A DNA stretch of 64,000 bases from Octopus sinensis (Eukaryota). This document shows, piece after piece, positions 1 to 64,000 of this stretch. Every line of letters starts with the position of its first letter. Within the stretch, counting starts at the first letter, position 1. The notes beneath the pieces are model-generated. The model did no database searches. It worked only from the letters and a program-made list of their open reading frames with translations, and was not told where the DNA came from. The position numbers were made by a program, and so were the translations under genes. The stretch lies in the NCBI RefSeq assembly GCF_006345805.1, contig NC_043011.1, positions 63,810,464 through 63,874,463 of the forward strand, read 5' to 3'.

Positions 1-130
1 GGGGGTAGGAAATTGAAAGAAGCCAATCGTAGGAATATATGGGTGTGTGTATGTGTGTGTGTGTGTGTGTGTTTGTGTCTGTGTATGTGTGTGTGATTGT
101 GGGTGTATGTGTGTGTACATGTGTATGTGT
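1..130. repeat. (GT)n / (GTAT)n microsatellite
   Basis: Direct GT-dinucleotide run with variants. Confidence 0.9.
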
Positions 131-159
131 ATGTAGTTTGTATTTCTCCCCAACTACCT

Positions 160-325
160 CTTGACAACACTTTTTTGGTGTGTTTACGTACCTGTAACTT
201 AACGGTTCGAAAGGGTCACCGATGCAATAAGGATGAGGCGTGACAAATTTCTTAAAAATGGGTTCGATTCATTCCAATAACAATACTTCAAGGCGGTGCC
301 CTAGTATGGCCATTGCCTAGAGAAT
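160..325 (+). mobile_element. SINE family 1, degenerate 3' part
   Basis: ggtgtgtttacgtacctgtaacttaacggttcg...aaggcggtgccctagtatggcc matches the 3' halves of the family copies at 45177-45540 (+) and 35940-36385 (-). Confidence 0.6.
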
Positions 326-812
326 GATGTACATAAAAGATAAAAGATGATGTAATATGGACAATATGTATACTCGGCCATTTGTCTAGCAGTCGGTTAT
401 AGCAACGCACTGTAGCATATTCAAGATGCATTTCATTAAATAGTAATGAAGCTATGTAAATTACATTCTTTCCATTTGGATTATTAAGCAGTAAATCATG
501 TTGGATGAGCTTAACAATGATTTAATATTCACTGATATTCACTACTCATAATGTATTCGGCTGTTATTATTTCTGGAGGAGGACCTCAGCTATATAAATT
601 ATATAACTACGGAATTCTTTAATCATACAATACATCTGCTTTCATAATCACTCATATACATTTGTTTCTGTTAGAAATTCTTGTGTCTGTATATATATAT
701 ATGTGTGTGTGTGTGTATTTATATAAATAAGGATAAGATCGTTAATTTAAATATCGACCTTATCAGGTGTCCAGCAGGGAAATAAAAACCTTCAAAGGTA
801 ATAATTATTACT

Positions 813-1160
813 AAAATTATAATATACGGTATCTAAGAGATACCGCCACGCTGGAAATAGCAGCCAGAACCTGACTCTAAAACTACATTAAATCTTCATA
901 CAGTACCAGGAGGGAAGACAAAATAAACCAGCAAAAAATTACTGGATTATTCCAGATCCCGGATTTCTGACTTTGCATAAGAAATGCTTTGCCTCGTCAG
1001 TGGAATATACGCAGACAGTAACATAATTTTTTTGCTAGTTCATTTTGTCGTTTAGTCTTCTCTCCTGGTGCTGTATGAACATTTAATGAGGTTTTAGAGT
1101 CAGGTTTTGGCTGCTATATCTCCAGGTCGGTTTCTCTTAAATACCGTAAATTATAATTTT
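813..1160. repeat. Foldback inverted repeat (~130-bp arms, ~82-bp spacer)
   Basis: Arm 813-941 (cagccagaacctgactctaaaactacattaaatcttcatacagtaccagg) is an imperfect reverse complement of arm 1024-1160. Confidence 0.85.
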
Positions 1161-1321
1161 ATACATATTGAAATATATTTCTGTTTATTCAAACTTTTAA
1201 ACACTTCGTATCGCATGTGCATTCAGGTACACATACACGCAACCAGAGAAGTACACATACATGTAGATAAGCTTTCACTCGTCGATTACAGATGTTTTGA
1301 CGAAATAAGCTATCTACTTAC

Positions 1322-1429
1322 TGATTATTCGCAGAAACGTTTGAGGCTTATGCAGATATGGGAAATATCGACGTAATTTGAGACAAAGCAATGTATAATA
1401 CGATTGGCAGGTTGGGTCATACAGACTGA
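1322..1429 (-). pseudogene. Six-Cys family copy D, exon 2 (pseudogene)
   Basis: Phase-1 frame gives (V)SLYDPTCQSYYTLLCLKLRRYFPYLHKPQTFLRII, the same x6-C-x7-C spacing as copies A-C. The expected acceptor AG reads GG. The third Cys (tgc) is out of frame by one base. Donor GTAAGT is intact at 1321. Confidence 0.6.
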
Positions 1430-1616
1430 CCATGTGAGGGATATCACACGACTACCGTATTATTTCTTCACCGGAATTTAGTAGACACTGGGCCAGATAT
1501 TGACAAAGCATAACGTATATAACTTTTTAATATCGATTAGAAATGTGCGTTATAATGTTACGTGAACTTCCACACACTTTCACGAACAGTCACACACACG
1601 TATATACACAGGTGTG

Positions 1617-1619
1617 CTA

Positions 1620-1683
<64 letters not shown>
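1617..1683. repeat. (TA)n microsatellite
   Basis: Pure TA run. Confidence 0.95.
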
Positions 1684-1687
<4 letters not shown>

Positions 1688-1716
1688 TGATTCGTACACG
1701 CACATATATACACACA

Positions 1717-4143
1717 CATCATCATCATCATCATTGTTCGAGCGTGGTCGAGACAATGGAATATACCATGCTACGCCAGACTTCACGGTCCATCATGGCA
1801 TTACGGAGGTCCTGTTGCTGGATGCCTGTATCCCTGGAGATTACATCAGGGTAGGAGAGTGTGCGCCTTCTGGTATTGCGAGTAGATGACTTCCAGAGGA
1901 GAAGAGTAGAAATTACCTCTTTTTCAGCTCTACAACAATGTCCAGCAAACTGGACTCTCTTACCTTTCACAAGAGATGACACAGGTGGTAGTTTCCCATA
2001 TATTTGCATTTTGGTTGGATGGCGCTTTCACGAGAGATTTTGAGCTCTCATAAGGAGGCGAGTGTAGGTTCCATCCAACCGCCTCTCAAGCTTCTTTGAT
2101 AAAGTCCAGGTTTCTGAGCCATATATTAGAATTGGTTCGACTGTGACTTTGAAGATTTCAAGTTTGAAGTCTCTACTTAGATTTGATGACCAGATCGTAT
2201 GCATGTCATTACAGGCTGACCAGGCCATACCTTTTCTAGTTAGAAAATCTTGTCCAGATGATGATATGTATGAACCAAGATATTTGTAATAAGAAACCAT
2301 ATTTAAGGGCGCATTGTTGAGAGTATGGATGATGCAATCACTGTTGGACAGGCACTTGTTTATGTTTTCAGTCTTGGCCTCATTGAGGTAATGACCTACA
2401 CAATTTGAAGCTTGTTCAAGAGATTGTAAAAGAGACTGGGCATTGGATAGAGAATCACTGATAAGAGCGATGTCGTCAGCAAAGTCAGTGTTTGTCAAGT
2501 ACTCAGCTGGGTGTCTGGAACTTCTTGGATTTATTTCAAAGCCCTTGCCAGAGATGGTATCAACTGACGTACGTAGCACATAATCAACAACAATGATGAA
2601 AAGAATTGGGGCGAGTGTGTCTCCCTGCAGTATTCCGGCTTTGATTGAGAAAGATGATGTTTCTCCGTCAGGGGTTAAGATGGTTGAAGACGTATCTGTG
2701 TAGAGGACCTTGATGGCAGAAATGAATTTTGTCTGGAATCCCATAGAGCTTAAGGATTTCAAACATCTTGTACCTATCTACAGAATCGAACGCTTTAGAA
2801 AAGTCTACAAATACCATTGCAAGATCGTGATTAAATGTTTTTGATTCTTCAATAAGTCTGCGTAGGCATAGTATCTGGCTCAGCGTTGAGCGCCCATGTC
2901 TGAATCCATTTTGCTTCTTTCGGAGCAAAGGTTAAACAAAAAGGACAAGACGATTTAGAATCAGTTTGTTGAACAGTTTTGCAGCAATTGACATTAGAGA
3001 TATACCACTGTAGTTGTTGACGAGGGACAAATCGCGTTTTTTGTGTATTGGGATGATTTGAGATTGGTGCCAAATATTTGGAGCGACAAAGGTGGAAAGT
3101 GTGTGGTTGCAGAGGTTGAGCAAAAGTGTGTGAAATCTATCATTCTTCCAAATTATAGCTGGGATGTTGCCGGGACCAAATGCTTGCGAGGCTTTTAGTT
3201 GCTTGGTGGCTGATGTTAGTTCAAATATGGTAAAAGGGGAGGTGTTGATGTCCAGCGTGTCTGATATAGGCACACTTGGAAGAGTGGGGTTATCAGGGAT
3301 TTTGGCATTCTTCCCAAGGAGGTTTTTAAAATGGGTCGAACAATTTTCTTAACGCTTCTTAGCTGATCCCACTTTAATTCTAATTGATGACCCAGAATTT
3401 TTGCCTGATAGGTCTTTGATGGATTTCCAGGCGAGATGGTGTTTTTAATAATGTGCTCTTTGGATAGTTTACTAATTTTGCCATTGATAAATTCGACGTC
3501 GGCGTTCAAGTAAGCCTCATCAAGATTCTTCTTGGCAGCTATGAGTTGGATCTTCAGTGACTGGGATGGGGAAGGGTGGTAAGCTAGTGATATAGACTTT
3601 AGATGGTTTCTGGCTTCGATGGCATTTGGGGAATTAGAAGGTTTGCTCTGGCCCCATCTCTTCTTTTTGGGAAGAGTAACCAGTGCAACTTCCTCTGTTG
3701 ATTTGTTTAGGCTGCTGTATACTTCTTCAATGTTCTCAGCATCTATTTCAGAAGTAGACAAAGATTGAAATGTGTTATAGACCTCAATAGTAAATTGTTT
3801 GGACATATCGGGGTTAGATAAGACTTCCTCCCAGTCGATCGTTTTCATCGGGTGAGGCATAGCATTTTTGGATGCGCGAAGACTAAGCTTAACGGTAGCT
3901 GATACACTTCTGTAGTCAGAGCCGACAGAACTAAAGGAAGAGTAGGATCTCGAGTTTTTAACACTATTGCGTGATTTCTTTCGAAAGATGAGGTAGTCAA
4001 CGTTTGCCCTATCACCAAGTGGGGACTCAAATGTCCAAAGTTGACCTTTTGGTTTCATAAAAGAATTGTTCGAGGTGTAGAGATTAAATTCCTCCAAGAA
4101 GACTTTGAGCATTTCTTCGTTCCGATTAGTTTTAGAGTTGAAA
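1717..4143 (-). mobile_element. RTE-clade (RTE-X-like) LINE, 5'-truncated and frameshifted
   Basis: Endonuclease C-terminus (WTFESPLGDRANVDYLIF..SVGSDYR), RT motifs FVDFSKAFDSV, GILQGDTLAPILF and DFADDIAL, KYLGS, KRKRG-type C-terminus (QLPPVSSLVKGKR), and a (GAT)n tail at 1717-1734. Split over several ORFs. Confidence 0.9.
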
Positions 4144-4314
4144 GTAAATTAAATATGAGTGTAGATGTGTGCAGTTAAGTAAGAATGCGAGTAGGAAGGG
4201 AGAATGGTAGAGATCATTTTTGTGAAGTAGCCAAGCACAGATTTGGTATCATTCTATGAAGTATAAAATTCGGATGTGTTCAGGACAAGAAGGAAATATG
4301 ATATAACGACTTAC

Positions 4315-4351
4315 CAACAATAAGAAAACATTTGCATATTAGAAATTTTTT
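4315..4351 (-). pseudogene. Six-Cys family copy D, signal-peptide exon lacking ATG
   Basis: 37 nt encoding KKFLICKCFLIV+G followed by GTAAGT. Context atatctgc-AAAaaa aligns with atatccgccATGaaa of copy A. An upstream in-frame stop leaves no alternative ATG. Confidence 0.65.
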
Positions 4352-5399
4352 GCAGATATTTGCAGAAAATCAAACCTACTATGAAATAATTGTAGAATTT
4401 CAAAACAAGGAGTAGTTACAAAACAATGGAACTTCATGTCATTATATTTGTGTTATTATCTGATTTTCTCTTCTGTAATTTAGATAAATGTAGAAATGTC
4501 CTTTTTAGTTATACTTTAGTGTAATTGTTGCACTGTGAGTTATTTTATTATAGAACATATTCAACAACATTTAGTGTAAATAGTTTGTTTTTTTTATATC
4601 TAAAGCACTGATTTTGTGTGATAGGTCCATTGCTTCGGACTAAATTATTCATGTGAAGTTCTAAGTGCCCCAGATTCAGGGTGTCCGTTCAATTGTTGGA
4701 GCCCCTGGGCATCACAATTTCCTGATTTCCAGCTTCGTTGTCAGATATCTGTGTAGCCGCTTCTCGAATGTTTCCTGTCAACCTTCCACGTACGCACTTC
4801 TCGAATGATTTAATAGCCTGAATGTAACGATTAGTGATCGGAGATTTTAGCTGTTTGGCAGGAGTGACGAGGGACAGATTCCGTTGAAATATTATAAACG
4901 GTTTTCTAATTCTATTTCAGAGTACATCAACGGCAGTATGTAAATACGTGTGTGTGTATATACGTAAATATGCGTATAGGTATATGTGTAATTTCGAATG
5001 TATACATACAAGTATATATGTGGGAGAAAGTTAATATTTGTGTATGTATATATATATATGTTAGAGTATGTTAAAATATATATGTGTATAAAACAGCCAT
5101 AAAAAGATATATGAACAAGAAAGCGGATCAAACCGGTCTGGCAGAACGAATTGTGCCTGGCACCGCAGCAGGGCTCTGTCGATTGTTCTGCCAATGTCTA
5201 TACGTTTAACATTGAGTTTCATGACATCTATCTGCACGTGTGTGTTTGAGTGTGTGTATGTGTGTGTGACCACAAGACGTCCAGGGTGTGTGTACGGAAG
5301 TATGTATGTATATATATATATATATATGTGTGTGTGTATGTGTGTGTGTGCGTGTGTGTGTGTATGTGTATGTATACTTATGCACATAATCTATCCATG

Positions 5400-5612
5400 T
5401 AAATATATACTCACGCATATATAAATATATATATGCATGTATATATATATACATACATATATATACACATATGTATAAATAAATATATATATAGATATCT
5501 AGATATATATACATATATATATATGTACATACACACACACACATATATATATGTATATATATATATATATATATATACATATATGCATATATATATGTAT
5601 GTATATATATAT

Positions 5613-5680
<68 letters not shown>
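5400..5680. repeat. Compound (TA)n/(CA)n microsatellite
   Basis: Direct; source of the YIYI ORF artefacts. Confidence 0.9.
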
Positions 5681-5992
5681 CAAGGAGTAGGGGAATCTTA
5701 TCGAGCTTTTGGTGGACATATTTTGTGACAGACCATGCCTTTGCTCAAATCTCATTTGAGGAACTATGATATACAAATTGCCACCAAATTGGCATAAAGT
5801 TTGCATATCTAACGGAGGTCTCAAAAGGCATTTTACAATCCACAAAGAACAGAACTGTACATCAGCACTTAGGTGGTCCAAATCACTTTTCAATACATTG
5901 TCTTGTCTAACAAGCCATATGAGACGCCATGCTGGATCTAACGACTAAGTCCAAGAAGTGATCAAACTCTTCCGAAGGATTAGACAGCCACC

Positions 5993-6062
<70 letters not shown>

Positions 6063-6339
6063 AGGTGGAAATAGCTGAGAAGTAAATAAGAATCTGTTCC
6101 TGTTCATCAGACAAAAACAACCTGTTTTTACAGCAAATTTTTACAATTTTTATTGTCATTTATTAAAATGAGATTCATTGAAAACGGTAATGTTTCTTTA
6201 TATAATTTTGAAAACTATTCTTATTAAATTCCCTCTTAATTTGAAATGTCTTAGATTTACTTCCCTGCTAATTCCACCTCCATCATTTATATATATAAAT
6301 TTCATTTGTATACATGCCTAATCGTTTATCAACGATGTA

Positions 6340-6510
<171 letters not shown>

Positions 6511-6714
6511 TATGTATGTATACTGTAGTATTAATAGCATTTTCTATACCTCGAAACTTGTTCGTAGATATAAAAAATATTGCATTTAACTGGAAACGTG
6601 TCTTTCTCCTACAGGGATTCTTTTTTATTTCATTAATTTATGTTGATGCTGACATTTATCTACGAAATTTTGCAGGCATTCCATCATTAATTTCTTATTT
6701 CCGTATGATAGCGA

Positions 6715-6910
6715 TGAACTGACAGGATTGTGAGCACAACGGGCAAAAATGCTAAGCTGCATTCGCCCGTCTTTACTTTCTGATATCGAATGCGGCCGGT
6801 GTCGAATTTGCTTTTCTTTCGAATTCCATGAAATAACTACAGCTGATGTACTCGGGTCGACGCAATCCACCAGCCCTTTCTCTCCAAAGTTCAGGACTTA
6901 TTACTTTGGA
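6715..6910 (+). mobile_element. SINE family 2, old degenerate copy
   Basis: Colinear similarity to the 47309-47469 and 35360-35560 copies (gaactgacaggattgtgagcac..aaaatgctaagc..gggtcgacgcaatc). Confidence 0.55.
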
Positions 6911-7500
6911 AGATAGGATTACTGTTGTTTACGTAGAATCTCTTACAATGAAATACATCTTAGGTACCACTATAATGAAGGATCACAATGACCTTACGCA
7001 TGCACTTGAAATGACGCCATAGTGTTATTACCCTAATGGACGTTCTTTGTTTACATCCATTTGAATTACTTTCATATTGCTTTCTTCGAATAAAATATCT
7101 CAGATGACTCTCAAGATTCATGTTTACATCTGGTTTGCAGTCTATCGAACACATTTCATTGTCTCACCCACCAGCAATGGTCGCCGCTTTTTCTCTGTCT
7201 TTCATGCGGAACGCAAACTCATTCGTTTCGCTGTTACGGAGTGCGAAGTCCGGTTATTACAAAATATTAAAAAAAACTAATTACAGTCATGCAAAGAATT
7301 ATTAATGAATATTTGTCAGAATTTTATTTACCTCCGTCATAATAATAAGAGTTTGGACATTTATCTCTGTCTTCCAAATAAAATGCAGTTATGATTTACC
7401 CCCCAAAATAAATACATGCATAAGGTGTGTAAGCATTCTATCTTCCTAATATAAATATTTGCCCATGAAATATAGCTTCATCTGTTCATTTTGAAATCCA

Positions 7501-7604
7501 TTACCTCCAGGTTGCTATGATGAGGGGCGCAAACATGTTGCAATTCGATACGGATGCGAATGACCCCATATTATCAACAACTGTCACTGGCATAAGTACT
7601 TCAT
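7501..7604 (-). CDS. Six-Cys family copy C, candidate terminal exon 4 (GPI-signal-like tail)
   Basis: Acceptor atatcttttccAG. Phase 1 matches exon 3, and it is the only frame open for the whole exon: (D)EVLMPVTVVDNMGSFASVSNCNMFAPLIIATWR*. AATAAA lies on the minus strand at 7323-7328. An alternative strong acceptor at 7792 would end the protein at DCFV*. Confidence 0.55.
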
Positions 7605-8305
7605 CTGGAAAAGATATATGTGATACTGGTTTATATCATATAAAATCAAAAACAGAACACAAAGGATATCGCGGTACACGTGTTTCAAGCTTTATAAACA
7701 ACCCGTTCTTACATCAGTGTATAATTAATGTAAAAGATGGTTTAAAGCTCTCTTCAGCCGCAAACATTGTTATTCCAAAGACTTACATCACACTATAAAA
7801 AAAGTACATGTAGTATTACTCATTATAATAGGTATATCATATGTCCATGAGAAAGTGTATTTGTAAAATTTCGTAACTGTATAACTGTATAAAGATTCAT
7901 TGGATTTCGAAACTCTGCCCATACTGTATAACCAATCAACATAGAGTGAATGTTAAATAGATTGAAAGGGGTTAATATTAACTTCTCTTGTAAAGATAGG
8001 AAGAAAAATAGGAAGAAAAAAGATAGAAAGAAAGAAAAAAAGGAGAAAAGAAAAATAGAAAAATAGAGAGAAAAAATAAACGTTAAAAAATAAGAAATAA
8101 GAAATAAGGGGCAAGGGTACTGGATGTAAAACTGGTTTAGAAGGACACCTATAAAGATACGTAGAATTTTAAAGATATTTTACAATTTGAAGTCATTTAG
8201 TCAATGAGCAGTCTGTGAATTAGACGTACAAATAAATTGGGAGTACAATGTTATTTAGTTTCCACATCCCCTGTGTCAAAACAATTAACACTGTACTTTG
8301 AGTAA

Positions 8306-8598
8306 CTGGAGGCACATGACCTAGTGGTTAGAGCAGCAGACACTCGGTCGAGGGATCGCGTGTTCGAATATCAGACCGGGCGATGTGTGTGTTTATGAGC
8401 GAAACACCTAAGCTCCACGGGGCTCCGGCAGAAGGTAATGGCGAACTTCTGCTGACTCTTTCGCCATAACTTTCTCTCACTCTTTCGTCCTGCATCTTGC
8501 AGCTCACCTGAGACGGACCGGCATCCCTATACGCCAAGGAAACCGGGAAACCGGCCCTTATGAGCCATGCATGGCTCGAGAAGGAACAAACAACAACA
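8306..8598 (+). mobile_element. tRNA-derived SINE family 3, full length with 12-bp TSD
   Basis: A-box-like TGACCTAGTGG, B-box-like GTTCGAATA, (CAA)n tail, flanked by direct repeat tactttgagtaa at 8294-8305 and 8599-8610. Confidence 0.9.
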
Positions 8599-8859
8599 TA
8601 CTTTGAGTAAGCGAAATACTTGTCTTTCTTCTCTGGAACAAAATGCACAATGACAGTTTTTACACACGTGAATGGGAAAATTTTTTGCAGATTCGTTACC
8701 GCATCGAGGAAAATGCTCAACTTTATTTTAAAAGGCACCAGATTCGACTTCCTCCTTCTTCCTTTGAGGTTCAATGAAATTAGTGCCAACTTTTTATTGA
8801 GGTCAATGTAATTGACAAACCATCTTTATTTACATATCTATATGCTTACATATAAAAAA

Positions 8860-9480
8860 AGGTGCATACACACACACACATACATACATACATTTAACTA
8901 CCTAACAGTTCGCCAATATTCTACTCTACCATATTTCCATACCCACAGTTTATACAGGTAGAGTAAAATAGTTAGTGACTTGTTAGGTAGATAAATGTGT
9001 GTATGTGTGTGAGTATGCACCATTTTTTCTATATGTAAGCATATGGATATGTAACTAAACAGATCAACATATAGACGGATAGGTTTATAGGTTACAAGAA
9101 CAGACACGTATGGAGACACAGATCCACACATATAAAGATGCACATCCATACATACAAACATGGTAGATAGTTGCATAACACACACACACACAGACATGCA
9201 CACACAAGGAGACAGAGGTACATACATATACAAACACATGCTCACACACACATACATAGAAAATACACAAAGACAGACATGCAAGCACATAAATATGCAG
9301 GATACATACATACAGATGCACACACATACATAAATATATACATATGCATATACACACACATATATACATACATACACATGCAAACACACACATGCATACA
9401 TACGTACATGCATACATATATAGGCGCGCGCACACATACACACACACACACTAACCCACACACATGTGCACAAACAAACA
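8860..9480. repeat. Degenerate (CA)n/(CATA)n low-complexity tract
   Basis: Direct; source of the MCV-rich ORF artefacts. Confidence 0.8.
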
Positions 9481-9742
9481 AAAGGGAAGGCAGTGTAAAT
9501 AACGGAGAGAATCAAGACTATTGAAAAGGTTGCAAGGAAAATAAAAATAAGAAATAAGTGGAAATTTTAGCGCTGAGTGTGTTAAATAATAAGGCACAAA
9601 AAGAAAATGACTCTCCCCAGACACAACAGAACATGCTTCGACACACGAACTCATATAAAGAATCTTGCAAACCAAATCCCAAAACAAAATATTTGAATGC
9701 ATCATTTGCGATAAAACAAAGCTAATACCAAACTTTTCTCAC

Positions 9743-9831
9743 CAAAGCAATCCTGATAAACGAGTTCCTGGAAGAATTCACCGCACACCTCGTCAGTAAG
9801 TTGCAGGCACACTTCAAATAGCTGAATTCGT
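9743..9831 (-). CDS. Six-Cys family copy C, exon 3
   Basis: Acceptor cttctatgttctAG, donor GTGAGA, 89 nt, phase 2 to phase 1. (K)RIQLFEVCLQLTDEVCGEFFQELVYQDCF has the same Cys spacing as exon 3 of copies A and B. Confidence 0.85.
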
Positions 9832-10439
9832 CTAGAACATAGAAGCTACACTGAGAAGATATTGTTATAAAGTTAACTAAATACGTATAATGACATATTC
9901 TGGTAAAGCTGCGTAGTCGAAAAAGTCTGCTTCTAAGAGGTTCATTTTGAAACCACTGGGAACCGCATTCGATCTCACTGCGTGATAACCTGTGCGTTCT
10001 ACTGTATCTGGACCAACAGATGTTTTGTGAGTGACATACGTTACAAAGAAACTGCGTAGAACATCACGTTCGCGCACGCACACTCACGTACACACATAGG
10101 CATACGCAGTCATACTTATGTATTGTTAGAGGGTGCTGAAGTTAAATCTGATAGTTTGCATGAAAGTAAACGAATGCCCAATATCCCATCCGAATCTAAA
10201 TGTATTTTTTAAAATTCGAAATGATAAAAAATATTATCTCTGGAAGTTTACAGGAAGTAGTCCTCCTCAGCTTCCACCAGGAAATAAGGACGGTTCCGGT
10301 AATATTTCTGCGCCTAGTAAGGTCTTCGAGCACCTCGTTTATTTCCATCATGTCCCTTAGCTTTCATTGTTGTAGGTAGCGTGGTTCGCGTTTTACACGA
10401 GCGCACCGACGCGTGGGATTCCGATCGGAGGATTAGCAA

Positions 10440-10830
10440 CTACAAGAAGATCTAGACCTTCATCAACAGGTGTCTTCGCCAAATCCTCCATCTGAAGTGG
10501 TTCGACACAGTGCCAAACACGGACCTGTGGGAAAAGGCCAACCAGGAGCCCATACATGTTCAGATTAGACGAAGGGAATGGAGATGGGTCGGATAAACAC
10601 TGCGGAAAGAACGCTCAAATGTGACACGACAAGTAATTGACTGGAACCCGCGGGGTAAAAGGAAGCGAGGACGCCCGAAGCAGACATGGAATCGGAGCAT
10701 TTTGAACGAGCTCAGGACGACCGGCCGACATGGGAAGCAGGCAAGAAACACGCCAATGACCGCAAAAAGTGGAAAACAAATGTTGAGGCCCTACGATCGA
10801 AAGGGGCAAAAAAGGATTAAGAAGAAGAAT
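10440..10830 (+). mobile_element. RTE-clade LINE 3' fragment
   Basis: FINRCLRQILHLKWFDTVPNTDLW..WRWVG*TLRK..DWNPRGKRKRGRPKQTW. Confidence 0.8.
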
Positions 10831-11221
10831 ATCTCAAAGAGATTTGAATGTGTTTAAGCAAGCGGACTCTGTCAGAGTGTTTGGCATGTACCACTTGCTA
10901 GCTATAATTCTAGAAGCAACTTTTGCACCCCTCCTTCATAAGTCTTACAAATTCTAAGGCGCACTCAGGAGCTGCAAATATGGTCGGAATTATAGTATCT
11001 GGTATGAATCCTCATGGTGAAAGTGAATCTTTTCTAAAATTTAGACAATTTCCCCTCCGCCACATCCGCTAAATCCATATGCTCTACAATGCTGTTCCCT
11101 GTTCAACCATAATTCAAGAAGTTCCGTTAAACAGAGGATACATAAAATTCGCCGTATTTGACTCTAAGTGTGCACTTTGTGTTGCATAGATATGTATTCA
11201 TACATAGATATGCATACACAC

Positions 11222-11392
<171 letters not shown>

Positions 11393-11927
11393 GTAGATAA
11401 GTTTGTATGTATGTATGTGTGCGTGCGTGTGTCTGTGTGTGTATTTACATCGGGGAAATTTACGTCGCATTATATGCGATTTCCCCCATTGTTAAGATAT
11501 AGCAAATTTCGTACTTCACGATTGTGAAGATTACCACATCTCCAGTTTGGATTTTGCGGCTCTTGAGATTGAACATTAGGAAAAATTGTCATAGCATCCA
11601 CATTTAGATCGGGATCATGTAACGCCAGTGTGAGGAGACGGTGTGGGTCTTCCATTCCTTAGAACCACAAGCCCTCTCATTAATCTATCTTGTCGTATCC
11701 GATTCAGAATGGCGTGGTTCACAGCGAATACCTCTAAGCCAAGGTGAGCAAACTTGATTAATATGTTCCCCACATTCTTATAATAGAAACAGTCAAAAAT
11801 GAATTTTATAGAGTTGAACAAACACATATTATACCTGGATGCATGCATGACATACAAGGCATAACGAAATGAATGAATTCATCAGAGTCAGCATGAGATA
11901 ATGTTCATAGTATAAAGATAACTTTAC

Positions 11928-12030
11928 TTGCAGTAGTTAACATCGTATCCTTCTTTTTCAGGATACGACTCCCTGGCTTTGTCGCAGGTTTTGTTTGCCT
12001 TCTCCATACAGAAATCAGCCGCACCACATC
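11928..12030 (-). CDS. Six-Cys family copy C, exon 2
   Basis: Acceptor gttgaatccacAG, donor GTAAAG, 103 nt, phase 1 to phase 2: (G)[33 protein letters not shown](K). Confidence 0.85.
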
Positions 12031-12195
12031 CTGTGGATTCAACAGCAATTGGTCACATATTATAGACATATATATTATAGAACTTCTATCTATAAATGTT
12101 CTAAAATCTTTCACAGCCTTGGATTTTTATCTCATTCTGAAAATTCATATATGTATATATACATTTATATATGTATATATATACATATATATGTG

Positions 12196-12351
<156 letters not shown>

Positions 12352-15300
12352 TCACTGACTGAAGAGTGACTTGGCTTACCTTACTACGGTTTTGACGCGT
12401 TTTCTTCCAGGTAAGAGTGTTGCTGTGTTGTTAATATTACTTCGTACCATCTGGAACTTGTTGAATTTTACTACTGAAAATTTGTTTTTGAACGTTGTTG
12501 AACTGTCTTGTTCTCCGGTTTTACCGGGGAATAATTGGATAATTTGTTACTGTTGAACTGTTAGCCATTGTGGCTTTTTTATCTACGCGACTGTGTATAG
12601 TCTTGCCAGACTATCTTCGTGCCCCTCCCCCGAATGGGGGTGGGAATTAAACCTAATTTTTGAACTGCTTTTTACCACTCATTGAACTGCTTGGAAGAAA
12701 AACTTTTTATAGTTTTCCCAGTTTTATGGGAAACCAATATTTGTATATTTCTGTTGCCTATTACTAATTTCAACAGAATAATGTCTGTTGAGATTATTCA
12801 CGAAAATAGTGCTCTTGAGGAGAGCAATGTTGATAACTGTAGTAAAAAAAGGTCGGGCGGTAACCGCAGTGGCAACCGAGAACATTGACATCAATGTCAA
12901 TCAGCTCGTCGAGCTATTTAAAAGAATGAAAGAGGAGGGTGGTGATGTTAAAATATCACCCTCCGCCAGTATCGTGGAGACAGAGAAGCGGACCGTAGTG
13001 TTTAAAACCTTCTGTCCACAAAGCAGAAGGTTAAAACACTTTGAAAATAATACTATCGAGAAATGCCTGTCCCCGATTTGGAAGGACATTGTGTACGTCG
13101 CCAAGGGACGGCATATGGCATTGTGGAGGTCCGCTTCTCGGGGGAAGAGGTGGCCTGTGGGCATTCTGTGAATCCCCTAAAAACCAAGGAGGTGGTAATT
13201 CTGTCAACCTATATGGGACGCAGGACGTCCCGGGTCAGGATTGCAGAAGCACCGCTGGAAGTAGATCCCGTTGAGTTAGTGGCCGCCCTGTTATATAAAA
13301 AGACGGACAAAATTAAAATATTGCAGGTAACATGCTCTGCCCCTGAATATTGGCTTGGGCGAGACATTAATGTAATAATTCAAGGAACACAGGAGGACCT
13401 GCAGCTCCTTCCTGAGAGGTTGCTCGTGGGCGAGAATGTGGCCCTCAGGGTACAGGTCGAAGGCCGATAACCCACCTGTTACGCCTGCGGCAAAAAGGAC
13501 CACATTCGTGTTGACTGTCCAGACAAGCAAAAGAATCCGCAGAGACCAGGCCCCTCAGATAATAAAAAAATCCCTACCCTTGCAAACTCAGCTACCCCTG
13601 CAAAAACAAAAAGTCCCACTCCTGCTGTTACGGTGCCAACCCCAAAACAAACTGACAAAAAAACCAGCCCTTGCACTCACAAACCCCTACATTATTAAAA
13701 CCTCCCACCCCCTTAAAAACTGCGGCGCCTACTTAACAAAATATTGCTACCCCAGACGATAATATAGAGGTATCAGAGGGGGGATTTACAACAGTTCGTA
13801 AAAGAATTCGTGCATCATCCCCGTCCACATCCTCTACAAAAAATAATAAAAACAATGACACACCACAGACACCAAAATAAATCCCGCTTAACTGGCCCAG
13901 AAAAAGAAGACAAAAAAATGAACTCATATTAATTGAATATGATACACAAAACAAATATATAAACGATATTGTGGTTCCGTATCACACAGCAAGTCTGTAC
14001 AACAAACACAAAGATCGAAACGAAAGATATGCGTGGATTGCGGAAACAACGTTCAAACAATTAAAAGACAGACACCCAAACGCCATCCGGCGTATCGCGA
14101 ACTTGCCGGACTATCTGAAGAAGGAAGAGAAAGAATGGGCCCACAAATGTGTGGTGAGGTCGGCCCCAACCTCTCCAACGAAATTTAAGTAGAACTTTTA
14201 CTTTTTGTAATTGCTTCTCTTAACCTTGGTTGTTTAAATGTGCGTGGTCTGAGTTCGAAGTAGAAGCAGGCTTGTTTCCTCGAAAACCTCAGATCACATG
14301 ATATACATTTGATGGTTGCTACAGAAACAAAGCTGGACAGCCTACAAACCTCTTCGCCTCTCCTGAATGGCTACGAGAAAATCATCTCTCCTGGCCAGAC
14401 CGGAGGGCGAGGGTGTGTAGTGGTACTGATCCGGAAAGACTTGGCTTTGCAGACAAATACAGTCTATGTGAACCCAGAAGGTGGGCTGATCGACCTTGAT
14501 GTGACATACAGCAGTAAGCCCTTCAGATTGATCGGACTCTATGCACCTTGTGCTAGAGGTTTCCAAACTGATTTTCATCGGCTCCTAGAGGGCTTTCTCG
14601 TGACGTTGAAGACTTTAGTGATATTAGGGGACTTTAATGCTATCGTTGACGTACACATCGATAGCGTTGGCTCGATCTATAGGAAAGTGAACTCACGTCT
14701 CGTGGATCTGCTTAAGCGGTTTCAGCTGGCAGATCGTTACAGACTTGACCATCCGAACGTCCCAGAGTGGACCTGGATGAGTGGCGACGGAAGGTTCAAG
14801 TCTTATCTAGACAGGATAGTGATAAGAACTAGAGATAAGTCTAGTTTTATTTGTCCACAGCTTGTCCAGGTGCCCTATGCTGACCATAAAATGGACATGT
14901 GTTGACTGGGCATAGATAGGAATCGGCTACTGGAAGCTGAACAAGTCTATTTTGACTCGCGAGGCATACCGTAGCCGGAATAAGGAGTTAGTGCAGATGG
15001 CGTTAACCGGAGCCGTGGTTAATAACCGGTGGTGGTTAGCCCTCAAAAGAGCCATTCGATTCGAGTCCACTAGATTTAGTAAACAACTAAGACTAGATAG
15101 GGCTAGAATAGAAGGGCAACTAGTTAAGAACTTAGAGGAGGCGTTGAGGTTGCGCTCTGCATCTCACATTTTAGCGGCGAGAACGGCATTAGACCCTCAC
15201 CTCAAAACCAAACATGAGGGATGTAGAGTTCGGGCTAAAGTACGAGCATTGGGCCGTGAGGGAATTAATGTTGCCGGATGGGCCCGTACGATAGAAACAC

Positions 15301-17150
15301 AGCGTGGAAACGATGCCACAATTGGGTCTCTTGTTGATGAAAACGGATGCAAGGTCAAGAAGAGGGACGAGATGTGTGAGGCACTTCACAAGCACTTCGC
15401 CGAGTTGTTCGGGAGGTGCGGGACGCTGGATCATGGTGAGGCCCCTAGGGACTTCATGTCTGGTTGCCCGCGTCTCTCGACACGAGAGTCTGAGTGCTGT
15501 GAAGGGCCAATCACAGCCGAGGAAGTAATCGAGGTGTTGGGAAAATGCCCCGGGGAGAAGTCGCCGGGTCTCGATGGTCTGCCCTATGAAATTTATAAAA
15601 GTATGCCAGACTTGTTTGGGCACCTGCTGGCTAGCGTCTACGCCAAATGGCAGCAGAATGGCAGAATTCCCACGTTTGCGAGCCGGGGGTGGTGACGTTG
15701 ATCAGGAAGGACCCGAGCAAGGAGGACGAGATAGGGAACTTCAGGCCCATAACTCTGTTGAACGCAGAGTTAAAGATTCTGGCCAAGGTGCTAGCAAAAA
15801 GGTTGGCGCCGGTCGTGGACAAATTATCGGGGAAGCACAAACGAGCGCTATCCCTGGCAGAACGATCCACGATAATCTCCACCTAATACGCTACTCCTTG
15901 GAGAGGGTGGGGAAGCTTTCTGGCGCAGGGGGAGCACTGGTACATTTAGGCCAGTCCAAAGCATTTGATAGGGTCGACCATCTGTACTTGGTGGCGGTCC
16001 TCGGAGAGGCTGGCCTAGGCCCGACCTTTCGAGGCTGGATCGCTGCTTTGTATAGCAACGTCGAGTCTGTAGTCAAGATGAACGGTTTCTTTTCGAAGCC
16101 GTTTAGGATCGAGCGTTCAGTTTGTCAGGGGTGTCCCCTGTCCTCGCTCCTATACGTATTGGCTCTTGAGCCTTTACTGCTGACGTTAGAGGCACTAGGG
16201 GGCGCGCCGCATGATCTATGGTGTGGAAGAGGAGCTACGGCGTATGCGGATGACACCTCCATCATCGTGGCAGACGAAGGCCAGCTTCCAGTGGTGGAAG
16301 AGACCATCAAATGCTACGAGGCGGTGGCAGGAGCAAAGGTTAAGAAGGACAAGTCGGTCGGTTTGCAACTCGGCACCTGGAGGGGCAAGCCGATGCCGTC
16401 CAATAACGTCGTAGGGCGTTGGACGGAAGGTCCTGTTAAGCTGCTCGGTGTCTGGTTCGGGCCAGACCTCCAGATTTAGAAAAATTGGAGTGAGGTGACC
16501 AGCAAGGTGACTGCTCTAACCCAGATCTGGTCTGGGCGGGCTTTATCCCTGCTAGGGAAGGCGGAGGTGGTGCAGATGTTTATAACATCAGTAATCACCT
16601 ACCGTCTGACCGTGGTGCCTCGCCCCGATTTGTGGCTGAACAAGTTGGAGAGAATCCTTTTCCGCATTTTGTGGAAAGGAGGAAAGCCACTTGTAAAGCG
16701 CTCTGTCTGCTGCCAGAAACCGCTAAATGGTGGGCTAGGGATGCTTTGGCTGAGGATGCGAAAACTCGCGTTAAGGTATAGGCACCTCTGGCTTTACCTG
16801 GATAGAGAGCAGGTGTGGTCACCGCACGTCCGGTTCTACCTTCCCCAGTTAACATCCCTAACGGACATCGGTGCATGGATCAAGCGGAGACCTAAACTGG
16901 GTGAATGGAAATTTGGAGTGCCATCAGGCGCTCCAGCTACTCTCTCGGGCGGGCAACGCCGGCAACAGGAGTTCCACCACGGATTTCTATAGCGGGTTAC
17001 TTGAGGTTAAGTCCGAAGACGCCTTGGAGAAGACCCTGGGCTACGATGAAATTCAGTTGGTCAACCTGTTCCGGAGGACGTTCGGGCCGGGGTATTTGGA
17101 TATTTACCAGAAATCCCTGGCCTGGCAGTGTTTCCGTGCGGAAAATCGCC
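12352..17150 (+). mobile_element. L1/Tx1-clade LINE (ORF1 with zinc knuckle, ORF2 APE+RT), degenerate and 3'-truncated
   Basis: ORF1 CCHC knuckle CYACGKKDHIRVDC near 13476. APE motifs CLNVRGL, VATETK, ILGDFNA, SYLDRI and YADHK. RT motifs RPITLLNAELKILAK, QSKAFDRVDH, QGCPLS and AYADD. Tx1-like LSLLGKAEVV. Several stops and frameshifts. Confidence 0.9.
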
Positions 17151-17389
17151 AACTGTCGCACACACACACATATATATATGCGCTCCTGTTCATACCTACA
17201 CATACGCGCCCGCACACCATGTGCGTGCACCTAAGAGTATACATTCATTCATCGTCACTTGAAAACGTACACATCATAACTCTCATCCTTCGCCAAATGT
17301 ATATGTATATACGTACAAATCCACACACACGAACGCGCACCATAAAGGTCCATACACACGTCTATATATACACAAGCACATACATATAT

Positions 17390-17502
<113 letters not shown>

Positions 17503-17660
17503 CATTTGTGTATGTATATACAAACACGCACACGCTATTAAAAATAGTTCGTTTTGGACTCCGTACTGCTTTCAGGCCCCTAATGTGTGTGTGTTGTTGT
17601 CCATGTAAATATGTAAATTTTAGATGTCTAAAGAACAGGAATCAAAAGGAGACTACTTAC

Positions 17661-17697
17661 CAACAATAAGAATCCATATGCACATGAGAGATTTCAT
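17661..17697 (-). CDS. Six-Cys family copy C, exon 1 (ATG + signal peptide)
   Basis: atg aaa tct ctc atg tgc ata tgg att ctt att gtt g|GTAAGT encodes MKSLMCIWILIV+G, 37 nt. An acceptor at 17751 suggests an upstream 5'UTR exon. Confidence 0.85.
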
Positions 17698-19589
17698 AGC
17701 AGACATTTGCAGAATCGAACCAAGCTTTAATCAAACTTAGTCTTTGCCACACTGACATAGAAGAGAGTGAGAATTCAGGTGACATATGTTGGCGTCACTA
17801 AATTAATTAGTGCGTTTGCTGTTATATAAGTCATTTATAGATGTAATAACGTCATCTCTAGATGTCTTTAGCGCATTCGTTGACATGTGACATATTTGAC
17901 TTAAGAATATATTCGTCAAATTTGTCAGATATATGTGAGGTTGCTCCTTCTATATTTACAGATTCTTGCTGTCAGTCTTCCTGTTACTTAATTTTCTTAC
18001 AATTTTGATAGACTCACTGTATCAATTCCGCTTCATGGCACAACCAAATATATGAAAACTACTGCGAACATTACCCTCATCATCGCCAAAAAGATATCGT
18101 GTCTTCTTGTATTAACCATTGGTTTATTCTATGTTCTGAGCCTTTGTTCCCGTTTCATAATTATATAACCACATTTACACTTTCTAAGAAGTTCTTTATT
18201 GTTTTGAAGCTTTTCATAGTACATCAAATCTCATGTCTGCTACTTTTCCTTTCTAATCAAGTCTCAATTGCAGCACTGTCCACATAGCACACTCTTATCC
18301 ATAATCAATATTTTGGACCTTATTCTGTAATGAAGTGTGATTATAGTTGTGCTACGAAGCCACAACATTATAGCTGAGCTGCTAAGTCACTCGACTTTCC
18401 ACCAAAATAAATTCGTCTAATTGCCGTCCATTCATGTCAGAAAGCACGGAAGTTATTTTCTACTATTTTTCGGATGCGTGTTTTGTTTGCAATGATGTTT
18501 TCTTTTTTTAAACTTCAATTATTTATGGGCTCACATTTCCCTTATCAGTGGTGCCTTCACGGTAACTGGTCTTTTGACTTCTGCAGACGTTAGAGAGTAT
18601 ACCTTATTTTTTTAAATAAAGATTTCATTAAGCCCTTTATTGGTAGAATACTCGGACGAGACTTACTGAGGACGAATAGTTACAACCCCAGTCAATTGAT
18701 AAACAGTATCACTTTCAGACCAGCCGTCGTATATATCGATATATAGTTTCACATAAAAATATGTTGAGAAGATAAATAATGGCATAACCATATATTTCCA
18801 TGTAAAAACTTAGATGGAAAGAAGTATTTTAGTTATATTTAACCGGATATTTCCAACTTTGAAGTTCAGGAGGTTTTCAGCGTGTTATATATGGAAACAT
18901 ATTTCTTACTAAATATAATTTACTTGATACGAATACTAAACATTCATGAAAAAGGTTTACACTATTTAGGTATTTTATTTTTTAATATTTCATATTACTT
19001 GCCTCAGGAAAATTTGTCACATTTTACAATATAATTTTAACGTTATATCTGGTGGTGCTGTAGGAAACAGAAAAATTGTCCTTCGGTCTACATAGCATCT
19101 TTCTAAATGATTCGGTAATATTCTTGCAATAAGGCTATAATTTATTCTATAACATATTCATTGCCATTCTTGTCTTTACCTAACATTGATAATGTTCATT
19201 ACTAGCGCAGATCATAGAGTCTGATGACAATGTAGAATGTTAATCCATTATCAAGACATATTGGTTTTAAATTCTGAGACAAGGACAGCAATATCGGCAG
19301 GAGTAAATCGAATACAACGATCATAATAATCAACTGGTACATATTTACCGACCGGAGCGGTAACATTCTGCCGGCTCATGACCTCAAACCATCAAGGTAT
19401 ATTAGAATTAAGTTTATAATTGTGATTAGGATTCGTTTGTAAATTAAGATGAGGCGTTTCGGTGTAGCAACTACTTCTATGGATATTCTTCTGCTAGCTG
19501 GATCAGAAAAGTTTGATATATTTATGACGTGAGTTGGGACATTTTGAAGGTTTTTGTAAATTAATGGAAATTTTAGTATCGTGTATGTA

Positions 19590-19601
19590 ACTATTTATCT
19601 A

Positions 19602-19691
<90 letters not shown>

Positions 19692-19698
19692 ATGTCTG

Positions 19699-19742
<44 letters not shown>

Positions 19743-19781
19743 CATATCTATCTATCTACATATCTATCTACATATATGTAT

Positions 19782-19848
<67 letters not shown>

Positions 19849-19850
19849 AC
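19590..19850. repeat. (TCTA)n followed by (TA)n microsatellite
   Basis: Direct. Confidence 0.95.
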
Positions 19851-20783
19851 AAAAGTAAAAGCATCAAAAATAATTAAAATATATTTTGTCTCTTGTCAAT
19901 ATTGGTAAACAACTATATCAGACAATCATCATTTTGGTTTAAGAATATGGTATAGTTTGTACTTCCATATGCATTTGACAAGAATCTTTGAAGTTAGCGA
20001 CGTATCAAATTGAAACGAGCGTTCCGGTTAAAACCAGTTTACGAGCGCAATGGCCACAAATCCTGGAGAAGTTTCAAATAGGCCATATAATTTCTATACA
20101 ATCACACTGCAGCTAGTCAACATTCACATTTATCAAGACGACATTTACCAACTCTGATATATCAAGGAATATTTTTGCTAAGCTTCAGTGTCTAGTATCG
20201 GAAGAATGCCACTTCGCATAATAGCAATTGCTTTCAGCAGTACATTTCTATTAGCTTATTAGCATCACCTTTCTTCCGCATGTACAATGGGTAGAACCAA
20301 ATATGCTTTAGAACAATTTGCATTCAACTAATGAAAACCCTACAGAAAGCGAAAAAATTCACGTGTTCTGTGTTAATTATTATTATGAATTTTATAGCAT
20401 TTTCTAGTCGATTAGAATGAAAAAGTGGCAATGTAAAAGTACAGGCATTTTATAAAATCCGAAAGGGTTTTCGTTGTTTTAAATTGCATTGAAAAGGGCA
20501 TTACAAGTTCAAATGTAGCACGAAAATAAAGTTTGTTAACACGCATAGAGAAACACACAGGCAGACAGCTAGCTAGAAAACCTATAGACAAAGATAGATG
20601 TGCATGCACATATAAAAAAAATATAGTATAATGCTCGAAATGAGAACTAGATAGACAGCCGACAACGGATGAAGGGTCTTTTTCTATGTATTTTCTTGTC
20701 CCGTTTTTCATTTTCCCGTTGTCTCCGTATTTAACTTTTTCGTTTACCTATTTCATGTCATTTGTATCGTCCGGGGAGTCCTG

Positions 20784-20823
20784 TACACACACACACACAC
20801 ACACATACACACACACATACACA

Positions 20824-20912
<89 letters not shown>
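20784..20912. repeat. (CA)n/(TA)n microsatellite
   Basis: Direct. Confidence 0.95.
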
Positions 20913-20963
20913 TCGTGCAAACATAAAAATAGAACTAAAGATATAATTGTATATTTCTAGTAA

Positions 20964-21357
20964 TCTTTATATATAAAAGTGAGGTTCTGTGTCTTTCTCC
21001 TACGATTTAGATTCGTAACTACTCCCACATTTTGCGGTGCAGTTTAACCAAAACCGGGTATCTTACAGTCGTGATTCATATCGAGCCGTTCTGGGTATTA
21101 GCGCTCGTCTACGATGAGTCTACGATTTTAAAAATACTTTATCATCATTTTTTCCCCTTTTAATGCATTTTAGCTATTATATAAGGGAAGTAACTCTCTA
21201 AAAATGTCAACGATGAGTCAACGATTAAAAAAAAATTACCATCATTTTTTTTCCATTTTTAATGCATTTTTTGCTATTTTTTGGGTTATAATTCTCTAAA
21301 AATGTTTATATTGTTATTTCCCTTACAAACCCGAGCAACGCCGGGCGATAGTGCTAG
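20964..21357 (+). mobile_element. Non-autonomous Helitron-like element
   Basis: Starts A|TC, ends CTAG|T. Subterminal GC hairpin cccgagcaacgccggg (21330-21345). Internal ~100-bp imperfect tandem duplication. No TSD. Confidence 0.75.
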
Positions 21358-21669
21358 TATTCAATAAAGCAACAGACTGACATAGGGTCGTGCCGACAAT
21401 CGAAATTCTCGGACTCTGAGACACTCTACTGATTATGTTGTAAATATATATTCGAAAACAAAAAAAAATTAATTAAATGAACAAATATATTAATTTCTTT
21501 ATATTTTTATAGATACAAAAGCACACATAAATGTTGCAGGAACGTGCAACATTCATAAATTTAGAATTGGATACAGTTGCATTTTCATCTGTAAAGAGAA
21601 AAGATATATATCAACGAGTTATTGATTGCGTGCATATTATAGTATAACATATATATATATATTATACAT

Positions 21670-21731
<62 letters not shown>

Positions 21732-22134
21732 ATATATTGTGTGTGTGTGTTTATATATATATTAATATATGTGTGTTCCACAAGGCGTAATTAATTAGAA
21801 ATACTTATGGAAAACAGGGTCATTATAGGATAATATATACAGGTTGCAGTCATTTCAGTTATAACCTCTACATACTAGAATAAAAGATGGTCTAATGTTT
21901 TAAATATAAATTGCATAATATCACTTCTGAATGTTCTTAAATCACGTCGTGTTGTATTTGTGTCCTTACGAATATTGCTATTTATTAGTGTTGGTCTGTT
22001 AATGAATGTCGTAACACATAGAGCTCTATTACTCGTTGTATTAATATTTGTCATTGTGGCCTTCCTCGATGAGACACAGCAGCTCGATCTGTCGTTGGTT
22101 GGTTGATGGTGCAGCAGTAAAAAAGACTTACTAC

Positions 22135-22485
22135 TACTAGTAGTATTAGTATCCGCTGCACTTCGTCGTTTACGACGACCAGGGTTCCAGCTGATCCAAT
22201 CAGCGAAACAGACTGCTCGTGTAATTAACGTGTAACTGGCTGAGCACTTCAGAGAGACCTTTGCCCTTCGAAATACAGGTACGACAGAAATAGGAAGAAA
22301 GAGTGTGAGAAAGTTGTTGTGAAAGAGTACAGCGGGTTTCGCCACCCACGCCACTGCGGGAGCCTCATGGAACTTTAGGTGTTTTCGCACAATAAACACT
22401 CAAAAAGCCCTATCTGGGAATCGAATCCACCGCGATCATACGACCGTGAATCCGCTGCTCTAACCACTGGGCCATAGCGCCTCCA
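22135..22485 (-). mobile_element. SINE family 3 variant
   Basis: Minus head ggaggcgctatggcccagtggttagagcagcgg..ttcgattccc, related to 8306-8598. Confidence 0.8.
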
Positions 22486-23011
22486 GTACTCCTAGCATGT
22501 GGTAGGAACATTAATAGCAGTGGTGTGTGGTGATTGTTTCATTGGGTATGCTGCCACACCCAATACCACCAAATTTGAAGCAAGAGTATAAAAATATTCT
22601 CCATTAAGGTTTATGATAAAATTACTGTGTAATTTTAATATTTATAATGAACTTGCCATCTTCGAGGACTGTGCATAGCACACCTAGCGTACCCGGAATA
22701 TACGTCCCTGATTAATAGGTAGTGTTCCATGTCACTTATAGTAGTGTTTAAATTTTTGTTTTAACGTTTACGTGTTTGTTTTGCAAGATTCTTAATGTGA
22801 AAACGTGTGTTGAAATAAATATTGTTACACTTGCGGATGGCGATTTAATATTATTTTTTAAAATTAAACACACACTCATTATTTAACGCTTTCGTCTCTT
22901 TCAAGGATTCATCATCATCCAAGGTGTGTCACTAAACAGAAGAAACTCTAAATCAATAGTCTTGAAAATTAGTCGGAAATTTAAATGAGTTGCACCAAAG
23001 ATACAGATCTA

Positions 23012-23807
23012 GAATGTGCAGCCGATATTGCTCTTATCTCTGAAGAGATACGCTGGCCACAGCAAATGTTCGACAAGCTAAAACTTGAAGCTGCAAAAGG
23101 TGGCTTGTGTTGTAACTCAGATAATATCTGATATGCATATTAAATATTTCGCCTGCTAATCATATCCGATTTTCATATCAGATATTTAATCAAGACCCCG
23201 AGCAACAAAATCATTTTTTGCAAGAAACGGAACAGAACATAAGGTTGTTCCTAACTTCAAATACGATAAAACGTAGTGGAAATCACTTTGTTGAACGTAA
23301 GGCACAGTGTTGGAATGCGTGTCACAAGCTGTGTAGAACCAGGAATCGTAAGATAGCTCATATATGGAAAATTAGATTTCTCGTTTTTACGGTCGAGTCA
23401 CTTTGGTTACACAATGCTGAATCTTGCACCCTCACCAAAATTCTTGAAAAACAAATAGTCGTCTGCTGCACAAGAATACTAATAATGTCTCTAAATGTTA
23501 TATGGAATGCTCATTTAACCAACAAGCAACTTTATCCAAATCTGCTCGAAGTATAGGAAAAGGTTAAGCAGAGAATAAGAATTGCTAGTCATTATATCAA
23601 TCAGGTACCCAGAAGGACCGGTGTCAACCGGTCTTATGGCAGTCGCGTGAAGGAAGAATCAATGAGGGAAGAAACGTCTAACATATATGAACAAATTGCT
23701 TCAGGAAAGTGGATTGCAAATATTGACGAATTAATTTCATGCAAGGGGTAAGCGACGGGGTGCTTGTTGAATTACAGAATTGTCCGAGAGAACGACCAAA
23801 CTAAAGC
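23012..23807 (+). mobile_element. RTE-X-like LINE remnant flanked by a 35-bp direct repeat
   Basis: ECAADIALISEE..AQCWNACHKL..TVESLWLHNAESCTLTK, similar to the element at 1717-4143. An identical 35-mer lies at 22977-23011 and 23808-23842. Confidence 0.75.
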
Positions 23808-23809
23808 AA

Positions 23810-23897
23810 ATTTAAATGAGTTGCACCAAAGATACAGATCTATGTGTTACGACATTTAAATGAGTTGCACCAAAGATACAGATCTATGTGTTACGAC
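23810..23897. repeat. Perfect 44-bp tandem duplication
   Basis: atttaaatgagttgcaccaaagatacagatctatgtgttacgac x2. Confidence 0.95.
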
Positions 23898-24099
23898 ATT
23901 CAATAACAATTAACATAAACAATCTGTATTATTCTTAAAACTATCTACCCCTCCCCCATACACACAGACCTTCACAGATGCATTGGTACAGAAGCATTTT
24001 AGTTTGTTTTCAATATATATTTCATATTTGAAATAGTTGCAGCAACATTTCCTTGCCGTCTCAAGTCATTGCTCTAGTTAGAAAATTAACTATGTTGCG

Positions 24100-24223
<124 letters not shown>

Positions 24224-24487
24224 CAGCCGACATATTTTAGCGTTATAACTAATATTTCAATGGTTTATAACACAGAAATTTAATTATAAGATAATATAAA
24301 GCAATCTTTTCACTGTTGTATATATCGTTGTAAATGTAATTTAGAACAGTGGTTTTTTCTCACCTCTATGATAGTTGGATATTTCACGGTATTAGAAAGA
24401 TGCAATTGATATCAGGTAAATATAGAACTTATTACAAAATAATTATCAAATTATCTATTAGACGCTTGTGACATTGATATTTTCATA

Positions 24488-24612
24488 TCAGACGTAATGA
24501 CCAAATAGATTTGCAAAGCATAACACCATGTGGAGTAAAATAAGTACCATCAATAATTTGTGCGGTGGTTTAACATAGAACAGAGCATCATTATTCGTCG
24601 GTGCTTCGTGAG
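24488..24612 (-). CDS. Six-Cys family copy B, terminal exon 4 (GPI-signal-like or TM tail)
   Basis: Acceptor ttttttctgcatatttcAG, phase 1: (A)HEAPTNNDALFYVKPPHKLLMVLILLHMVLCFANLFGHYV*. Confidence 0.8.
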
Positions 24613-24879
24613 CTGAAATATGCAGAAAAAATGGCATTTAATTAAACTTCGGTAGCTTCATTACGGATTATTGAGGTCTAAGTCAAAGAGCATCTTAAAA
24701 GAAATACATTCCGAAAAGTTTCTGCTTAATTTTTACAATAACATTTTGATATCAATTGCTGTTCCACTGAAATAATTATGACAATAGAAACACTCCAATA
24801 TTTTAATGATACTTATGTTAGCAATATCACCGTGATCAGCGTTACCGCCAGGCTGGTCACAAAGCGCTTCGCATTGTTT

Positions 24880-25103
24880 TAGCCTTCAAATGACGCCAAC
24901 CTGCTGGCTAAGCGAGCAGGCCAACAGAAGAAATAGTGAGAGAGAGTTGTGGCGAAAGAGTACAGCAAGGATCGCCACCCCCCCTGCCGTAGTCTCGTGG
25001 AGCTTTAGGTGTTTTTCGCTCAATAAACACTCAGCGCCTGGACTGGGAATCGAAACCGCGCTTCTACAGCCGCGAATCTAACCACTGGGCCATTGCGCCT
25101 CCA
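24880..25103 (-). mobile_element. SINE family 3, 5' part
   Basis: Minus head ggaggcgcaatggcccagtggttag..tttcgattcccag. Confidence 0.75.
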
Positions 25104-25429
25104 TATTAGCAATATATCAAATGAAATTCTATAAGTACACAGGAAAATATCTTTAACTGAACGCCGAAAGGTACATGTTATGCGTAAATGCCGATTTCCT
25201 CATCAATATATTGGATTGATAGTCTTGCTTTATGTGTAGCACATATCTGCGTAGTGAATTAAAAACGCTAAGAAGTCAACAAGTCTTGGTTGATAAATAT
25301 AGTAACAGATAGGTAGGTGGATCATATATAATCTATTTGTTTAGGCAACCCTTCTCCCTCTCTCTCTCTCTCAATACATTTCTAGAGAGAGAGAGAACTT
25401 GTAGTAGCAAGAGTGGATGCAGAGGGGCG

Positions 25430-27690
25430 TTCATTTTCCCTCTTTGCAGAATGAAAGGAAACCTAGATGATAAGGAAATATCGACTATCACATTATGTAC
25501 CTTGTAGGGAAGCACGGGAGTTAGGAAGTATAAATGATGCCTCCTAAAAGCGGAACTCATCAAATTTTGAGGGAAGGGAAAATTCCATCTCATCGATCCA
25601 AGTTTTTCTCAGTTACTCAATCTATCAATCTCGAAAGGATGAAACGCACAGACTACATCGGTGAAATTTGAACACAGAATGTAAAGACGGACGAAATGCA
25701 GCTAAGGGTTTTGCCTGCCGTACTAACAATTCAGCATACTAGCTGCATTCATTAGGAAGGATTAATTATCATTTCTACTAAAGGCACAAGGCCTGAAATT
25801 ACAGGAGGTGCGGGTATTCCATTGCATCGACATCAGTACATGACTATGCATTTGATATTCCCCGTCGTACTGACGATAATAATAATAATAATTATTATTA
25901 TGGTTTGGAATTTTGGCACAAGTCCAGTAAGTTCAGTTGGAGTGATAATTCGATTACATCGACTCCAATATTCAGTTGCTCCATATTTCAGTGACCCTGA
26001 TAGAATGAAAGGAATAGTCGACCTCGACGGAATTTGAACTCAAAGCGTAAGTGTAGACGAAATACTGCTTAGCATTTCGCTTGGCGCACTAACGATTGTT
26101 ATTTCTTTACTACCCACAAGGGGCTACAAACAAGGTTATACAAACGGTTTAAGTCGATTATATCGACCCCAGTGCGCAACTCGTACTTAACTCATCGACC
26201 CCGAAAGGATGAAAGGCAAAGCCGACCTCGGCGGAATTTGAACTCAGAAGGTAGCGGCAGACGAAATACTGCTAAGCATTTCGTCCGGCGTGTTAACGTT
26301 CCTGCCAGCTCGCAGCCTTCGTAAGGAGTGTATTAATAACAAGTAATAATAGTTACAAAAATTATTTGAATTGCATGAAATATCGATTTTTCATAATTAT
26401 TAATACAGTAAAGTGATCACAGAAAATATATTGGATGAGTAACATTCGTTTGTAATGTAATTCGATGCTGCAATTATTCCTTCTAATAAGACCAAATTAA
26501 TTCAAATATATTACCAGGGCATACAGAAAAATGCTGATCGTGGAAGAACCATTTACATTCTACGAAACTTCCTTCAAAACAACTTTCGTATACTTGCAGA
26601 CGTCTGTAAAAGAATTAGAAAAATAGAGGAACTGGGTACGTTTTGGCTTAGTTATGATACAAAGTAAATATTATATTGGTGTCCCATTTTGGCACAAGAG
26701 CATCACGTTCGTGGTAGAGGAGAAGTTCGTCACGTCGACCCTAGTATTTAAGTGTTACTTGTTGCATTAACCGTAAAATGATGAAAGGCAATGTTTCCTT
26801 TGGTGAAATTTGAAAACTGAACGGGAAAACGGACGGATGCCGCTGGAAGTTTTGACCTGCAAACTAAAGTTTCTGTCTATTCTAGCCACAAGGCCCGAAA
26901 TTTTGGGGGAGAGGGCCAGGCGATTAGATCGATCCCAATACGTAACTGGTACTTAATTTATCGACTCCGAAAGGATGAAAGGCAAAGTCGACCTCGGCGG
27001 AATTTGAACTGAGAACGTAACGAAATACCTATTTCTTTACTACCCACAAGGGACTAAACACAGAGGGGACAAACAAGGACAGACAAACGGATTAAATCGA
27101 TTATATAGACCCCAGTACGTAACTGGTACTTAATTTATCGACCCTGAAATGATGAAAGGCAAAGTCGACCTCGGCGAAATTTGAACTCAGAACGTAGTGG
27201 CAGACGAAATACCGCTAAGCATTATCACCTGGCGTGCTAATGTTTCTGGCTGCTCGCCGCCTTTATAGAGATTTATATTACATTAGTTTGAAACTCTGCC
27301 ATAAAGTAATCCAGGTGGGTTAAGTTAAATACATCGACCGCAGTGCCGCCTAACAGTCACTTATCTAATCGATTCCGAAAGGATGAAAAGCAAAGACGAC
27401 TTCGGTGGAATTTGAACTAAGAATGTAACGGCAGAGGAATTACGCTAAACATTTCGCCCGGGATGCTAAAAATTGTGGCATCACACCGCCGTTTAAAGTT
27501 AATATTATATTGATGGATAGAATATATACCTGTCGGTTAGAATGTTGTATATAGTGAGCTACTGTCTAACCGCAAATACAGCTTTCGCATGAACCTATAA
27601 CTAGTTTCCTTAGATTTTATTTTACCTGAATGCAAATATCTACGTGCGCATATGTGGATGCCTGCTAACGTTTCTGCCAGCTCGCCGCCT
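25430..27690 (-). mobile_element. Cluster of about 7-8 same-orientation SINE family 2 copies and fragments (interrupted by copy B exon 3)
   Basis: Repeated aaaggatgaaaggcaaagtcgacctcggcggaatttgaactc blocks at ~25630, 26005, 26205, 26780, 26970, 27150 and 27380; head gccagctcgccgcc at ~27250 and ~27680. Confidence 0.85.
26515..26603 (-). CDS. Six-Cys family copy B, exon 3
   Basis: Acceptor ttctaattcttttacAG, donor GTAATA, 89 nt, phase 2 to phase 1: (K)RLQVYESCFEGSFVECKWFFHDQHFSVCP. Confidence 0.88.
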
Positions 27691-27729
27691 TAATATATAT
27701 ATATAGATATATGTGTGTATGTGTGTGTG

Positions 27730-27880
27730 GCCATGCTGCAGCATCGACTTTACTCGAAGAAATCGACCCAGACTTATTCTTTCAAAGCCTAGTACTTATC
27801 GGTCTCTTTTGCCGAAGCGCTTTGCTACAGTGACGTAAACATACCAACATCGGTTGTCAAGACCTGGGGCGACCAAACGC
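27730..27880 (-). mobile_element. SINE family 1, 3' fragment
   Basis: ggccatgctgcagc..gacttattctttc..cggtctcttttgccgaa..acatcggttgtcaag. Confidence 0.7.
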
Positions 27881-28459
27881 ACGCACACATATACACACAC
27901 GCACATATAGCTGTGTGTATGTGTCTTTCTGACTGTGTTTATCCCGTCACCACTAAAACTTAAAGACGGTGCCCCAGTATGGCCACAGTATAATTATTGA
28001 AATAAGGAAAAGGTAAAAGGTTTAAGATAAATGTTTGTCATAATCAAACAAATCTGCTAATCCAGAATCTGTAGGATCGAATGCCATAATTACCAGCCAA
28101 ATACAGCTGCTTAGATTACAATAAAGATATATAAATTACTTTTTAAAAGTTGTAGAAGGCCAGCAGCTAATGAGAGGAAACGGAAGTTGATAACATCGAC
28201 TAATTCCTTCAGTGGTTCTTATACTATCGGTCCTGCGAACCAGAACCTCGATTCCATATCGGACGTATTAAAACTCACAATGTAATAAGCCCGAACGAAT
28301 GACGCTAATTTTAGATTAAAATATATTAAAACAAATATATATTTAAATAATGAAAGACATATAAGCTTCGTATAGAATATAAGAATAAACTTATAGATAT
28401 ACATGTATGTGTTTGTATGTATATATATATGTCACAGTTTGTGGTTTGTGTGTGTGAGA

Positions 28460-28558
<99 letters not shown>

Positions 28559-28595
28559 TATATACACATACATATAGTCATGCATACATACATAC

Positions 28596-28695
28596 TTGCA
28601 TTGGAAGATATCTGGTCTTAATATTGGGTAAGCTCTCAGGGCAACTTCGCAATATGATTTTGCAATCGAGTAGCATTTCTGTGACGTATCGGCTC
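28596..28695 (-). CDS. Six-Cys family copy B, exon 2
   Basis: Acceptor attatgtatttgtAG, donor GTATGT, 100 nt, phase 1 to phase 2: (G)[32 protein letters not shown](K). Confidence 0.88.
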
Positions 28696-28980
28696 CTACA
28701 AATACATAATCTCATATTATTAAAGAGAAGCGAGCCTCCGTCTGTCTTTCCGTAACAATATCTGTGTAGAGGGAAGAAGAAGGTTAGGAAAAAATGGTTG
28801 CAGTTGAGAGAGATGTACAGTAAGAAAGTGTGAGAGCGAAAGAGAGTGCTTGTGTGTGTGTGTATGTGCGCGTGTGTGACAGATAAAGAAATAGATAATT
28901 TTGTCACCCTAGGTCTGTTTAAAATGCGCTAACTTTAAGTCCTTGTCTCTCAGCACAACGCAATAGACTTGAAAAATGAC

Positions 28981-29058
<78 letters not shown>

Positions 29059-29624
29059 ATCCATGTACGTATATATTGTTCGTTTTATGTTTGTGTTCGG
29101 TTGCAGGTCAGGTGAAAGGGGTCACCACGTGATGCTGCCCCGTCTGCTAAACCAACTCAATGGAAAGGCTTGCTTCAGGTAGTCTCATTGTCAACTAAAA
29201 AGGGAGCTGGACAAAATTAACTAAATTAGCATAGAATAATGGTTTCAGATTTTTTTATAATTAAGATCTAAACTGTTAATATATGAACACGAAATACATT
29301 GTTGAATAACTGTGAAGTTATTTTGTGCTACCCTGTATATAATCAAATTACAACAAATGCATTCTGGTTCACTGCAGCTGTTTCTGACACTTTTTGTTGA
29401 TGAATAGAAGTGATGCATCATGCAAAAATAAAAGGAATAATAATAATAAAATAAATAAAATAGTTTTTGTTTCTGGTGAATACACGAAAGAAATAATCAT
29501 TTTATATAAACATTTCAATAAAATGCACAAAGCGCCATGTTGAATTTCTCGTCCAAAATTCGGTCCTTAGTGCATAACTGGGTATGTTTATGGGAAACAC
29601 GTGACAGCTAAAGACGGTACTCAC

Positions 29625-29661
29625 CAATAATGAGGCCAAATAGAATTATTGAAACTTTCAT
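29625..29661 (-). CDS. Six-Cys family copy B, exon 1 (ATG + signal peptide)
   Basis: atg aaa gtt tca ata att cta ttt ggc ctc att att g|GTGAGT encodes MKVSIILFGLII+G, 37 nt. Confidence 0.88.
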
Positions 29662-30518
29662 TCCGGATATTCGTATGAAAATCAAGGTCGGTCAATGCAA
29701 TAACTTCTTGCATGTAACTGAACATTTCGTAATATTATTTAATGGGTGTTTGGCTCATTCAGATGGTATTTACACGTTGTCCATAAAAAATAATAAAATA
29801 TTTTCCTGCGGCATTTTAATGATATATACATGCCATATATAAAGAGGTTTATATGAGTTTTCTGACATGTATAGTCTTGGATCTTTTTTGCCTTTATGAA
29901 AGCAAATATCGATTCGGATTTTCATTTCATTATTTATATGTGGAAGATGCTTCCACATATAAAGGTCGATTTATTTATGAATGTATTAATGCATGTACCC
30001 TCGCACTCTATTATTATCAATGTATAAAGACAAATGCACACGGAATAGTTATTATGTACAAGTTATGTTTCGCTCCATCACTTTGGCTGTCTTCAGGTAC
30101 ATTGACAAAGAAATCTCAGAAGATACTTTTTTTTGTGTCGGTTCCGCTATTGTTATATCGATTTCGGGAATTGATATAAGCAAATGATATTATAGTGGCG
30201 TGAAAAGTTCTAATGTGAACGCGGAAATCTTGCGCTCCAGCTTAGATAAAATAAGCTTATCAGCTTTCCCTGTCATAAAAGAAGGAGAAAAGGACAGTAA
30301 TATTTAGACAAGCAGTATCATGTTCGTGCATTTCCATACGAATGGACAGACAGAGGGACATATATATATATATAAATACGTAGACACACACATACTTATA
30401 TGTATACATACGTTTACATTCACATGTATTTATTTATACTATTGAACCTTCGGAGGGGTATTATGCCGGAGTGATGTTTGTAGTAGGCACACCACACGAG
30501 CAACTATCCCGCAGATTT

Positions 30519-30551
<33 letters not shown>

Positions 30552-30564
30552 CACACACACATAT

Positions 30565-30730
30565 ATATTTCTTTCGTACCCACAATGGGCTAAACATAGA
30601 GGGGACAAACAAGGACAGACAAAGGGATTAAGTCGATTACATCGATTCAGTGCGAAACTGGTACTTTATTTATCGACCCCGAGAGGATGAAAGGCAAAGT
30701 CGACCTCGAATAAATTTGAACTCAGAACAT
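30565..30730 (-). mobile_element. SINE family 2, 3' part
   Basis: tatttctttcgtacccacaatggg..gaaaggcaaagtcgacctc..ttgaactcagaac. Confidence 0.8.
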
Positions 30731-30740
30731 AACGACACAC

Positions 30741-30798
<58 letters not shown>

Positions 30799-31529
30799 TT
30801 ATACACGCACACACATGCACAGACACACTCACACATGCATATACATATTTAAATACGTTATTTTGAAAGCAATATCGAAATATATATCACGTAAGACCCC
30901 TTACAATTGAAATTACACCTGCCTACTGTTTTTCTAAAGAGATCTTGAAATTATTAAATGATTCACATGGCTGTATATAATAGTTCCGAAACCGTTCCGT
31001 CTCTCCAATTTCCAGGAATAAACGCAGAAATTTATTTCACTTATCTTCTCATATGTATAAAATCCGTAAAGAATTTTTATAAACCATCTCGGTGACTTAA
31101 AACTTCCTTAAATGACACCTACTCAAAATATTCACGAATAACAAATTGGCAATGCCATCATTTTAAACTGAATCTCTCGTGAAGCATGATATCCTAAAGT
31201 TTATGCACTGCAGAATGAGAAATATTAGTGTAACTTCGCTATACATAAATATTGTTTCTTTACATCCGTATCATTTAACAGCAACTTTTCTGTATTAAAA
31301 TATTTATAGTAAACACCTAAAATATACATAGTTTTTTGAAGACGGTGCTACTATAGATAAAATATATTTCCTTCACAGATATGATCTGCCAATTCAGTTG
31401 TATATTGCTTTAGAGACCCACTGCAATTCCTATTAATTTTAAGTGTAATATAGCAGCGTTTTAACTGCTTCTTTAACTACAATATTAACAAGAAGCGATC
31501 TTGCCTCAAAATTTCCTTTATACTTTACC

Positions 31530-31567
<38 letters not shown>

Positions 31568-31702
31568 ACGTACACACATACGCTATATATATAGGGAGAG
31601 GAAGAGAGAGAGATAGGGAGTGAGAGAGATAAATGTAAGAACCAAAGATCGAGGTGCAGGAAGAGAGTGAGCTTCAAACATTCTGTAGGAAATATATATA
31701 TA

Positions 31703-31992
31703 GGTGCAGAAGAGGCTGTGTGGTAAGTAGCTTGCTTAACAACCACATGGTTACGGGTTCAGTCCCACAGCGTGGTATCTTGGGCAAGTGTCTTCAACTA
31801 TAGCCTCTGTCCGTCCAAACACTTGTGAGTGGATTTGGTAGACAGAAACTGAAACACGCCCGTCGTATATATATATATATATGTGTATATATATGTATGT
31901 GTGTGGGGTGGTGGTGTTTGTTTGTTTGTGAGTGTGTGTGTGTTTGTGTGTGTGTTTGTCCCCCAACATCGCTTGACAACCTATGCTGGTGT
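31703..31992 (+). mobile_element. SINE family 1, 5' part, fused to a mariner fragment
   Basis: Head ggtgcagaagaggctgtgtggtaagtagcttgc..gggttcagtccc; the sequence stops at gctggtgtg. Confidence 0.85.
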
Positions 31993-32810
31993 GGTTCGCA
32001 AATTTCAAAGTGGAGATTTCAGTGTTGAAGATGAAGATCGAACAGGAAGTCCAGTTGAGTTTGGTGATAAGCTCTTTGAAGCATTACTTGAAGAAACTCC
32101 TGTATCATCAGTTGAAGAATTGGCAATAAAGCTTAATTCAAACCACATAACTGTTCATCGTCAGTTTCAACAACTTGGAAATATTCCTAAAGTTGGAAAA
32201 TGCGTTCCTCATGAATTGTCCGAAAGCAACCGCAAATCCCGAGTTGATATCTGCTCTTCTCTCCATTCTCGCGAGCTCATTTCACCTTTTGTGGATAGAC
32301 TTGTGACTGGTGAAGAAAAATGGATCTTCTATCGAAATTTTAAATGTCGTAAGCAGTGGCTTGGTAAAATGGAAATAACTCAACCATAACCGAGACGGGA
32401 GCTTCATGCGAAAACAGCTCTCTCTATCTGCTGGGATTGCAATGGAGCAATTCACTTTGAATTGTTACCACCTAATGCTCAAGTCTACTGTCAGCAATTA
32501 GAGCGTTTGAACCAAGCTTTGAAGAAAAGAGGCCCGCTTTAGTGAATGGAAAAGGAGTGATGGATGTTTCATAAGGACAATGCACGACCCCACACTGCAA
32601 AGATCACATCACAGAAGGTCGATGAGCTTGGTTGGGGAAAATTTCCAATCCAGCTTATTCTCCCGACCTTGCTCCTTCAGACTACCATTTGTTTTGTAGT
32701 TTACAGAATCATTTGGGGGGCATAATTTTCGTAAGCCAGAGTTCTTCGCTTTGAAACCAAAGGAGATTTACATTGATGGGATTTAAAATCTTGTAAATAG
32801 ATGGAAGCGG
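31992..32810 (+). mobile_element. Mariner (Tc1/mariner, DD34D-type) transposase remnant
   Basis: WFAKFKSGDFSVEDEDRTGSP, CVPHELS, LVTGEEKWIFY, DNARPH and YSPDLAPSDYHLF motifs, with stops and frameshifts; no TIRs seen. Confidence 0.9.
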
Positions 32811-33046
32811 CATTTCCCTATTTCCATCGCGTAATAACTTAGGCTTAAATAAATCATGGCTTATATATCATATTCAGTTTAATATCAACAGGTTGTATAC
32901 CTTGAGTAATTATGCTATGTTATTCGCCGATATGACACGTGTTTCCAATAATATAATCCAGTTCTATATTTAAGAGATGAGGAATTATATGCATTATTTA
33001 CATTATTTACATTTGACGGATATTTGTCCTCATCATGTTTGTTGTT

Positions 33047-33092
33047 GACATAACGTTTCGGCTGATATACATTCCAGCCTTCATCAAGTGTC
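33047..33092 (-). ncRNA. Degenerate minimal type-I hammerhead ribozyme motif
   Basis: gacac-TTGATGA-aGGCTG..CAGCC-GAAA-c-GTT-atgtc. Core C3 is replaced by T; stem II is intact; stem III is a loopless palindrome (AC/GT). Confidence 0.55.
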
Positions 33093-33153
33093 TTGAGGAA
33101 ATTTCGAACCTGGCATCTCAATCCCTAGGTATTTTTCGATGTTGTTGTTGTTG

Positions 33154-33232
<79 letters not shown>

Positions 33233-33281
33233 CATTCAGGTTATTGCTTTGAATCGAAATCGGATCTCGGGCAGTTATGAC

Positions 33282-33343
<62 letters not shown>

Positions 33344-33402
33344 TATTAATAATAACGAAAATACGTTAGGTATGAGAACCCAGGGGTTCGAAATTTCCTT
33401 AA

Positions 33403-33448
33403 GACACCGGAGGAAGGCTGGAGGTTATATCAACCGAAACGTTGTGTC
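33403..33448 (+). ncRNA. Degenerate hammerhead motif (inverted sister copy)
   Basis: gacac-CGGAGGA-aggctg..caacc-GAAA-c-GTT-gtgtc. Stem I is perfect; the core carries two substitutions. Confidence 0.4.
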
Positions 33449-34502
33449 AACAACAAACAAGATGAGGACAAATATCCGTCAAATGTAAATAATGTAAATA
33501 ACAATCGTTGCAAATAAGTGAACGAAAATGTATTTTCTAATTTAATAACTAATCTTTAGAATATAGTTGATTCATCACAATATTAAGATTAATTGTAATG
33601 CTCATTAGTTACATATAAATGTTCGTTTATGAGAAAATATCGCCAGATATACATTTAATACTTAGAAATATTAGACGTAAGTGATTTGGGAGAGGCATTA
33701 GCAGAGATTTTCGCATCGTACGAATACCAATGTTAGTGAGTAGTATCGCATGAAAAATTACTGGCTCGTCTGTTGCAACGGAGTAGTAACATACTACGTC
33801 TCAGTTCCCTCTTAGCCTCTCCACACTCGCCTGTCGCAAAAGAGTACTTAACAATATACCACTCCTATGAGAACTAACCAATCTATTTGCACCCTTCCCT
33901 ACTCACACCCCGCTATTCAATTCCTCTGACCTCATTTATAATTACACCTCCTCCAATACCAACCCAATGCTTTTGTCTCACAAACAGCTACTTTTGACCG
34001 CTTTCTCAGCCCCATCAGCGATGAAACCAGCCAACTTATTTCCCTAAAATAATTGCCGTCCCCTTTTCACTATCTCAACTTTAACACTCCGGAATTCATC
34101 AAACTAACACGATGGTCATCTTTCACTTACTATCTAAACCCCGAAATGTATTTCCCCTCCCACTACTCTCTATCTAAATACCCCGCCAACTCCTCTTTCT
34201 AATCATTCCATCTTTAAACTTCATTCTGTCAACACCTCGAATCTGAACTTTTCCCGTGACGACGGGGACTAGTTTCATCTGATGGGGAAATAAAGTTACT
34301 TTCATTATTTTGAATGACCAAGACCTCCGAAAAAGCTGTTGGATTCGGAAACCTCTTACTCAAACTCTTTAATTTCTGATATCATTTCTATTCTGTGTAA
34401 GACAGACTTTTTTATATATACATAGGTATATCTTTTGTATTAGATGTATTTAATATTTTTGGTATCTCCACTTGGTTATCTTGCTTGTCCTTGCATTTAC
34501 TC

Positions 34503-34535
<33 letters not shown>

Positions 34536-35359
34536 CGTATGTATATAAATATACATATATATATGTATGTATGTATGTATATACCTATACACGCACTTAT
34601 ACAGAGAGAGAGTTTTATCTATGGATAGGTGCGTATGTATATGCAGTGTTTCATGCCTCATTGGCCATCATATTATGCCAATAATTAACACTTACGTTGG
34701 TTCTGCTTCAGCTTTTATTAGTCAATCGGTTTACCAATATTTGTTTAATCGATCGATCATTCAATCAGCTAGCTTTGCCACTGCCCCTTCGTCACTCTTC
34801 CATTCATTTTTTCAAAGACACGCCATATCTCCTCCAGATGTTCTTCAAGTCTGAAGCAGACCATGACGAAAATCCCCAAATTGATTTCGGTGAGAATTTT
34901 AATCAGAATATATTCTACATATACTATGACACTCCAATAGTTCTGCCTATTCGGTTACGGAGATGAACTCGGATAATATGAGATGTTTTTGAGATAAATA
35001 AATATATGGTTCAATAAAAATCTCATAAGTTCCAAACATGTAGAAGTAACATCGTGCATCTTTACATATGTGGGAGTGGCATCAGCACCACTGCAGACAC
35101 GAATACTGATTGTAACTTGAACTGTAAAGAGAATAGATTACTGGTGACTCAAAATCCATACTGAATGTTTTGAATCCCTATTTCAATATAAAGCAAAGTT
35201 GTTTTACTTGATACTCTTATGACGGAGACGACTGGAAAATCATGTGCAAATAAGTAGAACGTCATTCCATTAATAATGCAATGAAGATGCTTTCATCTAA
35301 TTTACCCAATTATTCATGTATTTTGCCTTACTTTCACAGTTACATTCAAGTATGAGACT

Positions 35360-35560
35360 TCCAGCTGGCAGATTTATTAGCACGCCGGGAAAAAATGCTT
35401 AGCGGCATTTCGTCCGACATAGAGTTCTGAGTTCAAGTCCTGAGGAGGCCGACTTTGCCATTATTGATTTTGTACTCGATAAAGTAAGTACAATTACTGG
35501 GTTTCTTAGTAGTCGACTTCACCGCTTCCCCAGTTTGCTGGTCTTGTACCAAAATTTGAA
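35360..35560 (+). mobile_element. SINE family 2 copy
   Basis: agctggcagatttattagcacgccgggaaaaaatgcttagcggcatttcg..ctgagttcaagtcc. Confidence 0.75.
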
Positions 35561-35939
35561 ACCAATTATATTGAACTATAGTTCTCAGATAGTATATTTT
35601 ATTGAATGAAGTTACTGAAACACTCATATGATTTATTATTCTTTGTATATAAACCACGAAAATAAATTTGAACAATTCTGAGGAGTAAGCTTTTATTGCG
35701 ATTTTCTATCGACATTTCAGGACCAAAGTATAATTATATAGGCTAATTGAGATAGGAGAAAAAATAGATTTAGAGATTACAATTAATAAATATTATTTAG
35801 CTCACTTATGTAAGCTGCTACAATATTACAGACACTCAAATATACACACTCACACACACACACACACAAACATACAGGCATACGCTAAGACACACCCATA
35901 CACACAAGCATATATATATATATATATATATATTCTTTT

Positions 35940-36133
35940 ATTCTGCTATTTGTTTCAGGCATGTGACTGCGGCCATGCCGGAGCACCGTCATTCAGTAGT
36001 CGAAGAAATCGACCCCAGGACTTATTCTTTGTAAGCATATTAATATCGGTCTCTTTGCCGAACCGCTAAGTTACGGGGACGTAAACACACCGACATGGTT
36101 GTCAGGTGATGGGGGCGAGCAAACATAGACTTA

Positions 36134-36206
<73 letters not shown>

Positions 36207-36385
36207 TTATATATATATATATATAAATATATATATATAAATAAATATATATATACGACGGGTTTCTTTCAGTTTCCGTTTACCAATTTCACTCACAATG
36301 CTTTGGTTGACCCGAGGATAAAGTAGAAGGCACTCGCCTAGAGTACCACGCAGTGGGACTAAGCACGAAGGCATATGGGTGGGGG
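35940..36385 (-). mobile_element. SINE family 1, near full length with expanded internal microsatellite
   Basis: 3' part at 35940-36120 and 5' part at 36250-36385 (cgacgggtttctttcagtttccgt..gtaccacgcagtgggact), separated by (CA)n(TA)n. Confidence 0.8.
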
Positions 36386-36854
36386 AGGCCTGAGTCGTCA
36401 CTAATTACTCATTGTAGGCAGCTGGAGACATTTATCTGTTAAGACCCACAAAAATAAGCGAAGCACAGGCGCGCGCCATTAAGCTGAACACAGATTTACT
36501 TCTGCTTTTATAGCCCATAAAGAAAACGGTGTTGTAGGAGTGTACACAGCATGTGTGCTGCAGCAGTTCGATGCGTAGCTTAAATACTGACAAGGGTGAA
36601 TTATGTCTACCTAATCTACAAATAAAGTATAATATTTTGCATTTTATGCATAGTAATTTTCAAAGTTTTATTGAATTACGTGCATATTTTGTCACATAAG
36701 GAAAATGATGCTATCGATCTATTTTATTCAAGGTAGGCACTGCCTACCTTGTCTACCAAGGCGCACATTCCTGATATACTGATATACACACACAGAGACA
36801 CAGACATACACACAGACACACACACTCACACACACACACATACACACACACACA

Positions 36855-36936
<82 letters not shown>

Positions 36937-38194
36937 GACATTGGAAATTAGTTACCTATTACTGATAAGACGCAAAACACGCCAAAATCACGTGATAGAG
37001 CATTTGCCCCATTACCGCTCGACAGTAGTTGCTTATAGTTCTGTACTTTTATGCAAAATAAAAAAAAAGTCTAAAAGAGAGACATCATCAGTACGAAAAC
37101 TGTAATGTTATTGCACTCTGATAAGCCATGCGCAGTAAATAACATAGAAAGTCTGCCATTCACTTATAATTTCGCATTCGTCACTAGTATTTCATCGCAT
37201 AAAATTCGACAAAGCTACAGAAATCTAATGCCATCCTCACATTATAAAGTCTAGACAACTTTATGGAATAAGAAACAGAAACCTCTGCTCGGTACATATA
37301 GCAAAAATTAATATATTTGGCCAGTAGGTATTTCCAGGTAGGTATTTCAGCAGATGTAGTTAGCAAATGAATTAATAACATCATGACTGAATTATATCAC
37401 ATTTAATTTACTTAATGCCACATGTCACCTTCATGAATGTTTATAGCAATATCTAAAATATTTCTGACCGATTCAAATACAGAGGTGAAGTATGCAGGAC
37501 CAAGCTATTCAGTAGATAGATTGTTATTTATGAAACGATGGAAATATCATTTAGGTAATATCAGTTCTGAAAATAAATTACAAGTTGAAAAAGACAGCAT
37601 TCGTTAATGAGAATTCTAGTGGAAGATTTCGAATATATTACTCACTAAAGAAGATATTTTATTTCAAAACAATGGTTTTCTTTTTAAAAAATAATTATTC
37701 AAAAAGTGTCAAAGTACAAAAGAGGACTTCATATTCGTGAGTCGAAAATCCAATCATTCAAAAATAATTATGAATCCTAATGTTTTGTTCGAAAGTTTCA
37801 GCTAATGAAAAACATATAAATAAAACGAGAAACGAGAAACGAGAAACAATACAGTGCAGCTTGAACTGAAGCTGGCTATAAGGAGCGAATTCATTATAGT
37901 CTTAATAGCAAGGTTATGAAAATATATAAATACGGATGAAGAATGAAAGCGATTACCATTATATTAAAAAAATAACAAAAAACCTATATGAATAGAAAAT
38001 ATATTAAGCCAAGCTTTATTGATAATAGAAAACTCATAAAGAGCAAAACAATCTCTAAAAGAAACGATGCAATGAAGATCGAGATTAGCTATGTGATAAT
38101 GAGAAGCAAACCTATTATTAAAATGACCTTTATGCCAACCAAGCAACAGATGGAATACAGAGAATATAATAATAGTATTTGATAGTAGTAAATA

Positions 38195-38527
38195 TCGTGG
38201 CACTCCGTCGGTTACGACGACGAGGGTTCCAGCCTGCTCATAAAATTAATGTGCAAGTGGCTGAACACTCCGCAGACACGTGTACCCTTAGCCTATTTTT
38301 CGGGGTGATTTAGTGTGACAAAGCTGGCCCTTTCAAATAGTGCTACAACAGAAACAGGAACAAATTGTGAGAGAATGCTGTGAAACAGTACAGCAGGGTT
38401 CGCTAACACTCTCTCTCGGAACCTCGTGGTTCTTCAGGTGTTTTTGCTCAAAAAACACTCACAACGCCCAGTCTGGGAATTGAAACCGCGATCCTCCTGC
38501 CCTAACCACTGGGCCATTGCGCCTCCA
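38195..38527 (-). mobile_element. SINE family 3 variant
   Basis: Minus head ggaggcgcaatggcccagtggttagggcagg; same tail type as 22135. Confidence 0.8.
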
Positions 38528-38950
38528 CAATTGTAAATATAATAGCGCTAATAGTGAGGCGAATTGAAATAAACACAATAATACTTATTTCAGAAAGATA
38601 AAAAATGAAATAATTGGATGCCAACTCTCACATTATTAGTAAGAACTACAAACAGGAATATCTGATAAGATATACTAGCTGTAATATCACTCCAGGAAAG
38701 CGTAGAGCTTGTACAAATAAGTGTTACGATGTATTTATTAAGTAGTTTGGGATATACCAGAAATACTTTACGTGGCTCTAAACAAGACAATTGTAGTTTG
38801 TTCCACATTTAATTAAAATTGCGTGTTTATCTACAGGGAACTTAGCTAAAATTATAGCAACGCAGAATGCTAGATTTTGTGGAATGTCATTCAGCCAATC
38901 TACTTAATAATAGTAATAAAGATGGCAACAACAACAAAAGAGATGGTAGC

Positions 38951-38981
<31 letters not shown>

Positions 38982-39229
38982 ACAACAGCAACATATAGTA
39001 AATAAACTACAAAAACAAATATAAGACTGTTTTGTGAATTAGAGTCAACAGGATCTCAAATATGAAAAACAAAGAGAAAAGGCCAATATAACAAAACAAT
39101 ACAACATAATATATAAAAAAAGATGTCTGTGAGGTGATCGAAAATGTTAAATAGGGCATAGCAGCAAACAATAATGTGCAAAACGGGAAGGCTGCTTCCA
39201 ACAAAAGAAGGGAATTTAAAGTAAACATT

Positions 39230-40012
39230 TTTTTAATAGAAGGTTAAAGGAAAAATAAAGTATATCAATAGATGCCATGCCTACAACATCAGCGATTCGG
39301 TCATACTGGGAAGAAATATGGAGCAAACGAAGAAGAAAAAGAGAAAAGAGAGAAACACAACAAAAATGCTCATTGGATGAATAGGGAACAGGAAAGGAAG
39401 AACACAATAAAACAACAGATATGGCCCAACATTACAGGCCAAGAGATCATGGACACATTGAGAAGAACCAACAACTGGAAAAGTGCAGGGATAGACAAGG
39501 TCCCCAAATTCTGGTTGAAACACCTCACCAGTACCCACAACCACATAACCACTTTGTAGCAGCGTTCAATTAATTGATAAGTGAGCCAGAATCAATATCA
39601 AACTGCATGCTGGAAGGGCAACCCACCTTAATTCCTAAAAACAAAGCCACCATACACCATAAAAATTTACAGAGCAATAATATGCCTATCGACATCCGAC
39701 AAAACCCTAACATCAGTCTTCTATAATGGGATATGAAAGCACCTGGAAAACAGCAATGTGTTACCATGAGAACATAAAGGGTGCCAGAGAGGGGTGTATT
39801 GTTGTAAGGAGCAACTTCCGGTAAACAGAGTAGTTATAAAGGACTGTAAAGAGAGAAAGACAAACCTGGGAATGGCTTGGATTCATTACGAGAAAGCATC
39901 CTACAGTGTTTCAAACCCATGATTACTGGACACTCACGACCCAAGGTCCCCACCACAACTACACAGAAAGGGAAAAGAAAATGAGGAGTGAGTATTACAG
40001 AAGGGTCAAACG
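39230..40012 (+). mobile_element. R4/Dong-like non-LTR retrotransposon remnant
   Basis: NWKSAGIDKVPKFWLK, KHLENSNVLP*EHKGC, NLGMAWIHYEKA and SEYYRRVKRI, typical of the RLE-type R4 clade; heavily frameshifted. Confidence 0.6.
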
Positions 40013-43000
40013 AATATTTCTCTCTCATCCCCCTCACTATCCTCTCCCAACCCTCTCTTTTCCCATCCCGGCCCCCTCCTCTCGCTCTCTTCCCACTCTC
40101 ACACTCTGCCCCCTCTCTCTGCCTTTCTTTGGTTTCATCATCAGAACATCAACCCTCTGATAACATTATACTTGTAATTCTCTTCCTCTATGCCACAACC
40201 TCCGACTAGATTTTTAACCACGTAATGAATATTACGTTCCCCCTACCACACGTCATGGACGGTCTGTTTCTCTCCCCCTCTTTCCGTCTCACTCATCAGC
40301 TTATCCTCTTTTTCTCTCTTCTTTTTCTTCCTCCTCTTTTCCCCTTTCATTTGAAAGCATTACAATTACGTTCCCCTCCCTCTTTTTACTCTATCCATAT
40401 TCTCCTCCTCTTCTTTCTCTCTCTTTTGCTCAAATCACCTGAAAGCGTTGCCGACAGGAAAAGTATCCTAATGACACGCTTATAAGATTTTTATTTTTTC
40501 AAAATTCTATAATCAAATCGTTTAATTAATTCCTATATTAATTTTTGTACCTTATACATCATTTTCATTGATCTGTGTTGCTAACATCTTATCTAATATC
40601 TTAATTTAATTTGATCATATTATGCTAAGTTATACTAGATTTGAACCAATTCTTCAATATCCATTCTTTTAAGGGAAATAATTCTTTTACAATAGAATAT
40701 CTTTCTTACTGACTAAAATATAATTATTTCCTTATAGAACACTCATTGCTTAGTTCTGTGCCTTTTCTAGTCCTTCACTGTACTTAGTATCATTACAAAA
40801 AGATCTTTCCTTTGTAACTTAATTACGAATATATCAACTGAATAACAGATTTCTATTTGCGCCATCTGTGTGGTCGATTAATCAGAAATAGTTTAAAACA
40901 GGAAGGGATTTCGCCATAAATATTCTTTAATTTAACTTGTGCGTTTGAAGAAACCGAACATCATTTTTAAAATTCTGTCACTATCTGAAGCTTATCATAT
41001 GTAGGTATGTTGGAATGCCTCCCTACCGCTTATGTTGTTAGGTCTACCACAATCTATTTCCCCTGTAATGTTCACCTCGCCAAGCAACATTGTATAGTTT
41101 TGGTAAGCATAGTATAACGTAACATGTTGTAGAATCTTAGTCGATCGATTAAAACGTGCAGTCACTGCATCAAGAAAATTTAGTATTTGTCAGTTTAATC
41201 CAAACTCGCGAAAGCTCTTTTTCTACTGTACACTTTGATCTTATGCTAAGCTTTTTTTCGGTGCTAGAACTTCGGACTGAGAAATTCGACACTTAATGGA
41301 AAGTAATTTTAATGCCTGCGTAGATTACGCTCGCTTTCAATGAACAATTCACTGAGCAGCGTTTGATCCCTGCATTTTCATTTGAAGTCCCCTCCGTTTT
41401 GCAAACACACATACGCACATACGTATATATAGGTGTATATATATATATATACATGAATATATGCATATATGTATATGTATACATATATATATATATATAT
41501 ATACACACTCAAATCCGCACACACGCATACACATATACATGCATACATATAGACATACACAAATACATGCATACATACAGACATACATATATATATATAT
41601 ACCTATATATGCTTGCGTATCTCCCTGAAATTGTTAAAATAGAATACTTTTGATATTATCGTCAGGATCAGTCAGACGACCAATTTTATTTATAATTGAA
41701 TGCAGCGTGCTTTGATTTTATTGTTATTGTTGGAGCACTTCTATAGTTTTAGTGAAGGAACATTAAATATGTACAATCGTTTCATATCCGTGACGTCGTT
41801 GTTACTGTAACTTTGAATATGTATTACGATGAAAACATATGCACTCTCATTGATAATACAGTAGTAATATGTTATTAGTGATGTAGTATGACAAGGCTTT
41901 ACAAACCTCATCTGTTTTGATACAATGTGGAGAAGTCTGAAAAGAAATTGACCAAGTGTGTAAGCGAAAATCAATAACGAACATGAGAAGTATTGTTCTA
42001 CCACAAATATTTCCAAAGTCAATATATTTATCCTGACCACGGGACGTTTGTAACATCAATTTTGATAAGGAATGTACTTTCAATTAGAAGTATTTCATAC
42101 GTGAAGCAAGATTTTAATGAACAGGATTTTAATGAACAGTCGTAATACATATCATAACTTCATATTTTTTCATTTGGCATCATGGAATTAGAATTTGTCT
42201 TTGGTGAAAATGTAAACAAATATAAAAAAAAGACATGAGTTGTAAATCAATTCCTGAATTCTTTCTTCCGTGTGAATTTTCAGACATGTTTTGATTGCAG
42301 TCATTGAAGAAATGAATGCTTTTTTTAGAAACTTTAGTCACAATTCAATGCAAAATCGATTCAAGAGGGAAATGAATTCAGAATATAACTTCAGAAATAT
42401 AAATTGGAATATTGTCTATAGTTCGATGACAGTGTTGGCACCATGAACAATAATGAATCTGTTAGGTCTGACGAAGCTCATTTGACTTTTTTCCATTTTC
42501 GTTTTTGATTAAATTTTCCATGTCATTTACTTAAATCGCTAACATTGTAAGAGAAATTGATAATAAAAATACAAAAATTTTATGAAGGAACGCTTTTTAT
42601 AATTTTAGCCAATTAGATCCATTCTATCACTTGAAGACTAAGCCATATTTTGGAAAGGAAATAGAGTCTGATTTTGTTGCTTTTGGTTTTGTTTTCAAAG
42701 TATGACTAAAACAAAGACATCATCGTATTTTCAGCAATTAATAGCTGTTTTATAATTTAGACACAAGGTCAGCGGTTGTAGTATGTTAATAAACACCATC
42801 AATGCCAGGACTATAATTTTAAAATCTTGGACGAGTGAAAGAGAAAGTAGACGGAATTTGAAATGAGAGCACAAAGACCTTCGCAGTGTGTCTTCTATCG
42901 TTCTAATTGATTCTGCCTTCATGTAAAGCAAGCATTTGATTGTTACAATGAAATTACGCAAAAGCCCTAAACGAATGAGTAACTCAAAGCTTATCCTAAG

Positions 43001-44658
43001 TCTTACACCCTAGATCATAAATCGTATCTCCAATCCCCAAAGTGTATGCTTAAATCATCGTTTTACCTTTAACCGACCCTCAATTCTGAACGCATATGCC
43101 TAAGTCTAAACAGCCAGGCTAAATCCTATATATAACTCCCCAAATCGACCTAAACTATAGTCACTAATCCTAAGCAGTAAACCTAATCATACCTCATACA
43201 TCAAGATGCTTCAATTGATTACTCTGGAGACAACTATCAAGATCTATTAGACTGGATATTAAACATAAATAAATCGAATAAATTCAAATCGAATTTAATT
43301 GTTTTATTAATTTGCTAAAACAACATTTTATTTTATTTCTGTGATTGCCATGTAAAGCAACGTGTGTGTGTAGAAATGTTCTATGGAGTATTTAAGAGTA
43401 TATTAAACGGGAAAGGTCCTGAGTATTGTATGATAAAATAAATTTACCTTACACATTTTTTTCTCATTGAAGAACACACAAAAAATACTGCTATATTCGC
43501 TTAATGAATGGTAACAGGCTGCGGGCGGAGTGTATTAATTGGAAGATGGACAACAAGATGTATCATACAAATACGTAGACATCAAAATCTTATGTCGAGA
43601 TTTGTTTCTGTTATAAAGTGAAATAACTGCTGGGTCACGTTTCTTTAATGTAAATCGTCGATCTATTTTAGCACATGCTAGTATGTGAATTAGTATATGT
43701 ACAATCGTCGTTCTAATGTGTTTGCTTTTGGGTATATATGTGAAAAAAAAAATCATACGTTATCATATATCATTGGATAATTTTTACATCGGGGATGAAA
43801 AGAAAATGGTTTTTATTCGAATGAAAATACACTCTACATCTTGCGTAAACCCACTTATCAGTATCGACAAGGGAAATATGGCACACCACTGATCCACTTT
43901 TTATTTCTTCATAAAGAATGTTACTAATATTCCTCACGAAAAATATGAAATGATTGTAGTTTGGCAAATTTAACGGGCATTTGTGTGACACAAACGGCAT
44001 AGCACTGTTTCTGAGCTGGAAATCAGGCATTTTATATTTCGAACTGCATGTGTGTACCTGTATTGTGCAGGAGGAAACAAATGTTTAAATATGGATCTTT
44101 CATATCCTGAGCTGACGTTAACTCCTGTCTGTAATATAAATAATGAGTTCCATAAGCAATAAAAATTTACAAAAACAAAGCTAACAATATGTAACTAAAC
44201 GTTATTTTTTATTTACATATGTGCAAGTAGTATAATCACAGCTGCAGCGAAAAATATTCGAAACAAAATTATCTGTAACAGAATTGAAAAACATGTATTA
44301 AGACGTCGGCATTAATAACCGTTTTATGTAAATCAAATTGTAATATTTCATATATGAAATTCATAGTCATATCCATAAAATATTTCCATTATTAAAGTCC
44401 ATGATATTATAATTGCTATTTATTAATTGTTACCGTGAATTCTGCTACATGCATATTGTTTAACAACAGAGGGATGAAATTCGATTGTGGTAGTTTAGTT
44501 ATAGTATTATTTTAGATTATGATAGCAGTTAGACCTTTCCATAGAAGTGATATGGTTGAATTATAGAGATAATGAACGCATGTATACACTAGGGAATTAG
44601 CGAATTTAACTCAGTCAATTCTTGATAAGCCATTCATAAGTATATGTATATATATTTA

Positions 44659-44902
44659 CAGTGGCGATTGGGTCTAAATATATTGGTTGCCAGGACACTG
44701 AGGGGGCCCACCTGCATATAATGGGCCAAACCGCAACTAAAAGGGGGCTCAGTCGCAACTACAACGTTATCAATTGTTACTAATTTCGTTTGTTAAAAGT
44801 ATTATTTTCAACTAATACTAATATGGGCCCGTATATGGATCCTAATTGCGCAGGGACACACTTGCGATCGAGCAACCTGGCAACCTGGCAAGTCAGCCAC
44901 TG
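44659..44902. mobile_element. hAT-type MITE with 8-bp TSD
   Basis: Termini CAGTGGC..GCCACTG, subterminal GGTTGCCAGG motifs, identical flanks tatattta at 44651-44658 and 44903-44910. Confidence 0.8.
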
Positions 44903-45079
44903 TATATTTATACACACACCAACACACACAAAGGAACACAGAAATGAACGCATATACAAGCACATAAAAACACACACATATATACATATATACACGGTGA
45001 TCACGGGGATATATATCTATATCTATCTATCTATCTATCTATATATATATATTTATTTATTTATATTTATATATTTGTT

Positions 45080-45159
<80 letters not shown>

Positions 45160-45176
45160 TTATATATATACATATA

Positions 45177-45540
45177 GGCGCAAGAGTGGTTGTGTGGTAA
45201 GTAGCTTGTCTACCAACCACATCATTCCGGGTTCAGTCCCACTGCGTGGAACCTTGGGCAAGTGTCTTCTACTATAGCCTCGGGCCGACCAAAGCCTTGT
45301 GAGCGGATTTGGTAGACGGAAACCGAAAGAAGTCCGTCGTATATATGTATATATATATATGTGCGTGTGTGTGTTTGTGTGTCTGTGTTTGTCCCCTAGC
45401 ATTGCTTAGCGGTTCGGCAAAAGAGACCGATAGAATAAGTACTGGGCTTAGAAAATAATAAGTCCCGGGGTCGAGTTGCTCGATTAAAGGCGGTGCTCCA
45501 GCATGGCCGCAGTCAAATGATTGAAACAAGTAAAAGAGTA
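45177..45540 (+). mobile_element. SINE family 1, near full-length copy
   Basis: tRNA-like head (tggttgtgtggtaag..gggttcagtccc), core tgggcaagtgtcttctactatagcctcgggccgaccaaagccttgtgag, internal microsatellite and 3' tail. Confidence 0.9.
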
Positions 45541-45798
45541 TCCGTATATATATATGTATACACATGACTTTCTGACGATCTGATCTTTTACTCTTTTCTG
45601 CTCTTTTCTATAATATTAGTGCATGTGTGTGTAACACATAGATATTACATGTGTATGCATTCTTCTAATACTTTCTAATACTCTGGAACATATAGACATA
45701 CTAGAATGCCTATCGGCTGATGTACGTCATTTTTGTATCCTTCCCACATTATTATTTGCCCTATATATATATATATACATATATATACATATATATGT

Positions 45799-45898
<100 letters not shown>

Positions 45899-46147
45899 TA
45901 TACGAGAACCGCCGCGAATTCAACGAGACCTTGTGTTTATCCAAAACGGAAACGAACTTCATTCCTCCTTCCGATCGGGTTTAAAAATTGTTAATATCTC
46001 TAGATAATTTCCTACGTTTTTTAACATCTTAACGTGAAACCAATGGTTGCCTTCACTTAATTAAAAAAGCCAAGAAATTCTAATTAGCAATGCAGTTTTC
46101 AGCACCCATGTTTATTGTTCGACATTTACATATATGTGTGTGTGTGT

Positions 46148-46510
46148 TTATCGATAGATAAACAGATGTAGATATACTCTATGCGCAATGTCTATATATG
46201 TACATATATAGTTATACATATAATGTGTATATGCGTACATACATACATGCAGAAACACCACACACACACACACATATTTATACCCGTATGTATGTATGTA
46301 AATGTATGTGTGAGTGTGTATGTGTGTATATCTGCTTATGTGTACGTGAAATATGGAAGAATAGTAAAGACACTCTTGAAAATATAGAAGAAAGTGAGAG
46401 GCAGAGAGACTGAAGAAGTCAATGTTTAAAAGCAAAGCAAAGAGGACAGCAACATGTGAATGGTTATGGATGTTAACGGCAGAAGAGAGAAAACTGTTGC
46501 TTCGCACTGA
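46148..46510 (-). CDS. Six-Cys family copy A, tentative phase-0 terminal exon
   Basis: Moderate acceptor attaattgtAG. SVRSNSFLSSAVNIHNHSHVAVLFALLLNIDFF.. is GPI-signal-like, but the frame runs on into microsatellite before a stop. Other candidates exist. Confidence 0.25.
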   Translation of the reverse strand, partial: SVRSNSFLSSAVNIHNHSHVAVLFALLLNIDFFSLSASHFLLYFQECLYYSSIFHVHISRYTHIHTHTYIYIHTYGYKYVCVCVVFLHVCMYAYTHYMYNYICTYIDIAHRVYLHLFIYR

Positions 46511-47308
46511 CTACAATTAATGTCTGTTTTACGTTTACAATGGTGCACATATTAACTAAAATAAGGAATGAATATATTTTTAGAATTGTAATTGCGTAAT
46601 TGCCCTTATAAATGTTTTACAGTCTCATTCAATACAATTTCTGTGTTACTGTTGCAGGAATGAACAAACGTTTCCGACTTATATGGAAAAGAGGGTAACC
46701 AGGTTTCGCATATTGCTGAGAGAATTTTAGTATAATTGTCAACATAGTAATATCATAATGGCATTACATACCTCATCGCGGTTGCTAGATTTATGAGAAT
46801 TTTTCTGAAAACAAAGAAATGTAATATTGTAATATTAAAAGGCAAATTATAAAATTAGTGTAGTTTTATCAAAATTTTTACATTAAGTAAATCCAAATTA
46901 GCAAACCATCACTTTTATCAGAGAATGTCAAATAAAAACAATTTTACCTCTGAAACGTTCATTGTGAGCGGCGATGATTGAGTTAAAGAACCAAATAGTT
47001 TATGTCGCAGACTTGTATCCTATTTTACCATTAGGACCGTTTTTCCTCATGTATTACGTCGATTAAATCGTTAGCATAATGTATAGTTAATGAATCACAA
47101 ATATAAGACAGTGTTTTTTATTGCTCTATTGTTGTTACAAAGTTGATGGTATAACGATTTATATGTATTTCATATGAAATACGTCACAACTAATTCGTAA
47201 AATGATAATTATAGATTTATTATTACATTGACGGCCTTGATATAAGTTGATAAATAAGAACACTTTATACAAGCAAATTCATTGGTGCTCTGATATTTCT
47301 ACCAACGA

Positions 47309-47469
47309 AGAGACGTCAGCACGCCGGGCGAATTGTTTAGCGGTATTTCGCCAGTCTTTACTTTTTGCGTTCAAATTTCGCCGTGGTCAACTTTGCCTTT
47401 CATCCTTTCGGGGTCGAACTGAGACCCCTTTCCAAAAATATCGGGCCTTGTTCTTATAGCACAAAAGAA
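47309..47469 (+). mobile_element. SINE family 2, truncated copy with 15-bp TSD-like flanks
   Basis: gtcagcacgccgggcgaattgtttagcggtatttcg..; flanks tatttctaccaacga (47294-47308) and tattactaccaacga (47470-47484). Confidence 0.75.
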
Positions 47470-47503
47470 TATTACTACCAACGAGAAGATCAATATATCT
47501 TAC

Positions 47504-47591
47504 CACACATAAATGGTAATAGACGAATCTGAAATAGCCAGTACAATAATCGTTTACGTGCTCAAAACAATACGGAAACATTCTGTAGGTT
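47504..47591 (-). CDS. Six-Cys family copy A, exon 3
   Basis: Acceptor tttttttacttacAG, donor GTAAGA, 88 nt. Only the phase-2 frame is open: (R)TYRMFPYCFEHVNDYCTGYFRFVYYHLCV. Confidence 0.88.
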
Positions 47592-48357
47592 CTGTAAGTA
47601 AAAAAAAAAAAATGAACGTTGTATTTAATATTGAAACTATACATTCGAATTATTTCGTACTATCTATAAATGCGCCTTCGACTTCAAATATGGTTAAAAT
47701 TTGATGACCGAAACATACATAAGTATACGTAGGTGTGTATATCTTTCTTTCTCTCTCTCTGTATAAGTGTGAGGGTATGTATACATATACATACACACAC
47801 ACACGCACACACACACACACATATATATATACACTGGAGGTCTAATCGATATCAGTATTTGATTGGGAAGGCTTACCTCCGCTAGTATACGAGGTCATAT
47901 GGGTAGTATTGTGAGAAGATGGCGTAAGTCTATTTAGTGGAATGGTATTATTGAAGGTTGTATATTTCCACCAGGTGGGTTAATGTGGGGATACAGTGGG
48001 AAACATTGCAGGTTCTAAAGCCTGGCACTGTAGATTACGTCTGTTAGAGGAGGAAATTATTAACCCCCGCCTCCTCTTCCCATTCCTTGTCTTAACTCCG
48101 CCATTCTTCTTAATTCCATTTCTTATGCTGCTTGCCAGTTAGCTCTACAAAAATTTAATCGTTCCATCTTTGAACTTCTCTGCATTAAGATATGAAATGT
48201 AAAATCTTTACTCTGATGACAGATGCTCGCCTTATACAGTGTTGATTACATCCATTATCATGAATTTCCCAGTCCACAGAAACACCTGTTACATTTAGTG
48301 GTAGCAGCAGCGGCAGCAGCAGCAGAAACAGCAGCAGTATTAAGATTACATACGTAC

Positions 48358-48451
48358 CTGCAGAAGCGAGAACCCGGTTTCTTTGAAAGGGCAAACGGCA
48401 TATCACAACCTGCATTCGCCGCATATTTACAATTATAAAAGCCTGCACCAC
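48358..48451 (-). CDS. Six-Cys family copy A, exon 2
   Basis: Acceptor atttcacttttAG, donor CAG|GTACGT, 94 nt, phase 1 to phase 2: (G)GAGFYNCKYAANAGCDMPFALSKKPGSRFC(R). Confidence 0.88.
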
Positions 48452-49245
48452 CTAAAAGTGAAATATATTTGTTATTGTTTTTCAGATGCTCATATAAGAC
48501 AGAGAATAAGATTTATATGAGCAGTTACTCGTACATCCATACGTACTATCATAGGACACTATTGTATACAGCACACCACATCTCATAACATATAGCTTAT
48601 AACATATGCAATGCAATTTAATTCACCATATCACATAATATCCCATGATTTTATTATATTGAATACTAGAAGGAAAATTTATAACGGATACGACACCAAA
48701 ATTAATTTCCACCATCAAAGTTCAAAAATGGCACCTATAAATGTCATTTCCGAAAGTATTTAAATATAAGGCTTACGCTAAGCATGCATGATTACCCCAG
48801 GTCTAACCTGTTATTAATCAGGTTATTATTGGCCCTACACTTAACAATATCATGAGTTTCCATAGATCACAGCTCACACCCGTATTGACTATCACTATAA
48901 GGCTGCGTTCTCAGTATTATATCCCATTTAAGCCTTAAATGGGATATATTTAAAATAATTAATTAAGTACATGAATGAATATTAAACCGAGTCTATGTAA
49001 TCTTTCCCTTTTAATGTTTATATTTGATATATACACACATTGTACCTAATTTGGTTATGATATAATTTTTGAAAATCAAATTTTATTTTGATACACCATA
49101 ACAATAGTGTTTATAAACAATCCCCCAATGTGCTCCAAAATAAAATTTCCTCTGTATTAACATATTTGCTTTGCTATCATCTTGCCCCTTTAACTGGTAA
49201 TGAACATCATGATCTAAAGTCTTCTACTACTCATCCTTTTTTTAG

Positions 49246-49973
49246 TTACAGGCTTTTTATATCCAATTGAGTATTCCTAATGTCTCCTTTCTTCCCTGAG
49301 GAAATGTAATACATTTGACAGTATGTATGAAAGTATTGGCTAACAGCCCGTAGATCAGACTGAAGGCATGCCCGGTCACCCACTTCATTGATGACCTTTT
49401 GGAGTTTGAAATCATCTGCAGAGATTCTTATGTTATTGTGCTTGATAATGTCAATAATGCCATTGATGTAAATGATGAAAACAAGTGGGTCCAAAACAGT
49501 GCCTTGTGGAACACCATTACTGACTTTGGCTGGGCTTGATTTTACTCCTTCGACTAAAACGTGTTGGGTTCTGCCTGTCAGGAAACACTTGATCCATTGT
49601 AGTATCTTCCCAGAGACACCAATTTTGGATAGTTTTTTCAAGAGGAAAAGGCCTCGTTATCAAAGATCCTGCTGAAATCAAGGTAGCTGTCACCAGTATT
49701 CGAGGCCTCTCCCGAACCACTCAAAATGCCATCAAAATGATGCAGGAGCTGCGTTAGGCAGTTCCTTCTATTACAGAACCCTTATTGTTAGAGGTTCAGG
49801 AGTTTTTTGCTTTCAAGAAAGTGGGTTATCCCTGATCTCACTACCCTCTCAAATACTTTGATATGAGAGGTGAGCGACATCGGCCGGTAGATCCCTGCAA
49901 TTGTCTTGCTTTCCTTTTTGAAAACTGGGACAACAGACTGAGAAATAAAGTTTTCAGGAATACATGCAAGCAT
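49246..49973 (-). mobile_element. CR1/L2-clade LINE RT fragment
   Basis: YRPMSLTSHIKVFERVV, GVSGKILQWIKCFLTGRTQHV, GVPQGTVLDP and ISADDFKL. Confidence 0.85.
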
Positions 49974-50313
49974 ATGATTGTAATAACTTTTCTATATCTG
50001 TATATATATGTATGTATATATGTGTGTATGTGTGTGTGCGTGGTATAGGAGCGTTTGTATGCGAGAAATATTACTTTAAATAATTTGAGGATTTAACGAA
50101 TTTTGCAGTTAGATTTATCAACCAACGAAACTTTGAGTGGCGTGCGACAACATCGTCACGTTTCTTTTTCCAATTTTCAACTTGTGTTCTGGGGCTATCA
50201 AGTATTCGAATTTTTTTTTTTTTTTTTTTTTTTTTTGGTAGATACATATTTCTACGCATTTTCAAACCATGATCTGAATTAAAAGCTTGGAGAATACTGA
50301 AGAATGTTTGCAT

Positions 50314-50392
50314 GAATAAAGTTTCGAATAAATAATGTTTCGAATAAATAAAGTTTCGAATAAATAAAGTTTCGAATAAATAAAGTTTCGAA
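50314..50392. repeat. 16-bp minisatellite (tttcgaataaataaag) x~4.5
   Basis: Direct. Confidence 0.9.
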
Positions 50393-51282
50393 AAAATATG
50401 ATCAATACTGTTTGCCAATTTAACAATGCAGAATTCGAATGTAAAACAGTATGTAGCGACAGATGTGTTTCGAAATCTACAGGTTTAACTTTAAAAAAAC
50501 TGTGTTTGCTATTTGAGGACTCCGTTATATTAAATATACTTGTAGCGCTGTGGCTAATATTCTAAACGTACATTATCTCATATCTAAAATGATAATAATA
50601 TAAAAGAAAGCCTGGTAATTTTACTTTAGTAAAAAGCCTAGTAGTAATATTATAATCATTTTATTAACACCAAAACAATTATTAGCGGCTAAGGAGGCTT
50701 TGTTACTGAATTCTGTGAATGATGAAATAACTAGAAATATGAAAGAAAAACCGTCCTGGTTATGACATTTATACTATAACGATCTCCTAAAGTAAATATG
50801 ATAACCATGTGGCCCAAAAAACAAACAAAATACTCAAACACATATCACTTCGACAGTGAGAGACGATTAATATTGTCATGCACAAGTAAATGAAAGATCG
50901 GTTGTCACAATAAATTCATTCTAGAAATTCACAAATGAAGACCAACGTTAATAAGAAAATAATTAAAACAGAAACGGTGTAATAGAATTAAACAAAGCAA
51001 AATGTAAACAAATTGAGTGTTTAATTTATTTTCAAAAATATTTGGGGGAAAATGTGTCCGATTTGATTAAGTGGTGTCCGGTGTTCCATTTTAATATGGT
51101 AAGAGGAATAGGGTCCAATAAAATAGGAAACGGACGAAAATTTATTTTAGTGCCTATATATACATACACGCACGCATATATCTTCAGATGAATACACACA
51201 CATACACATACATATGCATATATATATACATACAAAGATATGTAGTACATATATATAGTAGTATACATAGTAGTATATATAT

Positions 51283-51314
<32 letters not shown>

Positions 51315-51326
51315 CACACAGATATG

Positions 51327-51384
<58 letters not shown>

Positions 51385-51524
51385 GATATGTAGCTATGTA
51401 TGTGTGAGTGTATATAAGAAAATGAGATGGCACCTATGTATAGATGACTGAGGGAGACTTAGCATTGTATTAATATGTTACATAGAGATATATTGGTACT
51501 GATGAAATATGAGTAGAAACTTAC

Positions 51525-51561
51525 CAACAATAAAGAAAGGAAAAAGTATTAAAAGTTTCAT
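51525..51561 (-). CDS. Six-Cys family copy A, exon 1 (ATG + signal peptide)
   Basis: gccATG aaa ctt tta ata ctt ttt cct ttc ttt att gtt g|GTAAGT encodes MKLLILFPFFIV+G, 37 nt. Confidence 0.88.
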
Positions 51562-51822
51562 GGCGGATATTCATGTTCAAATCAACGACTGTTTTGTAAC
51601 AACTTACTCCTGATTGTGTCATATATAATTTAAAGTTGTGTAACACATGTTTACACATACTGCGTTCACATATCAGGAATTAATTTAGATGGCTTGTTCA
51701 AGCAATTTCCCACATAAAATTGATGTATGTTTCCGTTTCATATTTATATGTTTTTATAAATAGTCCATAGGAACCAAAATTCTCTCTCTCTCTCTCAACA
51801 CACACACACACACACACACATA

Positions 51823-51907
<85 letters not shown>

Positions 51908-52691
51908 CACACATACACACACATATAGATATATACTTACATACGTATATACTGTTCATAGATGTGAATCAGATGTTCGCAGTATAGGATACACTTGCAG
52001 TGTTCAAGAGACACAAACGTGAGTAGGTATGGAAGTGTCTGTATAGACAAACGTTAGACAGATCAATTTATAATCTATGTTAAATACATGAAATGCAAAA
52101 TATATATATATATATTCACTTACAAAATGTTTCACAAATATTATAGAGAAGTACTAATTACCAACTACTTCTCCACTGCTGTAGATAGCAACCTTTTACC
52201 ACTGCCCCCTCCCTATTCACTTCTCTCTATTCAGTTTCTTGCATCCCTGCATACCATTGTCTTCCCCTTCCAAAACCAACCCCATACTTTTGTCCCACTA
52301 ACCATTGCTATATCGACTACCTACCTATCACCACTCTCTATCGTCCCATCTACATATTCTCACAGTTGTCAACAAAACTCAGTAATTTCCTCATGCACTG
52401 AACCACCCAAAATATTTCTCTCAAATAATGACCATTCACTTTCTCAATATCTCAACCAATTATTATTTACCCCTCATAGAAACTAGCTCAATAAACCATC
52501 ATCAACTCCCCTCTTCCACTTACATTCAAATCTACTACTACATCTCCCTACTGGGCTCCTTATTAACCACTTGCTCTTGGAATTTATTTCCTCCTCTTAC
52601 TATTCTTTACCTGAATAATTCCCCATTCCCTCCTCTGATACACTTAACTCTCACCAAAATTGTTCTATCTTTGAATTTCATTCTTTTAACA

Positions 52692-52830
52692 CAGTGGTTG
52701 TCAACCGTTTTAGACTAATGTCACGCTGGCACGCTGGCCCAATTCTTGGCGCCACTCCCTACCCCAGCATAAATATACACCTCTTCCTTCAGCAAATTCA
52801 AAACAACCGTATATCACAAATAAAACGTAA
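52692..52830 (+). mobile_element. Possible hAT (Charlie-like) terminal fragment
   Basis: cagtggttgtcaaccgtttt resembles the CAGTGGTTCTCAACC TIR; no second end found. Confidence 0.35.
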
Positions 52831-52926
52831 GTCTAATTAAGGTATTAATATATATGTATATATATATATATATATATGTGTGTGTGCGTGTGTGTGTGTA
52901 TGTGTGTGTGTGTGTATATATGTGGT

Positions 52927-52963
<37 letters not shown>

Positions 52964-52968
<5 letters not shown>

Positions 52969-54383
52969 ATTCTCCATACGCCAACTTCAGGAGAAATCCA
53001 GAGAGCAGAAAATGCCATTATATATGGCCTTCATTGATCTGACAAAGGCCTTTGACTTGGTAAGTAGGAAAGTCCCCTTCATGCTGCTCCAAAGAATCGG
53101 ATGTCCACCAAAGCTGCTGAGGATCATCACATCTTTCCATGATGATATGCAAGGCAGCATAGAGTACAATGGTTCAACATCAGCAGCCTTCCAAATAAAA
53201 CATGGGTTAAAACAAGGTCGTGTCATTGCTCCTACATTATTTGGCATCTTCTGCTCGCTGCTGCTGTCACATGCCTTTGTGACATCAGATGATGGAGTGT
53301 TTCTGCACTGTGGAAATGATGGGTAACTGTTCAATCACTCGCGTCCTCGTCCCAAGACCAACATCAGAAACGTCCTGATCAAGGAGATGCTATTTGCTGA
53401 TGCTGCTGCTCTGGTATCACACACAGAAGAAGCCCTCCAAAGGCTCATTAACTGTTTTGAGCAAGCATGTGGCAACGTTGGCTTATTTATCATCCTCAAG
53501 AAGACCAGCATCATGGGTCAGGCTACATCGACAATTCCAAACATACAAATTGGAGATCACAGACTACAGGATGTGGAGAAGTTTACCTATCTGGGCTCTA
53601 CCGTCACCTACAACCTATCCCTTGATACTGAACTCAATATACGCATTGGCAAAGTAGCTGCTGTGGTAGCCCAACTCTCCATACGGGCATGGGACAACAA
53701 TAAGCTGGCCAAGACCACAAAAATGAAGATTTACCAGGCATGTGTACTTAGCACTCAACTGTATGGAAGTGAGACTTGGACGCTATACATATGCCAAGAG
53801 CGTCGCCTAAATATATTTCACCTGCGCTGCCTCCGTAAAATCCTTCGCAACAAATGGCAGAATCATGTCCCCAACAAAGATGTCCTCAAGCAATCAGGAA
53901 TACCAAGCATGTTTGAGATGGCTTGGGCATGTTAGCCGTATGAAAGCTGGCAGAATCCCCAAGGACATATTCAACGGAGAGCTTGCTAGGGGCACTAGGT
54001 CTGTGGGAAGACCGTTCTTACGATACAAGGATGTTTGCAAAAGGGACATGAATGCCTGCAACATCAATATTACCAACTGGGAAGCAGTTGCCAGCCACCC
54101 TAAGGATTGGTGACGTACCGTAATAGAGGGGACACAAAGGAGTGACAGAGAGGGAGAGGAGAAATGGAAAGACAAGAAAAGACGTCAACAAGAAACTATG
54201 ACATTACAACCAGCCAGAAACAGTCTTCGCTATATTTGCGACACCTGCCAGGGGGAGTGTTTGTCCGGGATAGGACTACACAGCTACAGCAGGAGATTTA
54301 TTAGGACATGAAATGTAAAAGCCGGACTAGATTATTTTCTGCACAACTCCATTGTCTCCCGAGACAAAAAGGATGCCAACAAC
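52964..54383 (+). mobile_element. RTE-1 (BovB-like) LINE, 5'-truncated
   Basis: MIFSIRQLQEKSREQ, FIDLTKAFDLV, GLKQGRVIAPTLF, LFADAAAL, FTYLGS, LYGSETWT, C-terminal CDTC..IGLHSYSR finger, 3'UTR ccattgtctcccgagac..ggatgccaac. Confidence 0.9.
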
Positions 54384-54679
54384 ATTATATACGGATTTCG
54401 TAGACAGGGACTGAAACAAATCAATCGTATATATATGTATATATGTAAGTGTATATGTGTGTCTTTGTGTCTGTGTTTCGCCCTCATCACTGCTTCACAT
54501 CTGCTGTTCATTTATTTACATCCACAAAACTTACTGGTTTCACAAGAACAAACTAATAGAATATGTACTAGGCTTATCAACATAAAAAAGCACTAGGTTG
54601 TGTCCCATATTTTTGTTTGCCCACTCAGTTGTATCTATCAATTTATCTTTGTGTGTGTTTATGTATGTGTGTGTGAGTA

Positions 54680-54754
54680 TATCTATATCTATATCTATCT
54701 ATATCTATCTTAATGTATATATCTATCTATATATATATATCTATCTATCTATCA

Positions 54755-54844
<90 letters not shown>

Positions 54845-54863
54845 ATATATATATATATATATA
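54680..54863. repeat. (TCTA)n/(TA)n microsatellite
   Basis: Direct. Confidence 0.95.
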
Positions 54864-54898
54864 TATCTATACAATATGTTACATTACTCGGTAGTCAA

Positions 54899-54959
54899 GA
54901 TAAAACTCTGAGTTTCAGATGCCGAAGTGGAAATCCACAAGTCCATCTCTTCGGTTATC
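54899..54959 (-). ncRNA. Hammerhead-like motif in the left arm
   Basis: Reverse complement of the motif at 55960-56020, with two stem-II loop differences. Confidence 0.45.
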
Positions 54960-55959
54960 TGGCTATTTGAAAACGTTATGAAAAAATACCGTTAAAATGA
55001 AGGGAAATTACTCTGTTATAACTCTGCTTTGCCTGCGTACTTATACATCACTCGCATTTTTCATCATAAAAATTATATAAAAATACATAAAAATATATAA
55101 AAAATATATAAAAATATATAAAATCTTCTTGGGACATAACACAGAAAGCATGTTCTATCCGTTTTCTTTAGGGGACCAAAAACGTAACAGAAACTTAGTC
55201 ACATGTGGGCATGATCCGAAAAGCTCTGTCCTTGTATTTAGACATGTGGTAGGGTCTAAGCTGCTTTTCCAGATAAGCCATCTCTCCATGTCGCATAAAC
55301 CGCACCTTCCGCTGCCGTTAGTGTAGGGCTTATATCTGGCCAAAATCTTCCATTCCAAGACCATCATATATGAAGCTACCGTAAACTCTATAACCACTAA
55401 AGACACCGTTTCGACGAAGAAATACGTGGGCCTGACAGAGGGTAATTTCAAGGCCAGGTTCAATAACCACACTTTGAGCTTTAGGCACTGGAACAAAAGA
55501 AAAGCGACACAATTATCCAATCATATTTGGTCTTTAAGAGATAAAGGTGTCGATTATAACATACAATGGAAGATTTTGGCCACATGTAAGCCCTACACTA
55601 ACGGAAGCGGAAGGTGCGGTTTATGCGACATGGAGAGATGGCTTATCTGGAAAAGCAGCTTAGACCCTACCACATGTCTAAATACAAGGACAGAGCTTTT
55701 CGGATCATGCCCACATGTGACTAAATTTCTGTTACGTTTTTGGTCCCCTAAAGAAAACGGATAGAACATGCTTTCTGTGTTATGTCCCAAGAAGATTTTA
55801 TATATTTTTATATATTTTTATATATTTTTATGTATTTTTATATAATTTTTATGACGAAAAATGCGAGCGATGTATAAGTACGCAGGCAAAGCAGAGTTAT
55901 AACAGAGTAATTTCCCTTCATTTTTCACGGCATTTTTTCATAACGTTTTCAAATAGCCA

Positions 55960-56020
55960 GATAACCGAAGAGATGGTGTTGTGGATTTCCACTTCGGCAT
56001 CTGAAACTCAGAGTTTTATC
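55960..56020 (+). ncRNA. Variant type-I hammerhead ribozyme motif
   Basis: GATAA-CCGAAGA-GATG..CATC-T-GAAA-CTCAGAG-TT-TTATC. Stems I and II pair and stem III is near-palindromic. The core has U4>C and an extra T before GAAA. Confidence 0.45.
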
Positions 56021-57245
56021 TTGACTACCGAGTAATGTAACATATTGTATAGATAAATTTCCTCTATTTACATAATATTGAGGTCTCTTCTTTCTTTTGT
56101 TATCTTACCGTTTTATCAATATATATATATATATATATTTATATATATTATATTAAATTAGAGGTAAAACCACTGTTAGGCATATCAAACAGTGAAAATC
56201 ATAAACAAATACATAGAAATAAAAGTAATTAATAAAAAATATATAAAATTTAAAATTTAAAATTTAAAATATTTAACATAAAGTTAAAATTTTAAAAACT
56301 ATTTAAATTATTTAATTTAAATTGAAATAATTTTAATATTTTTTTTAATTCTAAGTATAAGGGCCATAAGCCCCATGATAATTCATATATTTTTGCTGTT
56401 GATGAAATTTTAACCATAGATATTAGACACAAATGAAGTAATATTTATAAAATTTCATCTTTTTACAAAGTTAGGGGGGACTTAACATCCTCAATTTTGT
56501 CATTTTATCTAAGCAAAATGAACACAGTTGTGCTCTTGGAAGCTGTACGGTTACCCGAGCATAAAAGTTGGATATTATTTCTAATTCAATGCTACAACAG
56601 TGTAACAGTTTGTTTTGACATACACTTACATTGTGATTTCTGCAATGTGGTGCATATATTGTTAAGTAAATGTGAGACATCTTTGCCTCCACTGATTCAG
56701 TTGCAGAGTGCTAAGTAAATTTATTTGATTGCAGATCTCCTTTCAGTCTTTTTATTATCACTCGGTCACACTTAGTCCCCAGATGGTAACATTGATTACA
56801 AGGCCTTCCCAGATGAGTGACTGGTTATTCAAAGACATTTATAGATTTAAATTCATTCTGTCCCGTTACGTATCAGTATAGTGGTCATTTGAAAACTCCA
56901 GTGGTGACACTTTAATTTCCCTAAGCCCTCACGTCACACAGTTGTTAATGTTGATTTCAGTTGGGTCATGCTCTTCCAATTGCTATAGATTCGTAATGCA
57001 TCTTACGGGTGTGCCTGTCACCTGGATGGTGAGGAATCCTACATTGGGAGTGGCAACGACTATGGTAGGGTAACTGATTGCTTATTGTGATCATTCGTCT
57101 TTTGGTTTCCATGTGGCACGATTACAATTTTTTTAGGGTGTGTAAAGAGGGAAATAACCCTCATCTGCAATTTTGATTAAATTCAAAACATAGATATTCT
57201 AGTTCATTTAGAAAATATAACAGAAAATTCTAATTCTTCAATTGT

Positions 57246-57272
57246 AACCGGGCAACGTCGGAATCTCTGCCA
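57246..57272 (+). mobile_element. Helitron-like 3' hairpin remnant
   Basis: aaccgggcaacgtcgg resembles aacccgagcaacgccggg of the 20964-21357 element; the terminal CTAG is absent. Confidence 0.3.
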
Positions 57273-57279
57273 TTATATA

Positions 57280-57460
<181 letters not shown>

Positions 57461-59645
57461 CTCAATCACCTACCGATACTATAAACAAAAACACCAAACT
57501 GGTATCCTTCGATGTAGTCAACCTCTGCTCCAATATCCCCCACAACCTAGGACTAGAGGCAAACCAATTATGGCTAGAGAATCACGCCAACGAACTACCA
57601 CATCGCATCAAAAAAGAATTCGTGATAGAAGGGGTTAAATTCATCCTGGAAAATAACTTCTTCGCCTTCAATGACAACTTCTACCGACAAAAATCAGGGA
57701 CTGCGATGGGTACAGGAATGGCCCCCTCCTTTGCTAACCTAGTCATAGGATATCTAGAGATCAGTCTGTATCGTAAGGTTCTAGAAAGATATGGCAGCCC
57801 TTTCTCCATCTACATAGAAAACAACTGGAAGAGATATCTAGATGACTGTTCCATCCTTTGGCATGAAAATATTGAGAAACTCATAGACTTCCAAGAAATT
57901 TTAAACGGACTGGACGTAAATATCCAATTCACGATGGAATATAGCCAGCAACAACTCCCCTTCCTCGATATCCTCATTAAGAAAGCTAATAATGTAATAG
58001 AAACAGACATATATTATAAGCCTACAGACTGTAAGCAATATCTTCCATTCAATTCATGCCACCCCAGACACACCAGGATGAATATCCCCTTCAATCTAGC
58101 AAAAAGGATATGCACTATAGTCTCTAATGCAAACAGCAGAGACACACGACTACAAGAACTAAAAGATACCCTTATCACCAGGAACTATCCAACTTCACTT
58201 ATTGACAAGTGCATTCAACGTGCCCTTCAACTTAACATCAAGGAACTGAGTCATCCCAAATCAAAGAAAAACTTACCACCAAAGCCTTACCATACATCTC
58301 CACACACAACCCTCTCAATAACGAACCTTCGGCACCATCCTCCACAACATACCCCTCCTAAACAAAGACCACAAAATGAACACAATCCTCCAAACACACA
58401 CCATCATAAAAGCAAGAGACAGCCTAAATCCATGAAAAGTCTCCTAACACAAGCCCGAATTCACTCTTCAACACAGAAGCCGACAGTAAAAAAATGTGGA
58501 AGACCCAATTGCGGGATATGCGACTATCTAATTGAGGGATCAGAGTTCTCCTTCAAACAGGGACAACGGTTTACAGTGAAAAGCAACTTCACATGTGCTT
58601 CGGAGAACCTAATATACTCACTAACCTGCTCCGGGTGTCAAGAGCAGTACATAGGCGAAACAAAAAATAGTTTGCGTAAAAGAATGGCCCTGCACAGATC
58701 CCAGATAAAAATTCCCCAAAACAGAAAAATAGCTTTCAGCCAACACACAGATACTTGCGCCAACAACAAAACACCAGGCTTCAGGATTTTCCCCCTCTAC
58801 CAATTTAGGGACGATACAACCCCGAGACAACGAATAAGTAAAGAAACTCTCTTTATTACAAAATACAGGCCACTTCTTAACGGGTCTACGACAAACGATT
58901 AATATACCTCAACTTTAGAATAAAAGAAATACACACACAAATATTACATTCCAAAGAATCCATTACCTATCAGCCCCAATCACAGCTATAATCCATAACA
59001 TGCCACTTCAAGTCATACCACCTCACTACATTTCACCATTCATATTCTCCCTCTCTGTTTTATTCTTCTTCCTCTTCTTCTTCATCATCATCATATCATC
59101 ATCATCGTCATCATCATCACCCTACCACATCATCATCATCTTCTTCTTCTCCTTCTCATTCTTCTTCTTCTTCTTCTCTTTTCATCATCATCATCAAAAC
59201 ATCGTTCATCTTCTTCTTCTTCTGCTCCACCTTCTACCTCTTAACTTTATCACTAAGCTTTTTAGTAAAACACCTACGCAAATTCCATAAACAAACCTTC
59301 CAATAGAAATATTCCTGAATTGAACTGCAACAGCTAGTCCTCATGACCATTCAAACCAACAATCAATACTCCCAAATTCCCCCCCTCTCTTCTTCACTTC
59401 TTCTTCTTCTACCCTACCAGAATTCACAACGATCGAACACACAGTGCAAACAAGGGAGTCAGATGAAAGCAGAATGCCACTATAGTTGAACCCAACTCTT
59501 AAATATTCCTTTTAAAAAAACTTTTCTCTATTTTCTAAATTTAATTATTTAATCGTTACAGTTGAAAAGTCTCAAAATGACCGAAACCGGTACTGAAATG
59601 TCTTTATAAATTATTTTAGCCTTTTCTATTTTGACTTGTTTTTTC
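57461..59645 (+). mobile_element. Penelope-like retroelement (Neptune-like), 5'-truncated RT + GIY-YIG with 3' UTR
   Basis: [49 protein letters not shown] and TCASENLIYSLTC..YIGET..RMALH. Stop at 58902. Ends at a TA tract. Confidence 0.9.
59559..59595 (+). ncRNA. Degenerate minimal hammerhead in the PLE 3' region
   Basis: cag-TTGAAAA-gtc..gac-c-GAAA-CCGG-TA-ctg, with palindromic stem III and a GUA site; the core is mutated. Confidence 0.4.
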
Positions 59646-59979
59646 ATATATATATATATATAATATATAATATATTATATATATATCTGATCTATCATCA
59701 TATGCGCCCTTTCTGTTGAACTGTACGGACGTGTCTTATTTCTCTCTCCCTAGTCAGTAGCAAGCTACACAGCTTCGAAACTTAACTGACCTTACATATA
59801 TTTTGTAACCACGTGTTTGCCCCAAACCCGTAATTACGTTTTTATTTAAGCAAATTGTTATATACACTTGTTTTTCTTTTAAATATCTTCAAACAACCAA
59901 ATAATCAAAAACTCACACCCTAAGAGAGAATATCTAATATATCCTTCTTAACTCACAAGAAGAATATATATATATAAAA

Positions 59980-62600
59980 ATAAAAAAAAACAAACATGAC
60001 GAGAAAACCTGCAGGCCTGCAACAGACGAAGTTAGGTCTGATAATGAAATTAATGTCTTAATTAACACTTGGTTCTCTCTTTCCCAAACAGAAAATTTAA
60101 ATGCTTTGTGTTTGAATGAGATTGCCGAAAAAACATCGCAATAATCAACACACGATCCGTCAAACAGATTCGTAGCAAACTGAAGCATATCGAAGTCTCT
60201 AACTAAGCCATTTGAAAACTTCTTATATTTCACTCACTGTTCAAGGCCCAACAACACAAGAACAACAACAGCTAGAAAATCAACAACAACAACAACCACA
60301 ACAACAACAACAACAACAGAATGGCCACTCCTACTTCCCTGCACAATAGCTGACCTACGAAATGATAGTATCCTTTCACCTAACATCGGTCAAGCTCAAC
60401 ACAACAACAACAGCCACAGAACAACAACAGCCGCAGCAACAACAACAACACAACAACACACCAGCCACTCCTAAACTCTAGCATATTAGATGATTTACTC
60501 AATGCCAGTATCTATTCACCGCTCTCACACGCAACCTATTTCTTTATTACCCACAAGGGGCTAAACACAGAGGGGACAAACAAGGAAATACTAGGGTTTA
60601 AGTCGATTACATCGACCCCAGTGCGTAACTGGTACTTATTTAATCGACCCCGAAAGATGAAAGGCAAAGTCGACCTCGGCGGAATTTGAACTCACAACGT
60701 AACGCAGACGAAATACCGCTAACCATTTCGCCCGGCGTGCTAACGTTTCTGCCAGCTCGCCCACAGCAACCACCACATTTTCCATCATATCATCACCACT
60801 GCTGCCGCCATCGTCTTCTATCACCAAAAAGACTACTAAGAAAAAATACCAAATAAGAACACCACAGCCTCTTCCCCACATCACCACCTGCAGTAACAAA
60901 ACCTAAAAAAAAACATATGAAGCAGAATGCGGCCCCCCCCCGGCACAAACAAGAAACCCAAAATATGCCGTTATTCACTGCGTCAGAGTCTCTGCACAAA
61001 TAGTGACTGCATCTTCACACATCTACCTGGCACTAGACGCACTACCGCCAAGGCAAAGCACGCATCCCCAATAACATCAACACCACCAAATAGTAAATCG
61101 AAAGTCAAACCACACAACTCGGAGTCCCAAATCTGCCGTATTTCCAACCGGAGAGAATATGTCTGCTGAGTGACTGTCCCTTCACTCATCTTCCAGGGAC
61201 CCGATGCACAAACAGAAACGGGGCTTCAAGCCAACACACAAACCAGAGTAAAATAAAAATAAAAACACCCCATGCTGCAGTAATGCTGGTCAAGTCTTTT
61301 CACGAAGACACAAAAACAACAACAACAAAAGTGTAAACTACAACCCTATCCAACAGTGCAACCACACCTCCAGCCAAAACCCCTCCCTAAGCAGAAATTC
61401 TTTTTTAGCCATGTTGAACATGGCAAAAGAGATACACAAAACATTCTAGCCATCACTCAACACCATCATATGCTATTACCCCTGTGCACCAACTCCCCAC
61501 ATTGCTGTCACTAACACACAAAAAAAACCCAGCCTCTTGCAACAGTCAAAACCAGCCACTACACAACCTCCCACCTTTCTACTCAATGCACAAGGTGTCA
61601 GCCATTCCATCAATGCACAAAAAGAGAAGGTCCAATTCATTGAAGTCTGGGTTGGTAACCATCCACACCACATTCCTTTCTTCATTCTCACAGAGACCCA
61701 CCTTGACAACTCCCACTTGGAAGCCGAAGTGAGAGTGAATAATTTCACAACCATCCCGCGCTGATCGTGTCGGCAGAAGGAAGGTCGAACTGCCATTTTC
61801 CTGCATGATTCGTTTTACGGCGATGGAAATAGAATATTCCCCAACGGCTACGGTGAATCAGTCACCGTGCACAACAAAGCCAATGACCTGACATTAGTTG
61901 GGCTCTATAGGCCACCCCAAACACCCATACTGCGCTTTAAAGAATGCCTCAAACGCATTAAGTGCTTTATTCAACCGTGTCATTCTAGCAAACCTACTCA
62001 TGATGGGAGACTTCAATCTACCCTGTGTTGACTGGACTACAAACTGTTTGAAACCAAGCACTCCCGCCTCAACCGCTTACAAAGAAGCAGTAGAATCACT
62101 TTTCGACTTTTTTCTTGTCCCAACTTGTCCTTGCACCAACAAGTTATCAAAAATTTTGGACCTAGTGTTTAGTAACCACACTAACACTATACATAACATT
62201 ACAGTATTAAAAAAACCTTCTTTTAGACTATGACATGGTTCTCGTAACATGAAATTCCACCAGCCTAAAGCTAATCCTAGTGACATCTCTCCAGCCATCC
62301 ATTTGATAACATGATCTCCATAATGCCAACTGGGATGCAATCATGAACGAGCTATCACATGTTGACTGGTCCTTTAACATACCACACATCTCCACCGACA
62401 ATAAAACATCTTGGCAGATCTTCTAGACACCGGCACAAACATTGGTGTCAAACACTCCCCACCAAGACCTGTCAACAAAAGGGCGAATCCCCTATTATAA
62501 AAAAAATATCAGAAAAATATAAAGAACAACCAAAAAATTAAGAAACTAAAATACTGCCAACAACAACACACACATTCGACGGCTATCGCACTGCTTGAAT
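59980..62600 (+). mobile_element. Degenerate CR1/L2-like LINE 5' part (ORF1-like region + APE endonuclease), RT missing
   Basis: APE motifs FILTETHL, VGLYRPP, MMGDFNLP and ILDLVFSN at 61560-62230. Upstream Cys/His motif CRYSLRQSLCTNSDCIFTH. The 5' boundary is uncertain. Confidence 0.6.
60535..60762 (-). mobile_element. SINE family 2, young near full-length copy nested in the LINE
   Basis: Minus head gggcgagctggcagaaacgttagcacgccgggcgaaatgg..gttgtgagttcaaattccgcc. Confidence 0.9.
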
Positions 62601-62719
62601 CCAAAAAATATAACTGCATTTTTAACAATTTTTTCTTCTTTTTGCTTATATATATATATATATATATACTTTCATACTTTCATACTTTGACAGGTTTCGG
62701 CCATTATTGGCCAGGCCAA

Positions 62720-62799
62720 AAAATGCATTGTTTTTTTGCAAAAGAATAATAATAAATATACATTTATTATTATTCTTTTTCAAAAAAACAATGCATTTT
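62720..62799. repeat. 38-bp stem hairpin with 4-nt loop
   Basis: aaaatgcattgtttttttgcaaaagaataataataaat / atttattattattctttttcaaaaaaacaatgcatttt, one mismatch. Confidence 0.9.
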
Positions 62800-62843
62800 T
62801 CTTTTTTCCCCATTCTAATTTTTAAAAAACTTTTTCATTTAAG

Positions 62844-62885
62844 TATTCTTGACAAGTCATACAATGACGAAAATCCGTTTGAATA
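62844..62885 (+). ncRNA. Degenerate type-I hammerhead motif
   Basis: tattc-TTGACAA-GTCA-tacaa-TGAC-GAAA-atccgttt-gaata. Stems I and II pair; two transitions relative to CUGANGA. Confidence 0.4.
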
Positions 62886-63017
62886 AAATATATTTATATT
62901 TTTATCAATTTATCATTTCATTAAAATTTTCTTTCATTTGAGCATTCTGCATTTTTACAATTTTTCCTTGCTTATCATTTCTCCACGTGCGGTCAACGCA
63001 ACCCCACCATTTATTGA

Positions 63018-63057
<40 letters not shown>

Positions 63058-63119
63058 TAGATGGTATAGATATGTGTACATACATACATACATATAGATA
63101 TATATATATATTAGATATA

Positions 63120-63158
<39 letters not shown>

Positions 63159-63211
63159 ATATATATATATATGATATATATACATACATATATATATATA
63201 TACCACAGATT

Positions 63212-63252
<41 letters not shown>

Positions 63253-63387
63253 TATACGTACAAATTATATATATTATATATATATATATATAATGTATAT
63301 ATATATATATATGTATGTATGTATATGTATGTATATATATATATATATGCAGATATATATATATATATATATAGTTACATATCTTAC

Positions 63388-63577
63388 GAAAATTTCGACC
63401 GTTAGACGATATACCACAATCCCCTATTTTGTCGGGTTTGTTCGAGTCTGCGCAGTGTTTTGAATAGTTTAGAAAGAGCATTTCGATAGAAGCACATGGA
63501 TCTATTGGTATGGTCTTTCCATCATTAACAGGAATCTTACTGATGAGCAGCATGGGTAATATAAATACTATTTTATA
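63388..63577 (-). other. Possible coding exon of an unrelated gene
   Basis: 63 open codons [35 protein letters not shown].. between AG candidates (63577, 63567, 63539) and a GTAAGA donor; no partner exon identified. Confidence 0.25.
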
Positions 63578-64000
63578 CTAAATTGGCGAAACTGCAGTTT
63601 AAGAAATAATTAAGTTTGTAAAAGTTTTTAAACCTCATCTCACGAAATTTATCCAGCAGTGGATTAGTACACTCTTCGCCTGAATTGTAATGATATATGT
63701 ATAATATATGGCGTTGTACGGGTACACCGGGCGATTATAATTAATTTATTGTATCGCATACTGTGTGTATATGATATATATATATATAGATAGATATAGA
63801 TAGATATATATATATAGAGATATACATCTAATATATGTTAGGATGATATACAGAATACATACATATTTTATATATGATATTATATATATATATTATATAT
63901 ATAATATATATTATCATATAGTATATATGACTATTTTGTATGTATATATATGTATAATATATCATATTATATAAAGATATATATATATGTAATATATATA

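What the first reader, a model, noticed from the sequence alone, without database searches (positions are those of the whole stretch)
24488..29661. Copy B: complete four-exon model for a 116-aa putative GPI-anchored protein
All six splice sites are canonical and the phases chain without adjustment. Product: [116 protein letters not shown]. The tail has small residues (NNDA), a polar spacer and a long hydrophobic end, the established layout of a GPI signal. A single-pass helix is the alternative reading. This is the best copy for experiments.
Basis: partly seen in the sequence, partly recalled or inferred. Interest (0 to 1): 0.75.

Follow-up and report, generated by a model that had tools for sequence, protein, structure and literature searches.

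The report
Unannotated small octopus surface-protein gene
The four-exon model is a real, intact gene for one more member of an octopus-only, tandemly repeated family of tiny cysteine-rich proteins that most likely sit on the cell surface by a lipid (GPI) anchor; it is missing from the protein databases searched, and its function is unknown.

Summary

Canonical splice sites are not the evidence. About 7x10^7 equally valid four-exon models fit the same 6.2 kb. Homology is the evidence:
- An exhaustive phmmer search found 18 relatives, all from Octopus and all uncharacterized.
- Six annotated O. bimaculoides paralogues have the same coding layout: 37-61 / 97-100 / 89 / 89-146 nt, phases 1, 2, 1. 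Copy B is 37 / 100 / 89 / 125 nt.
- Profiles built without any window sequence pick out exons 2 and 3 (E about 1e-6).

The family has a signal peptide, six invariant cysteines in a confidently predicted helical bundle, and short uncharged hydrophobic tails that run to the last residue. This fits a GPI anchor better than a membrane helix.

The domain weakly but consistently resembles the N-terminal domain of repulsive guidance molecules. Foldseek did not confirm this.

No protein at least 50% identical turned up, so the gene appears unannotated. Expression, anchoring and function were not tested. This is a new member of an uncharacterized family, of modest interest.

The parts
29625..29661 (-). 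Copy B coding exon 1 (37 nt, ends in phase 1): ATG plus the signal-peptide core MKVSIILFGLII(G).
   Evidence: exact translation; donor G|gtgagt. (top non-microsatellite signal-peptide-like first exon upstream of exon 2). (P0009 and P0007 first exons are also 37 nt, phase 1).
28596..28695 (-). Copy B coding exon 2 (100 nt, ends in phase 2): end of the signal peptide, Cys1, Cys2, the YP..PD loop and Cys3 (…[34 protein letters not shown]).
   Evidence: Family profiles without the query give E 2.9e-6. Exon 2 is 100 nt and phase 2 in P0009, P0007, P0010, P0017 and P0026. The exon end TGCAA|gta is shared with paralogues P0010 and P0017 and with copy A.
26515..26603 (-). Copy B coding exon 3 (89 nt, ends in phase 1): Cys4, Cys5, Cys6 (RLQVYESCFEGSFVECKWFFHDQHFSVCP).
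   Evidence: Profile E 1.5e-5 and 6.8e-7. Exon 3 is exactly 89 nt and phase 1 in all six annotated paralogues examined.
24488..24612 (-). Copy B coding exon 4 (125 nt including TGA): candidate omega region NNDA, spacer LFYVKPPHK, and a 22-residue uncharged hydrophobic tail that runs to the C-terminus.
   Evidence: (best non-repeat phase-1 terminal exon, 80% pyrimidine tract). (phmmer alignments with P0013, P0010, P0005 and P0011 run to query residues 99-104). (spacer similarity to P0005 and P0010, p 0.002 and 0.001). (tail analysis).
24279..24284 (-). Candidate polyadenylation signal ATTAAA, 203 nt after the stop codon.
   Evidence: A hexamer match only, so this is weak evidence.
17661..17697 (-). 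Copy A (neighbouring paralogue) exon 1, 37 nt: MKSLMCIWILIV(G), donor G|gtaagt.
11928..12030 (-). Copy A exon 2, 103 nt (one extra codon), phase 2.
   Evidence: Profile E 1.5e-6 and 5.1e-6.
9743..9831 (-). Copy A exon 3, 89 nt, phase 1. The last exon of copy A was not identified.
   Evidence: Profile E 0.003 and 8.3e-5. (no convincing terminal exon).
47504..47591 (-). Lone exon-3-like remnant ('copy C'), 88 nt, so the family phase is broken. No exon 2 was found nearby.
   Evidence: (E 0.0033).

Best explanation
Copy B is a genuine, intact four-exon gene. It is a previously unannotated paralogue in a tandemly arrayed family of very small secretory-pathway proteins, detected so far only in Octopus.

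Inferred steps:
- The precursor enters the ER through an N-terminal signal peptide. Cleavage is predicted around G13-S17, two to six residues before the first Cys.
- Residues about 17-78 fold into a compact helical bundle locked by three disulfides (six invariant Cys, plus invariant P36 and R47).
- The C-terminal 30-odd residues form a GPI-attachment signal: a small-residue site N83-D-A, a spacer, then an uncharged hydrophobic tail to the last residue.
- The transamidase would remove that signal, leaving a lipid-anchored domain of about 67 residues on the outer face of the plasma membrane.

The domain is a remote relative, or a close mimic, of the RGM N-terminal domain, which is the BMP/GDF-binding three-helix, three-disulfide module of GPI-anchored repulsive guidance molecules. 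The most likely mode of action is therefore a surface-tethered binding module (co-receptor or decoy) for a secreted ligand.

Shown: the gene structure, family membership, conserved residues, and the predicted fold of two paralogues.
Inferred: expression, signal-peptide cleavage, GPI anchoring and ligand binding.
For: - The model translates exactly.
- There are 18 Octopus-only relatives. Several are 106-123 aa with the same layout of signal peptide, domain and tail.
- Invariant C20, C28, P36, C45, R47, C54, C62 and C74 are all present in copy B.
- Exon sizes and phases match six annotated paralogues.
- Query-free profiles find exons 2 and 3 at E about 1e-6, well separated from noise.
- Exon 4 is similar to paralogue last exons.
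- The paralogues lie in tandem arrays of 3-5 kb genes in O. bimaculoides (CM046618.1, 49.56-49.96 Mb). The window carries a second copy on the same strand.
- AlphaFold2 on paralogues gives pLDDT 96-97 (P0010 domain) and a mean of 90 (P0006 domain), with helices around the cysteines.
- Uncharged hydrophobic tails of 12-25 residues run to the very C-terminus in ten family members.
- Pfam RGM_N exceeds its gathering score in P0003 (37.9 bits) and P0014 (29.1 bits), and matches 18 of 36 single repeats at E<1.
- The family profile's top four PDB hits are RGMB N-terminal-domain chains (one set also labelled RGMC), E 0.03-0.14, with Cys3-Cys4-Cys5 aligned at identical spacing.
- hhalign against RGMA/B N-domains gives E 3.6e-4.
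- The RGM N-domain is a three-helix bundle with three disulfides on a GPI-anchored protein (PMC7354924).
Against: - There is no transcript or proteomic evidence for copy B.
- No protein at least 50% identical exists among 1.84 billion cluster representatives. The gene is either missed by annotators or not expressed.
- The query alone has no Pfam hit even at E 10.
- The hhalign probability is only 37%, over 31 columns.
- Foldseek against the PDB found no significant match and no RGM chain for either model.
- The spacing of the first two cysteines and of the last one differs from RGM: C-x7-C and x11 here, against C-x4-C and x21 in RGM.
- Copy B's own tail is 22 uncharged residues, long enough for a membrane helix.
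- No trained GPI predictor was available.
Confidence: 0.72

Rival explanations
1. The same gene and fold, but the C-terminal hydrophobic stretch is a true transmembrane helix. The protein would be a type I single-pass protein with essentially no cytoplasmic tail, not a GPI-anchored one.
For: Copy B's uncharged tail is 22 residues (LLMVLILLHMVLCFANLFGHYV) and is preceded by K94. That is long enough to span a bilayer. AlphaFold2 draws the paralogue's tail as a helix.
Against: - The tail ends at the last residue, with no cytoplasmic or stop-transfer charges.
- In paralogues P0005, P0009, P0010, P0011 and P0017 the uncharged tail is only 12-15 residues, too short for a membrane helix, yet occupies the same position.
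- A small-residue site (N-D-A) with a spacer lies upstream, as in GPI signals.
Confidence: 0.12
2. Structurally intact but silent: a recently decayed or never-expressed paralogue (an 'unprocessed pseudogene in waiting') in a fast-turnover tandem array.
For: - There is no annotated protein at least 50% identical in any of three annotated Octopus genomes represented in the library.
- Its neighbours show decay. Copy A has no identifiable last exon and a LINE in intron 1. Copy C is a lone out-of-phase exon.
- A pseudo-exon with an in-frame stop is seen in the O. vulgaris array (L006:301-408).
Against: - The ORF is complete, with all six splice sites good.
- All eight family-invariant residues are retained at only 25-41% identity to paralogues.
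- Small genes in repeat-rich arrays are often missed or fused by annotators. The O. vulgaris models span 37-82 kb for 177-373 aa.
Confidence: 0.15
3. A chance chain of open reading-frame pieces with GT/AG ends, and not a gene.
For: About 7x10^7 such chains can be drawn in the same 6.2 kb. Exon 2 abuts a (TA)n microsatellite.
Against: Query-free family profiles hit exactly these exons at E 1e-5 to 1e-7. Exon lengths and phases are identical to six annotated paralogues. The whole-protein phmmer E-value reaches 1.4e-31.
Confidence: 0.01

Closest known systems
Octopus bimaculoides 'uncharacterized protein' LOC128249786-789, LOC128249851-853 and LOC128249882 (P0005, P0026, P0017, P0010, P0007, P0011, P0009, P0013), with multi-domain relatives LOC128249887, LOC128248155 and LOC106874482; also O. 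vulgaris CAI9735827/829/840/841 and O. sinensis LOC115219848 and LOC118763774
   Same: - Signal peptide and the six-Cys domain C-x7-C-x16-C-x8-C-x7-C-x11-C, with invariant P and R.
- C-terminal hydrophobic tail.
- Four coding exons with phases 1, 2, 1 and an 89-nt exon 3.
- Tandem arrangement.
   Different: - Only 25-41% identical to any of them.
- No orthologue at 50% identity or more was found.
- A longer tail (22 against 12-15 uncharged residues).
- Some relatives carry 2-9 domain repeats or lack the tail, so they would be secreted.
N-terminal domain of repulsive guidance molecules (RGMA/B/C; Pfam RGM_N PF06535; PDB 4UHY, 4UI0, 4UI1)
   Same: - About 60-75 residues, three helices, six cysteines forming three disulfides, on a GPI-anchored protein.
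- The central C-x8-C-x7-C block aligns with the same spacing.
- RGM_N is the best and recurrent match by Pfam, PDB profile search and hhalign.
   Different: - No RGM C-terminal (partial vWD) domain and no autocleavage site. The whole protein is 116 aa.
- The spacing of Cys1-Cys2 and Cys5-Cys6 differs.
- Scores are marginal, the query alone does not hit, and Foldseek does not recover RGM chains.
- A review states that RGM domains are not reported in other families (PMC10084454).
GDNF/GAS1 domain (GFR-alpha receptors and GAS1; Pfam PF02351)
   Same: These are cysteine-rich all-helical extracellular domains on GPI-anchored proteins (established knowledge). UniProt names one family member, A0A0L8GPX5 (P0004), 'GDNF/GAS1 domain-containing protein'.
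   Different: No Pfam GDNF hit appears for P0004 or any other member even at E 10. No GFR-alpha or GAS1 chain appears in the PDB profile search at E<=10.
Ly6/uPAR (three-finger) small GPI-anchored proteins
   Same: They work alike in outline. Each is a roughly 70-90 residue disulfide-locked single domain tethered by GPI, encoded by small multi-exon genes in tandem clusters, and acting as a modulator or co-receptor (established knowledge).
   Different: The fold is different. Ly6/uPAR is a beta-strand three-finger with 8-10 Cys, whereas this domain is helical with 6 Cys. There is no sequence match.

Membership tests
Octopus small six-Cys GPI-tailed protein family (LOC128249786-853 type) | Significant sequence similarity across the domain | tested here: met
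   phmmer E-values range from 1.4e-31 to 3.2e-5 for 18 Octopus proteins. Query-free profiles hit exons 2 and 3 at E 1e-5 to 1e-7.
Octopus small six-Cys GPI-tailed protein family (LOC128249786-853 type) | Six invariant cysteines plus invariant Pro and Arg at fixed spacing | tested here: met
   C20, C28, P36, C45, R47, C54, C62 and C74 are invariant in A1. The six Cys are invariant in 36 domains, and P and R are conserved in at least 90%.
Octopus small six-Cys GPI-tailed protein family (LOC128249786-853 type) | Four coding exons with intron phases 1, 2, 1; exon 2 of about 100 nt; exon 3 of 89 nt | tested here: met
   Copy B is 37/100/89/125 nt. Six paralogues are 37-61 / 97-100 / 89 / 89-146 nt with the same phases.
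Octopus small six-Cys GPI-tailed protein family (LOC128249786-853 type) | N-terminal signal peptide and a C-terminal uncharged hydrophobic tail that ends the protein | tested here: met
   These used rule-based inspection, not a trained predictor.
GPI-anchored proteins | Sequence signal: small omega, omega+2 residues, a short spacer, then a hydrophobic stretch of 10-20 or more residues to the C-terminus with no cytoplasmic residues | tested here: met
   N83-D84-A85, then a 9-residue polar spacer (LFYVKPPHK), then a 22-residue uncharged tail to the last residue (my rule scored 12 residues to the most hydrophobic 10-residue window). The feature recurs in ten family members.
GPI-anchored proteins | Actual lipid anchoring (PI-PLC release, GPI-peptide mass spectrometry) | not testable with these tools
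   This needs an experiment. No NetGPI, PredGPI or big-PI predictor was available either.
Repulsive guidance molecules (RGM) | RGM_N domain above Pfam's gathering score | tested here: inconclusive
   - The query has no hit.
- Paralogues P0003 (37.9 bits) and P0014 (29.1 bits) exceed the cut-off of 24.2, and 18 of 36 repeats hit at E<1.
- PDB profile search gives E 0.03-0.14.
- hhalign gives probability 37%, E 3.6e-4.
- Foldseek gives no RGM match.
Repulsive guidance molecules (RGM) | RGM C-terminal domain (partial vWD with an autocatalytic cleavage site) that binds Neogenin | tested here: not met
   After the 60-residue domain the protein has only the anchor signal. No RGM_C hit appears in any member. 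It is therefore not an RGM, and at most a stand-alone RGM_N-like module.
Repulsive guidance molecules (RGM) | Three-helix bundle with three disulfides | tested here: inconclusive
   AlphaFold2 on paralogues predicts helices at 2-11/13-18, 28-39 and 44-57 of the domain with pLDDT around 90-97, and six invariant Cys. Disulfide pairing and superposition on 4UI0 were not computed.
GDNF/GAS1 domain proteins (GFR-alpha, GAS1) | Match to the GDNF/GAS1 domain model or to solved GFR-alpha/GAS1 chains | tested here: not met
   There is no PF02351 hit at E<=10 and no such chain in the PDB profile search. The only link is a UniProt name on P0004.

The most novel reading that the evidence does not exclude
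Octopuses have taken the BMP/GDF-binding N-terminal module of repulsive guidance molecules, freed it from the rest of RGM, and amplified it. The products would be an array of stand-alone GPI-anchored (and multi-repeat secreted) surface modules that tune TGF-beta-family or other cystine-knot ligand signalling cell by cell. This would be the first RGM_N-type domain outside RGMs and a lineage-specific surface code alongside the octopus protocadherin expansion. Copy B would be an unannotated member of that code.
Probability: 0.15. Interest if true: 0.65.

Novelty: new member of a known kind. Interest (0 to 1): 0.36.

Why it matters
- It shows that small multi-exon genes in repeat-dense cephalopod DNA are being missed. 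No annotated protein is at least 50% identical. In O. vulgaris they may also be fused into 37-82 kb models.
- It gives a clean rule for finding the rest: exons of about 37-61 / 100 / 89 nt, phases 1, 2, 1, and the six-Cys motif.
- The family is restricted to Octopus as far as a single-sequence search can see. It is tandemly expanded, probably cell-surface, and wholly uncharacterized.
- Lineage-specific surface families are candidates for cephalopod neural or sensory novelties. A link to the RGM ligand-binding module would give a testable biochemical hypothesis.
- For this single copy, the gain is an added gene model, not a new principle.

Tried and rejected
- Word-indexed protein search with the query found nothing. 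With the 36-domain alignment it also found nothing, even though family members are in the collection. The index seems blind to these proteins, so its silence is uninformative.
- Pfam on the query gave no family at E<=10.
- Rfam and tRNA scans of the window found nothing.
- Self-BLAST of 24-30.2 kb found only intronic SINE repeats and no DNA-level paralogue of any exon. tblastn with the query missed copy A, which needed a Cys-spacing regex and family HMMs.
I did not try to get round this and modelled the paralogues P0010 and P0006 instead.
- Foldseek against the PDB, with the full-length and the domain-only models, gave no hit below E 3.6.
- I tried to place the window in a genome. The exact look-up of a 426-aa window ORF was not on record. 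Seven fetched Octopus loci do not overlap the window. Only transposon-level similarity (80-94%) to O. vulgaris loci was seen, and none to O. bimaculoides loci. This suggests, but does not prove, the O. vulgaris/sinensis lineage.
- No orthologue of copy B lies in those loci, so no dN/dS could be computed.
- No convincing terminal exon was found for copy A. No exon 2 was found for copy C.
- Literature searches on locus names, on octopus plus RGM, and on octopus plus cysteine-rich GPI turned up nothing on this family.
- A chance ORF chain was considered and rejected.

Full report
**What is there**

The window is AT-rich eukaryotic DNA, dense in microsatellites, SINE copies and retrotransposon fragments.
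- exon 1: 29661-29625 (37 nt)
- exon 2: 28695-28596 (100 nt)
- exon 3: 26603-26515 (89 nt)
- exon 4: 24612-24488 (125 nt, including TGA)

The donors are G|gtgagt, A|gtatgt and G|gtaata. All three acceptors are AG, and two have strong pyrimidine tracts. The phases are 1, 2, 1.

**Is it more than chance?**

A dynamic-programming count finds 7.3x10^7 formally valid ATG / GT-AG / in-phase / stop four-exon models of 100-140 aa on this strand of 24001-30200. The opposite strand has 5.5x10^7. Canonical dinucleotides and chaining phases carry no weight.

Homology carries the weight. An exhaustive phmmer scan of 1.84 billion cluster representatives returned 18 proteins at E<=1e-3, with the best at 1.4e-31. 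All are from Octopus bimaculoides, O. vulgaris or O. sinensis. All are named 'uncharacterized' or 'hypothetical', except one that UniProt calls 'GDNF/GAS1 domain-containing'. Several (P0005, P0009, P0010, P0011, P0013, P0017) are 106-123 aa with the same layout as the query. Their alignments run from residue 1-2 to residue 99-104 of the query, so they reach into all four exons.

**Independent confirmation of each exon**

- A profile built from eight annotated paralogues, without the query, was run against all 3184 stop-free six-frame segments of the window. It ranks copy B exon 2 (E 2.9e-6) and exon 3 (E 1.5e-5) at the top.
- A 34-domain profile gives 2.9e-6 and 6.8e-7, with the first noise hit at E 0.47.
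- I mapped six annotated O. bimaculoides paralogues onto their genomic loci. Every one has four coding exons of 37-61 / 97-100 / 89 / 89-146 nt with phases 1, 2, 1. Copy B is 37 / 100 / 89 / 125 nt with the same phases.
Nothing near 28279-28304 or 28166 scores.
- Exon 4 is the best non-repeat, phase-1 terminal exon downstream. Its polar part resembles the last exons of P0005 and P0010 (AH....N.D...Y[IV]; permutation p 0.002 and 0.001).
- An ATTAAA lies 203 nt past the stop. This is weak evidence.

**The protein and the family**

Eight columns are invariant across the single-domain members, and all are present in copy B: C20, C28, P36, C45, R47, C54, C62 and C74. Across 36 domain repeats the six Cys remain invariant with spacing C-x7-C-x16-C-x8-C-x7-C-x11-C.

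AlphaFold2 on two paralogues gave confident models:
- pLDDT 96-97 over the domain of P0010
- mean pLDDT 90 for the isolated domain of P0006

Both show helices at domain residues 2-11/13-18, 28-39 and 44-57.

The family also contains proteins with 2-9 tandem domains, some without a hydrophobic tail. In O. bimaculoides the small genes lie head-to-tail, each 3-5 kb, over at least 400 kb of CM046618.1 (49.56-49.96 Mb).

**GPI anchor or membrane helix?**

Ten family members, including the query, end in an uncharged hydrophobic stretch that runs to the last residue. In most of the single-domain paralogues it is only 12-15 residues, preceded by a polar spacer and small residues. That is the layout of a GPI-attachment signal and is too short for a membrane helix.

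Copy B's own tail is 22 residues, so taken alone it could span a bilayer. It has no cytoplasmic residues, however, and N83-D-A followed by a spacer fits an omega site. I put GPI at roughly 0.7 and a single-pass helix at roughly 0.1. This is a rule-based inference. No trained predictor or experiment was available.

**What it resembles**

- Pfam gives nothing for the query. RGM_N (PF06535) exceeds its gathering score in P0003 (37.9 bits) and P0014 (29.1 bits), and matches 18 of 36 isolated repeats at E<1.
- The family profile's only credible PDB hits are four RGMB N-terminal-domain chains (one set also labelled RGMC), E 0.03-0.14, with Cys3, Cys4 and Cys5 aligned at identical spacing.
- hhalign against RGMA/RGMB N-domains gives E 3.6e-4 but a probability of only 37% over 31 columns. 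Those sequences were verified against 4UHZ and 4UHY.
- The RGM N-domain is a bundle of three helices held by three disulfides. It binds BMP/GDF ligands on a GPI-anchored protein (PMC7354924).
- A review states that RGM domains are not reported in other families (PMC10084454).
- Against the link: Foldseek found no significant PDB match for either model, the outer cysteine spacings differ, and there is no RGM C-terminal domain.

So this protein is not an RGM. It may be a stand-alone RGM_N-like module. The GDNF/GAS1 label on P0004 could not be reproduced.

**Mechanism, with its status**

- Shown: the gene structure, family membership, conserved residues and the predicted helical fold of paralogues.
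- Inferred: ER entry and signal-peptide cleavage, three disulfides, GPI transamidation near N83, and display of a domain of about 67 residues on the cell surface as a tethered binding module (co-receptor or decoy).
- The ligand is unknown. A BMP/GDF-type ligand is a guess that rests only on the weak RGM_N similarity.

**Annotation status and source**

No representative is at least 50% identical to copy B (best 41%). Neither the gene nor a close orthologue is therefore in the protein collection. It has either been missed by annotators or is silent.

Decay in the neighbourhood keeps the silent-copy rival alive at about 0.15:
- Copy A has exons 17697-17661, 12030-11928 and 9831-9743, but no identifiable last exon, and a LINE sits in its intron 1.
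- A lone 88-nt exon-3-like remnant lies at 47591-47504.

The window does not overlap any of seven fetched Octopus loci. It shares transposon copies at 80-94% identity only with O. vulgaris loci. This hints at the O. vulgaris/sinensis lineage.

**Verdict**

This is a new, unannotated member of an uncharacterized, apparently Octopus-restricted family. Literature searches found nothing on the family. Interest is modest for this single copy. It would be higher for the family if the RGM_N link and surface display were confirmed.

Noticed in passing
window 9743-17697, minus strand: Copy A of the same family. Its exons are 17697-17661, 12030-11928 and 9831-9743 (37/103/89 nt, phases 1, 2, 1). They encode [76 protein letters not shown], with all six Cys. 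No convincing last exon was found, so the copy may be truncated or may end differently.
   Followed up: partly
window 14309-16992, plus strand: A LINE-type retrotransposon (ORFs with Exo_endo_phos endonuclease and RVT_1 reverse transcriptase) sits inside intron 1 of copy A, on the opposite strand. It stretches that intron to about 5.6 kb, against 0.9 kb in copy B.
   Followed up: partly
window 47504-47591, minus strand: A lone exon-3-like piece (…TYRMFPYCFEHVNDYCTGYFRFVYYHLCV) with a good acceptor and donor, but 88 nt instead of 89, so the family phase is broken. The family profile gives E 0.0033. No exon 2 or exon 1 was found nearby. It is probably a gene remnant.
   Followed up: partly
window 25600-27500 (introns 2-3 of copy B); also about 30566-30744, 35363-35491, 47309-47417 and 60534-60761: At least six copies of one SINE-like repeat of about 180-370 bp ('…tcgaccccgaaaggatgaaaggcaaagtcgacctcggcggaatttgaactcagaacgta…') at 69-88% identity, packed into the introns of copy B. 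ARAGORN and Rfam do not call them.
   Followed up: no
window 28440-28560 and 28985-29055: Long (TA)n microsatellites lie in the introns flanking exon 2 of copy B (about 35 bp downstream and about 290 bp upstream of it). The exon-2 donor lies in the (CATA/GTAT)-rich edge of one. Such tracts could hamper assembly and annotation of these small genes.
   Followed up: no
window 57622-58902, plus strand: A 426-aa ORF with a C-terminal GIY-YIG nuclease match (E 2.7e-4), which together with its reverse-transcriptase-like N-terminal part (my reading, no Pfam hit) suggests a Penelope-like retroelement. Further RVT_1 fragments lie at 2028-2762 (-), 49246-49641 (-) and 53387-53935 (+).
   Followed up: partly
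window 32561-32695, plus strand: An incidental tblastn hit reads WMFHKDNARPHTAK…, which resembles the conserved motif of mariner/Tc1 transposases. This is recalled from knowledge and was not tested.
   Followed up: no
L003, L006 and L007 (O. vulgaris OX597831.1, 15.43-15.53 and 17.11-17.26 Mb): The O. vulgaris models P0015, P0003 and P0008 span 37, 69.5 and 82 kb for only 177-373 aa and contain 2-4 family domains. They look like several small tandem genes fused by the annotator. L006:301-408 holds an exon-2-like piece with an in-frame stop.
   Followed up: no
tool behaviour: The word-indexed protein search returned nothing, even for an alignment made of proteins that are in its own collection. 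Its negative results say nothing about these eukaryotic proteins.
   Followed up: partly
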